From positions 112,940 through 176,939 of the forward strand of contig JAWPOE010000008.1 in NCBI GenBank assembly GCA_033345195.1: a stretch of DNA of 64,000 nucleotides. The letters run 5' to 3'. This document shows positions 1 to 64,000 of the stretch, piece by piece. This DNA comes from Alphaproteobacteria bacterium (GTDB lineage: Bacteria; Pseudomonadota; Alphaproteobacteria; Rs-D84). Position 1 is the first letter of the stretch. Each line of letters begins with the position of its first letter. The notes beneath the pieces are model-generated. The model was not told the origin of the DNA. It did no database searches and saw only the letters and a list, made by a program, of their open reading frames with translations. Made by a program: the position numbers and the translations under genes.

Positions 1-474
1 ATTCTTTAACATAAACCAACCCAGACGATAATCTGAGACGTATACTGTTATCATAAACAATGCCAAGATACCAATCACAATTAAAACATTGCCTTTCTTG
101 CCGCGCATGCAATACAACGATATATTGTAAAATAAAAACAAAACATACGCGTCAACCAACATGCTGATTACCCAAATCGACGTGCAATTAAACGCCAACG
201 CATTCAATATCAATATAACTGGATATATAAAAAATATTGATGCCAAACCCTTTATCGCGATTTCCCAATCACGTTCGCCACCCGTAATTTCAGATACCAA
301 CATCATTAAACCGCCCATGACAAACAGTAACGCAACCGCCAACACAGGAATAATAATAAACGATGTAAACAAAGAACCAATTGTAAATGTCGCACCGCCA
401 ACCAACTTTATCAGCAATACCGCAGCACCACCAATCAAGCCGTATATAAATGCCTTTAACATTGATTCTTCCAT
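1..474 (-). CDS. Partial membrane protein, 5' part only (the ORF runs off the window start and is not in the ORF track). Multi-TM, Yip1/DUF-like. Hand-translated N-terminus: MEESMLKAFIYGLIGGAAVLLIKLVGG...
   Basis: My own translation of the reverse strand from the ATG at 474-472 gives a long open frame with several hydrophobic helices. The overlapping + strand ORF 161..505 looks like antisense noise. Confidence 0.4.
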   Translation of the reverse strand, partial: MEESMLKAFIYGLIGGAAVLLIKLVGGATFTIGSLFTSFIIIPVLAVALLFVMGGLMMLVSEITGGERDWEIAIKGLASIFFIYPVILILNALAFNCTSIWVISMLVDAYVLFLFYNISLYCMRGKKGNVLIVIGILALFMITVYVSDYRLGWFMLKN

Positions 475-622
475 GTTGCCGTCTGCAACAATTTTTGTAA
501 AATAGCGACGCGGATTCACAATGACATTTCGAATATGCCCAAATATTCCGACTTTCTTTTTCTTCATAATCATCACCTTCATTTGCTTATTTCTATTTTT
601 GCTTTATAATAACAAAAAATCA

Positions 623-1972
623 ATGGAAAAAGTGATGATAAAGATAACGATTGCTGGACGACCAAATACAGGAAAGTCTACATTATTTAATGCCCTGACG
701 GGGACGCGCGACGCACTGGTTCATGACAGACCGGGTGTCACACGCGATACAATTTCTGGACAATTTAAAAACCGTCCGTACATGCTGTACGACACGGCAG
801 GCCTGGAAAACGCGCGTTCTGGGATTGCGTTGGATTCAACCAATATGGCAATCGATGCAGTTGCCAGTGCAGACGCCGTATTGTTCGTCGTTGATGGGCG
901 TGTCGGATTAACCACCGAAGATTTAGACTGGGCAAAACTGGTACGACGCAAAACACGTGCGCCTGTGTTATTGCTGGTCAATAAAAGCGAATCGGAAAAA
1001 CGTCTGGCAAACGTTCATGACTTTTATAAGCTGGGGTTTGGCGCGCCGGTATTGGTATCGGCAGAACACAAGCGTGGATTCGATGAAATATTCGAATTTG
1101 TTGATAAAATTGCCGGTGTTGATGTGGCGCAAATCGATACACCAGAAAAGCCCACAGATACACGTATCAAAATTGCAATCTTGGGGCAGCCAAACGTTGG
1201 AAAATCCACATTCGTTAATCGTGTTTTGGGTGAAAAACGTCAAATTGTTATGGACGCACCGGGAATTACACGTGACACAGTCAAGATACCAACAAAATTC
1301 TATGGGCGCGACATTGTCTTGATGGATACGGCCGGTTTACGCCGCAAAGCGGGCGTGACAGACGATGTTGAAACACTGTCTGCGTTAAAATCATTGGATG
1401 CAATTGACAAGGCGGACGTTGTTATTCTGATGGTTGACGCAACACGAAATATCGAAAACCAGGCACTGGGTATCGCAGGACGCGTCTATAACGCAGGGAA
1501 AATACTGTGTGTCGCGTTGAACAAGTGGGACCTGATTGAACCGGAAATTCGTGATGAAAAGTTATTAAAACTGAAACATCAATTCTCTAATTCTTTTCAT
1601 CAAATTATAAAGCCTATGATTTTGGCCGTATCGGCAGAAACAGGTACAGGCGTGCAGAATATGTTCCGACGCATCTATGAACAATGGGATATTTCAATGA
1701 CCCAGGCACCAACCAGTCTGATTAATAGAATCGTTGAAAAATTGGTTAGTGACAGACAGCCACCGTTGTCGCGTCTGAAAAGACCAATGAAAATTAAGTT
1801 TGCACGTCAAACAGGTCGTCACCCGATGCGTATAACAATCAATGTTGGTGGTGCGTCTGATATACCAGAATCTTATACACGATATTTGCGTCGTGGGTTG
1901 GCAACGGCACTGAAATGGGAACATTTGCCAATCGTTATCGATTATGAAAAATCAGACAATCCATATGATTAA
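623..1972 (+). CDS. der: Ribosome-associated GTPase Der (EngA), two tandem GTP-binding domains
   Basis: Two Walker A motifs (GRPNTGKST and GQPNVGKST), DTAG motifs and NKxD, with a C-terminal KH-like domain. Start moved to the internal ATG at 623 (MEKVMIKITIAG); the upstream part of the track ORF reads as a hydrophobic artefact. Confidence 0.9.
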   Translation: MEKVMIKITIAGRPNTGKSTLFNALTGTRDALVHDRPGVTRDTISGQFKNRPYMLYDTAGLENARSGIALDSTNMAIDAVASADAVLFVVDGRVGLTTEDLDWAKLVRRKTRAPVLLLVNKSESEKRLANVHDFYKLGFGAPVLVSAEHKRGFDEIFEFVDKIAGVDVAQIDTPEKPTDTRIKIAILGQPNVGKSTFVNRVLGEKRQIVMDAPGITRDTVKIPTKFYGRDIVLMDTAGLRRKAGVTDDVETLSALKSLDAIDKADVVILMVDATRNIENQALGIAGRVYNAGKILCVALNKWDLIEPEIRDEKLLKLKHQFSNSFHQIIKPMILAVSAETGTGVQNMFRRIYEQWDISMTQAPTSLINRIVEKLVSDRQPPLSRLKRPMKIKFARQTGRHPMRITINVGGASDIPESYTRYLRRGLATALKWEHLPIVIDYEKSDNPYD

Positions 1973-2063
1973 AATCGCCGGCAAATGCCAGTGTTTATTT
2001 TGCGTTTTTATTTTCATGTCAACGGTGATATAATATTTTTGGTATAGAGAGAGCCTAAAAACA

Positions 2064-2786
2064 ATGAAAAAATCATCGGAAATTATTATATCGCTGAAAA
2101 ATATTAACAAGATTTTCCCATTAGAGGTTGGTGGCGAACAACAGGTTTTGTTTAACATTAACTTTACGGTCAAATCTGGTGAATTTGTTGCGATTATGGG
2201 GCCGTCTGGGTCTGGGAAATCAACATGTATGAATATAATTGGTGCACTGGACACACCAACCAGTGGACAGTATGAATTATATGGTACCGACGTTACAACT
2301 ATGTCGCCAGACGAACTGGCAATCGCACGAAATGAATATATCGGGTTTGTTTTTCAACAGTTTAACCTGTTGCCAAAACGAACGGTGTTGGATAATGTTA
2401 TGTTGCCGTTGATGTATCGTGGACTGCCCATGCATGAACGTGTTGAACGCGCACGCGAAATGTTAAAGTTGGTGGGCTTGGAAAAATTCGAGTCTTATTT
2501 GCCAACGCAATTATCAGGCGGTATGAAACAACGTGTCGCAATCGCACGCGCCTTGGCCGGAAATCCAAAATTAATTTTGGCAGACGAACCGACCGGCGCA
2601 CTGGACAGTAAGATGGGGCATGATATTTTGCAATTCTTTAAGAAATTAAATAAAGAATTTGGTATCACAATCGTGATGATTACACACGAATTTGACATTG
2701 CAAAGTATGCAAATCGTTTGATTCATATTCGCGACGGCAAAATAAATTATGACGGAAAAATCCCAAAATCAGATGCAAAATTATAA
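2064..2786 (+). CDS. ABC transporter ATP-binding protein, MacB/LolD-like
   Basis: Walker A GPSGSGKST, ABC signature LSGGMKQRVAIARAL, Walker B ILADEPTGALD. Confidence 0.85.
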   Translation: MKKSSEIIISLKNINKIFPLEVGGEQQVLFNINFTVKSGEFVAIMGPSGSGKSTCMNIIGALDTPTSGQYELYGTDVTTMSPDELAIARNEYIGFVFQQFNLLPKRTVLDNVMLPLMYRGLPMHERVERAREMLKLVGLEKFESYLPTQLSGGMKQRVAIARALAGNPKLILADEPTGALDSKMGHDILQFFKKLNKEFGITIVMITHEFDIAKYANRLIHIRDGKINYDGKIPKSDAKL

Positions 2787-2810
2787 TCGTGGGGCAGGGG
2801 GGAATAATAT

Positions 2811-4028
2811 ATGACTTTTAACGATATTTTAAAAGAATCTTGGCTGTCAATCAGCGGAAATAAAGTACGATCTTTTCTGACCGTGTTGGGTATTATTATC
2901 GGTGTTATGGCGGTTGTGATTATGGTGGCCGTTGGTGAAACAGTGCAAAAGCAAATCACAGACCAGTTTTCATCACTGGGAACAAATACAATTATGATTC
3001 GTGCAGGCGCCGCACAACAGGCTGGTGTTCGTACAGGCAGTCGACAGACACTGACCATTCAAGATGCAGAATTTATTGGAAGACTGCCCGATGTTATGGC
3101 AATTACACCGGTTCAAAATGGTGCAGCCCAGGTTATTTATGGAAATAAAAACTGGGGAACATCAATGATTGGTGTGTATCCAGATTATACGACTGTTCAA
3201 AATGTTGAAATCGAATATGGAACATTCTTTGATATGGCCGCCGTGCGAAACGCGTCAACATATGCGGTAATTGGGCCAGAAACAGCCGAAGAATTAGGCC
3301 TGCCGAAAAATCCTGTGGGCGAAGTCATACGCGTACAAAACACCCCATTTGTTATCGTTGGCGTCACCAAGGCAAAGGGCGATTCCGCAATGGGCAGTCA
3401 AGACGATATGGTTATAATACCAATCACAACGTTAAAAAAACGACTGCAAGGGTCACGATTCCCAAATTCTGTTCAAATGGTTGCAATGAAATTATTTGAA
3501 TCTTCTGATAACAATATGGCAATTGAACAAATAACAGCACTGTTGCGCCAAAGACACAGACTGAAAGATGATGCAGTGGACGATTTCCAAATCATGGATA
3601 TGAAGCAGGTTATGGAAACAATGACAACCGTCACCGGATATATGAAACTGTTACTGATTGCGATTGCAGCGGTTTCCCTGTTGGTGGGCGCAATTGGAAT
3701 TATGAACATGATGCTGGTATCGGTCGCAGAAAGAACACGTGAAATCGGTATTCGCAAGGCAATTGGTGCACGCGAACGCATGATTGTGATTCAATTCTTG
3801 TCCGAATCCGTATTAATTTCATTTATTGGTTCAATGATTGGATTGGTTATTGGGGTTGGTTTGTCCCAAGGTGTCGGCCGATTTGTATTGGGATACAACG
3901 TACCATTCAGTATATGGCCTGTGGTGTTATCTGTATCTGTGGCGATAATCGTTGGATTGTCATCTGGGGTGATGCCAGCAAAAAAGGCGTCTAAATTAAA
4001 CCCAATTGATAGTCTGAGATATGAATAA
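2811..4028 (+). CDS. ABC transporter permease of the FtsX/MacB family, with a large periplasmic domain between TM1 and TM2
   Basis: N-terminal TM followed by a roughly 200-aa extracytoplasmic domain and a C-terminal FtsX-like 3-TM bundle. Adjacent to the ATPase gene. Confidence 0.8.
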   Translation: MTFNDILKESWLSISGNKVRSFLTVLGIIIGVMAVVIMVAVGETVQKQITDQFSSLGTNTIMIRAGAAQQAGVRTGSRQTLTIQDAEFIGRLPDVMAITPVQNGAAQVIYGNKNWGTSMIGVYPDYTTVQNVEIEYGTFFDMAAVRNASTYAVIGPETAEELGLPKNPVGEVIRVQNTPFVIVGVTKAKGDSAMGSQDDMVIIPITTLKKRLQGSRFPNSVQMVAMKLFESSDNNMAIEQITALLRQRHRLKDDAVDDFQIMDMKQVMETMTTVTGYMKLLLIAIAAVSLLVGAIGIMNMMLVSVAERTREIGIRKAIGARERMIVIQFLSESVLISFIGSMIGLVIGVGLSQGVGRFVLGYNVPFSIWPVVLSVSVAIIVGLSSGVMPAKKASKLNPIDSLRYE

Positions 4029-4056
4029 AAAACACCGGCATTTGCCGGTGTTTTTA

Positions 4057-6474
4057 TTACAATTGTGCACGAACTTCTTCTACCTCGTAACATTCGACAC
4101 GGTCGCCTTCTTTTAAGTCATTATACTTATCAAAAGACATACCGAATTCAACGCCACCAGATACTTCTTTTACTTCGTTCTTTTCACGACGCAACTGACC
4201 AATTTTACCGTCATAGATAACAACATTGTTACGCAACAGGCGAACATATGCATCTTTCTTGACCGTACCTTCGGTCATGCGACAACCGGCAACGCGTACA
4301 CCCTTGCCAACGGTAAACAGTGCAATAACATCTGCGTAACCGATAAAGGTTTCGCGCTTTTCAGGCGCCAATTTACCAGACAAGATTTCTTTGATTTCGT
4401 CTGTAATACGGTAAACAACACTGTGATAACGGATGTCAACGCCATTGCTGCGCGCCATGTCACGAACAACAGAATCTGCACGAACATTAAACGCAACGAT
4501 AACAGCACCAGATGCCGTTGCCAGACGAATGTCACCTTCGGTAATTTGACCAACGCCAGACGACAAGATTTCAACACCAACTTTGTCTGTATTGATTTCT
4601 TTGACCATGTCTGAAATCGCTTCTACCGAACCTTGTACGTCTGCACGCAGGATAATCGGCAAGATTAATTTCTTAGTCTCATCACGTTTTGCAAACAGTT
4701 CTTCCAATGACGAACGTTTAACTGCATTTGCCTTGTCCTTGGCCTTTTGTGCGCGGTATGCAGCGACTTCACGGGTTTGTGCCTCAGATTCCATAACGCG
4801 CAATTCGTCACCGGCACCCGGAACAGTGTTCAATCCCAACACAACAACAGGTTGACCAGGTTTTACAGACTTTACACGTTCGCCCGCAGAATTAATCAAA
4901 CCACGAACACGTCCAAATGTTTCGCCGACAACAAAAACGTCGCCGATTTTCAAGGTACCTTGGCGCATCAAAACAGTTGCAACGGCACCCAAACCTTTTT
5001 CTTGTTTTGCTTCGACAACATAGGCGACGGCTGGCATTTCTGGGTCTGCCTTTAAATCCATCATTTCTGCCTGTAATAAAATTGCTTCTTCCAGTTTATC
5101 CAGACCGATTTTTTTCGTTGCAGAAATTTCAACGCATTGAACATCGCCGCCCATTTCTTCGACTTGAACTTCTTGCTGCAACAGGTCTGTTTTAACGCGT
5201 GTTGGGTTTGCTTCTGGTAAATCAATTTTATTAATCGCAACGATAAATGGAACCTTGGCCGCACGGATGTGGTTAATCGCCTCTATCGTTTGTGGCATGA
5301 TAGAATCGTTTGCCGCAACCACCAGAACAACGATGTCTGCCATCTGGGCACCACGGGCGCGCATGGCTGTAAATGTTTCGTGACCTGGGGTATCCAAGAA
5401 TGTAATCATTGGACCAGATTTTGTTTTTACTTCGTACGATGAAACGTGCTGGGTGATACCACCCGCTTCGCCGGCGGCAACATTCGCATTGCGGAACGCG
5501 TCCAGCAACGATGTTTTACCGTGGTCAACGTGACCCACAACCGTCACAACAGGTGCGCGTGGCGCCAATTTTTCTGGGTTTGGTTCACGTTCAAGTATTT
5601 CTGCATATGGTTTTACATCTACACGCTTTACCGTTGCGCCAAATTCACTGGCAATCAATTCAGCAGTATCTGCATCAATGGATTGATTTACAGATACCAT
5701 CATACCCATTTCCATTAACTTTTTGATAACATTGCCAACCTTTTCAGCCATGGCGGCCGCCAAATCTTTGACGGTGATTGTGTCACCCAATGTTACAACA
5801 TGTTCAACCTTTTGCGGGGCAGTGAACATTGCGCGCGCCTTTTCACGGAATCGTTTCAAAGACGCTTCGGAACGGCGACGGTTTGCACCACGAATACCGA
5901 TTTCGTCATCATCATCGCCACCACCAATAACAATATCATTCAGGTGAATTTTGCCAGATTTTTTGAAATCTTTCTTTGAATTTGCAAATTTTGATGGACG
6001 TGAATCTTCGTCATCATTACCGCGATTCTTGCGATTATTCTGTGATGGCGCGGCATTATTGGTAAACACCTTTGGCGCAGGTGCGGGTTTTTGTGCACGT
6101 GGCGCAGATGGCGCTTCTTCGACAACATCAGCAGTATTTTCATCAGCGGTATTTTCGCGCGCATTCAGTTGTTCTTTGACGCGTTCGTATTCACGATTTT
6201 CACGTTCGATTTCTGCCTCGCGCGCTTTGCGTGCGGCTTCTTCTTCGGCTTCGCGCTTTTTACGTTCTTCTTCACGCGCCTTGGCGGCGGCCAATACTGC
6301 ACGCAACTTTTCATCTGTTGCATTACGTGGTGTGGCCGGTGTTGCCGGTTCATCGCGCAATTCTTTGCTGCCTGGGGCAATTACGCGACGACGACGTTCA
6401 ACAAATACTGCGTCGCCTTTTTTACTGCGTACTGCGTCAGTTGTCACAGATTTTCCAAGTGTCAATGTTGCCAT
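4057..6474 (-). CDS. infB: Translation initiation factor IF-2
   Basis: G-domain motifs [26 protein letters not shown]. Charged repeat-rich N-terminus. Sits upstream of nusA as expected. Confidence 0.95.
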
Positions 6475-6535
6475 ATAGATTCACTCCGTTAATAATTTTC
6501 AAGGTGCAGTGGATTGACCATTGCACCCTGTTTTT

Positions 6536-8074
6536 TTACTCTTCGTCTTGTTTTATATCGTATGCGACTTCGCGTGCTTTCATAATTACACGGCCTGCCA
6601 AACGATTACTCATTGTGTCTTCGCCCAAGATTTCAACCAATTCATCTGTTGATAAATCAGCCAAATCTTCCAGCGATTTAATTCCTGCTTCGCCCAATTT
6701 CATGATTGTCGGACGTTTAATAAAGTCAAATGTTAACAAATCATCAGACATGCCCAATTTGTGACCATTGTCCAGATAGTCTTGTTCGACTTTATTCAAA
6801 TAGTCTTTTGCACGTTTCTGTAATTCTGATGCCAATTCCGCGTTAAAGCCTTCGATGCTTTCCAGTTCAGAAATGTCAACAAATGCAATTTCTTCGATTG
6901 TACGGAAACCTTCGGTAATCAGTAATTGTGCAATCATTTCATCAACGTCCAGACCGCCAATGAACAATTCTGTCTTTTCTTTAAATTCTTTGGCGCGACG
7001 TTCTTGTTCTTCGGTCTCGTTCATAACGTCAATATTCCAGCCTGTTAATTGTGACGCCAGGCGGACATTCTGACCACGACGGCCAATTGCCAAAGACTGC
7101 TGATCTTCGTTTACAACGACGGCTGCGGTACGTGTATCTTCGTCAACGATGATTTTTGCGACCTTGGCCGGTTGCATTGCATTAACGATAAATACAGCAG
7201 GGTCTTCGGAATACAAGATAACGTCAATTTTTTCGCCATGACATTCGTTAATAACCGGCTGAATACGTGTACCCTTGATACCAACAGTCATACCAACCGC
7301 ATCAATTGAAGGATCAGATGTTTCAACAGCAATTTTTGCGTGTGAGCCAGGTGCACGTGCAACAGATTTGATTTTAATCAAACCCTCGTAGATTTCAGGT
7401 ACTTCTTGAACGAATAATTTTTCCATAAACATTGGGTGTGTACGTGTCAAGAAAATCTGAGGACCTGTATTAGAACGTGCAACATCCATAATCAATGCAC
7501 GAACACGGTCACCAACCGTCAAACGTTCGCCAGGGATTAATTCTGTACCCTTGATATAACCTTCGGCCTTGCCATTAATGTCGACAAAAACATTGCCGAA
7601 TTCAATACGTTTAACAACACCGCTGACGATATCGCCGATGTTATCTTTGAAGTCTTCGTACTGACGACCTTTTTCAGCGTCACGTACGCGTGCGGTCATG
7701 ATTTGTTTTGCGGTTTGGAATGCCATACGGCCAAATTCTGGTTCTGGCAGGGCATCTTCGACCACGTCGCCAACGACCGGGCTTTTTGCATATTTCTTTG
7801 CCTGGGCGACAGTTAACATTGTGTTTGCATCATATTCTTCGCCAACAGATTCTGGTGATTCAATAACATCAAACAAGCGTTTAACATAAATCGCACCGTT
7901 CTTGCGGTCAATATTGGCAGTGATATTAAATTCTTCGCCATATTTATGTTTTGCAATTTTGGCAATCGCCGCTTCTAGTGATTCAATAACGATTTCACGG
8001 TCAATCTGCTTTTCCTGGGCCAAAGAATCAATAGCTAATAGCAAATCTTGACGAGGCATAGATACAAAAGACAT
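6536..8074 (-). CDS. nusA: Transcription termination/antitermination factor NusA, with C-terminal acidic repeat extension
   Basis: N-terminal NusA domain, then S1 and KH domains. Classic nusA-infB order. Confidence 0.95.
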   Translation of the reverse strand: MSFVSMPRQDLLLAIDSLAQEKQIDREIVIESLEAAIAKIAKHKYGEEFNITANIDRKNGAIYVKRLFDVIESPESVGEEYDANTMLTVAQAKKYAKSPVVGDVVEDALPEPEFGRMAFQTAKQIMTARVRDAEKGRQYEDFKDNIGDIVSGVVKRIEFGNVFVDINGKAEGYIKGTELIPGERLTVGDRVRALIMDVARSNTGPQIFLTRTHPMFMEKLFVQEVPEIYEGLIKIKSVARAPGSHAKIAVETSDPSIDAVGMTVGIKGTRIQPVINECHGEKIDVILYSEDPAVFIVNAMQPAKVAKIIVDEDTRTAAVVVNEDQQSLAIGRRGQNVRLASQLTGWNIDVMNETEEQERRAKEFKEKTELFIGGLDVDEMIAQLLITEGFRTIEEIAFVDISELESIEGFNAELASELQKRAKDYLNKVEQDYLDNGHKLGMSDDLLTFDFIKRPTIMKLGEAGIKSLEDLADLSTDELVEILGEDTMSNRLAGRVIMKAREVAYDIKQDEE

Positions 8075-8239
8075 TTATATACTCCTTCGCGTTTATTTTA
8101 TGTCTTATTGAAAGAGCGGGATTCATTCCCGAACCCCGCCCTTAAAAAATTATTTAAGAACACTGTGTATTATATAGACGAAATATTAAAACGCAAGAAA
8201 AATCTGCATGTTAATAAAAATGTGGAAAAGGCGGGTTTT

Positions 8240-9313
8240 ATGGTCTATAATCGTGTCACTATGATGAAAATAATAAAATCTTTGTTTATGCCCAGCGCAA
8301 GCAAGACGACCGCGGGCGAATTGGCCAAAAAATTTGGCTTGGAATTACGTGGAAACGCAAATGAGCCTGTACGTGGTGTTGCACCAATCGCAGATGCCCG
8401 CGCCGGACAATTGGCGTTCTATTCTACAGAACAAAATAGTAATGCCTTTAAAATTTTACCGATTGAGGTTTTACAAAAAACACGTGCAACTGTGATACTG
8501 GTTCAGCCAGAACAGGCAAAACACGCACCAAAGGGGGCGACGCTGTTAATCACAGACAGTCCACGTGGAAATATTGTAAAAATATTGGGTGAAATTTATA
8601 AAGAAAAACCACGTTTCGGTATCAGCAAGAACGCACATATTGACCGTGGGGTGTTCTTTCGCAAAAGACGTACAAACTATGTCGGACAATTTGCAACAAT
8701 TGAACGCGGGGCGGTAATCGAACCGGGCGCAAAGATATACCCATATGCATATATCGGTCGAAACGTTGTTATCGGACGAAACACTATCGTTCATGCACAT
8801 GCGCATATTGAAAATGCAACCATCGGTGCAGATAGTGTTATAAATTCAGGTGCAGTAATCGGCAAAGACGGTTTTGGATATACCCGTCAAAATGGCAAAA
8901 ACATATTTATCCCACACGTTGGCCGTGTTGTTTTGGGCGAACGGGTATCTGTTGGGGCAAATACATGCATTGACCGTGGCGCGATGACAGATACGCGCGT
9001 GGGGGACGGCACAAAAATTGACAACCTGTGTCAGATTGCACATGGCGTTGTTATTGGTTCTGACTGTTTCTTGGCCAGTGGCGTTGGCCTGGCGGGCGGT
9101 GTTGTGGTTGGTGACCGCGCGTTATTGGGGGGACATGTTGGTGTTGCAAACGGTGTACATATCGGAAACGATGCGTCCGTTGGTGCAAACAGTGGGGTTT
9201 TCCGTAATATTCCGGACGGGGAATCACACATGGGATATCCGGCGGGCCCAGGAACAGAATTTATGCGTCATTATGCATGGTTAAAAAAACAAATGAAAAA
9301 CGATAAAAAATAA
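8240..9313 (+). CDS. lpxD: UDP-3-O-(3-hydroxyacyl)glucosamine N-acyltransferase
   Basis: Left-handed beta-helix hexapeptide repeats and a LpxD-like N-terminal domain. Track ORF trimmed to the ATG at 8240; the upstream extension overlaps the nusA start. Confidence 0.85.
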   Translation: MVYNRVTMMKIIKSLFMPSASKTTAGELAKKFGLELRGNANEPVRGVAPIADARAGQLAFYSTEQNSNAFKILPIEVLQKTRATVILVQPEQAKHAPKGATLLITDSPRGNIVKILGEIYKEKPRFGISKNAHIDRGVFFRKRRTNYVGQFATIERGAVIEPGAKIYPYAYIGRNVVIGRNTIVHAHAHIENATIGADSVINSGAVIGKDGFGYTRQNGKNIFIPHVGRVVLGERVSVGANTCIDRGAMTDTRVGDGTKIDNLCQIAHGVVIGSDCFLASGVGLAGGVVVGDRALLGGHVGVANGVHIGNDASVGANSGVFRNIPDGESHMGYPAGPGTEFMRHYAWLKKQMKNDKK

Positions 9314-9328
9314 AAGAGAAGGAAAGAC

Positions 9329-9772
9329 ATGATTGACGCAAAAGAAATTGAAAAAATAATTCCACATCGTGGCGATATGCGACTGGTTGATGAAATTCGT
9401 GAATATAATGACACCAGCGCAGTTGGTATAAAATATGTTCGTGACGATGAATTCTGGTGCCCAGGACATTTCCCAGGCGACCCAATTATGCCGGGTGTAT
9501 TGCAAGTCGAAGCATTGGCGCAAACAGCGTGTTTTGTCGCATTCAGTCGCATGACTGACGAAGAACGCAAAGACATGTTGGGTTATTTTACAACCATGGA
9601 AAAAATTAAGTTTTCACATATGGTACGCCCAGGCGACAAATTAGAACTACATGTCGAATTATTGATGACTAAAATGAAATTGTATAAATTCCATGGACTG
9701 GCAATGGTTGGCGGAAAAAAGGTAGCAGAGGCAACATTTACCGCAGTCTTGCAAAAGGCGGTTAAAGAATAA
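9329..9772 (+). CDS. fabZ: 3-hydroxyacyl-ACP dehydratase FabZ
   Basis: Hot-dog fold motifs HRGDMRLVDEI and FPGDPIMPGVLQVEALAQ. Immediately downstream of lpxD. Confidence 0.9.
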   Translation: MIDAKEIEKIIPHRGDMRLVDEIREYNDTSAVGIKYVRDDEFWCPGHFPGDPIMPGVLQVEALAQTACFVAFSRMTDEERKDMLGYFTTMEKIKFSHMVRPGDKLELHVELLMTKMKLYKFHGLAMVGGKKVAEATFTAVLQKAVKE

Positions 9773-9804
9773 CAAAAAAATGCCGGCAAATGCCGGCGTT
9801 TTTT

Positions 9805-11448
9805 TTAATTTTTTACACGTCGTAAAACAACCATTATTCCCGCCGGCGTCATACCAGGTATACGTGAAAGGGCGGCAATATTTTCTGGACGCGTGGCGTT
9901 TAATTTTTCAATTAATTCGTTTGTTAAGCCGGGCAGGGAATCATACTTAAAATCGACCGGTATTTTCAACATTGCATCGCGTTTGTATGCCGCAATTTCA
10001 CGTTCGTTGCGCGCGATATAGCCGGCATAGAATTTATCATTTTGGGCGATTACTTCTGATTTACGTGATAACTTTTCTTGATACGATTTGTCACTGATTA
10101 ACCCCAGTTTTACGCCAATTGGTCCCAAACGGGCAATTGCATTATCAGAACGCAATGACAAACGATATTCTGCACGCGATGTAAACATACGATACGGTTC
10201 ATCAACCCCCAATGTTGTTATATCATCAATCAATACACCAATCATAGAGTTGGTTCTATCAATTTCCAGTGCGTCCACACCCAATGCATACGCCGCAGCA
10301 TTTGCACCTGCAACCAACCCCTGGGCAGCAGCTTCTTCATAGCCAGATGTGCCATTGATTTGACCGGCAAAGAACATGTGTGAAATATTCTTGGATTGTA
10401 ATTTATTATTTAATGCGCGCGCATCAATTGCATCGTATTCGATTGCGTAACCGTATCTGACAATTTCTGCATTTTCCAAACCTGGGATTGTGCGAATCCA
10501 TTTATCTTGAACGTCACTGCCAAAACTGGTTGATATACCATTTGGATATATCAGGTCGCTGTTCCAACCTTCTGGTTCAAGAAAGACATGGTGCGTTTTA
10601 TGGTCTGGGAAACGCATAACCTTGTCTTCTAAGCTGGGGCAATAACGCGGACCTGTGCCACGAATATCGCCGTTATACATTGGTGCATTTGTTATGTTTT
10701 CACGAATAACATCATGCGTGTGTTCTGTGGTATGCGTAATATAACAAACACTGTCATAATTATTATTTACATCACCATCACTGAACCAATCATGTGGGGT
10801 GTCGCCAGGCTGAACCTCGCACACGGAAAAATCAATCGAATCTTTTTTAATGCGTGCAGGTGTACCCGTTTTCAGTCGTAATAAATCAAACCCAGAATCG
10901 CGCAATACGCCAGAAATATGTGTATCAGGCGATTGATAAGTCCCATCATCTTGCAGACGACCAGATGGAATCTTTTCATTACCACGTGTCACCAAACCGC
11001 CTAAAAAAGTACCAGTTGTTAAAACAATTGCGTTGGCAGAATACGTTTGGTTAACAGTTTTGTTTTTTATATCCAAATCAATAACCGGTTCATATTTTAC
11101 CGTTAAATTTTCATCGTGTGATAAAATATCAACAATCGCGTCATGATATAAGTTACGGTCGATTTGTGCACGTAATGCCTGGGTTGCGGCACCATGCGAT
11201 GCATTTAGTGTACGCCAATGAATTCCCGCCCGATCCGCGGCGCGTGGCATAACGCCACCCAACGCGTCCATTTCGGCGACCATTTGGGATTTACCAGGTC
11301 CACCAATACTGGGGTTGCACGACAACGCCCCCAGGTCAGATTTTGCCTGGGTTAACAGTAATGTTTTTGCCCCACGACGTGCAGACGCGGATGCCGCTTC
11401 GACACCCGCGTGTCCACCACCAATAACAATTACATCATATTTTTTCAT
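9805..11448 (-). CDS. mnmG: tRNA uridine 5-carboxymethylaminomethyl modification enzyme MnmG (GidA)
   Basis: FAD-binding N-terminus MKKYDVIVIGGGHAG and length typical of GidA. Start placed at the ATG overlapping the fabG stop (TAATG). Confidence 0.9.
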   Translation of the reverse strand: MKKYDVIVIGGGHAGVEAASASARRGAKTLLLTQAKSDLGALSCNPSIGGPGKSQMVAEMDALGGVMPRAADRAGIHWRTLNASHGAATQALRAQIDRNLYHDAIVDILSHDENLTVKYEPVIDLDIKNKTVNQTYSANAIVLTTGTFLGGLVTRGNEKIPSGRLQDDGTYQSPDTHISGVLRDSGFDLLRLKTGTPARIKKDSIDFSVCEVQPGDTPHDWFSDGDVNNNYDSVCYITHTTEHTHDVIRENITNAPMYNGDIRGTGPRYCPSLEDKVMRFPDHKTHHVFLEPEGWNSDLIYPNGISTSFGSDVQDKWIRTIPGLENAEIVRYGYAIEYDAIDARALNNKLQSKNISHMFFAGQINGTSGYEEAAAQGLVAGANAAAYALGVDALEIDRTNSMIGVLIDDITTLGVDEPYRMFTSRAEYRLSLRSDNAIARLGPIGVKLGLISDKSYQEKLSRKSEVIAQNDKFYAGYIARNEREIAAYKRDAMLKIPVDFKYDSLPGLTNELIEKLNATRPENIAALSRIPGMTPAGIMVVLRRVKN

Positions 11449-12176
11449 TAAAAACGTCCCATACCGCCGTTTACATGCAATGTTTGACCGTTGATGTATG
11501 ACGCTTCTTCGCTGGCCAAGAATACACATGCGTTTGCAATATCTTCGGGTTCACCAAAACGACCCGCTGGGATTTGTGACAGGTATGTCTTTTTCAATTC
11601 TTCGGGTAAAACGTCAGTCATTGGGGTTTTGATAAAGCCCGGCGCAATTGCATTTGCAGTGATACCACGTGATGCAACCTCGGCTGCGATTGATTTTGTC
11701 ATTGCAATCATGCCACCTTTACTTGCCGCATAGTTTGCCTGGCCCGGACCACCAATTGTACCGATAATGGACGCCATGTTTATAATACGACCATAGCGAT
11801 TTTTCATCATTGGCATAATTACCGCACGACACATCTTGAAACAAGAACGCAGGTTTGTGTTTATAACATCATCAAATTGTTCGTCCGTCATACGCATTAA
11901 CAAAGTATCTTTGGTAATACCGGCGTTGTTAATTAAGATATCAATCTTGCCAGCCTTGTCAATTGTATCCATGATTAATTCAACCGCACCACCATCTGAT
12001 GCAAGATCACATGGAATCTTGATATAATCATCACCAAATTCTGCATCCATTTTTGCAACATTACGACCAGATACAACAACCGTTGCGCCGGCTGCCTTCA
12101 TCTTTTTTGCAATTGCAACACCAATACCACCTGTTGCGCCTGTGATTAATGCAACACGTCCTGTTAAATCAAACAT
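11448..12176 (-). CDS. fabG: 3-oxoacyl-ACP reductase FabG
   Basis: SDR motifs TGATGGIG and YxxxK. Downstream of fabD. Confidence 0.9.
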   Translation of the reverse strand: MFDLTGRVALITGATGGIGVAIAKKMKAAGATVVVSGRNVAKMDAEFGDDYIKIPCDLASDGGAVELIMDTIDKAGKIDILINNAGITKDTLLMRMTDEQFDDVINTNLRSCFKMCRAVIMPMMKNRYGRIINMASIIGTIGGPGQANYAASKGGMIAMTKSIAAEVASRGITANAIAPGFIKTPMTDVLPEELKKTYLSQIPAGRFGEPEDIANACVFLASEEASYINGQTLHVNGGMGRF

Positions 12177-12178
12177 AA

Positions 12179-13054
12179 CTATATCTCCATCTTCTTTGCG
12201 TTAATTTTATCTGTAATGCGTGAACACAAACCTGTTAAAACAGAACCTGGTCCAACCTCTATCATATCTGTGATACCAATATTCGCCATTTCCAACACAC
12301 TTTCGCGCCAGCGCACACCATGCGTCATTTGATAAACAAGCGCGTCTTTGATTTCGTTAATATCGGTTATCGGGGTACATGTCTTGTTTGAAATTAATGG
12401 CACAGATGGTGCAACCATTTTTACACTTTCCAACGCTGCGCGCATTGCGTCGGCCGCAGGCTGCTGAATCCGGCAATGAACCGGCACAGATAACGCCAAC
12501 GGCATTGCACGTTTTGCGCCTGCATCCTTGGCCGCCGCCATTGTTTGTTCTACGACATCTTTGGCACCAGAAATTACAACCTGGCCCGGGGAATTGTCGT
12601 TCGCAACATCACAGTCTGTTTTGGCGCATATTTCACGCAATACATCAATATCCAAACCCAAAACAACTGCGGTTAAACCATGACCCACCGGAACAGCCGT
12701 CTGCATTGCATTGCCACGTGCACGCAACAATTTTGCAGTATCACCAACACTTAATGCGCCGGCCGCACATAATGCCGTATATTCACCCAATGAATGTCCC
12801 GCAACATATTCTGGAATTGACGCACCAGATGCACGCAACATTGCAATTGACGTTGCCATAATTGCAGGCTGAACATTTGCAGTCAGGGTTAATTCATCCA
12901 TCGGGCCATTAAAAATAATATCTGATAATTTTTCGCCAAGAGCATCGTCAACTTCGTCAAACACCGCACGTGCCGCAGCATTGTTTTCATACAGTTCACG
13001 TCCCATGCCGACAGATTGTGCGCCTTGGCCCGGGAAAACAAATATTGATGACAT
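12179..13054 (-). CDS. fabD: Malonyl-CoA-ACP transacylase FabD
   Basis: Motifs FPGQGAQ and GHSLGE. Confidence 0.9.
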   Translation of the reverse strand: MSSIFVFPGQGAQSVGMGRELYENNAAARAVFDEVDDALGEKLSDIIFNGPMDELTLTANVQPAIMATSIAMLRASGASIPEYVAGHSLGEYTALCAAGALSVGDTAKLLRARGNAMQTAVPVGHGLTAVVLGLDIDVLREICAKTDCDVANDNSPGQVVISGAKDVVEQTMAAAKDAGAKRAMPLALSVPVHCRIQQPAADAMRAALESVKMVAPSVPLISNKTCTPITDINEIKDALVYQMTHGVRWRESVLEMANIGITDMIEVGPGSVLTGLCSRITDKINAKKMEI

Positions 13055-13083
13055 ATATAACCTTTTGTTAAATTCAATTCAGA

Positions 13084-13623
13084 TTATACTTTGCGAATAC
13101 TAAATTCGCAACCGCAATAATTCTGACGATAAAAATCAGATTCACGATTAATTTGTACACGTAAACCTTCGTCCCACTTTATTGGCAAATATCGAATATC
13201 AGAACATTCCGTTTGGGCGGCGACGTCAACCTGACTTTGGTCTTTGTGACGCGACACACCCAGGACACTTGCAATTGCGTTATATCCGTTTTCACGTGCA
13301 AATTTTACCGCACGGCGAAACCGATATTCAAAACAAACCGAACAACGCGCACCACGTTCAGGTTCCATTTCCAGACCACGTACGGCGTCACGCCACGCGT
13401 CATGGTCGTATTCCAAAACCACATATTTCGCACCAATACTTTCACAATATTTAATTTGTTCGCGCATACGCTTGGTATATTCTGATTCTGGGAAAATATT
13501 TGGGTTATAAAACAGAACGATAAAGTCAGATACATCTGGGATTGCGCGGTCTGCCAACTGCTTAATTGCACCCGCCGAACATGGTGCACAGCACGACAAT
13601 AAAACGACACGCAATCCCGACAT
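13084..13623 (-). CDS. queH: Epoxyqueuosine reductase QueH (DUF208)
   Basis: Cysteine motifs LLSCCAPCS and CGCEF characteristic of QueH. Start trimmed to MSGLRVVLL so the gene does not run into the metG stop. Confidence 0.65.
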   Translation of the reverse strand: MSGLRVVLLSCCAPCSAGAIKQLADRAIPDVSDFIVLFYNPNIFPESEYTKRMREQIKYCESIGAKYVVLEYDHDAWRDAVRGLEMEPERGARCSVCFEYRFRRAVKFARENGYNAIASVLGVSRHKDQSQVDVAAQTECSDIRYLPIKWDEGLRVQINRESDFYRQNYCGCEFSIRKV

Positions 13624-13624
13624 A

Positions 13625-15613
13625 TTATTTATATTCCGAACCAATTTCGACGTCAGCCCCCAGTTCGATGATATTATCACCGTCATCACCAACGCCCAGT
13701 TCCAATGCACTGCACATCATGCCAAATGATTCAACACCGGCAACAGTGCGTTGCGACATAGGCTTTTTCATGCCGGGTAATTTTGAACCAACAGGTGCCA
13801 AAACACCACGCAAACCAACGTGTACATTTGGTGCACCGCATACAATTTGAATGTTTTCATCGCCGCCCGCGTTCACAGATAAAACATGCAAGTTTTCACG
13901 CGTGGGGTGATTTTCAACACTTACAATTTCTGCAACAACAGGTTTTGGTGTCGTGTCTTCTTTTTTTACGGTATATTTTTCTGTCATTTGTGCAATCTTG
14001 TCATCATCAATACGATTAAACAAGTTTTCAGGAACCGTAAATTCGTCGCCGTCTTTTATACGATGTTCGTATTCTGTTGGCCACGACAAATCGTGTGTTG
14101 GATTAAATATATTCTGCATTTTTGCGGCAGTTTCTGGAATAAATGGAGACGACACACGTGCAAACAAATCAATCATCTGGAAACATTCGTTCAATACCGC
14201 ACCCGCAGTCGCCATATCACCATTCTTTACCAATGCCCATGGTTCCATTTTGGTCATATATTCATTTCCAATCGCGTACAGACCACGTAATGCCGATATT
14301 GATTTGCGGAATTCACACGCGTCCAGCGCATCTGTTAATTCTGCAATCTTTGCATTAAGCTCGCTTTCTAAATCTGGGTTGTGTGCGCCAGATTTTGGAA
14401 CATTGTTGCCAAAATTCTTGGCTGTTAATTTGCAAACACGCGACACAAAGTTCCCCAACATGCCGTTCAAGTCTTTGTTTACAATATCTGCGAAACGTTC
14501 AATGGTAAAATCTGTGTCGTCTGTTTCTGGGGCAGACGCGATTAACGCATAACGCCAGTAATCAGCGGGCAATTCCTGAACCGCGTCGTTCAAGAAAACA
14601 CCATTGCCCGTGGATTTTGATATTTTCGCACCATTCATATTTAAAAAATTCATACCCTTTAACACATCAACCGTTTTCCAGTTGTCATTCATCGCCAATT
14701 CTTGAGATGGAAAGAATATAGAATGGAATGAAATATTATCTTTGCCCATAAATTGGGTATAGTGAACATCGTCACCACCGTGCCACCATTCTGCCCAGTT
14801 TTCATTTGCCGCCTGGGAAATAGAAACATAGCCCCATGGCGCATCAAACCAAACATAGAAAACCTTGTTTTCATACCCCGGCTTGTTAACAGGGATTCCC
14901 CATTTCAGGTCGCGTGTAATCGGACTGTCATGCAGACCTTCGTCCAGCCATTTATTTGCAATTGCCAATGCTGTTTTCGGCCAACCAACACGCGAATTAA
15001 TCCATTCGCGCAGTTTGTCTTGCATTTCGCTTGATTTAAAATACATGTGTTTTGTTTCGCGCATTTCCACAGGTGAATCAGGCGTAATTGCACTGTGCGG
15101 ATTAATCAACTGTTCTGGTTCCAGGGTTGCGCCACATTTGTCACATTCGTTCCCATATGCACCATCATGGCCACATTTTGGACATGTGCCGATAACAAAT
15201 CGGTCAGCCAAAAACATTTCGTCTTTGACGGAATACGGCTGAACAGATGTTTTTTCAACCAACATATTTTGTTCTTGCAGGCGTTCAAACAATTTCTGAA
15301 TTAATTGTTCGTGTAATTTTGTATGTGTACGACCATATGTATCAAAAGACAAATTAAAATCACGAACAGACTGTTCATGCGCAGCACGATATTTATCAAC
15401 ATATTCAGCAACAGGGATACCTTCTTTCAGGGCGCCAATTTCACTGGCCGTGCCATGTTCATCAGACCCACATACAAACAAAACATCACGTCCACGTGCG
15501 CGACAAAAACGTGCATACACATCTGACGGCAACCAACAACCAATTAAATGTCCAATATGCAGGTTATTGTTCACGTATGGTAATGCAGATGTAATCAGGT
15601 ATTTCTTTGCCAT
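13625..15613 (-). CDS. metG: Methionyl-tRNA synthetase with C-terminal tRNA-binding (EMAP-like) domain
   Basis: Class I HIGH (HIGHL) and KMSKS (KISKS) motifs and a zinc knuckle CPKCGH...CDKCG. Start at MAKKYLITSALPY. Confidence 0.9.
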   Translation of the reverse strand: MAKKYLITSALPYVNNNLHIGHLIGCWLPSDVYARFCRARGRDVLFVCGSDEHGTASEIGALKEGIPVAEYVDKYRAAHEQSVRDFNLSFDTYGRTHTKLHEQLIQKLFERLQEQNMLVEKTSVQPYSVKDEMFLADRFVIGTCPKCGHDGAYGNECDKCGATLEPEQLINPHSAITPDSPVEMRETKHMYFKSSEMQDKLREWINSRVGWPKTALAIANKWLDEGLHDSPITRDLKWGIPVNKPGYENKVFYVWFDAPWGYVSISQAANENWAEWWHGGDDVHYTQFMGKDNISFHSIFFPSQELAMNDNWKTVDVLKGMNFLNMNGAKISKSTGNGVFLNDAVQELPADYWRYALIASAPETDDTDFTIERFADIVNKDLNGMLGNFVSRVCKLTAKNFGNNVPKSGAHNPDLESELNAKIAELTDALDACEFRKSISALRGLYAIGNEYMTKMEPWALVKNGDMATAGAVLNECFQMIDLFARVSSPFIPETAAKMQNIFNPTHDLSWPTEYEHRIKDGDEFTVPENLFNRIDDDKIAQMTEKYTVKKEDTTPKPVVAEIVSVENHPTRENLHVLSVNAGGDENIQIVCGAPNVHVGLRGVLAPVGSKLPGMKKPMSQRTVAGVESFGMMCSALELGVGDDGDNIIELGADVEIGSEYK

Positions 15614-15705
15614 TTTTGTCGTCCTTTTTATATTTATTTCGCCAAAATTATAAAACATATTTTAGATAAATCAATATTTATGAAAAATGCAGATTTTATG
15701 CGTAT

Positions 15706-16347
15706 CTATTTTGCAATTGGGCAATATTTTGCGACAGGGCATTTATCACACTTTGGTCGCAGTGCAGTACACACATACCGACCATGTAAAACCATTACAT
15801 GATTTACAATTGGGTGATATTTTTTTGGAATTTTTTTCAATAATTTTAATTCAACCTTTTCTGGGGTATTGTCTGCGTCATCGACCCAACCGTATCTGTG
15901 TGCATTGCGGAAAACATGCGTATCCACGCCGATGTTTGGCGCACCCCACAGGACATTACACACAACATTTGCAGTCTTTTGTCCAATGCCAGGCAATTTC
16001 ATCAATTCGTCGCGATTATGATATTTGGTTGGGAATTTATCGGTCATATTTTCGGCATGTAACCGTTCCGACAATGCGATAATATTTTTTGCCTTGTTAT
16101 TAAAGAAAGAAATGACCCGAATATGTTCTTTTAATCCGTCCAAGCCCAATGCCAACATTTTTTCAGGCGTGGGCGCAACAGAAAATAGGGCGGGTGTCAC
16201 TTCGTTCACTTTTTTATCTGTTGCCTGGGCGGATAGTATCACCGCCACCGCAAAATTAAATTCGTTTGTATGAAACAGTTCCGACCGTATCGTCATATCA
16301 ACGGTCGGCGGAACCATTTCAAAATATTGTGCCGGTGTAAGTGACAT
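15706..16347 (-). CDS. nth: Endonuclease III (DNA glycosylase/AP lyase)
   Basis: HhH-GPD fold and C-terminal 4Fe-4S cluster loop CTALRPKCDKCPVAKYC. Confidence 0.9.
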   Translation of the reverse strand: MSLTPAQYFEMVPPTVDMTIRSELFHTNEFNFAVAVILSAQATDKKVNEVTPALFSVAPTPEKMLALGLDGLKEHIRVISFFNNKAKNIIALSERLHAENMTDKFPTKYHNRDELMKLPGIGQKTANVVCNVLWGAPNIGVDTHVFRNAHRYGWVDDADNTPEKVELKLLKKIPKKYHPIVNHVMVLHGRYVCTALRPKCDKCPVAKYCPIAK

Positions 16348-16380
16348 TTATTTCATCTTTATTTTGCCATAACTTACTCC

Positions 16381-19300
16381 TTATGCCTTTTTAACAGAAA
16401 TCGACAGTTCATAACCTTCGATATCTTTGGTGTATTCACCATCGCCATTTTGCATTTCAACAACCAACGCATCACGCATAATGCGACGTTTGTGTTGTTC
16501 AATCGCATTTGCCAGGGCAGGATCTGCATTATATGTCAACACAATACGGTCAGATACATCCAGCCCCGCCACCTTGCGCGTGTCTTGGATAAAGCGCAAT
16601 GCATCGTTCGCCAATCCTTCGGCCACCAAATCTGCTGTCACATTTGTATCCAGAACGACAACCGCCGTATTATCTGGCAGGGTTGCACCCGTCACACCCG
16701 GCTTTACCGTCAGACGATTTTCAAATTCGTCCGAATTTAATTCGTGACCAGACGCAATTAATTTATCGCCCACGATTTCATAATCGCCACGCTTTACCGA
16801 TGGGATGATTTCCTTTAATGCACCACCCAAACGTGCGCCAATTTTTGGTGTAATCAGATATATAAAACTATCCGCAACATCGTTAAAGGTTTCATTGAAT
16901 TTCACTGATTTTACGTTCAATTCATCTTTGATAATGTCTGCGTATTCAGGCATATTTGTACCTGCAACCGTCAGTGAATTCAATGGCAGACGATTGCGCA
17001 ATTTGTATTCTTCGCGCAACTGTTTGCCGGTTGATACAATTGATTGCACACGACGCATGTCATCAACGATTTTTTCATCTACTTTTTCTGATTCTGGGAA
17101 CGTGGTCAGGTGTACAGATTCATCCCCTGTCAGGTTTTTATAGATATGTTCCGCAACAAATGGCGCAAATGGTGCCAATACGCGACAAAAGCGCACCAAT
17201 ACCGTATACAACGTATCAAATGCATCCTGTTCTTCGTCCCAGAAACGTGCGCGACCGCGTCTGATGTACCAGTTGTTTAGAATGTCCAAGAATCGTACAA
17301 ATTCCTTGATTGCGACATCTGGCTTGTATTCATCCAACGCATTTTTAACCATATCGACCAACACATTTAATTCTGCCAAAATGTATTTATCTAGTGGATT
17401 TGTTGGACTTGTTATTTCTTGTGCGGTCACGTTTCCTGCATTTGCATACAAGGTAAAGAAGTGATATGCGTTCCACAGTGGTGTTTGAATTGTTTTGGTT
17501 GATTCAACGAATACCTTGCCTTCTTTGTCAACTGGGACAGGTTCTGCCTTCATAAAATTAGAACCCAAGATATACAGGCGAACTGCATCTGCGCCATACT
17601 GTTCGATTTGTTCGCTGGGGTCAACAAAATTGCGCAATGATTTTGAGAATTTCTTTTTATTTTCATCAACAACCATACCATTGGCAGACACCGCCCGGAA
17701 TGCAGGTTTATCAAACAGGGCAGTTGCCAGCACCATCAGCGCATAAAACCAACCACGTGTTTGGTCTTGACCTTCGATAATATAATCTGCGGGGAATGTT
17801 GCTTCGAACTTATCTTGGTTTTCAAACGGATAATGCAGTGATGCCCATGGCATTGAACCACTTTCCACCCAGCAATCTAAAACATCTGGGATACGTGTCC
17901 AACCGTCGCGCGTTAATTTATCCAATGTTGGACGATGTAAATCATTGACAGGAACACCAAAGAAATCTTCCAGTTCTGCGATTGAACCGAATATTTTATA
18001 TTCCCCATCCCGTTCCCAAATTGGCAATGGCATACCCCAGAAACGATTGCGTGAAATTGACCACGGGCGTGCGTTTTCAATCCACATGCGGAAACGTTCA
18101 CCGGCACTTGTCCAATTAACCAGATTGTTATTAGCAATTAATTTGTCTTTGATTTTTGGCACGTCGATATACCAAGAATCTGTCGCGCGCTGAATCAGTT
18201 TTTGTTTGCTGCGGTCGCCAAATGGATACGAATGTTTATACTGTTCTTTTTTGATCAACTTTCCATTTGTTTTTAACCATTCCATGATTTTTGGTGTGGC
18301 ATCAAAAATATTTTCACCGGCAAAATCGATTACTGTTTCATCAAAATTACCATATGTATCAACATTTAATAATACTGGGAATTTTGGGTCGATGTTTTTC
18401 GCCGCCCAAAAGTCTTCGGCACCATAGGCCGGCGCAATATGAACAATACCCGTACCATCTGAATCGGAAACATAGTCGGCTGGGATAACCTGGAATAATA
18501 AATCAGACTGACCCGCATAGTATGGGAATAATGGTGTATAATGTTTGCCAACCAGGTCTGCGCCAGATACGCGACCTATTTCTGTTGTTGTGGCAAATTG
18601 TTTTTCATATGTTTTCAAGCGGCTTTCTGCAACAACATAAACAGCCCCGTCCGTGTCTTGCATACGTAGATATGTCATGTTTGGATTAACCGCCAATGCA
18701 CTGTTTGCAGGCAATGTCCATGGTGTTGTTGTCCATGCAATCACACGGTCACCATTTTCCAGTTCGAACCAAACAGTCACAGCATCATCAACAATTTCAC
18801 GATAGTCACTGGATGCTTCGGAATTAGAAATAACCGTGCCATTTACCCAGTCATATGGATTAACACTATAATCTTTGTACAACAGACCCTTTTCATACAA
18901 AGACTTTAATGTCCACAACATGGATTCCATATAGTTTTTATCCATTGTTTTATACCCATACCCATCGCCAATATCAACCCAGCGACCCATACGGGTAATA
19001 AACGCATTCCACTCATTTGTATACGTCATAACGTCACTGCGACACATGTCACAGAATGCAGAAATTCCATCACTGGCAACAATATCCTTGGCAGACTTGC
19101 CAACCTTTTTCTCGACCGAGTTTTCTGCCGGCAATCCATGACAATCCCACCCCAATTCACGATTAACATGGCGACCACACATGGTCTGAAAGCGCGATAC
19201 CATATCTTTGACAACAGATACCCCCAAATGCCCCCAGTGTGGTTTACCATTGGCAAAAGGTGGCCCGTCAAAGAATGAAAAAGGACGACCTGATTTGGTT

Positions 19301-19404
19301 TTATCCAAAGATTTATGAAATGTGTTGTTTTCACGCCAATACGATAATACCGCCTGTTCCATTTCTGGAAAGTTTGCACGTGGGTCTGTTTTTGGATATG
19401 ACAT
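16381..19404 (-). CDS. ileS: Isoleucyl-tRNA synthetase (type 2 / eukaryote-like)
   Basis: HIGH-region variant PFANGKPHWGHL, KMSKS variant KFSKSL, 1007 aa. Confidence 0.95.
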   Translation of the reverse strand: MSYPKTDPRANFPEMEQAVLSYWRENNTFHKSLDKTKSGRPFSFFDGPPFANGKPHWGHLGVSVVKDMVSRFQTMCGRHVNRELGWDCHGLPAENSVEKKVGKSAKDIVASDGISAFCDMCRSDVMTYTNEWNAFITRMGRWVDIGDGYGYKTMDKNYMESMLWTLKSLYEKGLLYKDYSVNPYDWVNGTVISNSEASSDYREIVDDAVTVWFELENGDRVIAWTTTPWTLPANSALAVNPNMTYLRMQDTDGAVYVVAESRLKTYEKQFATTTEIGRVSGADLVGKHYTPLFPYYAGQSDLLFQVIPADYVSDSDGTGIVHIAPAYGAEDFWAAKNIDPKFPVLLNVDTYGNFDETVIDFAGENIFDATPKIMEWLKTNGKLIKKEQYKHSYPFGDRSKQKLIQRATDSWYIDVPKIKDKLIANNNLVNWTSAGERFRMWIENARPWSISRNRFWGMPLPIWERDGEYKIFGSIAELEDFFGVPVNDLHRPTLDKLTRDGWTRIPDVLDCWVESGSMPWASLHYPFENQDKFEATFPADYIIEGQDQTRGWFYALMVLATALFDKPAFRAVSANGMVVDENKKKFSKSLRNFVDPSEQIEQYGADAVRLYILGSNFMKAEPVPVDKEGKVFVESTKTIQTPLWNAYHFFTLYANAGNVTAQEITSPTNPLDKYILAELNVLVDMVKNALDEYKPDVAIKEFVRFLDILNNWYIRRGRARFWDEEQDAFDTLYTVLVRFCRVLAPFAPFVAEHIYKNLTGDESVHLTTFPESEKVDEKIVDDMRRVQSIVSTGKQLREEYKLRNRLPLNSLTVAGTNMPEYADIIKDELNVKSVKFNETFNDVADSFIYLITPKIGARLGGALKEIIPSVKRGDYEIVGDKLIASGHELNSDEFENRLTVKPGVTGATLPDNTAVVVLDTNVTADLVAEGLANDALRFIQDTRKVAGLDVSDRIVLTYNADPALANAIEQHKRRIMRDALVVEMQNGDGEYTKDIEGYELSISVKKA

Positions 19405-19632
19405 AATGAATACTCCGTATAATTATCTGTTTTACTATTAAAAAAAAGGCGCCCATGCGCCCCAGCCACCGCAGAAGCGCAGTTGCCAGTTATTTAATAA
19501 TAATTATTGTTGTTTGTTTCATGTTGTGCATAATACAACTTAAAAACATAAAATACAAGTTTTTTATCTATAATGTCTAAACAATGAAAGAACACCGGTA
19601 AATGCCGGTGTTTTTTAACATTTTTATTTATA

Positions 19633-20853
19633 TTATCGACGTGGTCCACGCATTGGATTCATGCCGCCTTGTTTGTTTGTATTGGAACTTAACATACCGA
19701 CACGACCAACGATAACCTTGTCACCCAATTCAATTTCATCAGAAATAATTTCCGTTTCTGTTGCGGTTGACAACCCCTTGGAATACGGAATCATAACGAC
19801 ATCTTCGGCGCGCAATATCGCCAAATGTGTCACAGGTGATGCACCATTTGTTTGTTCTTCGTCCAAGAAATTCTTGAAATCACGAACCAAGAATGCAGCA
19901 TTCTGGGTTTTCCACACATTATCACGTTCAGAAATAATAATTGTCACAAAGGCAGTCATCCCAGGCATTAAACGCAAATCAGAATTATCAACGTCAATAA
20001 CCACGGTGTATACAACAACATTGGATGTTGTCGTTGGGGCCAAACGTACCTGGCGTACAATACCGTCAAATTCTTCGGTTGGGTATGCGTCAACAGTAAA
20101 AGTGACAGGTTGACCTTCTTTGATGACACCAATGTCAGCCTCAGACACTGATGTTTCGATTTGCATTTTTGTTAAATCTTCGGCAATTTCGAACAGGTCC
20201 GGGGTTTGGAAAGATGCTGCAACCGTTTGACCAACATCAACCTTGCGCGAGATGACAGTTCCATCAACAGGTGATGTAATTGTTGCATACCCCAAATTTG
20301 TGACCGCACGGTCATATGTAGACTGGGCACGTTTTACAGACTGTTCTGACTGTTCATATTGGGTCTGGGACTGTTCCATTTCGGCGCGGGCAATCATGCC
20401 ACCATCATATAACATTTTGTTACGTTCATATTCGTTCTTGGCAAAATTACGCTGAGATATCGCACTGTCCAGTGATGCCTTGGACTCATCAACAGAGGCC
20501 TGTAATACAGATGGCTCTATCGTTAACAAAATATCGCCTTTTTTAACCTTGGAATTAAAATCGACATACAGATTATCGATTGTACCAGAAACCTGGGAAC
20601 CAACGTTTACGGTATTTACAGGCTGAATTTCACCGGTTGCAGTCACAACCTGGCGCAGGTCGCCACGTGTAATGTTTAACGTGATAAATTCACCAGGCTT
20701 TTTATTAGATGTACCAATCCATATCCATGCACCAATTACCAAAACCAGCGCAATTAACACCCACCATTTTCTACGCCACAGCCATCCAAAAACGCGACCG
20801 AAAAATGATGGCTTTTTGCCGGTGTTTGCCGGTGCTTTAATTGTTTTCTTCAT
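19633..20853 (-). CDS. Periplasmic adaptor (membrane fusion protein) of the HlyD/MacA family
   Basis: N-terminal TM anchor followed by coiled-coil, lipoyl and beta-barrel segments. Overlaps and is co-oriented with the downstream-encoded TolC-like gene. Confidence 0.8.
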   Translation of the reverse strand: MKKTIKAPANTGKKPSFFGRVFGWLWRRKWWVLIALVLVIGAWIWIGTSNKKPGEFITLNITRGDLRQVVTATGEIQPVNTVNVGSQVSGTIDNLYVDFNSKVKKGDILLTIEPSVLQASVDESKASLDSAISQRNFAKNEYERNKMLYDGGMIARAEMEQSQTQYEQSEQSVKRAQSTYDRAVTNLGYATITSPVDGTVISRKVDVGQTVAASFQTPDLFEIAEDLTKMQIETSVSEADIGVIKEGQPVTFTVDAYPTEEFDGIVRQVRLAPTTTSNVVVYTVVIDVDNSDLRLMPGMTAFVTIIISERDNVWKTQNAAFLVRDFKNFLDEEQTNGASPVTHLAILRAEDVVMIPYSKGLSTATETEIISDEIELGDKVIVGRVGMLSSNTNKQGGMNPMRGPRR

Positions 20854-22177
20854 GGTGTTTTCCCTCCTCTAACTCTGCCTTTATTTCACCAACCGCCAAT
20901 GCAACCGCCGCACGCTTTGTAAATAAATCGTATTTTGCCGCATTGTTTTGTTTTTCCGCAGATACCAATTCAGACTGTGCAGTTTGCCAATCCAACATTG
21001 TTGCACGACCAACCTTGTACATACCGGCGGTCACGCGTTCTGATTCTGTGGCAGATTTTAATAACGTTTCCGTTTGTTTTAATACAGTCTGGGCAGTCTT
21101 GTAATTCTGATACGCAGTAAACACGTCCAACGTCGCATTATCTTGGGCGGCACGTTCTTGTTCAATTGCACGGTCATAATTTACCTGGGCAGCGCGGGCA
21201 TTGTATAAGTTCGCAAAACCCGCAAACAACGGCATAGATGCACGGATACCAATACTGCCACTGATTTTGTCAGAACCGGCACCATATGTTTCAGATGGCG
21301 TGTCATTCCAAGACACAGAACCAGATGCAGAAATCGATGGCAAATTACTTAAAAACACACTGTTTCGTCTGTGCCATGCAGAATCCTTGTTCGCGGTTGC
21401 ACGTAATAAATCAGGGCGTGTTTTTTCCGCCTGGGCAAACAATTCGTCCAGCGTCTTGGTTTCCTGGGGTGCGCCAATTTCAGACGGCAGGTCTGCAATT
21501 TCAATATTCTGGTTGGCTGGGAAAGACAATTTGTTTAACAATGTACCCTTGGCAATTTCACGGTTGTTTTTCGCGCGCTCTAAATCAAGATCACGACTGG
21601 CCAATGTGGTGTCAGCCTTTAATACATCTGCCTTGGCCACGGCACCGGCCTTGAACTTTTTCTGGGCGGTATCACGTGCCGTCTGGGCCACAGTACGCAA
21701 CATTTCCGCAGACTTTACGTCTGCATCTGCATTCAACAGGGCATAATAAGAACCAATCAAACTGTAAATATAATTTTGAACAGTTTCATCATAGTCAAAC
21801 CCGGTTGCACGCCATGCGGCCGCAGACTGATTTAAATCAGCCAGACGTTTACCAAAATCAAAAATCAAATAAGATGCCGACAATGACGCACCATATGACC
21901 AATCACCCCATTCCTTGTTTCTGTATGGCAATGATGCCGATGCAGATGCGTTTACACTGGGTAAATAATCCGCATAATTCGCATTTTTTGATAAACGCGC
22001 GGATTCGTATGCCAAATAAGATGCCGTCGTCTGGGGATTTCGACATAATCCCAATTCAATAACCTGGGGCAGATTCAGACGTTCTGATGGCACAGTTGTT
22101 CGTGTCATACAATCATCAGACGCCGCAAATGCACAATATGGCATTAAAAACAGTGCCAAAAATGATACCTTTTTCAT
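20837..22177 (-). CDS. Outer membrane efflux protein (TolC/OMF family)
   Basis: Signal peptide and two OEP repeats with coiled-coil and beta-strand periodicity. Forms an operon with the adaptor. Confidence 0.8.
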   Translation of the reverse strand: MKKVSFLALFLMPYCAFAASDDCMTRTTVPSERLNLPQVIELGLCRNPQTTASYLAYESARLSKNANYADYLPSVNASASASLPYRNKEWGDWSYGASLSASYLIFDFGKRLADLNQSAAAWRATGFDYDETVQNYIYSLIGSYYALLNADADVKSAEMLRTVAQTARDTAQKKFKAGAVAKADVLKADTTLASRDLDLERAKNNREIAKGTLLNKLSFPANQNIEIADLPSEIGAPQETKTLDELFAQAEKTRPDLLRATANKDSAWHRRNSVFLSNLPSISASGSVSWNDTPSETYGAGSDKISGSIGIRASMPLFAGFANLYNARAAQVNYDRAIEQERAAQDNATLDVFTAYQNYKTAQTVLKQTETLLKSATESERVTAGMYKVGRATMLDWQTAQSELVSAEKQNNAAKYDLFTKRAAVALAVGEIKAELEEGKHHEENN

Positions 22178-22271
22178 AGAAACACTCTCTCTTATAAACT
22201 TTATTTATAAGTATACTATTTTTATGTTGAAATACAATTTTTTTTTGCGTAATATGACGACACAAAGTTTT

Positions 22272-22345
22272 GGCCTGGTGGCAGAGTGGTTATGCAGAGG
22301 ACTGCAAATCCTTGGATGCCGGTTCGATTCCGACCCAGGCCTCCA
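22272..22345 (+). tRNA. tRNA-Cys (GCA)
   Basis: Cloverleaf: 7-bp acceptor stem ggcctgg/ccaggcc, anticodon loop ctGCAaa, T-loop GTTCGATTC, discriminator U, encoded CCA. Confidence 0.9.
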
Positions 22346-22349
22346 AAAC

Positions 22350-22386
22350 TAAAAAAACACCCCATAATGCGGGTGTTTTTTGTTTT
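22350..22386. terminator. Rho-independent terminator (hairpin ACACCCcataatgcGGGTGT then T-run) after tRNA-Cys; also functional in the opposite direction
   Basis: GC hairpin followed by a T-run. Confidence 0.7.
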
Positions 22387-22521
22387 ATGGGTTGGAAGAG
22401 AACCGGCCGGTTCGCATACGAGCAAAGGTTTACAAGCGACGTATGATTTTGTCGCGATGTAAACCACTGCGAGTGGTGAGTCAAGTTGCGTTTAGCAACG
22501 GTCGCCAAAGGCGATGCGAAC

Positions 22522-22580
22522 ATTCCGACCCAGGCCTCCAAAACTAAAAAAACACCCCGTAATGCGGGTGTTTTTTGTTT
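22522..22580 (+). repeat. Direct repeat of the 3' 24 nt of tRNA-Cys plus its downstream terminator, a second copy of 22327..22386 with one mismatch and one indel
   Basis: attccgacccaggcctccaaaactaaaaaaacacccc(a/g)taatgcgggtgtttttt occurs twice, about 195 bp apart. Confidence 0.85.
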
Positions 22581-22608
22581 AGGAAAAATCCCCCATGTGG
22601 GGAATGTT

Positions 22609-24915
22609 TTATTTATCACGTATCCGTGCATTACATTTCTTTTCAACCGAATTTATCACAGATGTTTGCAGGGCCTGTAAATCAGAATCAGACATATTAT
22701 CTGTTGGTTGAATTGTTATTGTAAATGCAATCGATTTTGTGCCGTCACCCATATCAAATGCATCAAATACAATCGCGTTTGTTATGCGTGCGTCCGCAGA
22801 ACACGCAACAGACGTCAACTTTTCAGCCGGCGTATCGAAATCTACGATAAATGCAAAGTCGCGTGTTATCGGTTGAAATTCTGATAATGTTGGCTGCTTG
22901 CCACCGCGTTTTGCAGGCAAATTCGCAATATCATCAACAATTGCAATTACAACGTTTGTTTTAATGCGTAATTTTTTTGCAACAGATGGATGAAGTTCAC
23001 CAAATTCTGCAATTTTCTTTTTGCCTTGATACAATGCACCATAACGATACGGATGCGCCCAACGTGGTGCATTTTCTGACGATACCGTGAAACGCTGCCC
23101 CTGCATCAAGGCAATCAAATCAGCCTTAACATCATAAATATCAACATCACGATTGCGACGCGTCCAATGTTTTGGCGAATTGCTGCCGGTGCGAACAATA
23201 CAAACAGATGTATGCTGTTGCCCTGGCATATCGCCATCAAATACGGTTCCCAGTTCAAATAAGTTCAAATCTGGATAACCACGCTTTTCGTTATTTGAAA
23301 CCGCCAGTAACAACCCAAACAGCAATCCATTGCGCAAAGTGTCATAATCTGCGGTAATTGGATTTGCAATTTTAAAATTAGGCTTGTCAGATAACAGTTG
23401 TTCTGTCATTTCGTTTCCAAAACCAAACGACCGACATTCATTCAATCCACGTGACGCCAATGCGACCTTTATATCCATATCATGTGTATCATGTGGATGT
23501 GCGTCACCGATTGTATGTTCAGAATCTATGCCTATTTTTTCGTAACCATGTATACGCAATAAATCAGCAACAATTGTTTCTGGAATTTCAACATCAACAC
23601 GTGCAGGACATGGTGTCACAATCCATGTTTCTGGATTTGAATAATCAACCGTATAGCCCAAGGATACCAAAATATCACGTTGAATATCTTGGGCCATATC
23701 GATACCTGTCTTTTTCAAGAAAGTATTTGGATTATATGCAATCTTGATTTCAGGTGCAGCATCTGTACCGGCTGCAAATGTACCAATAATTTTACCGCCA
23801 CATGTGTCCATTATAATCTGGGCCGCATGCATTGCAGCCGCGCCGGTAATCGTTGGGTCAATACCACGTTCATATCGATATGACGCGTCTGTTGATATAC
23901 CCAATCTTTTTGCAGATTTACGAACAGATACAGGGTCAAAATACGCAGATTCCAAGATAATATTCTTGGTATCATCTGTGGTTGCACCACGCGCACCACC
24001 AATCACACCCGCCAGTGCCAAAATACCAGATGCGTCTGTGATAACCATATCTGTATCAACCAATTCATGTTCGTTACCAAACAAGTCTGTGAACTTTTCA
24101 CCATTGTTTGCCATACGTACAACAATATCGCCATCAATTTCGTCTGCGTCAAAACAGTGCATTGGTTGCGCCATGTCATAACAGATATAATTTGTTGCAT
24201 CAACCGGTGCATTTTTCGGATTTATGCCAATCGCAGCAAGTCTGGATGCAATTTTTTTATCACTGGGGTTAACCGTTATACCATGTATTTCAATCATTTT
24301 ATATGCACGGCATTTGTCTGTTTTTAATATAACCTGACGATTTCCAGAAACACTGTTGAACGGTGTGTCATTTGGTTCAATATATTCACCAATACCCGCC
24401 GCAGATAAATCGCGCGCAATGCCACGTACAGATAAATAATCAGGTCTGTTTGGTGTTATACCTGCATCAAATACAGTTTTTGCGTCCAAAACATCGGAAC
24501 CAATCACAGAATCATCTGGCAATTCGATAATACCACTGTGGTCATCATTTATCCCCAATTCTTTACCAGAACACATCATGCCGTCTGATAATACACCACG
24601 CAGTTTACCAGACTGAATTTCATGACCATCAATAATACAACCCGGTATTGCCAGCGCAGATATTAAACCCACACGTGCATTTGGTGCGCCACATACAACC
24701 TGGCGCAATGTACCAGATCCATCATCAACCATTAATACATGCAAGTGGTCGCTGTTTTCATGTGGCTTGCATTCAACAATACGCGCCACAATTGGTGATT
24801 TTGGGGCGATAACGTCATCAACTTCTAGTCCGATTTGGGTCAGTGTATCGGCGATTTCGGATGCAGTTGCATCTGTTTTTAAATAATCTTTTAACCAATC
24901 ATATGTCCATTTCAT
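22609..24915 (-). CDS. pheT: Phenylalanyl-tRNA synthetase beta subunit
   Basis: N-terminal tRNA-binding domain with B3/B4, B5 and C-terminal FDX-like domains. Downstream of pheS. Confidence 0.95.
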   Translation of the reverse strand: MKWTYDWLKDYLKTDATASEIADTLTQIGLEVDDVIAPKSPIVARIVECKPHENSDHLHVLMVDDGSGTLRQVVCGAPNARVGLISALAIPGCIIDGHEIQSGKLRGVLSDGMMCSGKELGINDDHSGIIELPDDSVIGSDVLDAKTVFDAGITPNRPDYLSVRGIARDLSAAGIGEYIEPNDTPFNSVSGNRQVILKTDKCRAYKMIEIHGITVNPSDKKIASRLAAIGINPKNAPVDATNYICYDMAQPMHCFDADEIDGDIVVRMANNGEKFTDLFGNEHELVDTDMVITDASGILALAGVIGGARGATTDDTKNIILESAYFDPVSVRKSAKRLGISTDASYRYERGIDPTITGAAAMHAAQIIMDTCGGKIIGTFAAGTDAAPEIKIAYNPNTFLKKTGIDMAQDIQRDILVSLGYTVDYSNPETWIVTPCPARVDVEIPETIVADLLRIHGYEKIGIDSEHTIGDAHPHDTHDMDIKVALASRGLNECRSFGFGNEMTEQLLSDKPNFKIANPITADYDTLRNGLLFGLLLAVSNNEKRGYPDLNLFELGTVFDGDMPGQQHTSVCIVRTGSNSPKHWTRRNRDVDIYDVKADLIALMQGQRFTVSSENAPRWAHPYRYGALYQGKKKIAEFGELHPSVAKKLRIKTNVVIAIVDDIANLPAKRGGKQPTLSEFQPITRDFAFIVDFDTPAEKLTSVACSADARITNAIVFDAFDMGDGTKSIAFTITIQPTDNMSDSDLQALQTSVINSVEKKCNARIRDK

Positions 24916-24931
24916 TTTTTATTCCCCCGTT

Positions 24932-25879
24932 TTAGAAACCAGCCGATTTCAACCAGCGAACATCATTATTATACAAATCACGCAAGTCAGGCAGATTGTA
25001 TTTCAACATCGCCAATCTGTCCCAACCAAAACCAAATGCAAAACCCTGATAATCATCTGGGTCAATACCACAGTTACGCAAAACATTTGGATGAACCATA
25101 CCTGCACCCATAATTTCAAGCCATTTGCCACCATGCCATTTCAGGTCAATTTCAATAGACGGGTCTGTGAATGGAAAGTAAGACGGACGAATACGCAATT
25201 CAACATTATCTATACCAAAAAAGCGGGATAAAAATGCACGAACATCCGCAATTAAGTCTGACATAGTAATGTTTTCATCAATATACAACCCTTCGATTTG
25301 ACCAAACATTGGACCGTGTGTTGCATCCCATTCTTTGCGATAAGTAGAACCAACACCAAACATTTTAATCGGCACACCATCGCGTTCCATTGCGCGAATT
25401 TGAATCGCAGATGTCTGGGTACGCAAAACATTACCGTTTGGTAAAAAGAAAGTATCCTGCATATCACGGGCAGGGTGATGCATTGGTGTATTCAATGCGG
25501 TAAAGTTATGCCAATCATCTTCAACCTCTGGTCCGGTATACATTGTATAACCAAAAGATTCTAAAATCTTTGCAATTTCTGACAGCCCGCGTGTCAATGG
25601 ATGTAATGTGCCACGATTTTCAGGCAATGGATTTAATGAAACATCCAACTTTTGTTTCTGCAAAGATGCCATCAAAATTTCATTTTCAATTTCGCTTTGA
25701 CGTGTTTTGAACAATTCGCGCAACGCCTGATTTTCCAGATTTAATGCCGCGCGCGCGTCATTGTCCAGATTCTTCATTTCTTTTAAACGCGCAGTCATTG
25801 TTCCATTTTTACCAAAGACAGACGCATATAATGCCTGTAATTCTTCCAGTGTTTTTATATTTTTTATTTGTTCGTGCAT
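24932..25879 (-). CDS. pheS: Phenylalanyl-tRNA synthetase alpha subunit
   Basis: Class II core motifs (FRPSYFPFTEPS-like and GFAFGFGWDRLAML). Confidence 0.95.
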   Translation of the reverse strand: MHEQIKNIKTLEELQALYASVFGKNGTMTARLKEMKNLDNDARAALNLENQALRELFKTRQSEIENEILMASLQKQKLDVSLNPLPENRGTLHPLTRGLSEIAKILESFGYTMYTGPEVEDDWHNFTALNTPMHHPARDMQDTFFLPNGNVLRTQTSAIQIRAMERDGVPIKMFGVGSTYRKEWDATHGPMFGQIEGLYIDENITMSDLIADVRAFLSRFFGIDNVELRIRPSYFPFTDPSIEIDLKWHGGKWLEIMGAGMVHPNVLRNCGIDPDDYQGFAFGFGWDRLAMLKYNLPDLRDLYNNDVRWLKSAGF

Positions 25880-25967
25880 AACTTCTTACCTTAAAAACTT
25901 TATAAATTAAAAAGCCGTCGTTTGACGGCTTTTATTATTACAAAACAGATACCCCGCCGACAAGGTA

Positions 25968-26336
25968 TTATTTACTTTCGGCGTTGTTAAATCGTTTCGC
26001 TGTATCAACCAATTTGATGAAGTTTGCATCGCCTGCATATGCCATTTCGGCCAAAACCTTGCGGTCCAGGGCAATACCAGCCTTTTTCAAGCCGTTCATA
26101 AACTGGCTGTAAGTCATACCATTTGCGCGCACAGCGGCGTTGATACGAACAATCCACAAACCACGAAATTCACGTTTTTTAACGCGACGGTCGCGATATG
26201 CATACTGTCCTGCCTTTTCCGTTTTTTCACGGGCGGCACGATATGTTGAATGATGACGGCCCAAATAACCCTTGGCACGCGCCAAAATCTTGTTATGTTT
26301 TTGTTTTACGGTTGTTCCGCGTTTTACTCTTGCCAT
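25968..26336 (-). CDS. rplT: 50S ribosomal protein L20
   Basis: MARVKRG...KILARAKGY... canonical bL20. Confidence 0.95.
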
Positions 26337-26349
26337 GACCTATACCCCC

Positions 26350-26553
26350 TTATTTCAAACCATATGGTGCCAGGATTTTTGCCTGTCCGACCATGTTATC
26401 GTTCAAATACTGTGGCTTTGCACCTGCCTTGTTTGCACGGGCAGATTTCTTGCGCAACAGTTTCTTGTGAGAGTTGCGTGCAACACGGATTTTACCAGTT
26501 GCGGTCATAGACGCACGTTTTTTTAAGTACGACTTTGTCTTTAATTTTGGCAT
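26350..26553 (-). CDS. rpmI: 50S ribosomal protein L35
   Basis: MPKLKTKS...KKR..TATGK start. Track ORF trimmed to the internal ATG. Confidence 0.9.
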   Translation of the reverse strand: MPKLKTKSYLKKRASMTATGKIRVARNSHKKLLRKKSARANKAGAKPQYLNDNMVGQAKILAPYGLK

Positions 26554-26693
26554 TTTATATCCTCTTGTTATTAGAATAAAATTACAGTCTGATGGCAATG
26601 CCTTGCCACTTTGACCGATGCAATTGTGACATAAATAAATGAAAAATCAAGTTTTTATTGAATATCTGACTTTTTAGGATTAAAGTAAGCGCG

Positions 26694-27515
26694 ATGAACA
26701 ATAACAAATTATCTTCCAGAGTATACCCTGTGATAAAGGCAGTATGTGCAAGTGCACTGTTGCCGGTGCTGTTTATATATATCATGATTGCAAAGCCGGA
26801 TTATAAGATTATGAATGCACTGTCACATGTTGTTGTTCCGGTTGCACAGGCTGTCGGGAACCTGGTCACATGGCCAATTCGTGTCGTAGGTGACGTAATT
26901 GGCGGAATTACAGAATTATCAAATCTGCGGTCAGAAAACGAGGAACTGCGCACCCGATTAGACAAGGCATTAATCGATAAAAATGTATGCGATATAGCAA
27001 TCGCAGAAAATAAAAAACTGAATAAAGAACTAAATATTGTTAATTCACAGCCACGCGACACAATTATTGCCGACGTTATTCATGATAATAGCGTATTGGG
27101 ACATAATACATATATTATCAACCGCGGTGAAAAGGATGGATTGGTGTCTGGAATGGTCGTAACATCAACTGATATGATGTTGGCAGGTATTATTATTGAT
27201 GTTGCAGAAAACTTTGCACGTGTACGCGCATTGACAGATGCAGATACAAATATCGCCGTACGTGTCGTTGGTTCCGAAGTATACGGTTTTATGACTGGAA
27301 ACGGTTCCAGCCGACCAACAATGGGTTTTTTTAGCGATCCTGAATTTCAACCAACAGCAGGTATAAAACTGGTAACCAGTAATATTTCTGGCATTTTACC
27401 AAATGGCATAATGGTTGGAGAATTGACAGAAGACATGGATGTAAAAGTATTGCATCATTCGAAATTATCACGTGTTTTGATATTAAAATTTGACGAAAAA
27501 AATGAATATAAATGA
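26694..27515 (+). CDS. mreC: Rod shape-determining protein MreC
   Basis: N-terminal TM, coiled-coil, C-terminal beta domains. Followed by mreD-mrdA-rodA. Confidence 0.85.
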   Translation: MNNNKLSSRVYPVIKAVCASALLPVLFIYIMIAKPDYKIMNALSHVVVPVAQAVGNLVTWPIRVVGDVIGGITELSNLRSENEELRTRLDKALIDKNVCDIAIAENKKLNKELNIVNSQPRDTIIADVIHDNSVLGHNTYIINRGEKDGLVSGMVVTSTDMMLAGIIIDVAENFARVRALTDADTNIAVRVVGSEVYGFMTGNGSSRPTMGFFSDPEFQPTAGIKLVTSNISGILPNGIMVGELTEDMDVKVLHHSKLSRVLILKFDEKNEYK

Positions 27516-27967
27516 ATGTAAAAATTGTTGATTTTTTGCGTGGGGCATTTCCATTTTTGATAACCGTCGGTTTGTGGCGGTTATCTGATTCTTTTTGGAA
27601 TCCAGCAGGAATATTGGCAATTATTCCGATATTCTTTTGTTCTTTTGTACGACACGTACCGGGGTTTACAGTTTTTTCAATATTAATGTGTTTCGTTATT
27701 GATTATAAATTTGAAACAGTGTGTTTTTGGATGGCAATGTATTGCCTGTTCTATGCAATAATCGGTTTTCAAAATCTGATTGATTTAACACGTATGGATA
27801 AAAATGGACTGGGTGCATTTATGGTATTTTTTGGTTTTACTGTACTGATTCAAGTTTTAACTAATTTTACATTTATAAATCTGGCACGTGGACTGTGGAT
27901 GTTTGTGTGGACATGTGCACTGTACATACCAACAACGGCATTAATCAAAAGGATTCATCATGATTGA
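27512..27967 (+). CDS. mreD: Rod shape-determining protein MreD (polytopic membrane protein)
   Basis: About 150 aa with 4-5 TM helices. Position between mreC and the PBP2 gene, with start/stop overlaps. Confidence 0.6.
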   Translation: MNVKIVDFLRGAFPFLITVGLWRLSDSFWNPAGILAIIPIFFCSFVRHVPGFTVFSILMCFVIDYKFETVCFWMAMYCLFYAIIGFQNLIDLTRMDKNGLGAFMVFFGFTVLIQVLTNFTFINLARGLWMFVWTCALYIPTTALIKRIHHD

Positions 27968-29735
27968 TACCGAAGTTGCACGTACATTTGACCGACGCAG
28001 TGCATTGTTTTTGACCGGTGGGGCGGTGTTAACATCTGCGCTGGTGTTGCGTATGTTGCAAATGCAGCTGTTTAATTATCGTGAATATAAAAAGAAAAGT
28101 GAAAATAATTCGTTCCGTATTCAAATTAATATGCCTGAACGTGGTAAAATAATGTCACGAAATGATACGCCAATTTCACGCGATGCGCCAACTTACCGTA
28201 TATACATCATTCCAGAAGAAGCAAAAGATATTGAACAATTAATTACAATTGTCGAACAAGACCTGAAATTAAAACCAAAAAAAGTTGAACGAATTCGTGC
28301 AAAAATAAAAAAACAATTAAAATTTCAACCGGTGTTGGTCAGCGAAAATACTGATTGGAATATGCTGGCAGGATTACAGGCAAAAAATCTGCCCGGGCTG
28401 CATGTGGAAAGTGGTTATGCACGTATTTATGAACTGGGGCCGGCGGGTGCACAAATATTTGGTTATGTCGGCGAACCAAAAAAACCCGTACCAAATGCAC
28501 CGTTTTTAACCACAGGTATAACTGGTCTTGAAAAAAAATATGATGACCAGATGAAGGGTACTGCCGGACAAACCGTTATGATTGCAAATGCGGTTGGACG
28601 TGTCACAGGTGAAGACAAGTCACAATATATCGCACCAATTGTTGGTGAAAATATAAAAACAACAATTGATGATGATGCACAGCGCGTATTGTATGATGCG
28701 CTAACACAACATCGTTCGGGCTGTGGGGTTGCATTGGAAATCGAAACAGGTGATATTTTGGCCATGGTTTCAACCCCCAGTTTTGACCCAAATATGTTCC
28801 GTGAAGATGATGCTGATGAATATCTTGATACACTGCGTGATGATATTGCAAAACCATTTATGAATAAAACAATCGAAGGACTGTACCCACCTGGTTCAAC
28901 ATTCAAAATTGTGGTCGCATTGGCAGGATTGGAATCCGGTGCAATTAACCCACGTGAAAAAATATTCTGTCCAGGACACTGGGACTATGGCGACAGACGT
29001 TATCATTGTTGGGAAGACAAAGGACACGGATGGGTCGATTTGGCTGGTGCATTAAAACATTCTTGTGATATTTATTTCTATCAAATGGCGCTGCGTATCG
29101 GTATAAATGCAATAAAAAATATGGCGCTGCGTTTGGGATTTACAGAAAAATTTATGGATGATATTCTGTCGCGCGAAATGACCGGGGTTATGCCTGATAG
29201 ACATTGGAAAGAAAAAAATGTTGGCGTACGTTGGGTTCATGGTGATACCGTTATTTCTGGTATTGGTCAGGGATTTATATTGGCAAATTGTTTGCAACTG
29301 GCAGTTATGATGGCGCGCGCATCGTCAAACAAGGCTGTTATACCACGAATTATTGCCAGTGATGAAAAACCATATTTCGATAGTATGAATCTGCAAGATA
29401 AAAATATTAAATATGTATTAAAAGGGCTGGAACAGGTCTTGGAACCAGGCGGCACCGCCAGTGGCAGCGCAATAAATATAAACGGTATGCGTATGGGTGG
29501 AAAAACTGGAACATCACAGGTACGCAGTATTTCAAAAAAAGAACGTTTAAGCGGTGTTCTGACCAACGAACAATTAAAATGGCATATGCGAAATCACGGA
29601 CTGTTTGTTGGATATGCACCGACAGACAACCCAAAATACGCCGTATGCGTTATCACAGAACATTCAGGGTCCAGTGGACCTGCGGCACGCAGTGCCAGCG
29701 CGTTAATGCGTCAACTATTAAAAAAGAAATCGTAA
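27960..29735 (+). CDS. mrdA: Penicillin-binding protein 2 (elongasome transpeptidase)
   Basis: SxxK (STFK), SxN-like and KTG(T) (KTGTSQ) motifs. Confidence 0.9.
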   Translation: MIDTEVARTFDRRSALFLTGGAVLTSALVLRMLQMQLFNYREYKKKSENNSFRIQINMPERGKIMSRNDTPISRDAPTYRIYIIPEEAKDIEQLITIVEQDLKLKPKKVERIRAKIKKQLKFQPVLVSENTDWNMLAGLQAKNLPGLHVESGYARIYELGPAGAQIFGYVGEPKKPVPNAPFLTTGITGLEKKYDDQMKGTAGQTVMIANAVGRVTGEDKSQYIAPIVGENIKTTIDDDAQRVLYDALTQHRSGCGVALEIETGDILAMVSTPSFDPNMFREDDADEYLDTLRDDIAKPFMNKTIEGLYPPGSTFKIVVALAGLESGAINPREKIFCPGHWDYGDRRYHCWEDKGHGWVDLAGALKHSCDIYFYQMALRIGINAIKNMALRLGFTEKFMDDILSREMTGVMPDRHWKEKNVGVRWVHGDTVISGIGQGFILANCLQLAVMMARASSNKAVIPRIIASDEKPYFDSMNLQDKNIKYVLKGLEQVLEPGGTASGSAININGMRMGGKTGTSQVRSISKKERLSGVLTNEQLKWHMRNHGLFVGYAPTDNPKYAVCVITEHSGSSGPAARSASALMRQLLKKKS

Positions 29736-29739
29736 AACA

Positions 29740-30885
29740 ATGGCCAGACAAACACGTGTTTCAAATGCAAATATGATGACATTCCATGAAAAATTAAGCC
29801 GATTTTCATGGGGTATGTTTGTGCCAATGTGTATGGTATTAACAATATCTATTGTTGTTCTATATTCCGCAGGTGGGGGAAACTGGAAACCATTTGCATT
29901 ATCACAACTGATGAAAATTGTTCTGGGATTTGGGGTGTTTTTTATCGCAGCATTTTCAAACATTAAAACATGGGTTAAATCTGCATATCTGATTTATGCA
30001 ATTGCACTGATTATGATTATACTGGTGACATTCGTTGGTCATACAGGTATGGGGGCGCAACGATGGTTAAATCTGGGGTTTATTCATGTGCAACCGTCTG
30101 AATTAATCAAAATCGGTTTGGTTGTGGCATTGGCACGATATTTTGCATGGTTTAATTCCGTTGAACTGGGACAATTCAAAAACTATTTAATACCCGGGTT
30201 AATGCTATTAATACCATTTGGTTTAATTGTGGCACAGCCTGATTTAGGAACCGCATTATCATTGGGTATGATTACAGTGGGCGTTTTCTATATTGTGGGC
30301 GCAAATAAAAAATGGTTTATTATCGCAGCAATTTTAGGTTGCATGGCGGCACCTGTTGTTTGGTATGGCGGACTGCACGATTATCAACGTGGACGTATTA
30401 TTACTTTTATAAACCCAGACAGTGATATCCAAGGTGCCGGTTATCAAATTAACCAGGCAAAAATCGCGTTCGGCAGTGGGGGTATGACCGGTAAAGGATA
30501 TATGAAAGGATCACAATCACAACAATCATTCTTGCCAGAAAAACAGACTGATTTTATTTTCACAATGTTGGGTGAAGAATTTGGATTTATTGGTGCGTTC
30601 ATACTATTAATGATTTACACTTGGATTGTTGTTGTACTGTTTTGGTGTGCAAAACTGTGCCGAAATCGATTTGGGCAATTAATCTGTTTTGGTTTTATGT
30701 TGAACTTTTTTGTTTATTACTTTATAAATATCTCTATGGTTTTGGGATTGTTGCCAACTGTTGGTGTACCGTTGCCATTAATGTCATTTGGTGGCAGCAG
30801 TTTATTATCACTGATGTTTGGGTTTGGACTGTGCCAGAACGCGTATATTCACAAAGACCAACAATTATCTGCAAAGGGGAGTTAG
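29740..30885 (+). CDS. rodA: Peptidoglycan glycosyltransferase RodA (SEDS family)
   Basis: 10-TM SEDS protein downstream of mrdA. Confidence 0.9.
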   Translation: MARQTRVSNANMMTFHEKLSRFSWGMFVPMCMVLTISIVVLYSAGGGNWKPFALSQLMKIVLGFGVFFIAAFSNIKTWVKSAYLIYAIALIMIILVTFVGHTGMGAQRWLNLGFIHVQPSELIKIGLVVALARYFAWFNSVELGQFKNYLIPGLMLLIPFGLIVAQPDLGTALSLGMITVGVFYIVGANKKWFIIAAILGCMAAPVVWYGGLHDYQRGRIITFINPDSDIQGAGYQINQAKIAFGSGGMTGKGYMKGSQSQQSFLPEKQTDFIFTMLGEEFGFIGAFILLMIYTWIVVVLFWCAKLCRNRFGQLICFGFMLNFFVYYFINISMVLGLLPTVGVPLPLMSFGGSSLLSLMFGFGLCQNAYIHKDQQLSAKGS

Positions 30886-30889
30886 GGAT

Positions 30890-33130
30890 ATGAATTTGCT
30901 TATCGTGGAATCACCGTCCAAGGCGAAAACGATTGAAAAATATTTGGGGCAGGGCTGGCGTGTTATCGCGTCTGTTGGTCATGTTCGCGATTTAGTGCCA
31001 GAAAATGGCAGTGTTGACACAGAAAATAATTTCAAAATGAAATGGCAAATTATGCCGGGTAAAGAAAAACAAATTAAATTAATAACAGACGAATTAAAAA
31101 AAGCAGATGCAGTATACTTGGCAAGCGACCCTGACCGCGAAGGAGAGGCCATTGCATGGCACCTGTTGGATATTTTGAAAAACAAAAAACTGTTAAAAGA
31201 TAAAAAAGTTTATCGTGTTGCGTTCCATGAAATTACAAAAAAAGCAGTGCAGGCTGCAATCGAAAACCCACGTGAAATTGATCAAAATTTGGTTGATGCA
31301 TACTTGGTACGACGCGCGTTGGATTATCTGATTGGGTTTGGTATTTCACCATTATTATGGCGCAGAAATTTGGGTAAATCTGCCGGACGCGTTCAATCAG
31401 TTGCGGTTAAGTTGGTTGTCGACCGCGAAAAAGAAATCGAATCTTTTAAACCGGTTGAATATTGGTCATTGGAATCGGTGTGCACGGCAGAATCTGTGGA
31501 CTTTAAGGCGATGCTGACAAAATTCAATGGTCAAAAAATTGAAAAAATGACCATTGAAAACAAAGAATTTATGGATAATATTTTATCGTCAATTGGAACG
31601 CCTGAAATCAATGCCAGTGTCATTAATATAGAAAAGAAAAAAACACAGCGAAAGCCAACTGCACCATTTACCACTTCAACCCTGCAACAGGAAGCGGCGC
31701 GTAAACTTTACTTTGCATCAAAACGTACAATGAGTGCGGCACAAAAACTCTACGAACAGGGTTTAATTACATATATGCGTACAGACGCGACAAACCTGAA
31801 CGCAGATGCAGTTAATGAAATTAGAAACTTTATTGCACGTGAATATGGTGAAAACTTTGTTCCAAAAACACCAAATATATATGCAACAAAATCTAAAAAT
31901 GCCCAAGAAGCACACGAAGCAATTCGCCCAACACATTTTGATGCACCTGCAAAGAATCTGAGTGGGGACGAGGCAAAATTATACGATTTAATTTGGAAAC
32001 GTACAATTGCATGTCAAATGTGTAACGCAGAATTTGATTCGGTCGCCGCGGATATCGAAACTGAAAACAAAGTTGGTGTATTTCATGCAGTTGGTACAAC
32101 ACGTACTTTTGATGGTTTTATGAAAGTTTATACCGAAGATAAAGATGACGAAGAAGATAAAAAAGATTCTAAATTACCACCACTGAATATCGGTGATAAA
32201 ATCGCAATCAAAGAATTAAAACCAGAACAACATTTTACACAACCACCTGCACGATATACCGAAGCGTCTTTGGTAAAAAAACTGGAAGAATTGGGAATTG
32301 GTCGACCATCAACATATGCAACAATTATGTCAACGATTGTTGACCGTGCATATGTCGAACAAGATAAACAGCGTCGATTCCACCCAACAAATGGCGGTTG
32401 GGTTATCGCATCATATCTGAATAAATATTTTACAGAATTGGTGGATGTAAACTTTACCGCAAAAACAGAAGATACACTGGACGATGTGTCAAATGGCAAG
32501 CAAAAGAAAATCACCGCCCTGGAAAACTTTTGGAAACCAACCAGTGAAATGATTGATGGCGCGCGTGGAATCAAAACATCTGATATCATCGATGAAATTA
32601 ACGAATTTATGAACAACCACTTGTTCCCTGATGGTAATACAGTTTGTCCAGAATGTGGTGGAAAATTGGGTATAAAATTATCAAAATTTGGTGCATTTAT
32701 CGGTTGTGAAAAATATCCAAATTGCAAATATACAAAACAATTATCAAAGAATGATAATTCTGCGCAGACCACAGAATCCGCTGTACAGAACGTAAAATCA
32801 GATACAGTTGAACTGGGTGACGGTATTGAATTCCGTGTTGGAAAATTTGGTCCATATGTCACAGATGGTGCAAAAAATGTTGCAGCAAAACAGTATAATA
32901 ACGAAACTATTACACTGGAAATTGCACGTGAATTGTTGGCAAATGCCGGCAAAAAGGCAGAACCAATTAAAATTGGTGAAAATCCAGATACGAAAAAAAT
33001 GATATTCTATTATCCAACCGGACGATATGGCGCGTATATTTCATCAAATCGTGTTAATGTTTCTGTTGCAGAACAACCAGATTTAGAAACAGCAATAAAA
33101 CTGATAAATAACAAGGCAAAGAAAAAATAA
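30890..33130 (+). CDS. topA: DNA topoisomerase I
   Basis: TOPRIM N-terminus MNLLIVESPSKAKTIEKYLG and a C-terminal Zn-ribbon CPECGGKL...CEKYPNC. Start at the ATG at 30890. Confidence 0.9.
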   Translation: MNLLIVESPSKAKTIEKYLGQGWRVIASVGHVRDLVPENGSVDTENNFKMKWQIMPGKEKQIKLITDELKKADAVYLASDPDREGEAIAWHLLDILKNKKLLKDKKVYRVAFHEITKKAVQAAIENPREIDQNLVDAYLVRRALDYLIGFGISPLLWRRNLGKSAGRVQSVAVKLVVDREKEIESFKPVEYWSLESVCTAESVDFKAMLTKFNGQKIEKMTIENKEFMDNILSSIGTPEINASVINIEKKKTQRKPTAPFTTSTLQQEAARKLYFASKRTMSAAQKLYEQGLITYMRTDATNLNADAVNEIRNFIAREYGENFVPKTPNIYATKSKNAQEAHEAIRPTHFDAPAKNLSGDEAKLYDLIWKRTIACQMCNAEFDSVAADIETENKVGVFHAVGTTRTFDGFMKVYTEDKDDEEDKKDSKLPPLNIGDKIAIKELKPEQHFTQPPARYTEASLVKKLEELGIGRPSTYATIMSTIVDRAYVEQDKQRRFHPTNGGWVIASYLNKYFTELVDVNFTAKTEDTLDDVSNGKQKKITALENFWKPTSEMIDGARGIKTSDIIDEINEFMNNHLFPDGNTVCPECGGKLGIKLSKFGAFIGCEKYPNCKYTKQLSKNDNSAQTTESAVQNVKSDTVELGDGIEFRVGKFGPYVTDGAKNVAAKQYNNETITLEIARELLANAGKKAEPIKIGENPDTKKMIFYYPTGRYGAYISSNRVNVSVAEQPDLETAIKLINNKAKKK

Positions 33131-34749
33131 TGGCACCAGACAGGTTTAGTTATAAAAACTTTACTGATGAATTACGTGAACGATTGTCAATCGTTGATGT
33201 TGTAGGACGTCGTGTGCCACTGACAAAAAAAGGACAAAATTATTGGGGTTGCTGTCCGTTTCATAATGAAAAAACACCCAGTTTCTGTGTCAGTGAAGAA
33301 AAAGGCTTTTGTAAATGCTTTGGTTGTGGTGAAAGTGGTGATATTATTTCGTTCACAATGAAAATTAATAATATGGATTTTAAGTCCGCAATCGAAGAAC
33401 TGGCAAACATGGCGGGCTTAAAAATGCCAGAATATAAACCACGCGACCCAAAGATTGTTCAACGCGAAGAATCACTGTTTGATATTTGTGAAAAAGCAGC
33501 ACAAACATATGCCGAAAAATTATTTACGCCAGAGGCATCACATGCCCTTGCATACGTTAGAAATCGTGGCTTTGACGATGATATGATAAAAAAATATCGT
33601 ATCGGTTATGCACAAAAAAATAATATAATTGCAAATAAATATGCATCATCAAAAAATTTGATTGATTCGGGTCTTTGTCGTCGTGGCGAATTTGGAATGT
33701 ATGATTTCTTTCGCGATAAGTTAATGTTCCCAATCTTTAATGCCAAGGGTCGTGTGGTCGCGTTTTCTGGACGTTCGCTGGATGGGTCAGAACCAAAATA
33801 TATTAACACAACAGATACAGAAATTTTCCACAAACGTAAAACTGTATTCGGGTTGAATTTTGCACGTGATGCAATTCATCGCGCAAATCGCAGTATCGTT
33901 GTCGAAGGACAAATTGACGCAATAAAAATGCAGGTAAATGGTTTCCCAGAAACAGTTGCGCCACTTGGAACTGCATTAACCGAAGACCATATTGCACTGT
34001 TATGTAAATCAAACAGAAATATAACATTTTGTTTTGACGGTGACGGGGCAGGGCAAAAGGCCGCAGGGCGCGCATGTGGAATTGTTATGCCATTCTTGCG
34101 CGATACATCTGATATAAAATTTGCATTTGTATCAGGGGGTAAAGACCCAGATGAAATCTTAAAAACCGGTGGTGTGGACGCCATGCGAAAAATAATAGAC
34201 GATGCAATACCATTGGTTGATTTCTTGTGGGGATTGGCAAATAAAAATTATATTGTTTCAACGCCGGGTGGACGCGCCCAGGCAGAAAAATTCATAGACG
34301 CACAATTGGAAAAAATTGCGGATGCAGATTTGCGTAAACACTATAAACAAGAATATGACAAGCGGAAATTTCAAAACTGGCAAAGTTGGAAAAAGCCGGC
34401 AAAAACCGTAAATATAAAATTGCCTGATATTGATGCAATTACAAAAAATACACTGATTTATATTGTGAATACTTTCCCAGAGTTGGCAGAACGTTATTTG
34501 GAATTCTTGGGTACATTGGGGGTTGATTTTGATGGAACGGCACCAGAACTAAATCTGGACGTTGCGGCGGCAGAAAAGTATATTGTTTCACTAAAATTGC
34601 AACGGTATCTGGAAAAATTAAATATGCAAAAACGCGAACTGACCACACAAATGTTATCTGGGGATGAAAGTGTACGTGATGAAATCAGCCGTATAGACGA
34701 TGAAATTGAAAAATATAAAGAAAAATTAGAAGTTTTGATATCTATTTAG
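33130..34749 (+). CDS. dnaG: DNA primase
   Basis: CHC2 zinc finger CCPFHNEKTPSF...CFGCG, TOPRIM domain. Confidence 0.9.
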   Translation: MAPDRFSYKNFTDELRERLSIVDVVGRRVPLTKKGQNYWGCCPFHNEKTPSFCVSEEKGFCKCFGCGESGDIISFTMKINNMDFKSAIEELANMAGLKMPEYKPRDPKIVQREESLFDICEKAAQTYAEKLFTPEASHALAYVRNRGFDDDMIKKYRIGYAQKNNIIANKYASSKNLIDSGLCRRGEFGMYDFFRDKLMFPIFNAKGRVVAFSGRSLDGSEPKYINTTDTEIFHKRKTVFGLNFARDAIHRANRSIVVEGQIDAIKMQVNGFPETVAPLGTALTEDHIALLCKSNRNITFCFDGDGAGQKAAGRACGIVMPFLRDTSDIKFAFVSGGKDPDEILKTGGVDAMRKIIDDAIPLVDFLWGLANKNYIVSTPGGRAQAEKFIDAQLEKIADADLRKHYKQEYDKRKFQNWQSWKKPAKTVNIKLPDIDAITKNTLIYIVNTFPELAERYLEFLGTLGVDFDGTAPELNLDVAAAEKYIVSLKLQRYLEKLNMQKRELTTQMLSGDESVRDEISRIDDEIEKYKEKLEVLISI

Positions 34750-34832
34750 TGGATTATTATAAAATACATTTTCCCGGATTTTTTGAACATTTTTATCAAA
34801 AAAGCCGGGATTTTTTTATTGAATTGATTTAT

Positions 34833-34881
34833 CCACTACCCCGGCGCATACGCGCCACCCCTTCGCCAGCGAAGGGGATTA
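34833..34881 (+). repeat. 49-bp palindromic intergenic element, copy 1 (ccactaccccgNcgcatNcgcgccaccccttcgccagcgaaggggatta), overlapping the ychF stop codon
   Basis: A near-identical copy lies at 61132..61180. Contains two hairpins: GGCGC-atac-GCGCC and CCCCTTCG-ccag-CGAAGGGG. Confidence 0.8.
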
Positions 34882-35958
34882 ATTATTAAACAAGAAGTGG
34901 CAGATGTCGCCGGGTTGCATTACATAATCGCGACCAACAAGGCGCATTTTGCCGGCTTCTTTGACGGCAACCTCGCCCCCCAGCGATATAAAGTCATCTG
35001 GTGAAATTACTTCGGCACGTATGAACCCACGTTCAAAATCAGTATGGATTTTACCCGCCGCCTGGGGCGCCGTCATGCCAGTTGTGATTGTCCAGGCATG
35101 TGCCTCTTTCGGGCCAATGGTATAATATGTTTGCAGCCCCAATGTTTTATAACCTGTCTTGATAACCTGGTCCAGACCGGATTCAGTCAGCCCCAAATCA
35201 TCCAAAAACATTTTGCGTTCATCGGGATCAACAATCTGTGATATTTCCATTTCTATTTTTGATGAAATTACCAACACATCATTTGTTGCACCAAATTTCT
35301 GTTTTACCATGTCTGAATATTTATTGCCGGTCGCGGCAGATGCTTCTTCGACATTACAAACATATATCACAGGTTTGGTTGTTAATAAATTAAAAGGCGC
35401 GGAATCAACATCGCCCAGGCGCGCAGGTATTGATTTTTCCAAGTTTTCTTTTATAACATTTGCATCTGCCAATAATTTAATGGCATCTTTGTCCAGACCG
35501 CGTGCCTTTTTTTCAAGATTCTTTATCTGTTTTTCAATGCTTTCCAGGTCTGCCAGCATTAATTCTGTTTCAATTGTTTCAATGTCAGATAACGGATCTA
35601 TTTTTCCATGTACATGCACAATATCATCATTTTCAAAACATCTGACAACGTGAATAATCGCGTCTGTTGATAAAATATTGCCCAAGAATTTATTTCCCAA
35701 TCCTTCGCCACTGGATGCGCCCTTTACCAGGCCCGCAATATCAACAATTTCCAGTTGTGTTGGCAATATTTTTTGAGAGCCAGCCACACGCGCCAATTCG
35801 TGCAATGTTGCGTCTGGTACAACAACACGACCCGTGTTTGGTTCGATTGTACAGAATGGATAATTTTGCGCGTCTGCCGCCGCACTTTGTGTTAATGCAT
35901 TAAATAATGTAGATTTACCAACATTTGGCAATCCCACAATTCCACAATTGAATCCCAT
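34879..35958 (-). CDS. ychF: Ribosome-binding ATPase YchF (Obg-family GTPase)
   Basis: MGFNCGIVGLPNVGKSTLFNAL and a C-terminal TGS domain. Confidence 0.9.
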   Translation of the reverse strand: MGFNCGIVGLPNVGKSTLFNALTQSAAADAQNYPFCTIEPNTGRVVVPDATLHELARVAGSQKILPTQLEIVDIAGLVKGASSGEGLGNKFLGNILSTDAIIHVVRCFENDDIVHVHGKIDPLSDIETIETELMLADLESIEKQIKNLEKKARGLDKDAIKLLADANVIKENLEKSIPARLGDVDSAPFNLLTTKPVIYVCNVEEASAATGNKYSDMVKQKFGATNDVLVISSKIEMEISQIVDPDERKMFLDDLGLTESGLDQVIKTGYKTLGLQTYYTIGPKEAHAWTITTGMTAPQAAGKIHTDFERGFIRAEVISPDDFISLGGEVAVKEAGKMRLVGRDYVMQPGDICHFLFNN

Positions 35959-35985
35959 TTTAAAATCCTTTATAATGGGCATAAT

Positions 35986-36654
35986 ATGTCATACATGTGG
36001 AACGAATTCAACATAAAAACCTTTCCGGCGGAAACAATTGTTTACCGCGATGGCGTGTTTTGTCCGGAATTATCAACACTGACCAATGACCCGATAAATG
36101 ATACATTTGATTTACCGGTACATATTATATATATTGGCGAAATCGCCGGGAAAAACGATTTAAATATTAATGTCGGTACAGAAAATCAAAAAGTCGTTTT
36201 AAGTGTTAATATAAAAAATAAAAAGCCGGCTTTTTTTAACATTTTTATTAAAAACGCCGGGAAAAATTCTGAAATTAGCGGTACTGTGTTAATGGATAAT
36301 CATTCTGAATTAACATATGATTGTGTGGCACATCACTTAGATAAAAATACCGGCATTTTGATAAAAAATAAATTAATTGGCCGGAAAAATTCAAATTCAA
36401 AATTATCAGGGACTGCGATTATTGATAAAGATTGTGAAAATTGTAATTCTGATGTCGGTTTTGTCGCAATGGTGGAACAAGATGCAAAAATTGATTTTAT
36501 GCCGGCACAAAGAATTTCATCTGTCCCAATTTCAGCAGAACATAGTGCCAGTATTTATAAGCCAACAGACGCACAAATTTTATATCTGCGTCAGGCAGGT
36601 CTGGGTACCATCGAAATCGATAATGTTTTAAAAGAAGCATTTTTACAGGATTAA
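35986..36654 (+). CDS. Short SufB/SufD-family protein (SufD-like C-terminal beta-helix region only, 222 aa)
   Basis: C-terminal segment ISAEHSASIYKPTDAQILYLRQAGLGTIEIDNVLKEAF matches the conserved SufB/SufD C-terminus (..H.A.VG.lDeeqlFYLrSRG...ea..li..aF). No sufB or sufC adjacent. Confidence 0.5.
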   Translation: MSYMWNEFNIKTFPAETIVYRDGVFCPELSTLTNDPINDTFDLPVHIIYIGEIAGKNDLNINVGTENQKVVLSVNIKNKKPAFFNIFIKNAGKNSEISGTVLMDNHSELTYDCVAHHLDKNTGILIKNKLIGRKNSNSKLSGTAIIDKDCENCNSDVGFVAMVEQDAKIDFMPAQRISSVPISAEHSASIYKPTDAQILYLRQAGLGTIEIDNVLKEAFLQD

Positions 36655-36660
36655 TAATAA

Positions 36661-36692
36661 AAACCGCCAAACGGCGGTGTTTTTATTTTTTC
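36661..36692. terminator. Bidirectional rho-independent terminator (ACCGCCaaacGGCGGT flanked by A/T runs), shared by the SufD-like gene and rpmJ
   Basis: Perfect 6-bp GC-rich hairpin with T-runs on both strands. Confidence 0.7.
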
Positions 36693-36817
36693 TTAAAGCC
36701 CTGTTTCGCTTTGAACTTTGGATTGCTAGGGTCAATTAAGATAACTTGTTTACCACGACGGATTTGTTTTACATTACCGCGTTTCTTCCAAGCCTTTAAT
36801 GAACTTAAAAATTTCAT
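36683..36817 (-). CDS. rpmJ: 50S ribosomal protein L36 (bL36, Cys-less non-zinc form). 44 aa, below the ORF-track length cutoff.
   Basis: Hand translation MKFLSSLKAWKKRGNVKQIRRGKQVILIDPSNPKFKAKQGFKKK resembles E. coli YkgO/alphaproteobacterial L36 (MKV.SSL......D..I.RR.G...I.....P.FKA.QG). Confidence 0.8.
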   Translation of the reverse strand: MKFLSSLKAWKKRGNVKQIRRGKQVILIDPSNPKFKAKQGFKKK

Positions 36818-36903
36818 GACTTAATCCTTTTTACATGGCGATTATAAACATATTTTTTGAAAAATCAAATAATAATATTATTTATTGTTGTAGTTGTAGG
36901 CCC

Positions 36904-37127
36904 TGTTGAAACTGTTGAAAACTGTTTTTAGTTTTTTATTAACAGTTTTTTAACAAAAAAATCCAGGTTTTATGCGGATGTTTGTAAAAATGTTGAAAAT
37001 TAGTCAAAATAATTAACTGTTGATAAATTTGCACTTTTCAACAGATTTTAACAATTTTGGTGGTGTGTTTTTTATGCTTGTTGAAAATTGTTGAAATTGG
37101 TATAATTATCAACAGGACGGATAGAGA
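36904..37127. promoter_or_regulatory. Upstream regulatory region of virB3-virB4: at least 7 direct or inverted copies of TGTTGAAA, one TTAA-N7-TTAAC (CtrA-box-like) at 36939..36954, and a TATAAT -10 at 37101..37106
   Basis: Motif copies at 36904, 36913, 36991, 37018 (CTGTTGATAAA), 37035 (inverted TTTTCAACAG, forming a palindrome with 37018), 37079, 37089 and 37109 (inverted). Confidence 0.55.
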
Positions 37128-37424
37128 ATGAAACAACAAGTATTAAAAGCATTGGCAAATCCGGCACTGATTTTTTATGTGCCGTATTCACTGGCGGTTT
37201 TGAATTTTGCCATTCAATTTATTATTTTTATGGTGATTTTCTTTGTGTCCTTGGCGTTAACCAAGGGTAATAATCCGGTGCCACCATTATATTTTCTGAT
37301 TTCTGTTGTTGTTGTGCACTCTATAATCGCAGTGTTTGCAAAACGTGACCCACAGTTGGGACAAATTGTGTCGGCAAAAGTACAATTGTTTAAAAAGAAA
37401 ATACCAGGAAAATTAGCAGCATGA
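37128..37424 (+). CDS. virB3: Type IV secretion system protein VirB3
   Basis: About 98 aa, two TM segments, LANPALIFYVPYSLAVLNF motif similar to VirB3/RvhB3. Start codon overlaps the virB4 start. Confidence 0.75.
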   Translation: MKQQVLKALANPALIFYVPYSLAVLNFAIQFIIFMVIFFVSLALTKGNNPVPPLYFLISVVVVHSIIAVFAKRDPQLGQIVSAKVQLFKKKIPGKLAA

Positions 37425-39847
37425 AAGATATACAAGGTTTTTTTGATTATTTCGCAGGCAGTGGTTTTCCAATCACTTTGACAGTGATTGCGATGATAGT
37501 TATTTGTGTGTTTTTGGTGCTGTTGATGTATGTTCCTGTATTGACAAAAAAATTCTTTCCACGTTTTGGTTATGCAAAATATGCAAATTATCTGCCTTTT
37601 AAAACAGTTTTCAAAGATAATTCAATGTCACTGGAAGACGGCAGTTTGTTGCGTGTTTATCGTATCGCAGGTGTTCAGACCAGTATGCAAGATGATGAAA
37701 CCAAGGCAAAATTCTTGGATTTACGTACACAATTATTTAACCAAATCCGTGACCCAGGGGTTGTATTGCGTTTCTATATGGTGCGTGATGCGGCCGATGA
37801 AAATACAAACTATGAATTTAGACAGCCGACACTGCAACGTATTTATAATAAATGGCGTGGTCAGGGGTTAAAGATTTTCTTGAACAGTTATTATGTTGTT
37901 ATTTCTGTTAATGGTGGTGATGCACGTGCAAAATTAAATCAATATTGTAATTATATTGAATCAATGTTGGCGGCATATAGACCGCAATTGTTGAAAAATG
38001 ATAAAGAAGATAATATGGCGCGTTTCTTTGGTCGTATCTTGTCACCAATTTCAAAACCAGAACCAAAGACTGCTGATAATAATATCGCAAATTTGGTGAC
38101 TGTTGATGATGTAGAGTTTTTACGTAATGGACTGGTTAGATATATCAGTGGCGGAAATCAAATGTATGCGTCATTGCTGTCGTTCAAGATGTCGCCAGAT
38201 TATTTAGATGAAGAATTTTTCGATACTGTTGGAACAATACAAACTGAAATGATAACTATGAATGCGTTCCGTATTATGGGGGCGTCGGCAGTTGAAAAAA
38301 CAATTCGTCAAAGACGTATTACATCTGAATCAACACAAACATCAACAGATGAACAAATCGCCGAAGCCGAAGGCGCAATGGATGAAAATGTGTCCGGAAA
38401 TCAGAGTTTGGTAAACTATTATCCTGTATTTATTTTGTTTGGGGCAACACCAGAGGAACTGAAAAAGTATGTTGATGAATTTAAAAAGATTGCCGCGACA
38501 TTTGGTATTTCGCCAATTAATGAAACATTTGCATCAAAGGTTTCTTGGTTTTCACAAATTCCAGGGTTCGATGTTTTTCCACGCAGTTTTAAGTTATTAT
38601 CACGTACGGCGGCAATTTCAATCCCAATGTCCAGTCAACCACGCGGTATTGAAAATTCGGACTGGGGGCCGGGACCATTGGTGGTTTTCCCAACAGCCCA
38701 GGGAACACCATATCAATTTCAATTCCATGTTTCTGATAAACCGGTGGCGGTGGCACATACGCTGACAATTGGTCCAACAGGTGGTGGTAAAACAACATTA
38801 TTCTCGTTCCTGATTGCGCAGAGTTTAAGACATCAAAAGTTAAAGGCATTCTTCTTTGACCGTAATAAAGGGGCAGAAATATTTACACTGGCGGTTGGTG
38901 GTAAATATATCACAATGAATGGTAAAGAAAAAAATACCAAGAAGGATGAACAAGATTTCTTGGCGCATTTAAATCCATTAAAAATGTCTGATACGGCGGC
39001 AAATCGTGCGTTCTTGCGTCGTTGGTTTGCAATTATTTCGGGACAGTCTGATACACAATCAGCAGATGAAATCGCACGTGCAGTGTCTGTGAATTTTGAC
39101 TATTTGTCTGATAATGACAGAATGTTGAAAAATCTGTGGGAAAGCTGTTTTTCGTCGACTGGTAATATGCGACCAGCGTTGAAAAAGTGGGTTGACCCAT
39201 TGCAATATGGTGATATGTTCAATGAAACAGAAGATACACTGGATTTGCAATCAAGATTAACAACGTTTGATTTTACAGATATTTTACAAGATGAAACATT
39301 ATCCCCGGCGGTGATTTCATATATATTGCACAGAATTAATAACACAACCGTTGCCGGCGGTAATCCGTCGCTGATTATGATTGACGAAACGGCACCTATG
39401 TTGGAAAACAAGATGTTCCGTGATAACTTTATAGTTGGTTTGCAAGAAGGACGTAAAAATCGTCAGGCATATATGGTCGCGTTCCAGCGTGCAAATGTTT
39501 TAGATAAATTGGGAATTGGCGACGTGGTGCGTGGTCAGGCACAGACAGTGTTGTTCTTTCGTAATCCGGCGGCAGATGCACGTGATTATGAACATTGGAA
39601 TTTAAATCCGTTGGAAATGGCATTTATTCAGGGCAAGGCGTATCCAAACCTGAAACGTGCAGTGTTGTTATCGCGTCCGGTTAATGGGGAATCTGTGATT
39701 TTAAATACTGAATTAGGTGGTTTGGGCAATATGTTGCGATTGTTTGAATCTGGACGCTCATCTGTATTATTGGCCGAAGAATTATATAAACAGTATGGTA
39801 ATGCGTTTGTAGACGAATATCTGAAAAAGCAAGGTGCCATGGAATAA
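37421..39847 (+). CDS. virB4: Type IV secretion system ATPase VirB4
   Basis: 808 aa, Walker A GPTGGGKTT, CagE/TrbE/VirB4 family architecture. Confidence 0.9.
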   Translation: MKDIQGFFDYFAGSGFPITLTVIAMIVICVFLVLLMYVPVLTKKFFPRFGYAKYANYLPFKTVFKDNSMSLEDGSLLRVYRIAGVQTSMQDDETKAKFLDLRTQLFNQIRDPGVVLRFYMVRDAADENTNYEFRQPTLQRIYNKWRGQGLKIFLNSYYVVISVNGGDARAKLNQYCNYIESMLAAYRPQLLKNDKEDNMARFFGRILSPISKPEPKTADNNIANLVTVDDVEFLRNGLVRYISGGNQMYASLLSFKMSPDYLDEEFFDTVGTIQTEMITMNAFRIMGASAVEKTIRQRRITSESTQTSTDEQIAEAEGAMDENVSGNQSLVNYYPVFILFGATPEELKKYVDEFKKIAATFGISPINETFASKVSWFSQIPGFDVFPRSFKLLSRTAAISIPMSSQPRGIENSDWGPGPLVVFPTAQGTPYQFQFHVSDKPVAVAHTLTIGPTGGGKTTLFSFLIAQSLRHQKLKAFFFDRNKGAEIFTLAVGGKYITMNGKEKNTKKDEQDFLAHLNPLKMSDTAANRAFLRRWFAIISGQSDTQSADEIARAVSVNFDYLSDNDRMLKNLWESCFSSTGNMRPALKKWVDPLQYGDMFNETEDTLDLQSRLTTFDFTDILQDETLSPAVISYILHRINNTTVAGGNPSLIMIDETAPMLENKMFRDNFIVGLQEGRKNRQAYMVAFQRANVLDKLGIGDVVRGQAQTVLFFRNPAADARDYEHWNLNPLEMAFIQGKAYPNLKRAVLLSRPVNGESVILNTELGGLGNMLRLFESGRSSVLLAEELYKQYGNAFVDEYLKKQGAME

Positions 39848-39854
39848 TATATAA

Positions 39855-40466
39855 ATGTTAAAATATTTATTTCTGGTTTTATTTGTTCTGATTTCGTTGC
39901 CAGTGATGGCAGATTCTTGTTTAGAATACAAAAAGATGCCACGCGTTATTTTAAATACACCTGATTGGGAAAAAACAGTTGTTCAACCGCGTGTTCCAAT
40001 GGATTTATGGCATGGAAATGTTATCGCAACATTAACAGATAATTATGATATTGTTGTTGATATTAATCCAATTGATGATGGATTTTGTGTCGCATTAAAA
40101 ACGGTTGATGCGGTTGTTGGGTATAATGACTTTTTAGTTCAGATTGATATCAGGCATATCCCAGAAACATGTACGTATAATGCAGTGTTAAAACATGAAG
40201 ACAAGCATATAAAAACTTATTTATCTGTTATCGATGATTTTAAACCAGAATTACAACGGTCTATATTTTCAGCCGCAGATTCTGTAATGCCAATATTTGT
40301 TAAAACAAAAGATGATGTTGATAGGGCTGTTGATATGATTAATGCAGAATTTCAAGCACACCCTGATATGATTCTGATAAAACAAAAGATTAAGGCCGCC
40401 GAAGAAATAAAAAATAAACAAGTAGATCAGATTGAAACAGGGGATGATTTACGTAATTGTTTATAG
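39855..40466 (+). CDS. Secreted protein with an HExxH zinc-metalloprotease motif (LKHEDKHI), predicted secreted Zn-dependent protease family (COG5661/DUF922-like). 8 bp downstream of virB4.
   Basis: Signal peptide MLKYLFLVLFVLISLPVMA, HEDKH motif, about 200 aa. Confidence 0.5.
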   Translation: MLKYLFLVLFVLISLPVMADSCLEYKKMPRVILNTPDWEKTVVQPRVPMDLWHGNVIATLTDNYDIVVDINPIDDGFCVALKTVDAVVGYNDFLVQIDIRHIPETCTYNAVLKHEDKHIKTYLSVIDDFKPELQRSIFSAADSVMPIFVKTKDDVDRAVDMINAEFQAHPDMILIKQKIKAAEEIKNKQVDQIETGDDLRNCL

Positions 40467-40561
40467 TTTCTTTTAAGATTGTTTTCCTATATTTTTATAT
40501 GTTGCAAATGATGCATTTTTTCCGCTAATATCAAAATATAATATTAAGTAAGGATTTTGAT

Positions 40562-41449
40562 ATGAAAGGAATTATTTTAGCAGGGGGCAGTGGCAGCAGA
40601 CTTTATCCATTGACCAAAACAACATCAAAACAATTGTTGCCTGTATATGACAAGCCGATGATTTATTATCCTTTGTCGACATTGATGGCGTTTGGAATTC
40701 GCGATATTTTGATTATTTCAACACCCCAAGATACACCAAATATTGAAAAATTGTTCGGTGATGGGGCGAAAATTGGTCTGAATATTCAATATGCAATTCA
40801 ACCAGAACCAAAAGGTATTGCCCAGGCATTTACAATTGGGGCTGATTTTATTGGAAACGATGATGTATGTTTAATTCTGGGGGATAATATATTCTATATG
40901 GGGGGACAATTCCCAATGTTTATGGACGAGGTTGAAAAGAATACCGGTAAACGTGCAACAATTTTTGCATATCATGTTTCAGACCCAGAAAGATTTGGAG
41001 TGGTCGAATTTGATAAAGATTTAAAGGCAATTTCAATCGAAGAAAAACCAAAAAATCCAAAATCAAATTATGCATCGATCGGTTTATATTTTTATCCAGG
41101 TGATGTCGTTGAAAAGGCACGCGCATTAAAACCGTCGGCGCGTGGGGAACTGGAAATTACAGATTTAAATAATATGTATTTACGTGAAGGACGTATGTCT
41201 GTCGTTCCAATGCGACGGGGAAATGCGTGGCTGGATGCGGGTACACCAGACAGTCTGATGGAATCAGGACAATTTGTCCAAATTATTGAAAAACGACAGG
41301 GATTAAAGATTGCGTGTATCGAAGAAATTGCCTATAAGCAAGGTTTTATCAATGATATACAGATGCGTGCATTGATTGATGAATTAAAATCAGGGAATTA
41401 TAAAGATTATTTAGAAAAAGTGTACGGAGAGAAACATGAACTTTATTAA
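40562..41449 (+). CDS. rmlA: Glucose-1-phosphate thymidylyltransferase
   Basis: MKGIILAGGSGSRLYPLT... canonical RmlA. Confidence 0.9.
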   Translation: MKGIILAGGSGSRLYPLTKTTSKQLLPVYDKPMIYYPLSTLMAFGIRDILIISTPQDTPNIEKLFGDGAKIGLNIQYAIQPEPKGIAQAFTIGADFIGNDDVCLILGDNIFYMGGQFPMFMDEVEKNTGKRATIFAYHVSDPERFGVVEFDKDLKAISIEEKPKNPKSNYASIGLYFYPGDVVEKARALKPSARGELEITDLNNMYLREGRMSVVPMRRGNAWLDAGTPDSLMESGQFVQIIEKRQGLKIACIEEIAYKQGFINDIQMRALIDELKSGNYKDYLEKVYGEKHELY

Positions 41450-41987
41450 AACAGAAATTGATGGGGTTATTATTGTGGAACCGCGCGTGTTTACAGATGC
41501 GCGTGGGTACTTTTTCGAAAGTTATAATGCTGCAGAATTTGAAAAAAATGGTATTCCAAATGTTTTTGTCCAAGATAATCAATCAATGTCATCATATGGA
41601 GTTGTGCGCGGATTGCATTGTCAGACCGGTATTCATGCCCAGGCAAAGTTAGTGCGTGTTTTACATGGTGCTGTTCTGGATGTGGCGGTGGATATCAGAA
41701 AAAATTCGCCAACATTTGGTAAATATGTGGCGGTTGAATTAAGTGCAGAAAATAAAAGACAATTGTTCATACCACGTGGATTCTTGCATGGATTTTCTGT
41801 GTTAAGTGATACGGCGGTTTTTGCGTATAAATGTGATAATTTATATGCACCACATTCAGAATTTGGTATCAGGTTTGATGACCCAGATATTGGTGTCGAT
41901 TGGCGGGTGCCGGCAGATAAAATAATCGTTTCAGATAAAGATAAAATTGCCAAGGGGTTGAAAGATGTTCCTGATAACGGGTTGTAA
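41436..41987 (+). CDS. rmlC: dTDP-4-dehydrorhamnose 3,5-epimerase
   Basis: Cupin fold, RGLH motif region. Confidence 0.9.
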   Translation: MNFIKTEIDGVIIVEPRVFTDARGYFFESYNAAEFEKNGIPNVFVQDNQSMSSYGVVRGLHCQTGIHAQAKLVRVLHGAVLDVAVDIRKNSPTFGKYVAVELSAENKRQLFIPRGFLHGFSVLSDTAVFAYKCDNLYAPHSEFGIRFDDPDIGVDWRVPADKIIVSDKDKIAKGLKDVPDNGL

Positions 41988-42786
41988 TGGTCAATTGGGA
42001 CAAGAGCTGGCAAAATTATTGCCAGATGCAATTTGTGCAGATGTTAGCACACTTGATATAACAGATGAAATGGCGGTGCAGAATTTTGTGCGTGATAATA
42101 ATGTTGATGTAATTATTAACTGTGCGGCATATACCGCCGTGGATAAGGCAGAAGATGATATTGCGCTGGCAACAAAAATTAATGTTGATGGACCGCGAAA
42201 TCTGGCGAAAACAGGCGCAAAAATAATCCATATTTCAACAGACTATGTTTTTGATGGCAATGGTTGCAGACCATATGGCGCAGATGATGAAACAAATCCA
42301 GTGTCTGTTTATGGTAAAACAAAGCGTGCCGGTGAAGTTGCAGTTCTGGAAAACGCAGATATGGCGGTTGTTATCAGGACTGCCTGGTTATATTCGGTAA
42401 ATGGTAATAACTTTGTAAAAACAATGCGTCGATTGGGGGCGGAAAAAGATTCAATTAATGTTGTTGCCGACCAAATTGGAACACCAACATTTGCAGGAAA
42501 TCTGGCACAGGCGATTGTTAAGATTATTCCACAAATGACACATGAAAACAGTGGTATTTATCATTTCACAGATGAAGGCGTGTGTTCATGGTATGACTTT
42601 GCATGTGAAATTATGGAAATGTCGGGCTTGCATTGTATGGTAAATCCGATAAAATCAAGTCAATATCCAACGCGTGCATCACGACCATTTTATAGTGTAT
42701 TAGATAAAGATAAAATAAAACAGGTTTTTGGTGTTGAAATTAATCATTGGAAAAAGGGGTTAGAAAAATGTATAAAACAATTCTGA
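41965..42786 (+). CDS. rmlD: dTDP-4-dehydrorhamnose reductase
   Basis: Short-chain dehydrogenase-like, GCNGQLG N-terminus. Confidence 0.85.
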   Translation: MFLITGCNGQLGQELAKLLPDAICADVSTLDITDEMAVQNFVRDNNVDVIINCAAYTAVDKAEDDIALATKINVDGPRNLAKTGAKIIHISTDYVFDGNGCRPYGADDETNPVSVYGKTKRAGEVAVLENADMAVVIRTAWLYSVNGNNFVKTMRRLGAEKDSINVVADQIGTPTFAGNLAQAIVKIIPQMTHENSGIYHFTDEGVCSWYDFACEIMEMSGLHCMVNPIKSSQYPTRASRPFYSVLDKDKIKQVFGVEINHWKKGLEKCIKQF

Positions 42787-43775
42787 TAACAGGTGGGGCA
42801 GGTTTTATTGGTTCAAACTTTGTACCATATTTTTGTGAAAAATACCCAGAATATAAGATTATAAATCTGGATAAACTGACATATGCAGGGAATTTAGATA
42901 ATTTAAAAGAATGTGAAAACAGTTCTAATTATACCTTTGTCCAAGGTGATATTTGTGATGCGGAATTAATCGAAAAAATATTCAATGAATATGATGTTCG
43001 GGGTGTTATTCACTTTGCCGCAGAAAGTCATGTTGATAATTCTATAAAGGGTCCAGGTGCATTTATTAATACAAATATTGTTGGAACGTTTAATTTGTTG
43101 GATGCGGCGCGTCGTCACTGGATGGAAAAACCAGGTGTTGTTAAGTCGGGATATGAAAATGCGCGTTTTCATCATATTTCCACGGACGAAGTTTATGGTA
43201 CACTGGGTGATACAGGTATGTTCCGCGAAGATACACCATATGCACCAAACAGTCCATATTCTGCGTCCAAGGCATCATCTGATTTCTTGGTGCGTGCGTA
43301 TCATCATACATATGGCATGAATGTGACAACATCAAATTGTTCAAATAATTATGGACCAAAACAGCATAATGAAAAATTAATCCCACATATTATTGCCAAG
43401 GCATTATCACTGCAACCATTGCCAATTTATGGAACAGGTGAAAATATTCGTGACTGGTTATATGTTCTGGATCATTGCAAGGCAATTGATTTGATTTATC
43501 ATAATGGTAAGTCTGGTGAAACATATAATATTGGTGGGCGAAACGAAAGAAATAATATCACAATTGTAAAAACAATTTGTGCAATTTTAGATGAACGCAG
43601 ACCACGGGCAGACGGTAAAAAATATGAAGACTTAATTACCTTTGTTGCAGACCGCGCCGGACATGATTTCAGATATGCAATTGATGCGACTAAATTAGAA
43701 AATGAACTGGGGTGGCGGGCAGATGAAACGTTTGATACCGGTATTGTAAAGACGGTTGAATGGTACTTGAATTAA
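42768..43775 (+). CDS. rmlB: dTDP-glucose 4,6-dehydratase
   Basis: ILITGGAGFIGSNF, YxxxK. Start at the internal ATG (MYKTILITGG). Confidence 0.9.
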   Translation: MYKTILITGGAGFIGSNFVPYFCEKYPEYKIINLDKLTYAGNLDNLKECENSSNYTFVQGDICDAELIEKIFNEYDVRGVIHFAAESHVDNSIKGPGAFINTNIVGTFNLLDAARRHWMEKPGVVKSGYENARFHHISTDEVYGTLGDTGMFREDTPYAPNSPYSASKASSDFLVRAYHHTYGMNVTTSNCSNNYGPKQHNEKLIPHIIAKALSLQPLPIYGTGENIRDWLYVLDHCKAIDLIYHNGKSGETYNIGGRNERNNITIVKTICAILDERRPRADGKKYEDLITFVADRAGHDFRYAIDATKLENELGWRADETFDTGIVKTVEWYLN

Positions 43776-43819
43776 ACAAAAAAATATGGTATTATCACCG
43801 TATCAGAAAGGAGTTTTAG

Positions 43820-44185
43820 ATGAAAAAATTATTGTTAAAGTTAAATTTTGCAATTGTTGGTATTATGGCAACAAGTGTTGCAAAGGCAGCGGAGGCAGGT
43901 CTTAATATTAATACAAATGCATTGTGTGGTTTGTTTCAACAATTTGGTGGTATTTTTAAAGTATTGCGTACGCTGGCATTTGTTGGTGCGGCGTTTATTT
44001 TGGCAGGCTGGGCATGGGGCTGGATTTCCGGTGGCGAAGTAAAATTGGATGATGTCAAAAAGAAAGGTATTGGTATGTTGGTTGGTTTTGTCGTTCTGTT
44101 TGGCGTTGGTGCAATCGTGACCGTATTTATGAATATGGCGGGCGCTGGTGGTTCATTGGGTTGTGATATGAGTGACGTTTTCTAA
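43820..44185 (+). CDS. VirB2/TrbC-like T4SS pilin subunit
   Basis: 121 aa, signal peptide (..VAKA|AEA), two hydrophobic helices separated by a short loop, Gly-rich C-terminus. Architecture typical of VirB2/RvhB2 paralogs. Confidence 0.55.
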   Translation: MKKLLLKLNFAIVGIMATSVAKAAEAGLNINTNALCGLFQQFGGIFKVLRTLAFVGAAFILAGWAWGWISGGEVKLDDVKKKGIGMLVGFVVLFGVGAIVTVFMNMAGAGGSLGCDMSDVF

Positions 44186-44243
44186 AACCAAAATATAATA
44201 AAAGAATACGCGGATTATTCCGCGTTTTTTTGTTTTTATAAAA

Positions 44244-44816
44244 TTAAAATATATATCGTGCGCCAATTGAAAATTCAGACATTGTATGAAACAGTGTGTC
44301 GTTGATGGGTATATACTGATACTGTAATAACATTGATACATCGTCGCCGGGGAATGTAAACATAACACCAATGCCCAGACGGGTGGTGACGTTGTTTTCT
44401 GATTCTTTGGTTGATAATTCTTCGTATAAATTTATGTATTCGATTTTATTATAAACCTTGTAATTGCCAACACCGAATGATGTAAAGAAGTCAAAGTCGC
44501 GGTTTATATTATAATATGCGAATACGTCAAATCCGTATGCCATATAATAAATTTCATGATTTATTGAATCAAATGTCGATATATATTCCATGTCATTTGT
44601 GCTGGAATGGGTGAAAAATAATTCAACACCGAAATTATTGCCAATGCGTGCGCCGGCATTAATTGTCCCAGAATAATATCGATCGTCCAGTTCTGTGTCA
44701 ATTGTGTAATCCGCGATATTTAATCCGGCATCAATCCCAATATATGGCTTAAAATTTGAATATGCGTTTGTCGTACCGCATATCAGTACAGGTAATATAA
44801 AAAATAGTTTATTCAT
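44244..44816 (-). CDS. Outer-membrane beta-barrel protein (OmpA-like/Omp25/OmpW-type porin family), C-terminal Phe
   Basis: Signal peptide, alternating amphipathic beta-strand pattern, terminal ..YIF. Confidence 0.65.
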   Translation of the reverse strand: MNKLFFILPVLICGTTNAYSNFKPYIGIDAGLNIADYTIDTELDDRYYSGTINAGARIGNNFGVELFFTHSSTNDMEYISTFDSINHEIYYMAYGFDVFAYYNINRDFDFFTSFGVGNYKVYNKIEYINLYEELSTKESENNVTTRLGIGVMFTFPGDDVSMLLQYQYIPINDTLFHTMSEFSIGARYIF

Positions 44817-44932
44817 TATATTTGTCCCCAGTTATGTTTTTATTGTAGTATTTTAAATATCATACGCAAATGTATTTTGTAACAGATTGATTTTATGATA
44901 TAATAAATGAAAAAATAGTAGGAGATTTTGCA

Positions 44933-46747
44933 ATGGCAGAAAACAAAAAATTGAAATATATCAAGACAGCGCAGGATTTATCAGAATTTAATACATCTAT
45001 AAAAGAATATATAAATAGAGGTAAATCTTATTCTGAACTGATGGATTATGTTATAGACCCTGATTTTGATTTAGATTTGTTTTATAAATCACAGGGATAT
45101 TATGCGGAAAGTGATGATTTTTATGCTATGTATTTCAATTTGGTAAGTAATACAATATCTGGATTAAATAAAAAACAAAAGGATGAATTTGCAAATCGTC
45201 TGGGTGATTCTTTGAAATCTTATTGGGATTTGGTTTATATGTTCGGTGGTGCAGAAAAATGGAATAGGGATGATTTACAAAAAAGGGCGAAGTATTCGCC
45301 ATATAACATTGTTTTTCATGCAGCAGATAAAAGAGATTTGTTCCGAGATGAGGCATTCCTGTTCAAAAAAACAATATCGCCAGATAATCAGGTTTTATTA
45401 AGAAATTCTGGTTTTGTTAATCCTTATGAATATAATTTTTCAAATCAACGTATGCAAGATCCTAAGATAAGTATGCCGTTCTTGCCAAAAGGAAATACGC
45501 ATGGTTTATATGGAAATGATAAACATTTGTTTGAAAAATTCCAAAAAGATTTTGGATGGGCCTTTGATCCAAAGACTGCGTTCAAGAATGCGCAACATCC
45601 AAATGTTTTGTTTGATTTGCGTTCAGGCAAGATTCAGCCAAGTGTGGCAATGTCTGAATTGAATTCATCTGATTTTAAGTATATTATCCCAAAAAATGAT
45701 TTTAAAGATTTATCAGCAAGCGAGCTTTATGATATCTTGTCTGCGCGCGATGTTCGTTGGGAACAATGGCAGGTTGCGTCAATGATGGAAATGATTGTTG
45801 ACAAGTCGCCAGATGTTAATAATGAAGAATATCTGAATCAAATAATGGAAATCATTGTTGTTAATAATCAACTGTTTTTGAAAAAAACAGAAAATAACCA
45901 TAGATTATGGTTGAAAATAGAAGATAAATTTAAAAATATAGTGCAACAAAACAAGGCGTATGAAGAAAACTTGAAAGGTTCAATTGAGAAATTGCGCGCG
46001 GAAATCAAAGAAAAAGAATCTGATTTAAAACCGTTACAAGAAATGTTGTCTGTATTAAGGGATGAAAAAGAATCGTATGTGAGTCTGGAACGTCAACTGG
46101 AATCTTTTTCATATAGGGGAAGTGATTTTGTAAAGGAGAATGTGTCTGCGATAAAAAGAAATATAGATAATACAGTAAATGGTAAGTTTGATAGTATGGC
46201 ATTGCCAGAAAAACCATGGAAAATAATTGCCTTTCCAAAAGAGAAAAAAGAATATGAAGAACTTTGTGCATTGATTGCCAATGTTAATCAACGTAACGAG
46301 TATAGAAAAAACTGTCGTGATAATACATTTGGCGAACATGAATTTAATTTGACAGCAAAAATGAATGAACTTGGGTTAAAACAAAGAGAAGTAGAATTTG
46401 AAAGAAGCAGAAAAGCCGATGTTCTAAATCAACAAAGTTGGGATCAAAGAAGATTTTATGGTTCAGCAAAACGTATATCAGATAATCTTGAAAAAAATGT
46501 TAGCGACCAAAAACTTGCCAAGGCAGAGCGTATGCAACAAGCGCGGGAAAAACTGAAAGAAAAGGGTGTTGTGTTAGGACAGAAAAGTGGTGTGATAGAG
46601 GCTGATAAAAAAGCAGAAAAAATCATCTTTGATAAAGCAGTTGAAAAAATGATGAAAAAATTGCGTGCGACAACTGCAAACGCAAAAAAGTCAGACAAAG
46701 AACTGATGGAAATTGCAAAAAGATTGGTCACAGAAAATCAAAAATAA
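44933..46747 (+). CDS. Large (604 aa) soluble hypothetical protein with a C-terminal coiled-coil/charged region. No recognisable domain. Very AT-rich.
   Basis: Long intact ORF with good terminators on both sides; no signal peptide or TM. Confidence 0.6.
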   Translation: MAENKKLKYIKTAQDLSEFNTSIKEYINRGKSYSELMDYVIDPDFDLDLFYKSQGYYAESDDFYAMYFNLVSNTISGLNKKQKDEFANRLGDSLKSYWDLVYMFGGAEKWNRDDLQKRAKYSPYNIVFHAADKRDLFRDEAFLFKKTISPDNQVLLRNSGFVNPYEYNFSNQRMQDPKISMPFLPKGNTHGLYGNDKHLFEKFQKDFGWAFDPKTAFKNAQHPNVLFDLRSGKIQPSVAMSELNSSDFKYIIPKNDFKDLSASELYDILSARDVRWEQWQVASMMEMIVDKSPDVNNEEYLNQIMEIIVVNNQLFLKKTENNHRLWLKIEDKFKNIVQQNKAYEENLKGSIEKLRAEIKEKESDLKPLQEMLSVLRDEKESYVSLERQLESFSYRGSDFVKENVSAIKRNIDNTVNGKFDSMALPEKPWKIIAFPKEKKEYEELCALIANVNQRNEYRKNCRDNTFGEHEFNLTAKMNELGLKQREVEFERSRKADVLNQQSWDQRRFYGSAKRISDNLEKNVSDQKLAKAERMQQAREKLKEKGVVLGQKSGVIEADKKAEKIIFDKAVEKMMKKLRATTANAKKSDKELMEIAKRLVTENQK

Positions 46748-46819
46748 AAATAACCCGGGAAACCGGGTTTTATTGTTATAAAAGGTGTGGTATAATACCA
46801 TGTATAAAAGGGTTTTTAT

Positions 46820-47683
46820 ATGAAAGTTTTTAATAAAATTCGTGAATTAGATGGAACAAGAAAAATTTACTTTTGTGGTATAAAAATCATTAGTTATAAA
46901 CAGGCTGTGAAAAAGATAGATTTTTCATATGCTATTCTTAAATATAAAGGGGTAAATAAAGCAAAAAATTTAAAGAATTTAATTCTTGGGTCATCGCATG
47001 GACGTGACGGTTTTGTTCCTGGAAAATCAGATTTTAATTTGTCGCAATCGTCGCTTGATTTATACCGTATTTATCATTTATACAAATATGTGTTAAAAAA
47101 TAACGGAAAAAATCTTGAAAATATAATCGTTTTTTATTCCGTTTTTCATGCAGGATTACAACTTGAAAAAACCAGTAAGTGGAAATATTGCATAATATAC
47201 AAAACGTTATACGATATAAAATATGCGTTTCCATTGGCACTTGATGATTCTTATTTGGTAAATGAAATAAACGGGCAAATAGATACAGTGTCTTGTCCAG
47301 ATGATTTTCGTGGTAAATCTGATAATTATGAAAATAAATATGAATCAGATGCAAAAATACTTGTTGAAAAACATCTTAAAAATACGTGCAGAAATAATAA
47401 TCAAATAAAATACCTGGCCAAATTGGTTGATATGGCACGGAAACATAAACAAAATGTTTATGTTGTTTTGCCACCATATCGTTCGGACTATTTAAAACAT
47501 TTGCCAGAACAACAGGTTGTTTTTAGGGAATTGTTCGAATTTTTAGACAAAAACAAAGATGTAAAATTGTTAAATTTACAAGATGATAAAGATTTTATAG
47601 ATTCCGATTTTAATTCTGTTGATCATTGCAGCGAAGACGGTGGAATAAAACTTACCAAAAAAATAAAAAAAGCATTAAAATAA
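46820..47683 (+). CDS. Hypothetical protein, possibly SGNH/GDSL-like hydrolase (GSSHG near the N-terminus, D-H near the C-terminus). Very AT-rich.
   Basis: Intact 287-aa ORF followed by a terminator hairpin ACACCacaaGGGGGTGT plus T-run. Confidence 0.5.
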   Translation: MKVFNKIRELDGTRKIYFCGIKIISYKQAVKKIDFSYAILKYKGVNKAKNLKNLILGSSHGRDGFVPGKSDFNLSQSSLDLYRIYHLYKYVLKNNGKNLENIIVFYSVFHAGLQLEKTSKWKYCIIYKTLYDIKYAFPLALDDSYLVNEINGQIDTVSCPDDFRGKSDNYENKYESDAKILVEKHLKNTCRNNNQIKYLAKLVDMARKHKQNVYVVLPPYRSDYLKHLPEQQVVFRELFEFLDKNKDVKLLNLQDDKDFIDSDFNSVDHCSEDGGIKLTKKIKKALK

Positions 47684-47699
47684 AAACACCACAAGGGGG

Positions 47700-47814
47700 T
47701 GTTTTTATTAAGGCCCGCCTATGCCAAGGCTACGGCGAGGCACTGAATTTTCTAAACAAAAATACCGCAAAAGCGGTATTTTTAGAAAATTCGTGGTTGC
47801 GGGGAATGGATTTG
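47700..47814. repeat. Direct repeat copy A (115 bp): downstream flank plus the 3' 21 nt of tRNA-fMet, without the rest of the tRNA
   Basis: Near-identical to 47952..48066. Contains the terminator ATACCGCaaaaGCGGTAT and ends with tggttgcggggaatggatttg (3' end of tRNA-fMet, minus orientation). Confidence 0.85.
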
Positions 47815-47951
47815 GCTGCGCACCAACTGCGCAAATCAACCTTTGGTTGACCGGCATACTGCCGTCTGCCTTTTGCTGGTTGTGAACCATCTTTGTTCAA
47901 TGGTTCAAATCCAACACAACACACGTTTAAATAAAAAATGCATCACAAGGA

Positions 47952-48045
47952 TGTTTTTATTAAGGCCCGCCTATGCCAAGGCTACGGCGAGGCACTGAAT
48001 TTTCTAAACAAAAATACCGCAAAAGCGGTATTTTTAGAAAATTCG

Positions 48046-48066
<21 letters not shown>
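47952..48066. repeat. Direct repeat copy B (115 bp), contiguous with the intact tRNA-fMet
   Basis: See copy A. Confidence 0.85.
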
Positions 48067-48122
<56 letters not shown>

Positions 48123-48270
48123 ATAAGGTGTGTGCATTATATAGGACTATTTATGTATAGTCAATAAAAAAATGTTTTTTCTGTTTTTTATGATGTTTTT
48201 CCTGGTCTGTCTTGAATTATCTAATTTTTGTTGCTAAGATTTGCAAAAGTATAAAATATAAGGGTTTGTC

Positions 48271-49062
48271 GTGTTTCAAAATAAGACTTTTAGAAAAATT
48301 TGGAAGGGGGTTTGGGAGCCTGTATTAAGCCTGGGAATTTTTCAGTGGATTATCGTTATTATTATGGCTATTCCGATTTGGTTTTCGTATTTTACATCAA
48401 TAAAAAAAATTACAAATATTGATGTCTTTTATAAATATCGCAGAAAACCAGCGATTTTTGTCTTTTGGCATGGGCGCAGTTTGATGTTAAGTCCGATTAT
48501 TTGTTTGGGGGGTATGCGTGCGTATGCCGTTGCCAGTCGTCATAAAGATGGACGTATGATGGCAAAATTACAACGTTTGTTCGGATTGCGTGCAATTTAT
48601 GGGTCAAGTCACAAGGGGGGCGTATCTGTTCTGCGCGAAGGGTTGCGTGTCTTGGCACGTGGTGACCATGGTATTTGTATGTCGCCAGATGGGCCAGGGG
48701 GACCGTCATTGCGTGTGCAAGAAGGGGCGTTGTATTTCGCAAAAATGTCAGGCGCACCGATTATTCCGGTGTGCTATACATCGTCGCGTGCATGGATTCA
48801 AGACAGATGGGATAAGTATTTGTTGTCTTTGCCGTTTGCAAAGATAGTGTGCAATGTTGGAAATCCGATCTTTGTGCCAAAGCGGGCAACCGCCGAAGAA
48901 TTTGAAAAAATTCGCAAGGATTTAGAAGACTTTATGGTTGCACAAATGCGTGAGTTGGATGCAGAATTTGATTTGCCGTATATTGAACAGGATTTGACCG
49001 CGTCTGAATATAAAAAAGCAAAACGTGAAGCAAAAATAAACAAGAAAAAGAAAGGAAAATAA
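48271..49062 (+). CDS. DUF374-family protein (lysophospholipid acyltransferase-like, lipid A/Kdo-associated), GTG start
   Basis: N-terminal TM, HG.. acyltransferase-like region. Immediately upstream of lpxK, where DUF374 genes are typically found. Confidence 0.6.
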   Translation: MFQNKTFRKIWKGVWEPVLSLGIFQWIIVIIMAIPIWFSYFTSIKKITNIDVFYKYRRKPAIFVFWHGRSLMLSPIICLGGMRAYAVASRHKDGRMMAKLQRLFGLRAIYGSSHKGGVSVLREGLRVLARGDHGICMSPDGPGGPSLRVQEGALYFAKMSGAPIIPVCYTSSRAWIQDRWDKYLLSLPFAKIVCNVGNPIFVPKRATAEEFEKIRKDLEDFMVAQMRELDAEFDLPYIEQDLTASEYKKAKREAKINKKKKGK

Positions 49063-49968
49063 ATGAAAACACCGTGGTGGTTCAGCAGTAAGAATCCATT
49101 TGCATTAATATTGGTGCCGTTTTCATGGATTTATTATCTGATTGGACGTGTTGTGTTTATGTTTCGTCGCTTTGCTGCGTTGAAATCGCGTCGCCCAATT
49201 ATATGTGTTGGTAATATTTTGGCGGGTGGTGTTGGTAAAACACCGGTGGTGCGTGCAATTGCAAACTATTTTGGTGCGCCGGTCGTTATGCGTGGATATA
49301 AAAAGAGTGATGCAACAGGTAATGTTGGGGACGAGGCAGCGATGCTGGCGCGGACTGGGTTGGCGGTGCATGTTGGTGATAGAAAAAGTAATATAATTTT
49401 ATTAAATAAGCAAAAAAAAGAAAATAGTCCGATTGTTATGGATGATGGATTGCAAAACCCATCAATAAAAAAAGATGTTTCAATCGTTGTCTTTGATGAG
49501 GGGTTAGGCGTCGGAAATGGTTTGTTGTTGCCGGCCGGTCCCCTGCGTCAGCCAAAACGCGCAGTTAAAAAGGCAGATGCGATTATTGTTATTCGCAGCA
49601 AGACACCGAAAAAGAATTTTAAACTGCCCGATGGTGTGCCAGTGTTCTATGCCAAAAATCAAACGTTTTCACCGTATGATGAAAATCAAAAGTTGGTCGC
49701 GTTTGCGGGAATTGGGTATCCAAAAAAATTCTTTAATGCGTTGCATAATGTTGTGGCACGTCGCGGTTTTCCAGACCACTATCAATATACAAATGATGAT
49801 TTGGAACGCTTGTTCGCGTTGGCAAATAAAAAGGGTGCGAAATTAATCACAACAGAAAAAGACTGGGTTCGTTTGCCGGTTGAAATTCGTGACGAAATTA
49901 AATATGCGCGTTTGGATACGGTTATTGAAAATGCATTTTATGATTGGTTAAAGGAGAAAATTAAATGA
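49063..49968 (+). CDS. lpxK: Tetraacyldisaccharide 4'-kinase
   Basis: P-loop VGNILAGGVGKTP typical of LpxK. Confidence 0.85.
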   Translation: MKTPWWFSSKNPFALILVPFSWIYYLIGRVVFMFRRFAALKSRRPIICVGNILAGGVGKTPVVRAIANYFGAPVVMRGYKKSDATGNVGDEAAMLARTGLAVHVGDRKSNIILLNKQKKENSPIVMDDGLQNPSIKKDVSIVVFDEGLGVGNGLLLPAGPLRQPKRAVKKADAIIVIRSKTPKKNFKLPDGVPVFYAKNQTFSPYDENQKLVAFAGIGYPKKFFNALHNVVARRGFPDHYQYTNDDLERLFALANKKGAKLITTEKDWVRLPVEIRDEIKYARLDTVIENAFYDWLKEKIK

Positions 49969-50909
49969 CAACGCTGAAAAAAGAAGTAAAATTATCAGGA
50001 TTAGGTATTCATTCGGGAACGCCGGTAAATATTGTTGTAAAGCCGTCTGAAAAACAGGGGATTTTCTTTCGTCGTGTTGATTTGGTGGGGACTGATTTAA
50101 TATCTGCGATGTATGATAATGTTGGCGAAACAAAAATGCGCAATACAACGATTGGAAAAAAATCAGGCGCGCATGTTCAGACGATTGAACATTTGATGGC
50201 GGCGTTGTTTATCGTTGGTGTTGACTGCGCAATTGTTGAAATTGATGGCGCAGAAACACCAATCTTGGACGGCAGTGCGGATGAATTTATCAAGGCGTTT
50301 GTTGATGCAGGTGTGACAGATGGAAATCTGAAACGTATTGTTGTAAAAAAGCCCGTTGTTGTTAATGCGCGTGATGCGATAAAACAATTGCCGTTGATTG
50401 AACGCGTGAAAATATGGATTTTTGGAAAAATCACAGGACGCAAGCCGAATAATGGTTTTGTAAAACTGGAACCAAATGATGGAAAAAGTTTGGATATTGT
50501 TGCAACGCTGATTTATCCGGAAAAAATTATTGGCAGTCAGTCTTATTCGTATCGGTTTGATGGAACAAAAAAGTCTGTAAATGATTTTGTTAAAAATGTT
50601 GCACGTGCGCGTACGTTTGGCAAGTATTCTGAATGGGAATATTTGAAAAAGCATGGTATGGGACGCGGTGCAAACGAAGGCAATGTTATCGCGTTAAATG
50701 ATGCGGGGGATGGAACGCTAAATGAAACAATCTGGCCAGATGAATTTGTTAGACACAAGATTGTTGATGCAGTTGGTGATATGTTTACATCTGGGGGAAT
50801 GATATGCGGAAAATTAGAGTCTTATAAAGGCAGTCATGCATTGAATAACTTGGTCTTGAAAAAGTTGTTTAGTGACCCGGCGAATTATGATATAATTAAT
50901 GCAAAATAA
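49965..50909 (+). CDS. lpxC: UDP-3-O-acyl-N-acetylglucosamine deacetylase
   Basis: N-terminal TLKKEVKLSGLGIHSG... and HTIEHLMAAL zinc-binding region match LpxC. Confidence 0.9.
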   Translation: MTTLKKEVKLSGLGIHSGTPVNIVVKPSEKQGIFFRRVDLVGTDLISAMYDNVGETKMRNTTIGKKSGAHVQTIEHLMAALFIVGVDCAIVEIDGAETPILDGSADEFIKAFVDAGVTDGNLKRIVVKKPVVVNARDAIKQLPLIERVKIWIFGKITGRKPNNGFVKLEPNDGKSLDIVATLIYPEKIIGSQSYSYRFDGTKKSVNDFVKNVARARTFGKYSEWEYLKKHGMGRGANEGNVIALNDAGDGTLNETIWPDEFVRHKIVDAVGDMFTSGGMICGKLESYKGSHALNNLVLKKLFSDPANYDIINAK

Positions 50910-50924
50910 CAAAGGAATATAGAT

Positions 50925-51341
50925 ATGAAAAAAATTTTTGCGTTGATGTTGGTTTTGGTGTCTGTTGCGTCATGTGGCGGTATGATTAAAAACGAAAATG
51001 GCAGTCAGTATATTACACAACTAGAAGCAGAACCAATTGGATGTACTTTCTTGTATAAACTGGAATCAGAGGTTTCGGTATATGATGCAGATGATGCGCG
51101 CAGATATTTGGAAAATCGTATCGCAGATCAGGCGCGTCCAGGCAATGCATATTGGATTACCAGTCAACGTACAAAACCAAATGAATGGGTAATCTTTGGT
51201 CCAGAACGTGCATTTGTTTTGGTTGCAAATGTTTATGATTGTCCACATCCAAATAATGTTCGTACTGCAAAAGATGGTGGCACGGCGACAGTATCTGTGC
51301 CGGTCGTTTATGACGGATGTACGTATGGAACGTGTTATTAA
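50925..51341 (+). CDS. Small Cys-rich lipoprotein (lipobox VASC), unknown function
   Basis: Signal peptide plus lipobox, 6 Cys, then a terminator TCCCCaaccGGGGA plus T-run. Confidence 0.55.
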   Translation: MKKIFALMLVLVSVASCGGMIKNENGSQYITQLEAEPIGCTFLYKLESEVSVYDADDARRYLENRIADQARPGNAYWITSQRTKPNEWVIFGPERAFVLVANVYDCPHPNNVRTAKDGGTATVSVPVVYDGCTYGTCY

Positions 51342-51381
51342 AAAAATCCCCAACCGGGGATTTTTTTAATAGGTAATCTTT

Positions 51382-51411
51382 GTGAAAGTGTTTGCCATGG
51401 ATTGGGATTTT
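51382..51411 (+). promoter_or_regulatory. Sigma70-type promoter: -35 TTGCCA (51382-51387), 18-bp spacer, extended -10 TGtTATAAT (51403-51411). Drives the pilus/T2SS-like operon.
   Basis: Near-consensus hexamers with TGn, about 25 bp upstream of the first gene. Confidence 0.6.
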
Positions 51412-51435
51412 GTGTTATAATCATAAAGAATGTAA

Positions 51436-52713
51436 TTGAGAGAGAATTTTTTGACCGGAAAAATATTATCTGTTAATCGTAGAAAGTATGCCGTCGGATT
51501 GTTTTGGCAACCGTTGGGTGCAGGGTTTGTGCCACGAAATTATGCGCGTACATTGGCAAAAAATGTTGATAAAAAATTAAATCTGTATGTTGATTATCGT
51601 TCGATGATTGGGTTGGGATCGCGACGGTTCGGCCAGCATGTCGGTATGTTAAGCGCAGCGGCAGAAATTATGGAAAGTTTTTCCGAGTATACTTCTTTCT
51701 TGGCAGTGTTTCAGACGGGAAAATGTTTTTATCTGGTTGCAGCACGTAATGGGATTATTTTAGAAGATAAAATTTTTGATTCCGAAGATGCAGCGCGTGC
51801 AGAATATGCAAAATTATCCGAAATTCCAGATTGGGGTGCGTTCTTTGCACCTGGAACATGGGCGATGCCGCGTGCCGCAGAAAGAAATCTGGCTGATTTA
51901 TTAAATGGTCATTCGCATGCAAGTCTGCATTCAATCAGTCATGTCAGAACTTGGACTTTTTCACTGGTTTTATTTGGTGTGTTTTTGCTGATGGTGTTTG
52001 GGGTTTTTAGTGATTCTTTTAAATTGGTGTTTGCGCCCAGACCAAAAACAACAGAATTAGACCCGGAATTGGTTGCAGAATATAAACGACAAATCGAAGA
52101 AAAAAATAAAGAACTGGACAAGCAATTTGAAATTGAAAAACAGCAGCCACCAGAACCAATTGTTATGCCGTATGAATTGTTGCCTGATGTCCAGGCGCGT
52201 GCAAAACAGTGTTATCAGGCGATTGGATTTTTAATGCAACCAATTGTTGGTTGGAACCAGGTTAATGTTGATTGTGGCGAGATACATGCAATTGCCGAAT
52301 TTAGACGTGACTTTGGAACGTTAGGTGAGTTTTATAATATTGCAACACAGTTGATGCCGGGTGCATTCGTGCAAGAAGTTAATGATGATACATTGCGTGT
52401 TCAGGTTGCCTTGCCAAAGTTGGAAATCTTTTCGTCCCAAGATGAACGCGATGCAGAAACAGTCGTGCGTGACATTGTGACTGCGTTTCAGGGTATAGAT
52501 ATGTCGGTTGAAACCAATATTGTGACAGATTCACTGACCAACGGTGTTGATGTGGCGAATGTTAATGTTGTTGAAATTGCGGCGGAATCAAAACTGGTGC
52601 CGATGCAGTTTATGCAAATATTTGAAGAATTTGGCGGTGTCTATATGGTGCAATGTGCATGGGATGTGGCGTCGCGTACATGGAACTATGAGGTGATTAT
52701 CTATGCAAAATAA
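51436..52713 (+). CDS. Bitopic inner-membrane protein, GspL/PilO(type IVb)-like assembly-platform component: cytoplasmic N-domain about 185 aa, single TM, periplasmic C-domain about 220 aa
   Basis: Architecture: single TM WTFSLVLFGVFLLMVFGVF in the middle. N-terminus KILSVNRRKYAVGLFWQPL resembles GspL N-termini. Lies first in an operon with a GspE-like ATPase and GspF-like platform. By my hand count the TTG start may be 51426, about 10 nt from the track coordinate. Confidence 0.45.
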   Translation: MRENFLTGKILSVNRRKYAVGLFWQPLGAGFVPRNYARTLAKNVDKKLNLYVDYRSMIGLGSRRFGQHVGMLSAAAEIMESFSEYTSFLAVFQTGKCFYLVAARNGIILEDKIFDSEDAARAEYAKLSEIPDWGAFFAPGTWAMPRAAERNLADLLNGHSHASLHSISHVRTWTFSLVLFGVFLLMVFGVFSDSFKLVFAPRPKTTELDPELVAEYKRQIEEKNKELDKQFEIEKQQPPEPIVMPYELLPDVQARAKQCYQAIGFLMQPIVGWNQVNVDCGEIHAIAEFRRDFGTLGEFYNIATQLMPGAFVQEVNDDTLRVQVALPKLEIFSSQDERDAETVVRDIVTAFQGIDMSVETNIVTDSLTNGVDVANVNVVEIAAESKLVPMQFMQIFEEFGGVYMVQCAWDVASRTWNYEVIIYAK

Positions 52714-53404
52714 AAAAATGTTTTTATTAGGTACAGTTTTTTGTGGGCTGATGATGGTTTTTGGTGGCGCATTCGCCGCAGATGATATTGTCGTCGAAGA
52801 AGAAGTTATTGTCGAAGATGTTGATTTAGAACAGGTGTCGGCCGATGCCGTCGCAAATTACGATGTGTCTGGGTCTTTGTTTCAACAGATTACTGATTTG
52901 GAACAAGAAAAAATATTAATGCAGTTGGAGAAAGAACGTGCACAGTTGGACCTGGAACTGGATAGACTGGCCGCAGAAAAAATTAAACTGCATATGGAAA
53001 TTGATACTTTGTCTGGACGCCAGGAACAGCAACAGCAAGAAATTGAAACACAAAAAGCAAAACTGGAAGCAGAGGCGGCACGTATCGAAAAAGAAAAGGA
53101 AAGTTGGCTGGCCGAGGCTGAAAAGAAAGCAACTGCGCGTGTTGCAAGCGATAAAAGACCAACAGAAGATGGTGCAGAACCAGAAATTGATATTACAAAA
53201 AAATATCGTCTGGTTAATGTTATTGGTGCAGGTTCACAATTACAGGCAACAATCGAAGACCTGAATACAGGGCAAAGTAAACGTATCAGCGTTGGCCGTG
53301 ATATAGACGGTTTGGTCGTTAAGTCTATTTCGTTGTACGATGGTGTTGTGTTTGTTGGGTCTGATGGTATGACACAAAATCTGAATGTCAGTGGTGGAAG
53401 ATAA
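52703..53404 (+). CDS. Periplasmic/IM-anchored coiled-coil protein with a C-terminal PilP/GspC-HR-like beta domain
   Basis: N-terminal signal/anchor, long EQ-rich coiled coil, C-terminal LVNVIGAGSQLQATIEDLNTGQSKRISVGRDIDGLVVKSISLYDGVVFV resembling the PilP/GspC secretin-interacting domain. Confidence 0.4.
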   Translation: MQNKKMFLLGTVFCGLMMVFGGAFAADDIVVEEEVIVEDVDLEQVSADAVANYDVSGSLFQQITDLEQEKILMQLEKERAQLDLELDRLAAEKIKLHMEIDTLSGRQEQQQQEIETQKAKLEAEAARIEKEKESWLAEAEKKATARVASDKRPTEDGAEPEIDITKKYRLVNVIGAGSQLQATIEDLNTGQSKRISVGRDIDGLVVKSISLYDGVVFVGSDGMTQNLNVSGGR

Positions 53405-53407
53405 AAA

Positions 53408-55036
53408 ATGGTTCGTTCAAAAGAATCTTTGGAAGATATCAGCAAGTTGCCATCAATACCGGCAGGTATGGAAAATGGTGACAGCAAGGATATAATTGAT
53501 TATCTGTTCGCGAATGGTAATAAATTGCTGACTGCGACAGGTGCAATGTTGGAACTGCCCCGTGATTCACAGAGCTTAATTGCGTATTTTGCAGGTGGTG
53601 AAATTATTATTTCGCGTACGCATCGTTATGATGGGCGTGTGTTGGCGTTCTTGGATTTGTTGGCGCGTCGTGGGCGACCAATGCGTGAACCGTTTTATTC
53701 TGATTTGGGTTTGGTTTCGAATATTTATAAATCGCATGAAATGCGCTTGGGCGGTGGTGCGCGTTCACGCATAGATTTTGATAACCAAATGCAGAAAGAT
53801 TTTGTCGATATTATTGCCAAGGCCGCATCGCATAAGGTTTCAGACGTTCATATAGAGGTTGCAGACCAAACAACAATCTATTTCCGTGTCGATGGCAGTA
53901 TGCAACCAGTGCTGGAATATAATTCACAGTGGGGTGAATCGTTTGTTCGTGCCGCATTTGCATCGGCAGATATGTCAAATGCAAACTATGCCCAGAATGA
54001 ATATCAATCTGCACAGAAAGATGGACGTACCCCATTACGTGGAACCAAGGATTTATATTTGCCGTCTGGTGTATTGGGTGTGCGTATGCAATTTAACCCA
54101 ATCGCATTTGGCAGTCGGTATGTGGTTATGCGACTGTTGTATGATAACCCGTCCGAAGGTATTAAAATTGAACAGGAATTTGGCCCATATGAACAACGTT
54201 TGTTGGCACGTATGCGTTCGTTCCCAACAGGATTGGTGATTGTTGCCGGTCCAACCAGTTCTGGTAAATCAACAACATTGGTGCGTAATATGTCGCTGAT
54301 GTTAAAAGAACGTAATTATGAAATTAATATGATTACGGTGGAAAACCCTGTTGAACAAAAGATTTTTGGCGCACGTCAAATGCCGGTGGTAAATACAACA
54401 AACGAAGAACAACGCGAAGAAAAGTATGTAGAGGCGTTGGCAGCGGCGTTAAGAAGTGACCCTGATACATTGATGGTGGGCGAAATTCGAACATTGGCGG
54501 CGGCACAATTAACAGTGCGTGGTGCGCTGTCCGGACATAATGTGTGGACGACATTGCATGCGAATTCTGCCATGGCGGCGTTAACGCGTTTGTTAGATTT
54601 GGGTATCGAACCTTTTAAATTAAAAGAAGAAACATTGATGCGTGGTTTGGTGTCGATGCGACTGTTTAAAAAAGTTTGTCCGTATTGTCGTGAACCGTTG
54701 GCAAATCATCCAGAACGTGGCGCGTATCGTCGCGTTATGGGGGCGTATGGTGAAATTGGTCTGCGTCAGGTTTATCAGCGTGGTACGGGGTGTGAACACT
54801 GTAATGGGACAGGGCATTTGGGACGTATCAAGGCCGGTGAAATTATCATTACAAACAGTGAATTTTTACGTCTGGCATTATCTGGTAATACAGATGGGGC
54901 TGTGCGATATTGGCTGGAAGAAATGGATGGGCGCACGTTAAAGGAATCTGCGACATCATTAATGTTACAGGGAATTATCAGTGTTGATGAATTAGAACGC
55001 TGGGTTGGACAGTTGAATCAACCAGGGGTTTATTAA
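53408..55036 (+). CDS. GspE/PilB/PilQ-family secretion ATPase (type II secretion / type IV pilus assembly ATPase)
   Basis: Walker A GPTSSGKST, Asp/His boxes (LMVGEIR...TLHAN), C-terminal tetracysteine CPYC...CEHC typical of GspE/PilB. Confidence 0.85.
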   Translation: MVRSKESLEDISKLPSIPAGMENGDSKDIIDYLFANGNKLLTATGAMLELPRDSQSLIAYFAGGEIIISRTHRYDGRVLAFLDLLARRGRPMREPFYSDLGLVSNIYKSHEMRLGGGARSRIDFDNQMQKDFVDIIAKAASHKVSDVHIEVADQTTIYFRVDGSMQPVLEYNSQWGESFVRAAFASADMSNANYAQNEYQSAQKDGRTPLRGTKDLYLPSGVLGVRMQFNPIAFGSRYVVMRLLYDNPSEGIKIEQEFGPYEQRLLARMRSFPTGLVIVAGPTSSGKSTTLVRNMSLMLKERNYEINMITVENPVEQKIFGARQMPVVNTTNEEQREEKYVEALAAALRSDPDTLMVGEIRTLAAAQLTVRGALSGHNVWTTLHANSAMAALTRLLDLGIEPFKLKEETLMRGLVSMRLFKKVCPYCREPLANHPERGAYRRVMGAYGEIGLRQVYQRGTGCEHCNGTGHLGRIKAGEIIITNSEFLRLALSGNTDGAVRYWLEEMDGRTLKESATSLMLQGIISVDELERWVGQLNQPGVY

Positions 55037-55038
55037 GC

Positions 55039-56112
55039 ATGATAACAAAAATTGAATTATTATATGCAAAACTGATGTTCCGTACAAATACGGAAAAACG
55101 TATGTCGATTTGTCGAAAATTGGCGTCGTTGTTGCGCAATGATTTTACGTTGATTGATGCGCTGGAACGTCTGGAAATGATTGAATCGAAAAATGGAACG
55201 AAACCGCGTGAACCGTTTGCAATTGTTATGCGCCAGTGGCAAAAAAACCTGGAACGTGGTATGAGTTTTTCAGAGGCAACACGTGGTTGGGTGCCACCCG
55301 AAGAAACGTTGTTGGTGACATCTGGAAATCTATCAAATTTAGTTGTTGCGCTGGAAAATGTCGGTCGTGTTGTTGATGGTACACAACGTATCAGACGTGC
55401 CATGACAACGGCGATTGCCTATCCGTTATTTTTGTTGGCACTGACGTTTGGTATAATTATTATGGTGGGCGTTTATCTGGTTCCACCATTGGCCGAGGTT
55501 GCAGGAAATCAAGTCGTATGGCGTGGGTCGGCACGCTCTTTGGTTTTGTTGTCTGATTTTTCGATAAAGTATTGGTATTATTTTGTGGTTGTTTTTGCGT
55601 CAATCGTCGCGATTGTTTGGGTGTCGTTGGCAAATTGGTCGGGGCGTATTCGTGCCATGTTTGATAAATTGCCACCATGGAATGTTTATAAGCTTCAGGT
55701 TTCTGTGGGTTGGTTAATGTCATTGGGGGCAATGGTCAGTGCCGGTGTGACAATTCCAGACGCAATTCGTATGTTGGCAGATAATGCAAATAAATATCTG
55801 CGTAAAATATTGGAATCTGCATTGCGATTTATTGCAAATGGTGACAATCTGGGGGTTGCATTGCAGAAAACAAATCGTGATTTTCCAGAAGCCGAGATTA
55901 TTGGCGACTTAACGATTTATGCCGATATGAATGGTTTTGATGAAAACTTAAATCAGATTGCGAATGATTATTTGAATGAGTCTGTACGTAAAATGGAAAA
56001 GATTTCAAATACATTGAACAGTGTTGGTATTTTGTTGGTATCCGCGATTATCGCATGGGTTGTGCTGGGGACGTTCCAGATGCAAGACCAGATTACATCA
56101 GCACTAACGTAA
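55039..56112 (+). CDS. GspF/PilC/PilR-family inner-membrane platform protein (two T2SSF repeats)
   Basis: Two repeats with the T2SSF consensus (..SLLRNDFTLIDALERL.. and ..GVTIPDAIRMLADNA..FPE..). 357 aa with 3 TM regions. Confidence 0.8.
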   Translation: MITKIELLYAKLMFRTNTEKRMSICRKLASLLRNDFTLIDALERLEMIESKNGTKPREPFAIVMRQWQKNLERGMSFSEATRGWVPPEETLLVTSGNLSNLVVALENVGRVVDGTQRIRRAMTTAIAYPLFLLALTFGIIIMVGVYLVPPLAEVAGNQVVWRGSARSLVLLSDFSIKYWYYFVVVFASIVAIVWVSLANWSGRIRAMFDKLPPWNVYKLQVSVGWLMSLGAMVSAGVTIPDAIRMLADNANKYLRKILESALRFIANGDNLGVALQKTNRDFPEAEIIGDLTIYADMNGFDENLNQIANDYLNESVRKMEKISNTLNSVGILLVSAIIAWVVLGTFQMQDQITSALT

Positions 56113-56142
56113 AAAATAAATATAATAATTCATCTAAAAATA

Positions 56143-56197
56143 AATTGGGAATCTCATGTAGCGACATGTACACTACGATTCCCAATTTGTTTTTATC
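56143..56197 (+). terminator. Rho-independent terminator: 12-bp stem AAATTGGGAATC/GATTCCCAATTT with a 22-nt loop (containing an ACATGTA repeat), then GTTTTTAT
   Basis: Perfect inverted repeat followed by a T-run, directly after the platform gene. Confidence 0.65.
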
Positions 56198-56249
56198 TAA
56201 ATCATTCTATTTATTTTTTTATCCCACTGCTGGGGGTGGGGTAGATTTT

Positions 56250-59293
<3,044 letters not shown>

Positions 59294-59339
59294 AAAGGAA
59301 TGGCGCGGATTTTCCGCGCCATAGTTTTGGTGTTTAAAA

Positions 59340-60014
59340 ATGAATAATATAGATGCGTTCAGACGTGCGCAAATTGATTTGAAAAATCAACAACGATTGT
59401 TAAATAATCAATTTGGTGATATGTCGCCGATTGATAATAATAAGTTGCCGAATATGAAACAGGGCAGTGTGGTTATCTTGTCTAAAAGAATAAAAGATAT
59501 ATTAAAATTAATACAAGAATCGACCATGGAAGATGGCAAAGAAATCCCATTTTTCTTGTACGGAAAAACCGAAGGACAATTGGTTTATTTTACAGATATA
59601 GATGTAGATATAGATGACCTGCAAACGGTAGAGGCAAATTTTGCAAACCTGAACCAGGGGTTGCAAGAATTTATCAACAAATCAAAAAAAGACGGAACAG
59701 ATATTGTTGCGCATGGTCATTCGCATGGAAAAAGTATAAATAATTATCATTTAAATTTTTCATTGGGTGATATGAATGCGTATAAAGATATGCGTCTGAA
59801 TAACGAAGTTTTTAGAACAGGAAAAATAGAACTTTGTTCGTGTCTGTTGACGGACGGAAATTATAATTTCTTGTTCTTTGATGGGAATGATTATTATAAA
59901 TTTAATGAGGTTTATGTTCAGGCGGAAAATGGCGATTTTATTGAAAAATTGCCATGCTATAAAGCTAACAATAATAATATCTTGCGTAATATTTTTCGTG
60001 GGCGTGGGGAATAG
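59340..60014 (+). CDS. Hypothetical protein with a possible JAB/MPN(+) metalloprotease-like motif (..E.G..; AHGHSHG..x..S..D). AT-rich.
   Basis: Motif EGQLVYF ... HGHSHGKSINNYHLNFSLGD loosely fits JAMM (E..HxHx7-11Sx2D). Assignment is speculative. Confidence 0.35.
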   Translation: MNNIDAFRRAQIDLKNQQRLLNNQFGDMSPIDNNKLPNMKQGSVVILSKRIKDILKLIQESTMEDGKEIPFFLYGKTEGQLVYFTDIDVDIDDLQTVEANFANLNQGLQEFINKSKKDGTDIVAHGHSHGKSINNYHLNFSLGDMNAYKDMRLNNEVFRTGKIELCSCLLTDGNYNFLFFDGNDYYKFNEVYVQAENGDFIEKLPCYKANNNNILRNIFRGRGE

Positions 60015-60073
60015 TGCTTGAATCATATTGATTTTGCACTATTTATATATGAAGGCAGACAAGAGGTGGTGAC

Positions 60074-60340
60074 ATGGATAACAAAGAAAACAATATCATT
60101 AAACGTGGCCCAAGTCAGAAAGACAAATTGTTGGAAGAAAAGAAAGCGCTGGAAAAAGAGTTGCGTGAATTGTCTGGCGTGTCAGAGGCACAGATTGGCT
60201 ATAAAAAAGCACGTATCAAGTTAATTGATAAAATGTTGGCACAGATAGACCAGTCTAACGGCAAGGACAATAATAAAGAAATGGCGCAACAAGAATATTT
60301 GAAAAAAATGATGATGCAAAATCAAGGTATGGGGTCATAA
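60074..60340 (+). CDS. Small (88 aa) coiled-coil hypothetical protein
   Basis: ORF with K/E-rich heptad pattern; stop overlaps the next start (ATAATGG). Confidence 0.35.
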   Translation: MDNKENNIIKRGPSQKDKLLEEKKALEKELRELSGVSEAQIGYKKARIKLIDKMLAQIDQSNGKDNNKEMAQQEYLKKMMMQNQGMGS

Positions 60341-61011
60341 TGGATTTTTCGCGTGATTGGTTCTTTGGTCTGGATGCGCGATTGCGGGCAGCGGGACTGG
60401 ACAGCGATGCGCAATCGTTCGATGAGATTTTAGAGAATTTGAAATCGCGGAGAATATATACCCCAGATGAATTTGCGTCACATTGTGCGTATGTAATTTT
60501 GGCGGGTGGTTTTTCGCAACAAACCGCCAAAAGAATTCATGAAAAAATTATGAATCAGGTGCGCATGTCGGGGGCGGATTTTGATACATTAATTCAGATT
60601 TTTAATAATAAAAACAAGATTCGTGCGATTTGTAAAATATGGGAAAATAGGCATTGTTTTTGCACGGATTATTACAAACTAAATTTGTTAGATGATAAAT
60701 TAAAATACCTGCAATCTTTGCCGCATATTGGTAAAATAACTGCAAATCATTTGGCACGAAATCTGGGTGAAGATATTGTGAAATATGATATCTGGATTCA
60801 ACGTTTGGGGTGTGTGTTTGCGGGTAAAGATTTATCAATAGATAATGGAAAACTGTTGCCTGAAATAAAATCTGCGTGTGATGATATGTTTGCGCATTTG
60901 GTGGGGCAGACAGGTTTACCGCGCGGGTATATAGATGTTGTGTTGTGGAAATCTTGTCAGGTAAAATTAATTTCTGTGGACGATTACTTGCACAAACCAC
61001 CGGTCATGTAG
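60340..61011 (+). CDS. HhH-motif protein, possible HhH-GPD superfamily DNA glycosylase-like
   Basis: FASHCAYVILAGGFSQQTAKRI resembles the Nth helix (F..L.AviLSAQ.TD..V) and LPHIGKITANHLARNLG is a helix-hairpin-helix motif. Neighbours ung. Confidence 0.4.
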   Translation: MDFSRDWFFGLDARLRAAGLDSDAQSFDEILENLKSRRIYTPDEFASHCAYVILAGGFSQQTAKRIHEKIMNQVRMSGADFDTLIQIFNNKNKIRAICKIWENRHCFCTDYYKLNLLDDKLKYLQSLPHIGKITANHLARNLGEDIVKYDIWIQRLGCVFAGKDLSIDNGKLLPEIKSACDDMFAHLVGQTGLPRGYIDVVLWKSCQVKLISVDDYLHKPPVM

Positions 61012-61131
61012 CGAGTAGTACACTCCCTTTGGTTTGTGCTGCGTACTCGTCTCATATAAATTAATTTTGAAACTGTGGATGCCTGTTAAGTTAACATGTG
61101 AAATATAGAAGGGGAAAACGAATGTTGATGA

Positions 61132-61180
61132 CCACTACCCCGTCGCATTCGCGCCACCCCTTCGCCAGCGAAGGGGATTA
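61132..61180 (+). repeat. 49-bp palindromic intergenic element, copy 2, ending 2 nt before the ung start codon and supplying its AAGGGG Shine-Dalgarno
   Basis: ccactaccccgtcgcattcgcgccaccccttcgccagcgaaggggatta versus copy 1, which differs at 2 positions. Confidence 0.8.
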
Positions 61181-61182
61181 TT

Positions 61183-61845
61183 ATGAATGTGAAAATTGAA
61201 CAATCTTGGAAGGACGCGTTAAGTGATGAATTTAATAAAGATTATTTTATTAAATTAACAGACTTTGTGCGTGCGGAATATTTATCGGGACGTGCAGTAT
61301 ACCCAGAACCAAAAAATATTTTTAATGCGTTTAATTTGTGTCCCCTGGATAGGGTAAAGGTTGTGATTATCGGGCAAGACCCATATCATGAACCGGGGCA
61401 GGCACATGGACTTTGTTTTTCTGTGTTGCCGCCAACGCAAAATCCACCAAGTTTGCAAAATATATATAAAGAAATTGAAAGTGATTTAGGACGGAAATCT
61501 GTGACAAATGGCGATTTAACACACTGGGCAAATCAGGGGGTGTTGTTGCTGAATTCGACATTGACTGTACGTGCGCATGCGGCGGCATCGCACGCCGGAC
61601 GTGGTTGGGAAGAATTTACAGACAGTGTAATTCGTGCCGTCGCAAATCGTGAAAATGTTGTTTATATGCTGTGGGGTTCGTTTGCACAAAAAAAGGCGGG
61701 TTTTGTAGATTCGAATAAGAATTTAATTCTGAAAAGTGCGCATCCGTCGCCGTTGTCTGCGTATCGTGGATTTTTTGGAAATCGTCATTTTTCACGTGCA
61801 AATCAATATTTGGTTGAGCATGGGATGTTGCCAATAGAATGGTAA
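61183..61845 (+). CDS. ung: Uracil-DNA glycosylase (family 1)
   Basis: GQDPYH water-activating loop, HPSPLS motif, about 220 aa. Confidence 0.9.
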   Translation: MNVKIEQSWKDALSDEFNKDYFIKLTDFVRAEYLSGRAVYPEPKNIFNAFNLCPLDRVKVVIIGQDPYHEPGQAHGLCFSVLPPTQNPPSLQNIYKEIESDLGRKSVTNGDLTHWANQGVLLLNSTLTVRAHAAASHAGRGWEEFTDSVIRAVANRENVVYMLWGSFAQKKAGFVDSNKNLILKSAHPSPLSAYRGFFGNRHFSRANQYLVEHGMLPIEW

Positions 61846-61872
61846 TAAAAAATCCCCAAACGGGGATTTTTT

Positions 61873-63903
61873 TTATTTGCATGCGCCGTATGATTTTGCC
61901 ACAGAATAATTTTCAACGCATACACTGCCAGATGGTTTACATGCAGAATATACCAATTCTGTCTTGTTTGCGTCGTTTGGTTTATAGTTAAACTGGGCAT
62001 TTTTACAATCGTTCAAATCATGATACATTGCGCACATATCTTGCCATGATTTACAGTCTGTTACCTTGGCAGTTGGGGCAATTGTATCAGGCAGACGCAG
62101 ATTCCATTTTACATAGAAATCTTTTAGTGTACCGATATGATGAGATTTTCCAAATCCAACCTGTTCCAGATTGTCGCCAACACGACAATTAATGTTATTC
62201 TTTTCAACATATGCGGTAATAGCTGTTGCCAAACCGCCTGCGCCTGCGCCAATTGCAGCGCCGGTGGCAATACTTTTACCCATGTTGCCTTTTTCGCCCT
62301 TTAAGATTTCTAGGCGTGACAGTACGCCGCCCAATGTGTTTACTTCGCGATTGATTTCGTCGATTGTGCGACACCCTGTTTGTGCGGTACATTCAACACC
62401 GGTACCCTGGGTTAATGCCATATTTAATGGCTTGAACATACAACGACCAGTATCGTTTTGTGAATTTATAGAATTTAGTGCCTGGTTCAGGCTGTTTGAA
62501 ACAGCGGTTTGTACTGCGTTATCGCTAACAGAAGAACCTGTTTCTGTTACGGTTGTTGTGACGGTTACTTCGGTTTCTGTTTCGACAATTGCAGAATTCA
62601 TTGATTGGCAATTTGAAATTGCGTCTTTATATTCGTTGTATAAAGCCTGTAATTCCAGTATGTCGTTACATTGTGATTGTGTTATTTGTTCGCCTGTTAC
62701 AGATATTGTATCAATCAGGTATTGATTCAAAATGTTCGTCTTGCCAGATTCGCGTAATTGTTCTGTTAATTTTTTTAGGTGTCCGTCATTTGAACAATCG
62801 AATGCACGTGCGCCATGTCCGGCAATTGCGCCCGCGCCAGCCCCCAATACGGTGCCACCACCAATACCGACAACTGCGGCGGTATTTGTGTCTTTCATTA
62901 ACGAGAAGCCAAATAAATCTTTGCCACAATTAAATGTTTCGCCTGTTTCTTTCCATGCCTCGGCCGGTCGGTCGTCGCCAACGGCACCAAATAACCAGCT
63001 GTTAATAATAGGTTTGTCTTTGTTATATGCACCAATGCGTATCAAGCATGTTCCGGTTGTGGCATCCCAACGTGCATAATGGCCACGTGCGCCATCAACC
63101 CCAGGATTGCCATTGTTTACCTTTACACCCAATGGATTTCGTTTGATTAAGATATTTCCATGTTGTGAATTATATGCGCCAACAGGATTGTTGTATTCGT
63201 GGGTTGTCTTGTCAGAAATGCTGACTGCATTAAATGATGAACCGTATGTGTTTTTATCCAATAACCAACATGTGTTTTCGGCCTGGTTTGGGGTTAATCC
63301 TGTTTTGCGTAATACGAATGCATAATATTCTGGTTGAACCTTGCGTGAATTAAAGTCAATCCATACATCTGCAGATGAACGATATATGTTACGACAGTCG
63401 CGTCGAACCTGGGCAACGCATTTTTCTGTTTGGTTTATACATTGCCCCATGCCATTAACAATTGCATTGCGTAAATCTTCGTTAAACAAGTCGTTTAAAC
63501 CGTTCGGCAATGCGCCGTTATTGACACATTGCAATACGTCATTCATACACATATCAACAGTGTATTTTGAATCCTTTACACCGCCGTCTGGACATTCAGA
63601 CCCGGGATTTGGGTTATCTGGTTGCGGTGGGTTTGGTTCGTCTGGTGTGTCAGGGTCAGGATTATTTGGTATATTTGGATTCCATTGTTCTGGTATATCT
63701 GTTGACACGTTTCCCACAGAAATAATTGGCAATGTTGGCATTGATGGCATGCGCTGTTGTGCCGTGCCGACACCACTGTTTGCAGTTGCAGAACGCGCAT
63801 TCGATGTACCATTGCGGGCAGTTGCCGCGTTTGCACCGTATATCAGGGCAAATATGCTTACAGAAATTACAGAAGTCCCAAGCAACTTGGATAATCGGGT
63901 CAT
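61873..63903 (-). CDS. Large (676 aa) secreted Cys-rich protein with a Pro/Asp/Asn-rich linker (PNNPDPDTPDEPNPPQPDNPNPGS) and Gly/Ala-rich segments. Candidate surface protein or adhesin.
   Basis: Signal peptide MTRLSKLLGTSVISVSIFALIYGANA, more than 25 Cys, low-complexity linker, no TM. Confidence 0.55.
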   Translation of the reverse strand: MTRLSKLLGTSVISVSIFALIYGANAATARNGTSNARSATANSGVGTAQQRMPSMPTLPIISVGNVSTDIPEQWNPNIPNNPDPDTPDEPNPPQPDNPNPGSECPDGGVKDSKYTVDMCMNDVLQCVNNGALPNGLNDLFNEDLRNAIVNGMGQCINQTEKCVAQVRRDCRNIYRSSADVWIDFNSRKVQPEYYAFVLRKTGLTPNQAENTCWLLDKNTYGSSFNAVSISDKTTHEYNNPVGAYNSQHGNILIKRNPLGVKVNNGNPGVDGARGHYARWDATTGTCLIRIGAYNKDKPIINSWLFGAVGDDRPAEAWKETGETFNCGKDLFGFSLMKDTNTAAVVGIGGGTVLGAGAGAIAGHGARAFDCSNDGHLKKLTEQLRESGKTNILNQYLIDTISVTGEQITQSQCNDILELQALYNEYKDAISNCQSMNSAIVETETEVTVTTTVTETGSSVSDNAVQTAVSNSLNQALNSINSQNDTGRCMFKPLNMALTQGTGVECTAQTGCRTIDEINREVNTLGGVLSRLEILKGEKGNMGKSIATGAAIGAGAGGLATAITAYVEKNNINCRVGDNLEQVGFGKSHHIGTLKDFYVKWNLRLPDTIAPTAKVTDCKSWQDMCAMYHDLNDCKNAQFNYKPNDANKTELVYSACKPSGSVCVENYSVAKSYGACK

Positions 63904-64000
63904 GAAATCCTCTCCTAAATCTATTATCCTTTGTATTATGTCATAAAAGTAAAAATAAGAAAAGAACTTTTTATGATTTTTGAATTGACAAATCTGTATA

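Follow-up and report, generated by a model that had tools for sequence, protein, structure and literature searches.

The gap between rpmJ and virB3 (about 36841-37115 of the 64-kb window, as we term the whole stretch of DNA analysed) is most probably the chromosomal origin of replication, oriC, and the TGTTGAAA(A) repeats that crowd it its DnaA boxes. We base this reading on the closeness of the repeated motif to known DnaA boxes, on a layout resembling the basal unwinding system (BUS) of B. subtilis, on a step in third-codon GC skew at this gap, on the presence of the same boxes beside dnaA in other organisms, and on the conservation of the array and its box order in 80 species, the array being the only cluster of its kind in 64 kb. 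The host is an uncultured Candidatus Enterousia-like alphaproteobacterium of the order Rs-D84 and, if the reading is true, a replication origin has been located for this uncultured order of gut Alphaproteobacteria.

Repeat array and layout of the rpmJ-virB3 gap

The preliminary description of this DNA, which assigned the repeats to the control of the secretion genes downstream, had counted at least seven copies of the motif in both orientations. We found six exact copies of TGTTGAAA, on the + strand at 36904, 36913, 36991, 37079 and 37089 and inverted (- strand) at 37036-37043, together with two TGTTGATA variants at 37018 (+) and 37106-37114 (-). With a relaxed pattern (TGT[TG][GA]A[AT]A) about 11 copies are counted in the 310 bp of the gap (36818-37127), and 11 DnaA-box-like 9-mers fall within ~210 bp of this one intergenic region. 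The palindrome already described is present as CTGTTGATAAA-N7-TTTTCAACAG at 37017-37044, as are the tandem copies preceding a TATAAT, which lie directly 5' of the sequence TGgTATAAT at 37098-37106, and the TTAA-N7-TTAAC site at 36939-36954. The density of the motif is indeed far beyond chance, as the six exact copies of TGTTGAAA compare with a mean of 0.10 and a maximum of 2 when 36818-37127 is shuffled 20,000 times with its dinucleotides preserved. Over the whole window, 28 copies were found where 10 ± 3 are expected, their sole cluster in 64 kb being the rpmJ-virB3 gap, and no cluster of the classical TTATCCACA box was detected elsewhere in the 64-kb window.

The scan of a genome collection provided 80 orthologous loci, each with flanks of 4 kb only, from species other than that of the window and in many cases labelled Candidatus Enterousia. 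The VirB4 protein of the window has an identical counterpart in the metagenome-assembled genome of an uncultured alphaproteobacterium, and Candidatus Enterousia belongs to the order Rs-D84 and has genomes below 1 Mb (PMC12306168). Upstream regions were aligned for 78 of the species, the trinucleotides and GC cluster described below were tabulated for 65 loci, and the GC3 step was computed for 74 species; since these species share ancestry, counts among them are not independent. Far from being equally frequent elsewhere, the motif is 52-fold denser in the array (16.1 versus 0.31 per kb over the 80 orthologous loci) and, far from being absent upstream of orthologous virB3 genes, it occurs there in 2-9 exact TGTTGAAA copies per 320 bp in 80/80 loci. 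The same array is found throughout, its box order being kept in all 80 species, and the 78 aligned upstream regions display a fixed layout of about ten boxes arranged ++ -- ++ -- ++. The array, virB3, virB4 and a gene for a 203-aa protein form a unit in 80/80 loci. The left-hand neighbours are nearly as constant, with ribosomal protein L36 within 600 bp upstream of virB3 in 76/80 loci, ychF in 75/80 and a SufBD-like gene in 73/80; the genes past the 203-aa gene differ among loci.

Read from left to right, the region begins with the divergent neighbour of the array, rpmJ (36683..36817, - strand), which encodes a Cys-less type of ribosomal protein L36 (Pfam PF00444). Its promoter-like site, TTGATT-N16-TATAAT (36841..36868, - strand; 10/12 matches in a consensus scan), is directed away from the array and belongs to a block that is more than 90% conserved in the 78 species. 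It is overlapped by a stretch at 36847..36884 in which 35 of 38 nucleotides (92%) are A or T, and a pure A/T 18-mer is found at 36869-36886; in the 65-locus position table, positions -36 to -20 are nearly all A or T. We regard the stretch as the candidate DNA-unwinding element. It is followed, in the position where DnaA-trios are expected, by five T-W-G units, TTG TTG TAG TTG TAG (36885..36899, + strand). The 3-nt periodicity of this run is kept in the 65 loci, with T at -7/-10/-13/-16/-19 and G at -5/-8/-14/-17. The middle base is A in 39/65 loci at the proximal unit and in 5-20/65 at the others, being mostly T further out, and relatives L007-L012 and L019 have three or four TAG among the five units. 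A GC cluster of 4 nt, GCCC (36900..36903; consensus GG[C/G]C in the 65-locus table), separates the run from the first box.

The distal tandem pair (36904..36921, + strand) consists of B1 TGTTGAAAC and B2 TGTTGAAAA in a 9-bp register, B2 being TGTTGAAAA in 61/78 species and TGTGGAAAA in 3/78. Next come the degenerate inverted boxes B3 TTATTAACA and B4 TTTTTAACA (36936..36955, - strand), which were recognized in the alignment of 78 species, B4 reading TGTTAAAAA in 50 of them and TGTTGAAAA in 26. Box B5, TGTTGAAAA, lies at 36991..36999 (+), and B6, TGTTGATAA (= TTATCAACA, one mismatch to the E. coli consensus box), at 37018..37026 (+). The inverted boxes B7 TTTTCAACA and B8 ATTTTAACA occupy 37035..37053 (- strand), and B7 is TGTTGAAAA in 41/78 species and TGTTAAAAA in 25/78. 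The proximal tandem pair, B9 TGTTGAAAA and B10 TGTTGAAAT (37079..37097, + strand), in a 10-bp register, lies on the -35 and the spacer of the virB3 promoter and is the best-conserved part of the region, B9 being exact in 72/78 and B10 in 66/78 species. The extended -10 of that promoter, TGgTATAAT (37098..37106, +), is kept as TTGTTATAAT or TTGGTATAAT in the 78 species, and a promoter scan also lists TTGAAA-N17-AATTAT at 37081-37109. Finally, a box B11, TTATCAACA (37106..37114, - strand), sits just 3' of the virB3 -10 in a subset of species only, and its site reads TGTTGATAA in 9/78. An Rfam search of 36000-38000 with E values up to 1 returned nothing.

A short hairpin, GC-rich and bordered by one run of A and one of T, lies between the second and third box groups in many species (L003, L004, L009-L012, L023, L027 and L028 among them) and at 36958-36985 of the window. 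Examples are AAAAAAGCCTTGG-ATTAT-AAGGTTTTTT, CCGGG-TTTT-CCCGG and CTTAG-ATTT-CTAAG, and the hairpin resembles a small terminator working in both directions, or else a structural element that has undergone compensatory changes. About 15-20 species have it in a strong form, whereas the form in the window is weak (-2.7 kcal/mol) and many species lack it altogether; it was for these reasons excluded from the core element.

Box identity and strand composition

The reverse complement of the motif, TTTTCAACA, differs from the TTATCCACA consensus by two mismatches, at positions 3 and 6, and the TTATCAACA boxes at 37018 and 37106 differ from it by one. At orthologous boxes in several species the place of the motif is taken by TGTGGAAAA/T (= TTTTCCACA), and the box consensus of the lineage can be written TGTT[G/A]AAA[A/T]. 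The gap holds a cluster of boxes within two mismatches of TTATCCACA, with an AT-rich element beside them, as well as a tandem pair, a short GC-rich spacer and a run in the trio position in fixed order and orientation. Known DnaA-trios are conserved above all in their central A, and the published search program demands (NAN)x3. The window fails this rule, as two of its five units are NAN and these are not contiguous, so we call the module BUS-like rather than a verified BUS. A run of T-W-G instead of N-A-N would, if truly read by DnaA, represent a variant of its single-strand recognition code, and the 80 candidate origins, with their variation between TAG and TTG, constitute a natural series on how strict the DnaA-trio code is. 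No match to dnaA was obtained in the window or in the 80 loci with their 4-kb flanks, using E. coli and Caulobacter sequences as queries. The candidate origin, located away from dnaA and built on a non-canonical box, would probably be missed by origin finders seeded with TTATCCACA.

The boxes are not confined to this lineage. When metagenomes were scanned for the tandem pair, no Enterousia contig was among the matches listed, and these matches included at least three unrelated contigs with boxes in intergenic DNA adjoining dnaA: L180, with the arrangement rnpA-[boxes]-dnaA-dnaN; L193, where about 10 boxes follow the dnaA 3' end; and L178, where the pair lies between dnaA and dnaN and is accompanied by TTATCCAC boxes. 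Contig L140 was rejected as a fourth dnaA-linked example, its match being a coding coincidence. The 17-mer TTTCAACAcTTTCAACA at L140:3195-3211 lies inside dnaA and encodes the FNTFNT of the conserved EEFF(N/H)TFN motif; because TTTCAACAcTTTCAACA arises in the dnaA coding sequence, scans for the box pair pick up dnaA genes themselves. We also considered whether residues of DnaA domain IV are linked to the type of box, at positions which we take to be equivalent to E. coli D433 and T435, and discarded this idea as inconsistent: L193 has N and S there, and L180 keeps D.

In L168 the tandem pair stands directly 5' of six canonical CTA trios. Genes for a Microviridae capsid F protein and for a replication protein are found on this 5.8-kb metagenomic stretch, and L168:1-260, upstream of the replication gene, has eight TTTTCAACA-type boxes; the tandem pair is among them and is followed by CTACTACTACTACTACTA (the six DnaA-trios) and AT-rich DNA. 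The arrangement resembles a DnaA module of host type, for unwinding or loading, carried by a small ssDNA phage. At L136:4900-5280 (GC 0.39), with groEL on one side and a gene for a metallophosphatase on the other, 'gagtTTTCAACAcTTTCAACA' pairs occur several times, in one case with CTA CTA ATA behind the pair. This stretch probably represents a further origin with the same box but no linkage to dnaA. At L086:1230-1740, 23 boxes were counted in ~600 bp.

Strand composition switches at the same gap. For the GC skew at third codon positions (GC3 skew), calculated per gene and expressed on the + strand, the best change point in the window falls between 36817 and 37128, with a log-likelihood gain of 155 as compared to 121 for the gene-orientation switch at 26.4 kb. 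The step is seen with the + strand genes alone (0.09 to 0.43) and with the - strand genes alone (-0.06 to +0.32). Left of the gap, nearly all genes have values from -0.27 to +0.28; right of it, every gene lies between +0.14 and +0.64, three minus-strand genes included. By adding 10 kb beyond the window, the positive skew of the right arm could be followed to ~74 kb; to the left, the sequence reaches ~100 bp beyond the window edge. The switch is of chromosome scale, extending over at least 37 kb, and its polarity, from low to high in the rightward direction, is that of an origin and not of a terminus. Among the relatives, an upward GC3 step of more than 0.2 across the array was measured in 73/74 species, and the right side exceeds the left in 66/66 loci for + genes and in 38/41 for - genes. 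The sign reverses fully in 25/74 relatives (from -0.45 to +0.43 in L047, for example); the genome of the window shows no such reversal, the GC3 skew of its left arm being ~0 rather than negative, as in its closest relatives. The minimum of the raw cumulative GC skew, at ~26 kb, was dismissed as a candidate origin: it follows the gene-orientation switch, has the lower GC3 score and has no box cluster nearby.

The skew of this genome is one-sided, with ~+0.37 on the right arm (L201 included) and ~0 on the left, and other species are either reversed (L024, -0.6 left and ~0 right) or symmetric (L047 and L076). The coding-strand GC3 skew of ychF is +0.06 here versus +0.40 in L061 and L076. As to the wider gene neighbourhood, topA and dnaG are found just left of the candidate origin and mnmG (gidA) at 9805-11529, and a PilO/PilP/GspE/GspF-like cluster (type IV pilus or type II secretion-like, 51436-56112) and gyrB (56837-59293) lie 14-20 kb to its right. 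A search for parS (TGTTTCACGTGAAACA, up to 3 mismatches) gave one chance-level match only, far from the array.

The virB3-virB4 operon and competing explanations

The virB3-like gene (37128-37424, + strand; Pfam PF05101, E 4.9e-6) and the virB4-like gene (37421-39847, + strand; PF03135) are transcribed away from the candidate origin. VirB4 matches TIGR00929 with an E value of 2e-111, below the curated cut-off (374 bits versus 643), although its conservation is unusual, with an identity across the 80 loci of 73 to 96%. There is no other virB gene nearby, nor any further gene of a type IV secretion system (T4SS) within the 64-kb window, and VirB3/VirB4 looks like an orphan, divergent module in genomes of less than 1 Mb. 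The third member of the unit, a lineage-specific gene (39855..40466, + strand) that always follows virB4 (80/80 loci), encodes the 203-aa protein, which has an invariant HExxH (H114-E115-x-x-H118), an N-terminal hydrophobic helix and a conserved Cys22. The protein has no Pfam or NCBIfam family and its structure model (pLDDT 90) gave no fold match in the PDB; we consider it a possible metallopeptidase, either secreted or lipid-anchored, with a tie to the VirB3/VirB4 module. In the window it is followed by rmlACDB.

If the gap is oriC, DnaA would occupy about 10 boxes in the order ++ -- ++ -- ++, and the distal pair (36904-36921) would act with the GC cluster and the T-W-G run to steer a DnaA-ATP oligomer onto one strand. 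The adjoining AT-rich stretch (36847-36884) would then be opened, as in the basal unwinding system of B. subtilis. The promoters of rpmJ (leftward) and virB3 (rightward) would fire outward and leave negative supercoiling between them, which would aid this opening, and DnaA bound to the proximal pair, on the virB3 -35 and spacer, would also set virB3-virB4 transcription. Observed are the array with its conservation and layout, the switch in composition at this place and the same boxes beside dnaA in other organisms; that DnaA binds, where it unwinds the DNA and how it acts on virB3 are inferred from the layout and from known systems. Since the virB3 promoter is overlapped by the box pair with the highest conservation, expression of virB3-virB4 is probably coupled to DnaA. 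A further-reaching proposal, which is tentative and which we regard as rather doubtful, would give the origin of this reduced-genome gut lineage a second role, the control of a conserved orphan operon, virB3-virB4-HExxH: through the nearly invariant proximal pair, the VirB4 ATPase module would be expressed in strict dependence on DnaA occupancy and on the initiation of replication. The same proposal would see in the T-W-G run a variant single-strand recognition code for DnaA.

The preliminary description had instead proposed that a dedicated regulator binds the array cooperatively and controls the secretion genes. Cooperative protein binding to the conserved array stays plausible, but a regulator dedicated to the T4SS is not supported, since the array runs ~200 bp past the virB3 promoter to the module of AT-rich DNA, trinucleotides and GC cluster by the rpmJ promoter, since the motif is a DnaA-box variant and since the strand-composition switch falls at this gap. 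Direct repeats spaced by 9-10 bp fit winged-helix response regulators, and a transcription factor other than DnaA could be imagined to control virB3-virB4, and perhaps rpmJ, by cooperative binding, any origin being separate. Besides the spacing of the direct repeats, this explanation would account for the pair on the virB3 promoter being the most conserved part of the region. It is nevertheless unlikely: half of the boxes are 130-220 bp away from this promoter, by the unwinding-like module, the motif is interchangeable with TTTTCCACA, and the same boxes are found by dnaA in other organisms. Furthermore, there is no regulator gene adjoining the operon and no match to the Agrobacterium vir box, TNCAATTGAAAY, of which the best match has 3 mismatches and no exact copy exists anywhere in the window. 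Dense repeats upstream of secretion genes, then, need not be the regulatory sites of those genes.

DnaA-box clusters outside oriC are known in E. coli, and the array could likewise bind DnaA to titrate or regulate it, as a datA- or DARS-like cluster, or repress the two flanking promoters while replication starts elsewhere. The left arm of this genome, devoid of negative skew, would agree with such a role. We judge it improbable in view of the GC3-skew step at the gap in 73 of the 74 species, with sign reversal in 25, and of the composition of the region, where pair, GC cluster, periodic trinucleotides and AT-rich tract make up an unwinding-type module and not boxes alone.

CtrA sites occur in alphaproteobacterial origins, and the TTAA-N7-TTAAC at 36939-36954, an exact match to the CtrA consensus as had been pointed out and the sole such site in 64 kb, could let CtrA gate the origin or the virB3 promoter in the manner of Caulobacter or Rickettsia. 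Of 78 species, however, only ~20 have the complete TTAA-N7-TTAA at the corresponding position. Its first half varies freely (TAAA, TTAG, TCAA, TAAC or TGAA among the 78 species), while the second half lies within a box and alternates between TTAAC and TCAAC, which is the box motif itself. The CtrA-like site, judged from these sequences, is a by-product of the degenerate inverted boxes B3 and B4. Searches with Caulobacter and E. coli sequences gave no ctrA match in the window or in the 80 loci, and the rpmJ-virB3 gap contains neither GANTC nor GATC. Gating by CtrA is consequently very improbable; of the cell-cycle control suggested earlier, a link between virB3-virB4 and the cell cycle stays plausible, but not control by CtrA. 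In the window at large GATC is strongly depleted (27 sites versus 177 ± 12 expected from dinucleotide-preserving shuffles), which points to a restriction system aimed at GATC or to selection of a similar kind. This depletion, together with the lack of GATC in the putative origin, argues against an origin control of the Dam/SeqA type.

It is scarcely credible that an integrated plasmid or conjugative element carried in the virB genes and that the repeats are the iterons of its vegetative origin. T4SS genes are often carried by elements of this sort, and the repeats occur in direct as well as in inverted orientation, but rep, relaxase and integrase genes are missing from the vicinity, the surrounding genes have housekeeping functions and 80 species have kept the unit, a similarity search of 36600-39900 gave no plasmid match, the repeats are 9-mers and not iterons of 17-22 bp, and the skew switch is of chromosome scale (at least 37 kb).

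Comparison with known origins and vir promoters

Agrobacterium virB operons controlled by VirG through the vir box resemble the present region in having repeated TTGAAA-containing sites upstream of virB genes, and differ from it in that the array described here comes with origin features and extends beyond the promoter. Within the same class, the Caulobacter crescentus Cori and the Rickettsia origins carry CtrA and IHF sites. Like these origins, the candidate origin does not adjoin dnaA and is flanked by divergent promoters; unlike them, it has no conserved CtrA site, no GANTC and no hemE neighbour, and its box sequence is another one.

The box itself finds a counterpart in the oriC of Thermoanaerobacter tengcongensis, whose box consensus TTATCNACA leaves position 6 free and whose DnaA shifts an oligonucleotide carrying TGTTGATAA plus TGTGGATAA (PMC1888806); TTATCAACA, moreover, appears among the species-specific boxes tabulated in PMC8287927. 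In T. tengcongensis, boxes overlap a promoter at one edge of the origin and have been proposed to regulate dnaA (PMC1888806). Both regions tolerate A at box position 6, and both have two groups of boxes, one by the AT-rich opening site and one on a promoter. They differ in the adjacent gene, which is virB3-virB4 here and dnaA there, and in box position 3, which is T in most boxes here and A there.

The closest parallel concerns the module at the rpmJ side. The basal unwinding system of B. subtilis oriC consists of DnaA-boxes #6/#7, a GC cluster, DnaA-trios and an AT-rich 27-mer (Richardson 2016; PMC6669920; PMC8287927), and the strand used in the corresponding assay (oligonucleotide oHM558) reads TAGTAGAAGTAATAGTAG / GGCC / TGTGGATT TGTGGATAA (PMC8287927, supplement). 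The order in the window is AT-rich DNA / TTG TTG TAG TTG TAG / GCCC / TGTTGAAAC TGTTGAAAA. The two modules are unlike in the boxes themselves (TGTTGAAAA here, TGTGGATAA there), in the trinucleotides, which are T-W-G here with a mostly central T, and in their surroundings, the candidate origin not adjoining dnaA. They are alike in the order and orientation of their parts, in the 9-bp box register, in the 4-nt GC spacer, in the 3-nt periodic run and in the AT-rich flanking DNA, and the boxes of the candidate origin point in the same direction as those of B. subtilis and H. pylori.

Follow-up and report, generated by a model that had tools for sequence, protein, structure and literature searches.

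The question raised by this locus is why a gene for a predicted exported 203-aa protein with an HExxH motif directly follows virB3 and virB4, two genes of a type IV secretion system (T4SS). The window, by which we mean the whole stretch of 64,000 nucleotides that was analysed, belongs to the core chromosome of Candidatus Enterousia, from the alphaproteobacterial order Rs-D84. These bacteria, like the order as a whole, are common in the gut and uncultured; their genomes stay below 1 Mb, and they have neither a TCA cycle nor a respiratory chain nor the standard transporters for uptake (PMC12306168). The word 'secretion' is absent from the main text of the paper describing them (PMC12306168). The Rs-D84 / Candidatus Enterousia genomes measure 0.75-1.0 Mb. 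The reading that we favour, tentatively and at a little under an even chance, is that of a vertically inherited chromosomal T4SS islet whose virB3-virB4 operon captured the 203-aa hydrolase.

Gene order and boundaries of the locus

The gene order in the window is virB3, virB4, the 203-aa gene, rmlACDB and a 121-aa gene, followed by an outer-membrane protein (OMP) gene (Table 1), and all open reading frames lie where a preliminary description of this DNA had placed them. Terminator-like hairpins bound the locus on both sides: upstream, one lies between a sufBD-like gene and rpmJ, and downstream a second one separates the pilin gene from the OMP gene, which points towards it. A hairpin scan from virB3 to 44208 detected no convincing terminator. 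The chromosome has probably kept three T4SS genes, i.e. virB3, virB4 and a divergent pilin gene of the virB2 type. No T4SS gene beyond these was found within the 64,000-nt window, and virB6, virB8-virB11 and virD4 were found neither in the window nor in the flanks.

Table 1. Features of the locus, with coordinates counted from the first nucleotide of the window.
Feature	Coordinates	Strand	Evidence or remarks
Terminator-like hairpin, bidirectional	36663..36678	.	6-bp stem, 5 GC pairs, T-runs on both strands
TGTTGAAA motif array, six copies	36904..37096	five +, one -	rpmJ-virB3 intergenic region
Extended -10 element TGgTATAAT (putative)	37098..37106	+	Read directly in the sequence; 22 nt upstream of the virB3 ATG
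virB3, 98 aa	37128..37424	+	Pfam PF05101 E 4.9e-6, two membrane segments
virB4 ATPase, 808 aa	37421..39847	+	PF03135 E 2.2e-12, TIGR00929 E 2e-111
203-aa predicted exported-protein gene, family without annotation	39855..40466	+	No Pfam or NCBIfam match
rmlA-rmlC-rmlD-rmlB, dTDP-L-rhamnose genes	40562..43775	+	Pfam E 1e-72 to 1e-99
121-aa probable divergent VirB2/TrbC-type pilin	43820..44185	+	Signal peptide, two hydrophobic helices, Cys36, Cys115
Terminator-like hairpin, bidirectional	44208..44225	.	7-bp stem, 5 GC pairs, T-runs on both strands
190-aa outer-membrane beta-barrel gene (OMP_b-brl)	44244..44816	-	PF13505 E 2.5e-12

virB3, virB4 and their upstream region

Profile matches bear out the identity of both T4SS genes. 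VirB3 scored 27.2 bits against PF05101 (gathering cut-off 23.9 bits) and 20.9 against the NCBIfam equivalog NF010474 (cut-off 74). It is a small membrane protein with hydrophobic segments at residues 13-49 and 49-74, and its identity among relatives is 64-87%. The gene lies immediately upstream of virB4; the virB3 stop and the virB4 start share the sequence ATGA, as described previously, and the two genes are translationally coupled. VirB4 scored 47.8 bits against PF03135 (CagE_TrbE_VirB, cut-off 21 bits) and 373.6 bits against TIGR00929 (cut-off 643.1); as it stays below the NCBIfam cut-offs we regard it as divergent. The protein carries an N-terminal membrane segment and has retained both ATPase motifs intact, GPTGGGKT at 451 as Walker A and LIMIDE at 651 as Walker B. 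Across the relatives its identity is 77-97%, and the nearest plasmid homologue, from Microvirga, shows 31.9% identity.

The region in front of virB3 is marked by an accumulation of the motif TGTTGAAA. There are 28 matches in the window compared to an expected 10 +/- 3, and six of them fall within 193 bp. The region upstream of virB3 contains on average 4.7 copies in 300 bp (79/79 loci), where the background value is 0.067, and this cluster is the sole one in nearly every locus. The array is a candidate regulator-binding or tandem -35-like array. A consensus scan detected a promoter-like site at 37081-37109, and TGgTATAAT is, judged by its sequence, a putative virB3 promoter element.

The rhamnose genes and the pilin candidate

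Strong Pfam matches (NTP_transferase, dTDP_sugar_isom, RmlD_sub_bind and GDP_Man_Dehyd/Epimerase) confirmed the rmlACDB cluster between the 203-aa gene and the pilin candidate, and all four RmlABCD enzymes are present. Only about a quarter of the relatives have rml genes: the set is complete 3' of the 203-aa gene in 9 of the 80 loci surveyed, reduced to rmlCD in ~8 and absent from the flank in ~58. The preliminary description had called the interleaving of rhamnose and T4SS genes unusual. This view is not supported, as the rml block is an insert that varies between loci and does not belong to the T4SS unit; in the relative L095 no rml genes lie between the 203-aa gene and virB2, and the pilin gene follows directly.

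The open reading frame of the pilin candidate starts 3.35 kb past the 203-aa stop and 3.97 kb past the virB4 stop. VirB2 proteins have a long signal peptide and two hydrophobic helices separated by a short charged loop, with a total length of ~100-125 aa. The structure prediction for the 121-aa protein agrees with this topology: we found a signal peptide and two helices at 32-71 and 76-107 in the AlphaFold (AF2) model (pLDDT 64.5), with hydrophobic segments at ~42-70 and ~81-110. The window protein itself has no PF04956 (TrbC/VirB2) match at E<=1, and 7/28 members of its family do match (best E 1.1e-5). A comparison of the family with five annotated VirB2 proteins gave an hhalign E of 0.055, and the family profile ranked annotated VirB2 ORFs 1st, 3rd and 7th of 1190 ORFs; no PDB pilin was found with it. 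Taken together, the similarities point to a probable divergent VirB2/TrbC pilin. Its gene lies within 4 kb of the virB3-virB4-203-aa trio in the window and in L005, and elsewhere in the genome in other relatives. The OMP beta-barrel gene adjoins the pilin candidate, as had been stated, and in about one third of the relatives it lies shortly 3' of the trio. Nothing was found that ties its product to the T4SS.

Conservation of the virB3-virB4-203-aa arrangement

For the synteny survey we fetched 80 species-level relative loci. The trio is intact in 80/80, including six loci with rearranged upstream genes and many with different downstream genes, so the linkage of virB4 to the HExxH gene is conserved among relatives. 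In the window the 203-aa ATG is found 8 bases after the virB4 stop (7-nt gap), which matches the earlier reading, and in L001 the two genes overlap. The arrangement is more than chance. However, the housekeeping neighbours dnaG, ychF, rpmJ and the sufBD-like gene come close to the trio in their synteny across the same 80 loci. Overall synteny is high in these compact genomes, and conserved adjacency alone is thus weak evidence for shared function.

Outside the clade the 203-aa homologues are not linked to T4SS genes. The homologue stands alone in four loci (L088, L090, L092 and L216), and in two others (L084 and L086) its gene shows translational coupling to that of a membrane adenylate cyclase. 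No relative of the family was found in five complete T4SS loci from plasmids. The linkage to virB4 is therefore clade-specific, and the 203-aa family predates it. It had been proposed that the 203-aa protein replaces virB6. We find no basis for this, as the protein is predicted to be soluble and periplasmic and is unrelated to any gene in the five T4SS operons, and its family, which predates the linkage, is elsewhere not T4SS-associated.

The same observations bear on the strongest alternative to a captured hydrolase. The 203-aa protein could be a general periplasmic housekeeping factor of Alphaproteobacteria, e.g. in the turnover of envelope proteins or of peptidoglycan, with no role in type IV secretion; its position behind virB4 would then be accidental, kept in place because synteny is high in a reduced genome. 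We consider this a serious possibility, if on balance a doubtful one. It agrees with the 20-35%-identity homologues in unrelated housekeeping contexts or coupled to a cyclase, with the canonical T4SS loci that have no relative and with the near-equal synteny of the housekeeping neighbours, and retention of the gene in genomes of 0.75-1 Mb would fit an essential general role. Against it, the trio stays intact where both flanks change and the spacing between virB4 and the 203-aa gene is tight or overlapping. Furthermore, in the window as well as in L005 and L095 the pilin gene lies 3' of the 203-aa gene, and one Microvirga mobile-gene block contains both the nearest plasmid VirB4 relative and a member of the 203-aa family, which only 2/72,556 plasmids carry. 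A T4SS role for the 203-aa protein is a plausible hypothesis.

The 203-aa protein and its family

The 203-aa protein has a single N-terminal hydrophobic segment ending VMA|DSC, and the HEDKH motif noted earlier was confirmed at residues 114-118. The full pattern reads C106-x7-H114-E-x-x-H118 ... N187-x3-D191 ... C202, plus C22 and C78, where D191 sits within a conserved NxxxD motif. In the family alignment G54, C106, H114, E115, H118, D191 and C202 are invariant down to ~20% identity, and HExxH is present in 260/260 full-length members. We collected 457 homologues and 456 representatives of 50%-identity clusters; hhalign supports homology between the close and the distant tier with a probability of 99.8%. 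By sequence this is an alphaproteobacterial family that was previously unnamed and unannotated.

The AF2 model is confident (pLDDT 89.3) and shows a beta-sheet followed by the HExxH helix and C-terminal helices, the C-terminal half forming a long-helix bundle. A 38-residue helix carries HExxH close to its start, and D191 is found towards the end of the final long helix, with two turns between it and C202. A C106-C202 bridge that brings D191 close to H114/H118 fits the model, and the arrangement of its secondary structure makes D191 a candidate third metal ligand. We found no match to a peptidase-family profile, no PDB sequence match and no Foldseek match of the model in the PDB. With no match to DUF922 either, the hydrolase fold is a predicted one; the product is predicted to be a periplasmic metal-dependent hydrolase, with zinc as the probable metal.

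The preliminary description had labelled the protein DUF922/COG5661-like, a predicted secreted Zn-dependent protease. The two share a signal peptide, a length of ~200 aa, HExxH and alphaproteobacterial occurrence, but no search reproduced the label. PF06037 was matched neither by the window protein nor by any of 23 close relatives, even at E<=10, and of 50 distant members a single one touches it (E 0.0048) and 49 do not. We judge membership improbable; the relation would at most be a remote one at the level of the superfamily.

Even less probable is a non-enzymatic T4SS component of the VirB5 type (stalk or pilus tip) with HExxH as a structural metal site. The gene does lie directly after virB4, where canonical operons have virB5, and a signal peptide, ~200 aa and a C-terminal long-helix bundle would suit such a component. 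However, the protein has no Pfam match and no similarity to any ORF in the five T4SS loci; for both genes 3' of virB4 in Microvirga the hhalign probability was <1%. The family also exists elsewhere without a T4SS, and the invariant Glu of HExxH speaks for catalysis rather than structure. We give as little credence to a substrate or effector that is exported by Sec and then released by the T4SS in the manner of pertussis toxin: the Sec signal peptide, the adjacent T4SS genes and a divergence faster than that of VirB4 agree with it, whereas the family occurs widely among free-living Alphaproteobacteria in which it has no T4SS beside it, its four invariant cysteines and small size fit a resident periplasmic enzyme, and a complete secretion channel is not evidenced in the window or flanks. 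Among relatives the 203-aa protein shows 56-68% identity compared to 77-84% for VirB4, which is the expectation for an envelope-exposed protein.

Comparison with known systems

In the Rickettsiales rvh T4SS archipelago, islet A consists of virB3-virB4a-virB6a-e and islet B of virB2 alone (PMC2653234). The Enterousia locus resembles it as a chromosomal, vertically inherited T4SS of a reduced-genome alphaproteobacterium, with virB3-virB4 as a small islet amid housekeeping genes, a separate virB2-like gene in most relatives and no recognisable virB5. The rvh system is characterised by duplicated virB4, virB8 and virB9, five islets and multiple virB6 paralogues. In contrast, virB4 is here followed by the gene for a predicted soluble periplasmic HExxH protein; the window has no polytopic VirB6-like gene after virB4. 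Enterousia VirB4 also differs in scoring below all equivalog cut-offs and in having its nearest plasmid relative in a Microvirga conjugative system.

The ComB competence T4SS of Helicobacter pylori is encoded by a comB2-comB3-comB4 operon and a separate comB6-comB10 operon. A small operon limited to VirB2, VirB3 and VirB4 homologues is common to both systems, the closest case being L095 (virB3-virB4-X-virB2). ComB has no HExxH gene, however, and no comB6-10 equivalents were found at the Enterousia locus; a role of the Enterousia T4SS in DNA uptake would be pure speculation. Canonical conjugative operons of the VirB/Trb type (Microvirga pMVF16-3, Roseovarius, Xanthomonas and Campylobacter plasmids) have homologous VirB3/VirB4 with the same coupling, but continue from virB4 to virB5/virB6-type genes and virB8-virB11, and no relative of the 203-aa family was found inside the operons compared.

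Like DUF922/COG5661 and minimal zincins such as the aspzincins (HExxH plus a downstream Asp ligand), the 203-aa protein is small and predicted to be secreted, with an invariant HExxH and a downstream Asp in NxxxD, and in the model it shares the order of secondary structure with minimal zincins. Unlike them it has no significant profile or fold match to a zincin family, it lacks the GTxDxxYG motif of aspzincins, and its four invariant cysteines are found in this family alone.

With T4SS pilin maturation enzymes it would share that it is a predicted periplasmic enzyme encoded with T4SS genes, in some relatives beside the pilin gene. TraF of RP4, the enzyme behind the processing and cyclisation of TrbC, is related to serine signal peptidases and not of the HExxH type; for the 203-aa protein pilin processing is hypothetical. 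Agrobacterium VirB2 is cyclised by a chromosomal factor not yet identified (PMC2653234).

A possible captured periplasmic hydrolase

According to the captured-hydrolase reading, virB3, virB4 and the 203-aa gene would form one translationally coupled and co-transcribed unit, driven by a promoter inside the conserved TGTTGAAA array. In this sublineage transcription may run through the rmlACDB insert into the virB2-type gene and end at 44208-44225. Sec would export the 203-aa product to the periplasm, where two disulfides (C22-C78 and C106-C202) are predicted to stabilise it. H114, H118 and D191 are the predicted ligands of a metal, probably zinc, and E115 the predicted catalytic base, which would make the protein a small zincin-like hydrolase of an unnamed family. 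The family would work without a T4SS in other Alphaproteobacteria and would have been captured into the virB3-virB4 operon in this clade. Any T4SS role would most likely consist in acting on a periplasmic T4SS-related substrate, for instance the precursor of the pilin or the cell envelope nearby.

A bolder version, which we consider unlikely, is that small disulfide-locked periplasmic HExxH...D metallohydrolases form a new structural family with the 203-aa protein as its founder, and that this protein was recruited as a dedicated T4SS maturation factor in Enterousia/Rs-D84. It might then shorten the VirB2-like pilin at its C-terminal tail, and the two conserved cysteines of the pilin could link its ends through a disulfide where other pilins are cyclised head to tail; another option is that it takes the place of the cell-wall hydrolase VirB1. 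If this were true the protein would be a new accessory T4SS component, and Rs-D84 bacteria may depend on a T4SS for a host- or partner-associated life.

The sizeable 203-aa family is an easy biochemical target: it combines a textbook catalytic motif with a confident model, and it has neither a name nor a Pfam model nor a relative of solved structure. The fixed place of the gene in a T4SS operon provides a concrete testable hypothesis. The strongly conserved VirB4 with its intact ATPase motifs and the conserved regulatory array upstream suggest that the T4SS is functional. The interest of such a system lies in the question of how Rs-D84 bacteria get the supplies they need: a functional T4SS would be an obvious candidate for contact with other cells or for DNA uptake.

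Gene layout and boundaries of the islet

The gene layout proposed in the preliminary description is real and every gene was reproduced in our ORF list (see the table below). virB3 and virB4 overlap by ATGA, and the start of the ORF coding for the exported HExxH protein of 203 aa follows the virB4 stop after 7 nt. Both the Walker A (GPTGGGKT, 451) and the Walker B motif (LIMIDE, 651) of VirB4 are intact; its score falls under the NCBIfam cut-offs and the protein is therefore divergent. The clearest terminator-like hairpins are bidirectional and flank the block. The G+C content was 0.33-0.37 at positions 36001-48000 compared to 0.39-0.45 in most of the window, and within this low-G+C stretch lie the T4SS islet, the rml and OMP genes and the two unannotated genes further downstream.

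Features of the type IV secretion islet and its surroundings in the window
Feature	Coordinates	Length	Remarks
SufBD-like ORF, truncated	35986-36654	222 aa	matches the C-terminal part alone of the SufB/SufD core (E 9e-11)
Hairpin	36663-36678		bidirectional, terminator-like
TGTTGAAA array	36904-37096	193 bp	six copies, in the rpmJ-virB3 spacer (290 bp)
Extended -10	37098-37106		TGgTATAAT, 22 nt 5' of the virB3 ATG
virB3	37128-37424	98 aa	above the gathering score of Pfam VirB3; two hydrophobic segments
virB4	37421-39847	808 aa	CagE_TrbE_VirB E 2.2e-12; TIGR00929 E 2e-111
203-aa ORF	39855-40466 (+)	203 aa	HExxH (HEDKH)
rmlA, rmlC, rmlD, rmlB	40562-43775		unambiguous
121-aa ORF	43820-44185 (+)	121 aa	VirB2-like pilin candidate; as in the preliminary description
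Hairpin	44208-44225		bidirectional, terminator-like
OMP_b-brl gene	44244-44816		convergent with the 121-aa ORF; as in the preliminary description
604-aa ORF	44933-46747	604 aa	Lys/Glu-rich; no Pfam match
Pilus/T2SS-like cluster	51436-56112		PilO-like accessory protein (PF06864), unannotated 233-aa ORF, T2SSE ATPase, T2SSF platform protein
ORF	59340-60014	224 aa	no Pfam match
ORF	60340-61011	223 aa	no Pfam match
ORF	61873-63903 (-)	676 aa	no Pfam match

The remainder of the window is core chromosome, with translation factors, tRNA synthetases, MreC/PBP2, topA, dnaG, gyrB and lpx genes. In Pfam scans covering every large ORF of the window no further T4SS genes were detected, and when 46 reference T4SS proteins served as tblastn queries against the window and the whole set of Enterousia loci, VirB4 alone was matched. 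The VirB11 queries matched nothing but a PilB/GspE-type ATPase. The pilus/T2SS-like cluster is separate from the islet; type IV pili are named for the UBA9783 lineage only, not for Rs-D84 (PMC12306168). For the 604-aa protein beside the islet a homologue was detected in the closest relative alone (L005, 52% identity). Its gene is fast-evolving or recently acquired, and it may encode a surface protein or an effector-like one.

Conservation of the gene order

Relatives were scanned with one genome per species, which resulted in 80 loci named Candidatus Enterousia or uncultured Alphaproteobacteria/Rickettsiales, from animal and human guts and including a closed chromosome of 958,618 bp, OZ007020.1, which carries locus L049. 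Enterousia belongs to the order Rs-D84, whose genomes are reduced (0.75-1.0 Mb) and whose members have neither a TCA cycle nor respiration and are devoid of standard transporters; the word 'secretion' is absent from the main text of the paper on this order (PMC12306168). The truncated SufBD-like protein keeps its synteny across the clade.

We compared the window proteins with all loci by tblastn. The virB3-virB4-203aa adjacency was present in every locus with sufficient sequence; within this one clade, conservation of the linkage between virB3-virB4 and the HExxH gene is robust. The trio remained intact in six loci in which the upstream dnaG/ychF/sufBD-like block was inverted or moved and in many loci with differing downstream genes. 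Identity to most relatives was 56-68% for the 203-aa protein compared to 77-84% for VirB4.

The rml genes showed a different picture: a full set lay immediately 3' in 9 loci, only rmlCD (or rmlC) was left in ∼8, 4 loci had them inverted or at another place, and in ∼58 they were missing from the 8-kb flank. A functional tie of these genes to the T4SS was rejected because of this patchy presence. The VirB2-like gene was found at most 8 kb away only in the window and in L005, and among unrelated housekeeping genes in more distant relatives; in locus L095 it lies directly 3' of the 203-aa gene, and rml genes are missing between the two. Thus the interleaving of rhamnose and T4SS genes, previously regarded as unusual, is a local insert at a variable position rather than a designed arrangement, and the rml genes are incidental.

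A motif array upstream of virB3

The spacer between rpmJ and virB3 carries an array of the motif TGTTGAAA, which overlaps the -35 region of a putative promoter with the extended -10. There are 28 copies in the whole window, where 10 ± 3 would be expected. The array was found 5' of virB3 in 79/79 loci (L001-L083, L095) at 4.7 copies per 300 bp on average compared to a background of 0.067 (∼70-fold enriched), and it is essentially the sole such cluster in each locus. This conservation and enrichment argues that the trio operon is regulated and in use. As TGTTGAAA contains TTGAAA, the array might instead represent stacked -35-like boxes. A metagenome scan for tandem TGTTGAAA, meant to locate other T4SS islets under the same regulator, gave only satellite repeats and unrelated organisms among the matches listed.

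The 203-aa protein

The 203-aa protein has no Pfam or NCBIfam match. Its 457 close homologues are all unannotated, and a profile search of 1.84 billion representatives yielded 456 proteins, some of which form a distant tier (210-250 aa) clearly homologous to the close tier (hhalign 99.8%, E 5e-30). Across 48 sequences, down to ∼20% identity, G54, C106, H114, E115, H118, D191 and C202 are invariant and C22 and C78 nearly so; C-x(6-9)-HExxH is present in 260/260 full-length members. The AF2 model is confident (pLDDT 89.3, pTM 0.77). It begins with a signal helix, two short strands and a long beta-hairpin (55-96). Next comes a helix of 38 residues (106-143) that carries HExxH close to its beginning, and after it three further helices; D191 is located towards the end of the one at 170-193. 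A predicted C106-C202 disulfide would place D191 beside H114 and H118 and so give a putative HExxH+Asp metal site.

Foldseek searches with the model returned nothing significant from the PDB (best E 0.027, TM ∼0.1) or from BFVD, and profile searches with the alignments A1, A2 and A4 (A2 being that of the 121-aa pilin family) found no sequence relatives in the PDB. At a threshold as loose as E<=10, neither DUF922 nor a peptidase family was matched by any of 23 close relatives; of 50 distant members one touches DUF922 (E 0.0048) and one eCIS_core. The suggested assignment to DUF922 is thus not borne out. The protease label comes from the invariant HExxH motif, with neither a family nor a fold match to back it. 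The protein belongs to an unnamed family with a zincin-type motif and an at most putative zincin fold.

Distribution of the family outside the clade

The 203-aa family is not a T4SS family. In free-living alphaproteobacterial relatives (L084-L087) the start of the homologue's gene and the stop of the preceding gene overlap (L084 7818-10711; L086 7851-10678); the latter encodes a membrane protein of 716-728 aa that has a Guanylate_cyc domain. An SLT-domain gene lies upstream, and arfB (RF-1 domain) follows downstream. This makes a membrane adenylate/guanylate cyclase the second conserved, and unexplained, partner of the family. The possibility that the partner is a cryptic VirB4 was rejected, as BLASTP gave no similarity and Pfam identified Guanylate_cyc. 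Five complete plasmid T4SS operons contain no family member, and in the plasmid system that is closest neither of the two genes after virB4 is related to the 203-aa protein; the proposal that it replaces virB6 is not supported.

Only 2/72,556 plasmids encode a member of the family. One of them is Microvirga sp. VF16 pMVF16-3. Of all plasmid VirB4 proteins, the one encoded there is the closest by a wide margin (31.9% identity over 95%, E 8e-127), and this coincidence is a hint against the statement that the family is not a T4SS family. The VirB4 lies within a complete virB2-B11/D4 operon with relaxase (L217 14045-29211), and the family member (L222 8815-9447) is 44 kb from the T4SS in the same mobile block of ∼70 kb, which is made up of relaxase, helicase, SSB, methylase and hypothetical genes. 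The VirB4 homologue is annotated just as 'hypothetical protein'. On the other plasmid, the Methylorubrum AM1 megaplasmid, no T4SS gene was found within 20 kb.

In L088/L089, L090, L092 and L216 the homologue is solitary and surrounded by housekeeping genes. The main rival explanation is that the 203-aa gene is an unrelated housekeeping hitch-hiker, which these solitary copies would fit; weighed with the adjacency kept through rearrangements on both sides of the trio, we regard it as possible and only somewhat less likely than our preferred reading. We tentatively prefer to read the locus as a T4SS islet whose accessory, a periplasmic metallohydrolase-like protein, is clade-specific and co-expressed. 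The restriction to VirB2/B3/B4 recalls the H. pylori comB2-4 operon, which has the same limited content. The layout also recalls the Rickettsia rvh archipelago, where islet A consists of virB3-virB4a-virB6a-e, islet B of virB2, and virB5 is absent (PMC2653234). Unlike in rvh islet A, no virB6 genes follow virB4 in the Enterousia locus.

The pilin candidate

The 121-aa protein has 343 homologues, whose alignment shows a signal peptide ending in A-x-A, the motif LRTLAFVGAAF…WAW, a charged loop and GMLVGF…F. Seven of 28 family members, the window copy not among them, match PF04956 (TrbC/VirB2; best E 1.1e-5). The AF2 model is of modest confidence (pLDDT 64.5) with two long helices after the signal helix, a plain helical hairpin for which Foldseek returned one meaningless match. 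hhalign comparisons of the family with a single Microvirga VirB2 and with five aligned VirB2 were not significant. When the 1190 ORFs of five T4SS loci were ranked with the family profile, annotated VirB2 ORFs came 1st, 3rd and 7th, with E-values that are not significant, and a VirB3 ORF came 2nd. Taking the Pfam matches, topology and ranks together with the position in L095, the protein is probably a very divergent VirB2-type pilin.

Exactly two cysteines are present in 115/120 homologues. The first precedes helix 1 and the second is 4-11 residues away from the C-terminus, so that each end of the mature protein has one nearby; in the window copy these are Cys36 and Cys115, and the C-terminus reads …AGAGGSLGCDMSDVF. 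With both termini periplasmic, a disulfide could join the two ends of the pilin, and such a terminal bond could have an effect similar to the head-to-tail cyclisation that T-pilin or TrbC undergoes.

What the first reader, a model, noticed from the sequence alone, without database searches (positions are those of the whole stretch)
51382..56200. Orphan type IVb-pilus / T2SS-like assembly core (L/O-like, P/C-like, E ATPase, F platform) with no pilin, secretin or prepilin peptidase
Four co-oriented, tightly packed genes behind a near-consensus sigma70 promoter: a bitopic GspL/PilO-like protein (425 aa), a coiled-coil protein with a PilP/GspC-HR-like C-domain (233 aa), a GspE/PilB-family ATPase with a C-terminal tetracysteine (542 aa), and a GspF/PilC platform protein (357 aa). 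Gene order and sizes mirror the pilO-pilP-pilQ-pilR core of IncI1 R64-type type IVb thin-pilus loci, and the GspL-C-E-F logic of T2SS. The locus is flanked by a small lipoprotein upstream and a strong terminator downstream. No (pseudo)pilin, secretin or peptidase is in the window. Either the remaining parts are scattered elsewhere, as the T4SS genes are in this genome, or this is a reduced or novel minimal machine. Unexpected if the host is a Rickettsiales-like endosymbiont.
Basis: partly seen in the sequence, partly recalled or inferred. Interest (0 to 1): 0.72.

Follow-up and report, generated by a model that had tools for sequence, protein, structure and literature searches.

The report
Split type IVb pilus assembly core
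These four genes are the inner-membrane motor and scaffold of a type IVb pilus in a tiny-genome gut bacterium (Candidatus Enterousia); in relatives the pilins and outer-membrane pore lie elsewhere on the chromosome, so it is a split version of a known machine, not an orphan or new one.

Summary
Four tightly packed co-oriented genes (51451-56112) sit behind a near-consensus promoter, and the window holds no pilin, secretin or prepilin peptidase.

The identifications are also correct:
- a PilP-family protein (60/60 orthologues hit TIGR03021);
- a BfpD-like extension ATPase with a tetracysteine motif;
- a PilC/GspF platform.

The host is not a Rickettsiales endosymbiont. It is Candidatus Enterousia (order Rs-D84), an uncultured gut alphaproteobacterium with a genome under 1 Mb.

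"Orphan" is misleading. Relatives encode a type IVb pilin (fold closest to CofA/TcpA), three PilV-like minor pilins, and a TcpQ plus PilN-type secretin pair, each at separate chromosomal sites. An outgroup keeps TcpQ-secretin-O-P-ATPase-platform contiguous.

The cassette is intact in 84/84 loci, vertically inherited and under strong purifying selection (dN/dS 0-0.14).

Three points stay open. No prepilin peptidase was found anywhere. The secretin is detected far less often than the other parts. The missing modules were not shown in this exact genome.

Verdict: a dispersed chromosomal variant of a known system, of moderate interest.

The parts
51335..51372 (+). Terminator-like hairpin after the lipoprotein gene; it insulates the cassette from the lpxK-lpxC-lipoprotein unit
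   Evidence: 17-pair stem followed by a T-run. The lipoprotein never moves with the cassette in rearranged loci.
51392..51421 (+). Promoter-like site TTGCCA-18 nt-TATAAT with an extended -10 TG (11/12 match)
   Evidence: best-scoring site in 50.8-56.9 kb. It is a consensus match only and has not been shown to function.
51451..52713 (+). pilO2-like gene (420 aa; alternative TTG start at 51436 gives 425 aa). Bitopic protein with a cytoplasmic actin-like domain, one TM helix (~164-185) and a periplasmic domain built of repeated alpha-beta-beta units
52703..53404 (+). pilP-like gene (233 aa): signal peptide, a nearly invariant coiled coil (aa ~56-130), a variable linker, and a conserved C-terminal beta domain
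   Evidence: TIGR03021 pilP_fam scores 28.3 bits for the window copy (cut-off 34.65), but 60/60 orthologues match, best E=6.7e-12. The outgroup protein in the same position scores 42.1 bits. Conservation profile.
53408..55036 (+). Type IVb pilus extension ATPase (PilQ2/BfpD-like, 542 aa) with Walker A, Walker B, His box and a CPYC...CEHC tetracysteine
   Evidence: T2SSE 207.7 bits. Best solved relative is BfpD at 269 bits over aa 34-527, against GspE 166 and PilB/PilF 137-159. Motifs. 82-100% identical across the genus; dN=0 against dS=0.18 versus RGIG4147.
55039..56112 (+). Inner-membrane platform protein (PilR2/PilC/GspF family, 357 aa, two T2SSF domains, about 4 TM-like segments)
   Evidence: PF00482, two matched stretches, 98.5 bits. 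32% identical to the platform of the Bosea pilO2 cluster. TM scan.
56218..56245 (+). Terminator-like hairpin plus T-run closing the four-gene unit, shared with the convergent orf189

Best explanation
The four genes form the inner-membrane and cytoplasmic assembly core of a chromosomal type IVb pilus of the PilO2/PilN/TcpQ (R64 thin-pilus / Tfp7 / Bfp-like) kind, in a Candidatus Enterousia (Rs-D84) gut bacterium. Proposed mechanism, inferred from the homologous Bfp, T2SS and R64 systems: the hexameric BfpD-like ATPase docks on the cytoplasmic actin-like domain of the bitopic PilO2-like protein and on the PilC-type platform. ATP-driven movement of the platform lifts pilin subunits out of the inner membrane into the growing filament. 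The periplasmic domains of PilO2 and the PilP-like protein link the platform to the outer-membrane secretin. The rest of the machine is encoded elsewhere: a 152-aa type IVb major pilin in the dnaX operon, three ~400-450-aa PilV-like minor pilins with two accessory genes, and a TcpQ plus PilN-type lipoprotein secretin pair. These four genes correspond to the last four of the six main genes of a contiguous cluster (TcpQ-secretin-O-P-ATPase-platform) still seen in an outgroup. The TcpQ-secretin pair was separated early in this order, and the cassette has since been inherited vertically. Most likely use (inference only): a non-retractile or PilT-independent adhesive filament for contact with partner cells or host surfaces, suiting the partner-dependent lifestyle proposed for these organisms. 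DNA uptake is the main functional alternative.
Against: None of the off-window modules was demonstrated in the window's own genome or in its closest NCBI relative (RGIG4147, locus-tag prefix IJY99). Where relatives carry the pilin module after nusA-lpxD-fabZ, the window has gidA. No A24 prepilin peptidase, PilT-type ATPase or lytic transglycosylase was found in ~1.7 Mb of held Enterousia DNA. Secretin relatives are about 15-fold rarer than PilO relatives and occur only on short contigs. Identity to reference systems is low (PilO2 23-28%, ATPase 33-36%). Function (adhesion versus DNA uptake) is wholly inferred.
Confidence: 0.8

Rival explanations
1. A truly reduced, secretin-less and/or peptidase-less minimal machine. 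In this reading the O-P-ATPase-platform core in this genome works without a dedicated outer-membrane channel or pilin processing, for example as a periplasmic piston or by using another outer-membrane conduit.
For: No secretin, pilin or peptidase in the 64-kb window. Secretin relatives are ~15-fold rarer than PilO relatives and occur only on short contigs. No A24 peptidase in any held DNA. The PilP-like protein has an unusual, nearly invariant coiled-coil extension.
Against: The pilin module is abundant (1254 clusters) and co-resident with the cassette on several contigs. A secretin is present on the same contig as the cassette in L066 and is contiguous with it in the outgroup. The pilins carry a class-III signal that implies a peptidase. 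Only a small fraction of any one genome was examined.
Confidence: 0.08
2. A type II secretion system (GspL-C-E-F logic) that assembles a pseudopilus to push folded proteins out, not a surface pilus.
For: The best NCBIfam hits for the ATPase and platform are GspE and GspF. The PilO2 fold also resembles GspL. NCBI names some of the pilins 'type II secretion system protein'.
Confidence: 0.06
3. The same type IVb pilus, but its main role is DNA uptake (natural competence or nucleotide scavenging), not adhesion.
For: dprA lies 2-3 kb from the secretin in L066, L090 and L092. The genomes are extremely reduced with poor biosynthesis (PMC12306168), so DNA would be a useful nutrient.
Against: No PilT-type retraction ATPase, ComEC or ComEA was seen in held DNA. 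Three large PilV-like minor pilins point to tip adhesins. The dprA linkage may be coincidental in a compact genome.
Confidence: 0.2
4. A conjugation-associated thin pilus, as in IncI1 R64 or PAPI-1, carried on a mobile element and working with the VirB-type T4SS genes in the window.
For: The closest named families are R64-type (PilO2, PilP, PilN, PilV). virB3 and virB4 lie ~11.6 kb upstream in the window and only ~3.3 kb upstream in L097.
Against: The cassette is embedded between lpxC and gyrB, is syntenic across lineages down to 43% PilO identity, has the same GC as its flanks, and has no integrase, relaxase or shufflon nearby. It is core-genome-like and present in 232 species representatives.
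Confidence: 0.07
5. A decaying relic of a once complete operon, no longer functional.
For: It is separated from the other parts, in a lineage undergoing genome reduction.
Against: All four ORFs are intact in 84/84 loci. dN/dS is 0.00-0.14. The ATPase is 100% identical at dS=0.18.
Confidence: 0.01

Closest known systems
R64 thin-pilus variant of type IVb pili (IncI1 R64 pilI-V; P. aeruginosa PAPI-1 pilL2-M2; B. pseudomallei Tfp7)
   Same: Same O2-P2-Q2(ATPase)-R2(platform) gene order. PilO2 (PF06864) has an actin-like N-domain. PilP falls in TIGR03021. The genus has a PilN-type secretin with a TcpQ-family partner (as in Tfp7) and PilV-like large minor pilins (PMC3984277).
   Different: It is chromosomal and vertically inherited among housekeeping genes, not on a plasmid or ICE. 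It is split into at least three loci. PilO2 is only 23-28% identical. PilP carries a ~75-residue invariant coiled coil. There are three PilV paralogues instead of a shufflon. No PilU peptidase, PilT lytic transglycosylase, PilL/PilM or PilT2 ATPase was found. The pilin has Arg at +1.
Bundle-forming pilus of EPEC (BfpC-BfpD-BfpE)
   Different: About 33% identity. The Bfp operon is plasmid-borne and contiguous, and includes BfpF (retraction), BfpP (peptidase) and BfpB (secretin), none of which sits beside this cassette.
Toxin-coregulated pilus and CFA/III (Tcp/Cof) type IVb pili
   Different: The pilin is much smaller (152 aa against ~200) with a short leader. The assembly proteins are PilO2/PilP-type, not TcpR/D/S-type.
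Type II secretion system GspL-GspE-GspF(-GspC) subcomplex
   Same: Analogous architecture: a bitopic protein with an actin-like cytoplasmic domain and a ferredoxin-like periplasmic domain, a tetracysteine ATPase, a polytopic platform, and a periplasmic connector to the secretin.
   Different: All Gsp family scores fall far below their cut-offs. There is no GspM, GspC-PDZ or GspG-K. The pilin and secretin are of type IVb kind.
Contiguous TcpQ-PilN-PilO2-PilP-ATPase-platform cluster of an uncultured 'Rickettsiales bacterium' MAG (JGI 3300042597; L094)
   Same: Closest complete-core relative found. It is chromosomal, lies among dnaN/dnaJ/gyrB/uvrB, and has the same gene sizes and order. Its PilP passes the TIGR03021 cut-off and its secretin matches the PilN family.
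   Different: PilO is only 32% identical. TcpQ and the secretin are still attached, whereas in the window's lineage they are detached. Its PilP is shorter (208 aa).

Membership tests
Type IVb pilus, PilO2-type (R64 thin pilus / Tfp7 variant) | PilO2 protein (PF06864): bitopic, with a cytoplasmic actin-like ATPase-fold domain | tested here: met
Type IVb pilus, PilO2-type (R64 thin pilus / Tfp7 variant) | PilP-family periplasmic protein encoded directly after pilO2 | tested here: met
   The window copy scores 28.3 bits, below the 34.65 cut-off. However, 60/60 orthologues match TIGR03021 (best E=6.7e-12), and the outgroup protein in the same position scores 42.1 bits.
Type IVb pilus, PilO2-type (R64 thin pilus / Tfp7 variant) | GspE-superfamily extension ATPase (PilQ2/BfpD-like) with a zinc tetracysteine, followed by a PilC/GspF-type platform | tested here: met
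   T2SSE 207.7 bits and T2SSF with two matched stretches. BfpD is the best PDB hit at 269 bits. CPYC/CEHC and the Walker motifs are present.
Type IVb pilus, PilO2-type (R64 thin pilus / Tfp7 variant) | PilN-type (lipoprotein) secretin, with a TcpQ/PilL-type partner | tested here: inconclusive
   Absent from the window. Present in the genus: L066 (same contig as the cassette), L089 (TcpQ plus a secretin with a lipobox N-terminus), L090 and L092. TIGR02520 scores ~251 bits against a 287.65 cut-off. Not shown in this genome, and detections are sparse.
Type IVb pilus, PilO2-type (R64 thin pilus / Tfp7 variant) | Type IVb major pilin and a PilV-like minor pilin | tested here: inconclusive
   Absent from the window. 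In the genus there is a 152-aa pilin whose fold is closest to CofA, TcpA and PilS, plus three PilV-like proteins. It is co-resident with the cassette on one verified contig. Not shown in this genome.
Type IVb pilus, PilO2-type (R64 thin pilus / Tfp7 variant) | Dedicated A24 prepilin peptidase (PilU). It is absent from some variants, which borrow PilD | tested here: inconclusive
   None was found in the window or in ~1.7 Mb of held related DNA, by motif scan and by phmmer with an E. coli type IVb A24 peptidase. Whole genomes could not be searched.
Type IVb pilus, PilO2-type (R64 thin pilus / Tfp7 variant) | Carried on a conjugative plasmid or ICE and serving conjugation (the typical context, not strictly defining) | tested here: not met
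   The cassette sits between lpxC and gyrB in a context conserved down to 43% PilO identity. There are no mobility genes and the GC equals that of the flanks.
Type II secretion system | GspE, GspF and GspL at equivalog level, plus GspM, GspC, GspD and pseudopilins GspG-K | tested here: not met
Tad/Flp pilus (CpaF-TadB-TadC) | CpaF/TadA-type ATPase without a tetracysteine, two single-domain platform proteins TadB and TadC, and a Flp pilin | tested here: not met
   The TadA-family model scores only 31 bits. There is a single 357-aa platform with two T2SSF domains, a tetracysteine is present, and the pilin is 152 aa with a globular head.
Type IVa pilus (PilB-PilC-PilMNOPQ-PilT) | PilB equivalog, separate PilM, PilN and PilO (PF04350), PilQ secretin, PilT retraction ATPase | tested here: not met

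The most novel reading that the evidence does not exclude
In most Enterousia lineages, possibly including this one, the type IVb core works without its ancestral PilN secretin and without a canonical A24 peptidase. In that case the nearly invariant PilP coiled coil would take over the envelope-spanning role. This would be a secretin-independent type IV filament machine in a diderm bacterium, kept as a key organelle of a partner-dependent lifestyle.
Probability: 0.1. Interest if true: 0.75.

Novelty: new variant of a known kind. Interest (0 to 1): 0.42.

Why it matters
Candidatus Enterousia and the order Rs-D84 are widespread, uncultured gut Alphaproteobacteria with genomes under 1 Mb. They lack respiration and much of glycolysis and are thought to depend on partner organisms. 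The published genome survey reports no flagella and does not mention pili for them (PMC12306168).

Such a genome still keeps a complete-looking type IVb pilus toolkit, with a motor as conserved as GyrB. That marks the pilus as a probable core organelle, and a concrete candidate for how these cells attach to partners or host surfaces or take up DNA. Type IV pili play that role in episymbiotic Saccharibacteria (PMC9894109).

The finding also shows a PilO2-type type IVb system, usually a contiguous plasmid or ICE operon, living as a vertically inherited chromosomal system split among housekeeping genes. A contiguous outgroup documents the likely ancestral state.

For annotation pipelines, this is a case where an "incomplete system" call would be wrong.

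Tried and rejected
- **Exact look-up of the 425-aa protein** found nothing. The database form is 420 aa.
- **Profile searches of PilO-like and PilP-like against PDB sequences** gave only marginal BfpC/PilO2Bp hits, or coiled-coil noise.
- **An HMM of Enterousia PilP** did not detect the Bosea protein in the PilP position.
- **Linking modules to the window's closest NCBI relative:** I tried to tie pilin or secretin genes to RGIG4147 through its locus-tag prefix IJY99. None of the named hits carries it.
- **A24 peptidase searches** by GxGDxK motif with hydrophobicity, by phmmer with an E. coli type IVb peptidase, and by TM scan of unannotated window ORFs were all negative.
- **The upstream lipoprotein and downstream orf189 as system parts:** rejected, because they stay with lpxC and gyrB respectively when the cassette is relocated.
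- **Rejected readings:** T2SS, Tad, T4a, mobile-element and pseudogene (see the membership tests and rival explanations).
- **Literature searches** for Enterousia, Rs-D84, and type IVb pili in Rickettsiales found no prior description.
Full report
**1. The observation**

The window contains four co-oriented, tightly packed ORFs: 51436/51451-52713, 52703-53404, 53408-55036 and 55039-56112. They encode proteins of 425/420, 233, 542 and 357 aa, with an 11-nt overlap and then gaps of 3 and 2 nt.

A terminator-like hairpin (51335-51372) follows the upstream lipoprotein gene. The best promoter-like site of the region lies at 51392-51421: TTGCCA, 18 nt, TATAAT, with an extended TG, an 11/12 match. A second hairpin with a T-run (56218-56245) closes the unit. 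The number of promoter-like sites in the region is not above shuffles, so the promoter is a consensus match only.

The first gene more likely starts at 51451. That TTG is preceded by GAGAGAG, and database orthologues are 420 aa.

Pfam scans of essentially all other ORFs in the window found only housekeeping genes, plus virB3/virB4 and an rml operon. Six-frame prepilin motif scans found nothing, and neither did searches with reference type IVb parts. The window therefore holds no pilin, secretin or prepilin peptidase.

**2. What the four proteins are**

- **Protein 2** scores just under the TIGR03021 (pilP_fam) cut-off on its own (28.3 against 34.65). All 60 of 60 orthologues match the model, best E=6.7e-12. 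The outgroup protein in the same position passes the cut-off at 42.1 bits. It has a signal peptide, a coiled coil that is almost invariant across the genus (aa ~56-130), a variable linker and a conserved beta domain.
- **Protein 3** is a GspE-superfamily ATPase with Walker A, Walker B, a His box and CPYC...CEHC. Its best solved relative by a wide margin is BfpD, the type IVb extension ATPase: 269 bits over aa 34-527, against GspE 166 and PilB/PilF 137-159.
- **Protein 4** is a PilC/GspF-type platform with two T2SSF domains.

Annotated type IVb clusters on a Bosea megaplasmid and an E. coli plasmid have the same O2-P-ATPase-platform order. In both it is preceded by TcpQ and a secretin and followed by a PilT-like ATPase, pilins and, in E. 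coli, an A24 peptidase. Identities to those systems are low: PilO2 23-28%, ATPase 33-36%, platform 32%.

**3. The organism**

A scan of species-representative genomes found relatives in 232 species. Nearly all are MAGs titled Candidatus Enterousia sp. or Alphaproteobacteria bacterium, from ruminant, equine, avian and human guts.

NCBI taxonomy places the genus in Alphaproteobacteria incertae sedis. GTDB puts it in order Rs-D84. Its genomes are under about 1 Mb and lack the TCA cycle, respiration and parts of glycolysis, and a partner-dependent lifestyle has been proposed. That paper reports no flagella and mentions type IV pili only for a different lineage (PMC12306168).

The host is therefore not a Rickettsiales endosymbiont, although some MAGs are labelled 'Rickettsiales'.

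**4. Conservation and context**

The four genes are together and intact in all 84 fetched loci. About 67 loci share the window's context: DUF374-lpxK-lpxC-lipoprotein | O-P-ATPase-platform | orf189(-)-gyrB. About 15 have the cassette relocated. In those, the lipoprotein stays with lpxC and orf189 stays with gyrB, so neither belongs to the system.

The ATPase is 82-100% identical across the genus, comparable with GyrB. PilO is 59-89% identical and PilP 51-92%.

dN/dS against four relatives is 0.00-0.14 for all four genes. Against RGIG4147 the ATPase has dN=0 at dS=0.18.

An exhaustive search of 1.84 billion representatives finds only 371 relatives of the PilO2-like protein. They form a smooth series of ~420-aa proteins from 50% down to ~30% identity, before classical PilO2 proteins appear at ~25%. 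The named intermediates are 'PilO2 [Alphaproteobacteria / Rickettsiales bacterium]'.

Lineages at 50% and 43% identity already have the window's layout and context.

**5. Where the missing parts are**

- **Pilin module.** Some relocated loci (L040, L047, L061) carry a module about 2 kb upstream of the cassette. It has dnaX, then a 152-aa protein with a class-III signal (MKxESG|RS[LM]IE), a hydrophobic helix and a C-terminal Cys pair, then an OmpA-family lipoprotein. On the opposite strand are three 400-450-aa proteins with pilin-like N-termini, a zinc-ribbon/DUF3426 membrane protein and a small secreted protein.
- **Pilin abundance and co-residence.** The pilin family has 1254 database clusters. 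In GCA_045635825.1 the cassette (lpxC context) and this module lie ~85 kb apart on one contig.
- **Secretin module.** A secretin lies 9 kb upstream of the cassette in L066. Its relatives occur as TcpQ(PF10671)-secretin in L089, where the N-terminus carries a lipobox. They also occur as secretin-S20-plsY-dprA in L090 and L092. The best family is the PilN type IVB secretin, ~251 bits against ~100 for MshL.
- **Contiguous outgroup.** In an outgroup MAG (PilO 32% identical; 126-kb contig) the genes TcpQ, secretin, PilO2, PilP, a 52-aa ORF, ATPase and platform are contiguous among dnaN, dnaJ, gyrB and uvrB.

The window cassette therefore corresponds to the last four of the six main genes of that cluster. 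The TcpQ-secretin pair was detached before the Enterousia-like radiation.

**6. What remains open**

None of the off-window modules could be shown in the window's own genome or in its closest annotated relative. Where relatives carry the pilin module after nusA-lpxD-fabZ, the window has gidA.

No A24 peptidase, PilT-type ATPase or lytic transglycosylase was found in about 1.7 Mb of held Enterousia DNA.

Secretin relatives number only 65 clusters, all on contigs of 11.5 kb or less and often truncated at contig ends. That is roughly 15-fold fewer than PilO relatives. This could reflect loss in many lineages or an assembly problem. I could not search whole genomes, so a secretin-less or peptidase-less state is not excluded, and I give it about 0.1.

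**7. Mechanism**

What is shown: the identities, folds, order, conservation and co-occurrence described above.

What is inferred from the homologous Bfp, T2SS and R64 systems (PMC3984277 and established knowledge of type IV filament machines):
- the ATPase hexamer docks on the PilO2 N-domain and the platform;
- the platform transfers pilins from the membrane into the filament;
- the PilO2 and PilP periplasmic domains connect to the PilN secretin, which TcpQ helps to localise;
- the PilV-like proteins prime or tip the filament as adhesins.

The biological role is an inference. Adhesion to partner cells or host surfaces is favoured, by analogy with episymbiotic Saccharibacteria (PMC9894109). DNA uptake is the main alternative, given the dprA linkage.

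**8. Comparison and novelty**

The system works like, and by its tested features belongs to, the PilO2-type type IVb pili (R64 thin pilus / Tfp7 / Bfp-related). It differs in these respects:
- it is chromosomal, vertically inherited and dispersed into at least three loci among housekeeping genes;
- its PilP has an invariant coiled-coil extension;
- it has three PilV paralogues and no shufflon;
- its pilin is small, with Arg at +1;
- no PilT, PilU or lytic transglycosylase has been identified.

T2SS, Tad and T4a memberships were tested and not met.

No description of this system in Enterousia or Rs-D84 was found in the searchable literature. NCBI's pipeline does already name the individual proteins.

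I rate it a new variant of a known kind, with interest about 0.4.

Noticed in passing
window 40500-48200: This stretch has low GC (0.32-0.38, against ~0.40 around it). It holds rmlA-C-D-B, a small TM protein, an OMP beta-barrel, unknown 604-aa and 287-aa proteins, and tRNA-Met. It is absent between the virB4-linked gene and DUF374 in the syntenic locus L097. It is probably an inserted surface-polysaccharide island at the tRNA gene.
   Followed up: partly
window 37128-40466: Isolated T4SS genes virB3 and virB4, plus a secreted 203-aa protein, with no other vir genes nearby. The same dnaG-ychF-sufBD-virB3-virB4 synteny occurs in L097, where it lies only ~3.3 kb upstream of the pil cassette.
   Followed up: partly
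window 52868-53092 (PilP-like aa ~56-130): This coiled-coil segment is almost invariant across species whose PilO is only ~60% identical. It is more conserved than the ATPase. Its partner and the reason for the constraint are unknown.
   Followed up: partly
window 51451-53404 versus L005/L030: pilO and pilP are only 89-92% identical to the nearest relatives and have higher dS (0.54-0.75), with one exception: pilP versus L005 has dS 0.23. The adjacent ATPase is 99-100% identical (dS 0.18-0.35). This may reflect local recombination or allele replacement.
   Followed up: partly
window 56250-56819 (-): A 189-aa ORF with no family hit is highly conserved (79-98% identity, dN/dS 0.02-0.06). It always travels with gyrB, not with the pil cassette.
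   Followed up: partly
window ~26300-26700: The cumulative GC skew reaches its minimum here and the coding strand switches from minus to plus. This is a candidate replication origin or terminus.
   Followed up: no
L066:1-839, L089:8748-11286, L090:1864-3192, L092:1-753: Secretin-bearing contigs are all short and often break inside or next to the secretin gene. The secretin C-domain is 96% identical between L066 and L090, although the flanking dprA is only 62% identical. dprA lies 2-3 kb from the secretin.
   Followed up: partly
L002:9849-10328, L003:6661-7029: A DUF559 (endonuclease-like) gene sits between the platform gene and orf189 in close relatives but is absent from the window.
   Followed up: no
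window 29964-30817: An 854-nt stretch with no ORF of 80 aa or more in my simple gene call, and no Rfam or tRNA hit, lying between the PBP2 gene and topA.
   Followed up: no
L086:2982-3970 (-): Two conserved accessory genes end the minor-pilin cluster: a zinc-ribbon/DUF3426 membrane protein (175 aa) and a secreted 154-aa protein. Neither has a counterpart in reference type IVb systems.
   Followed up: no
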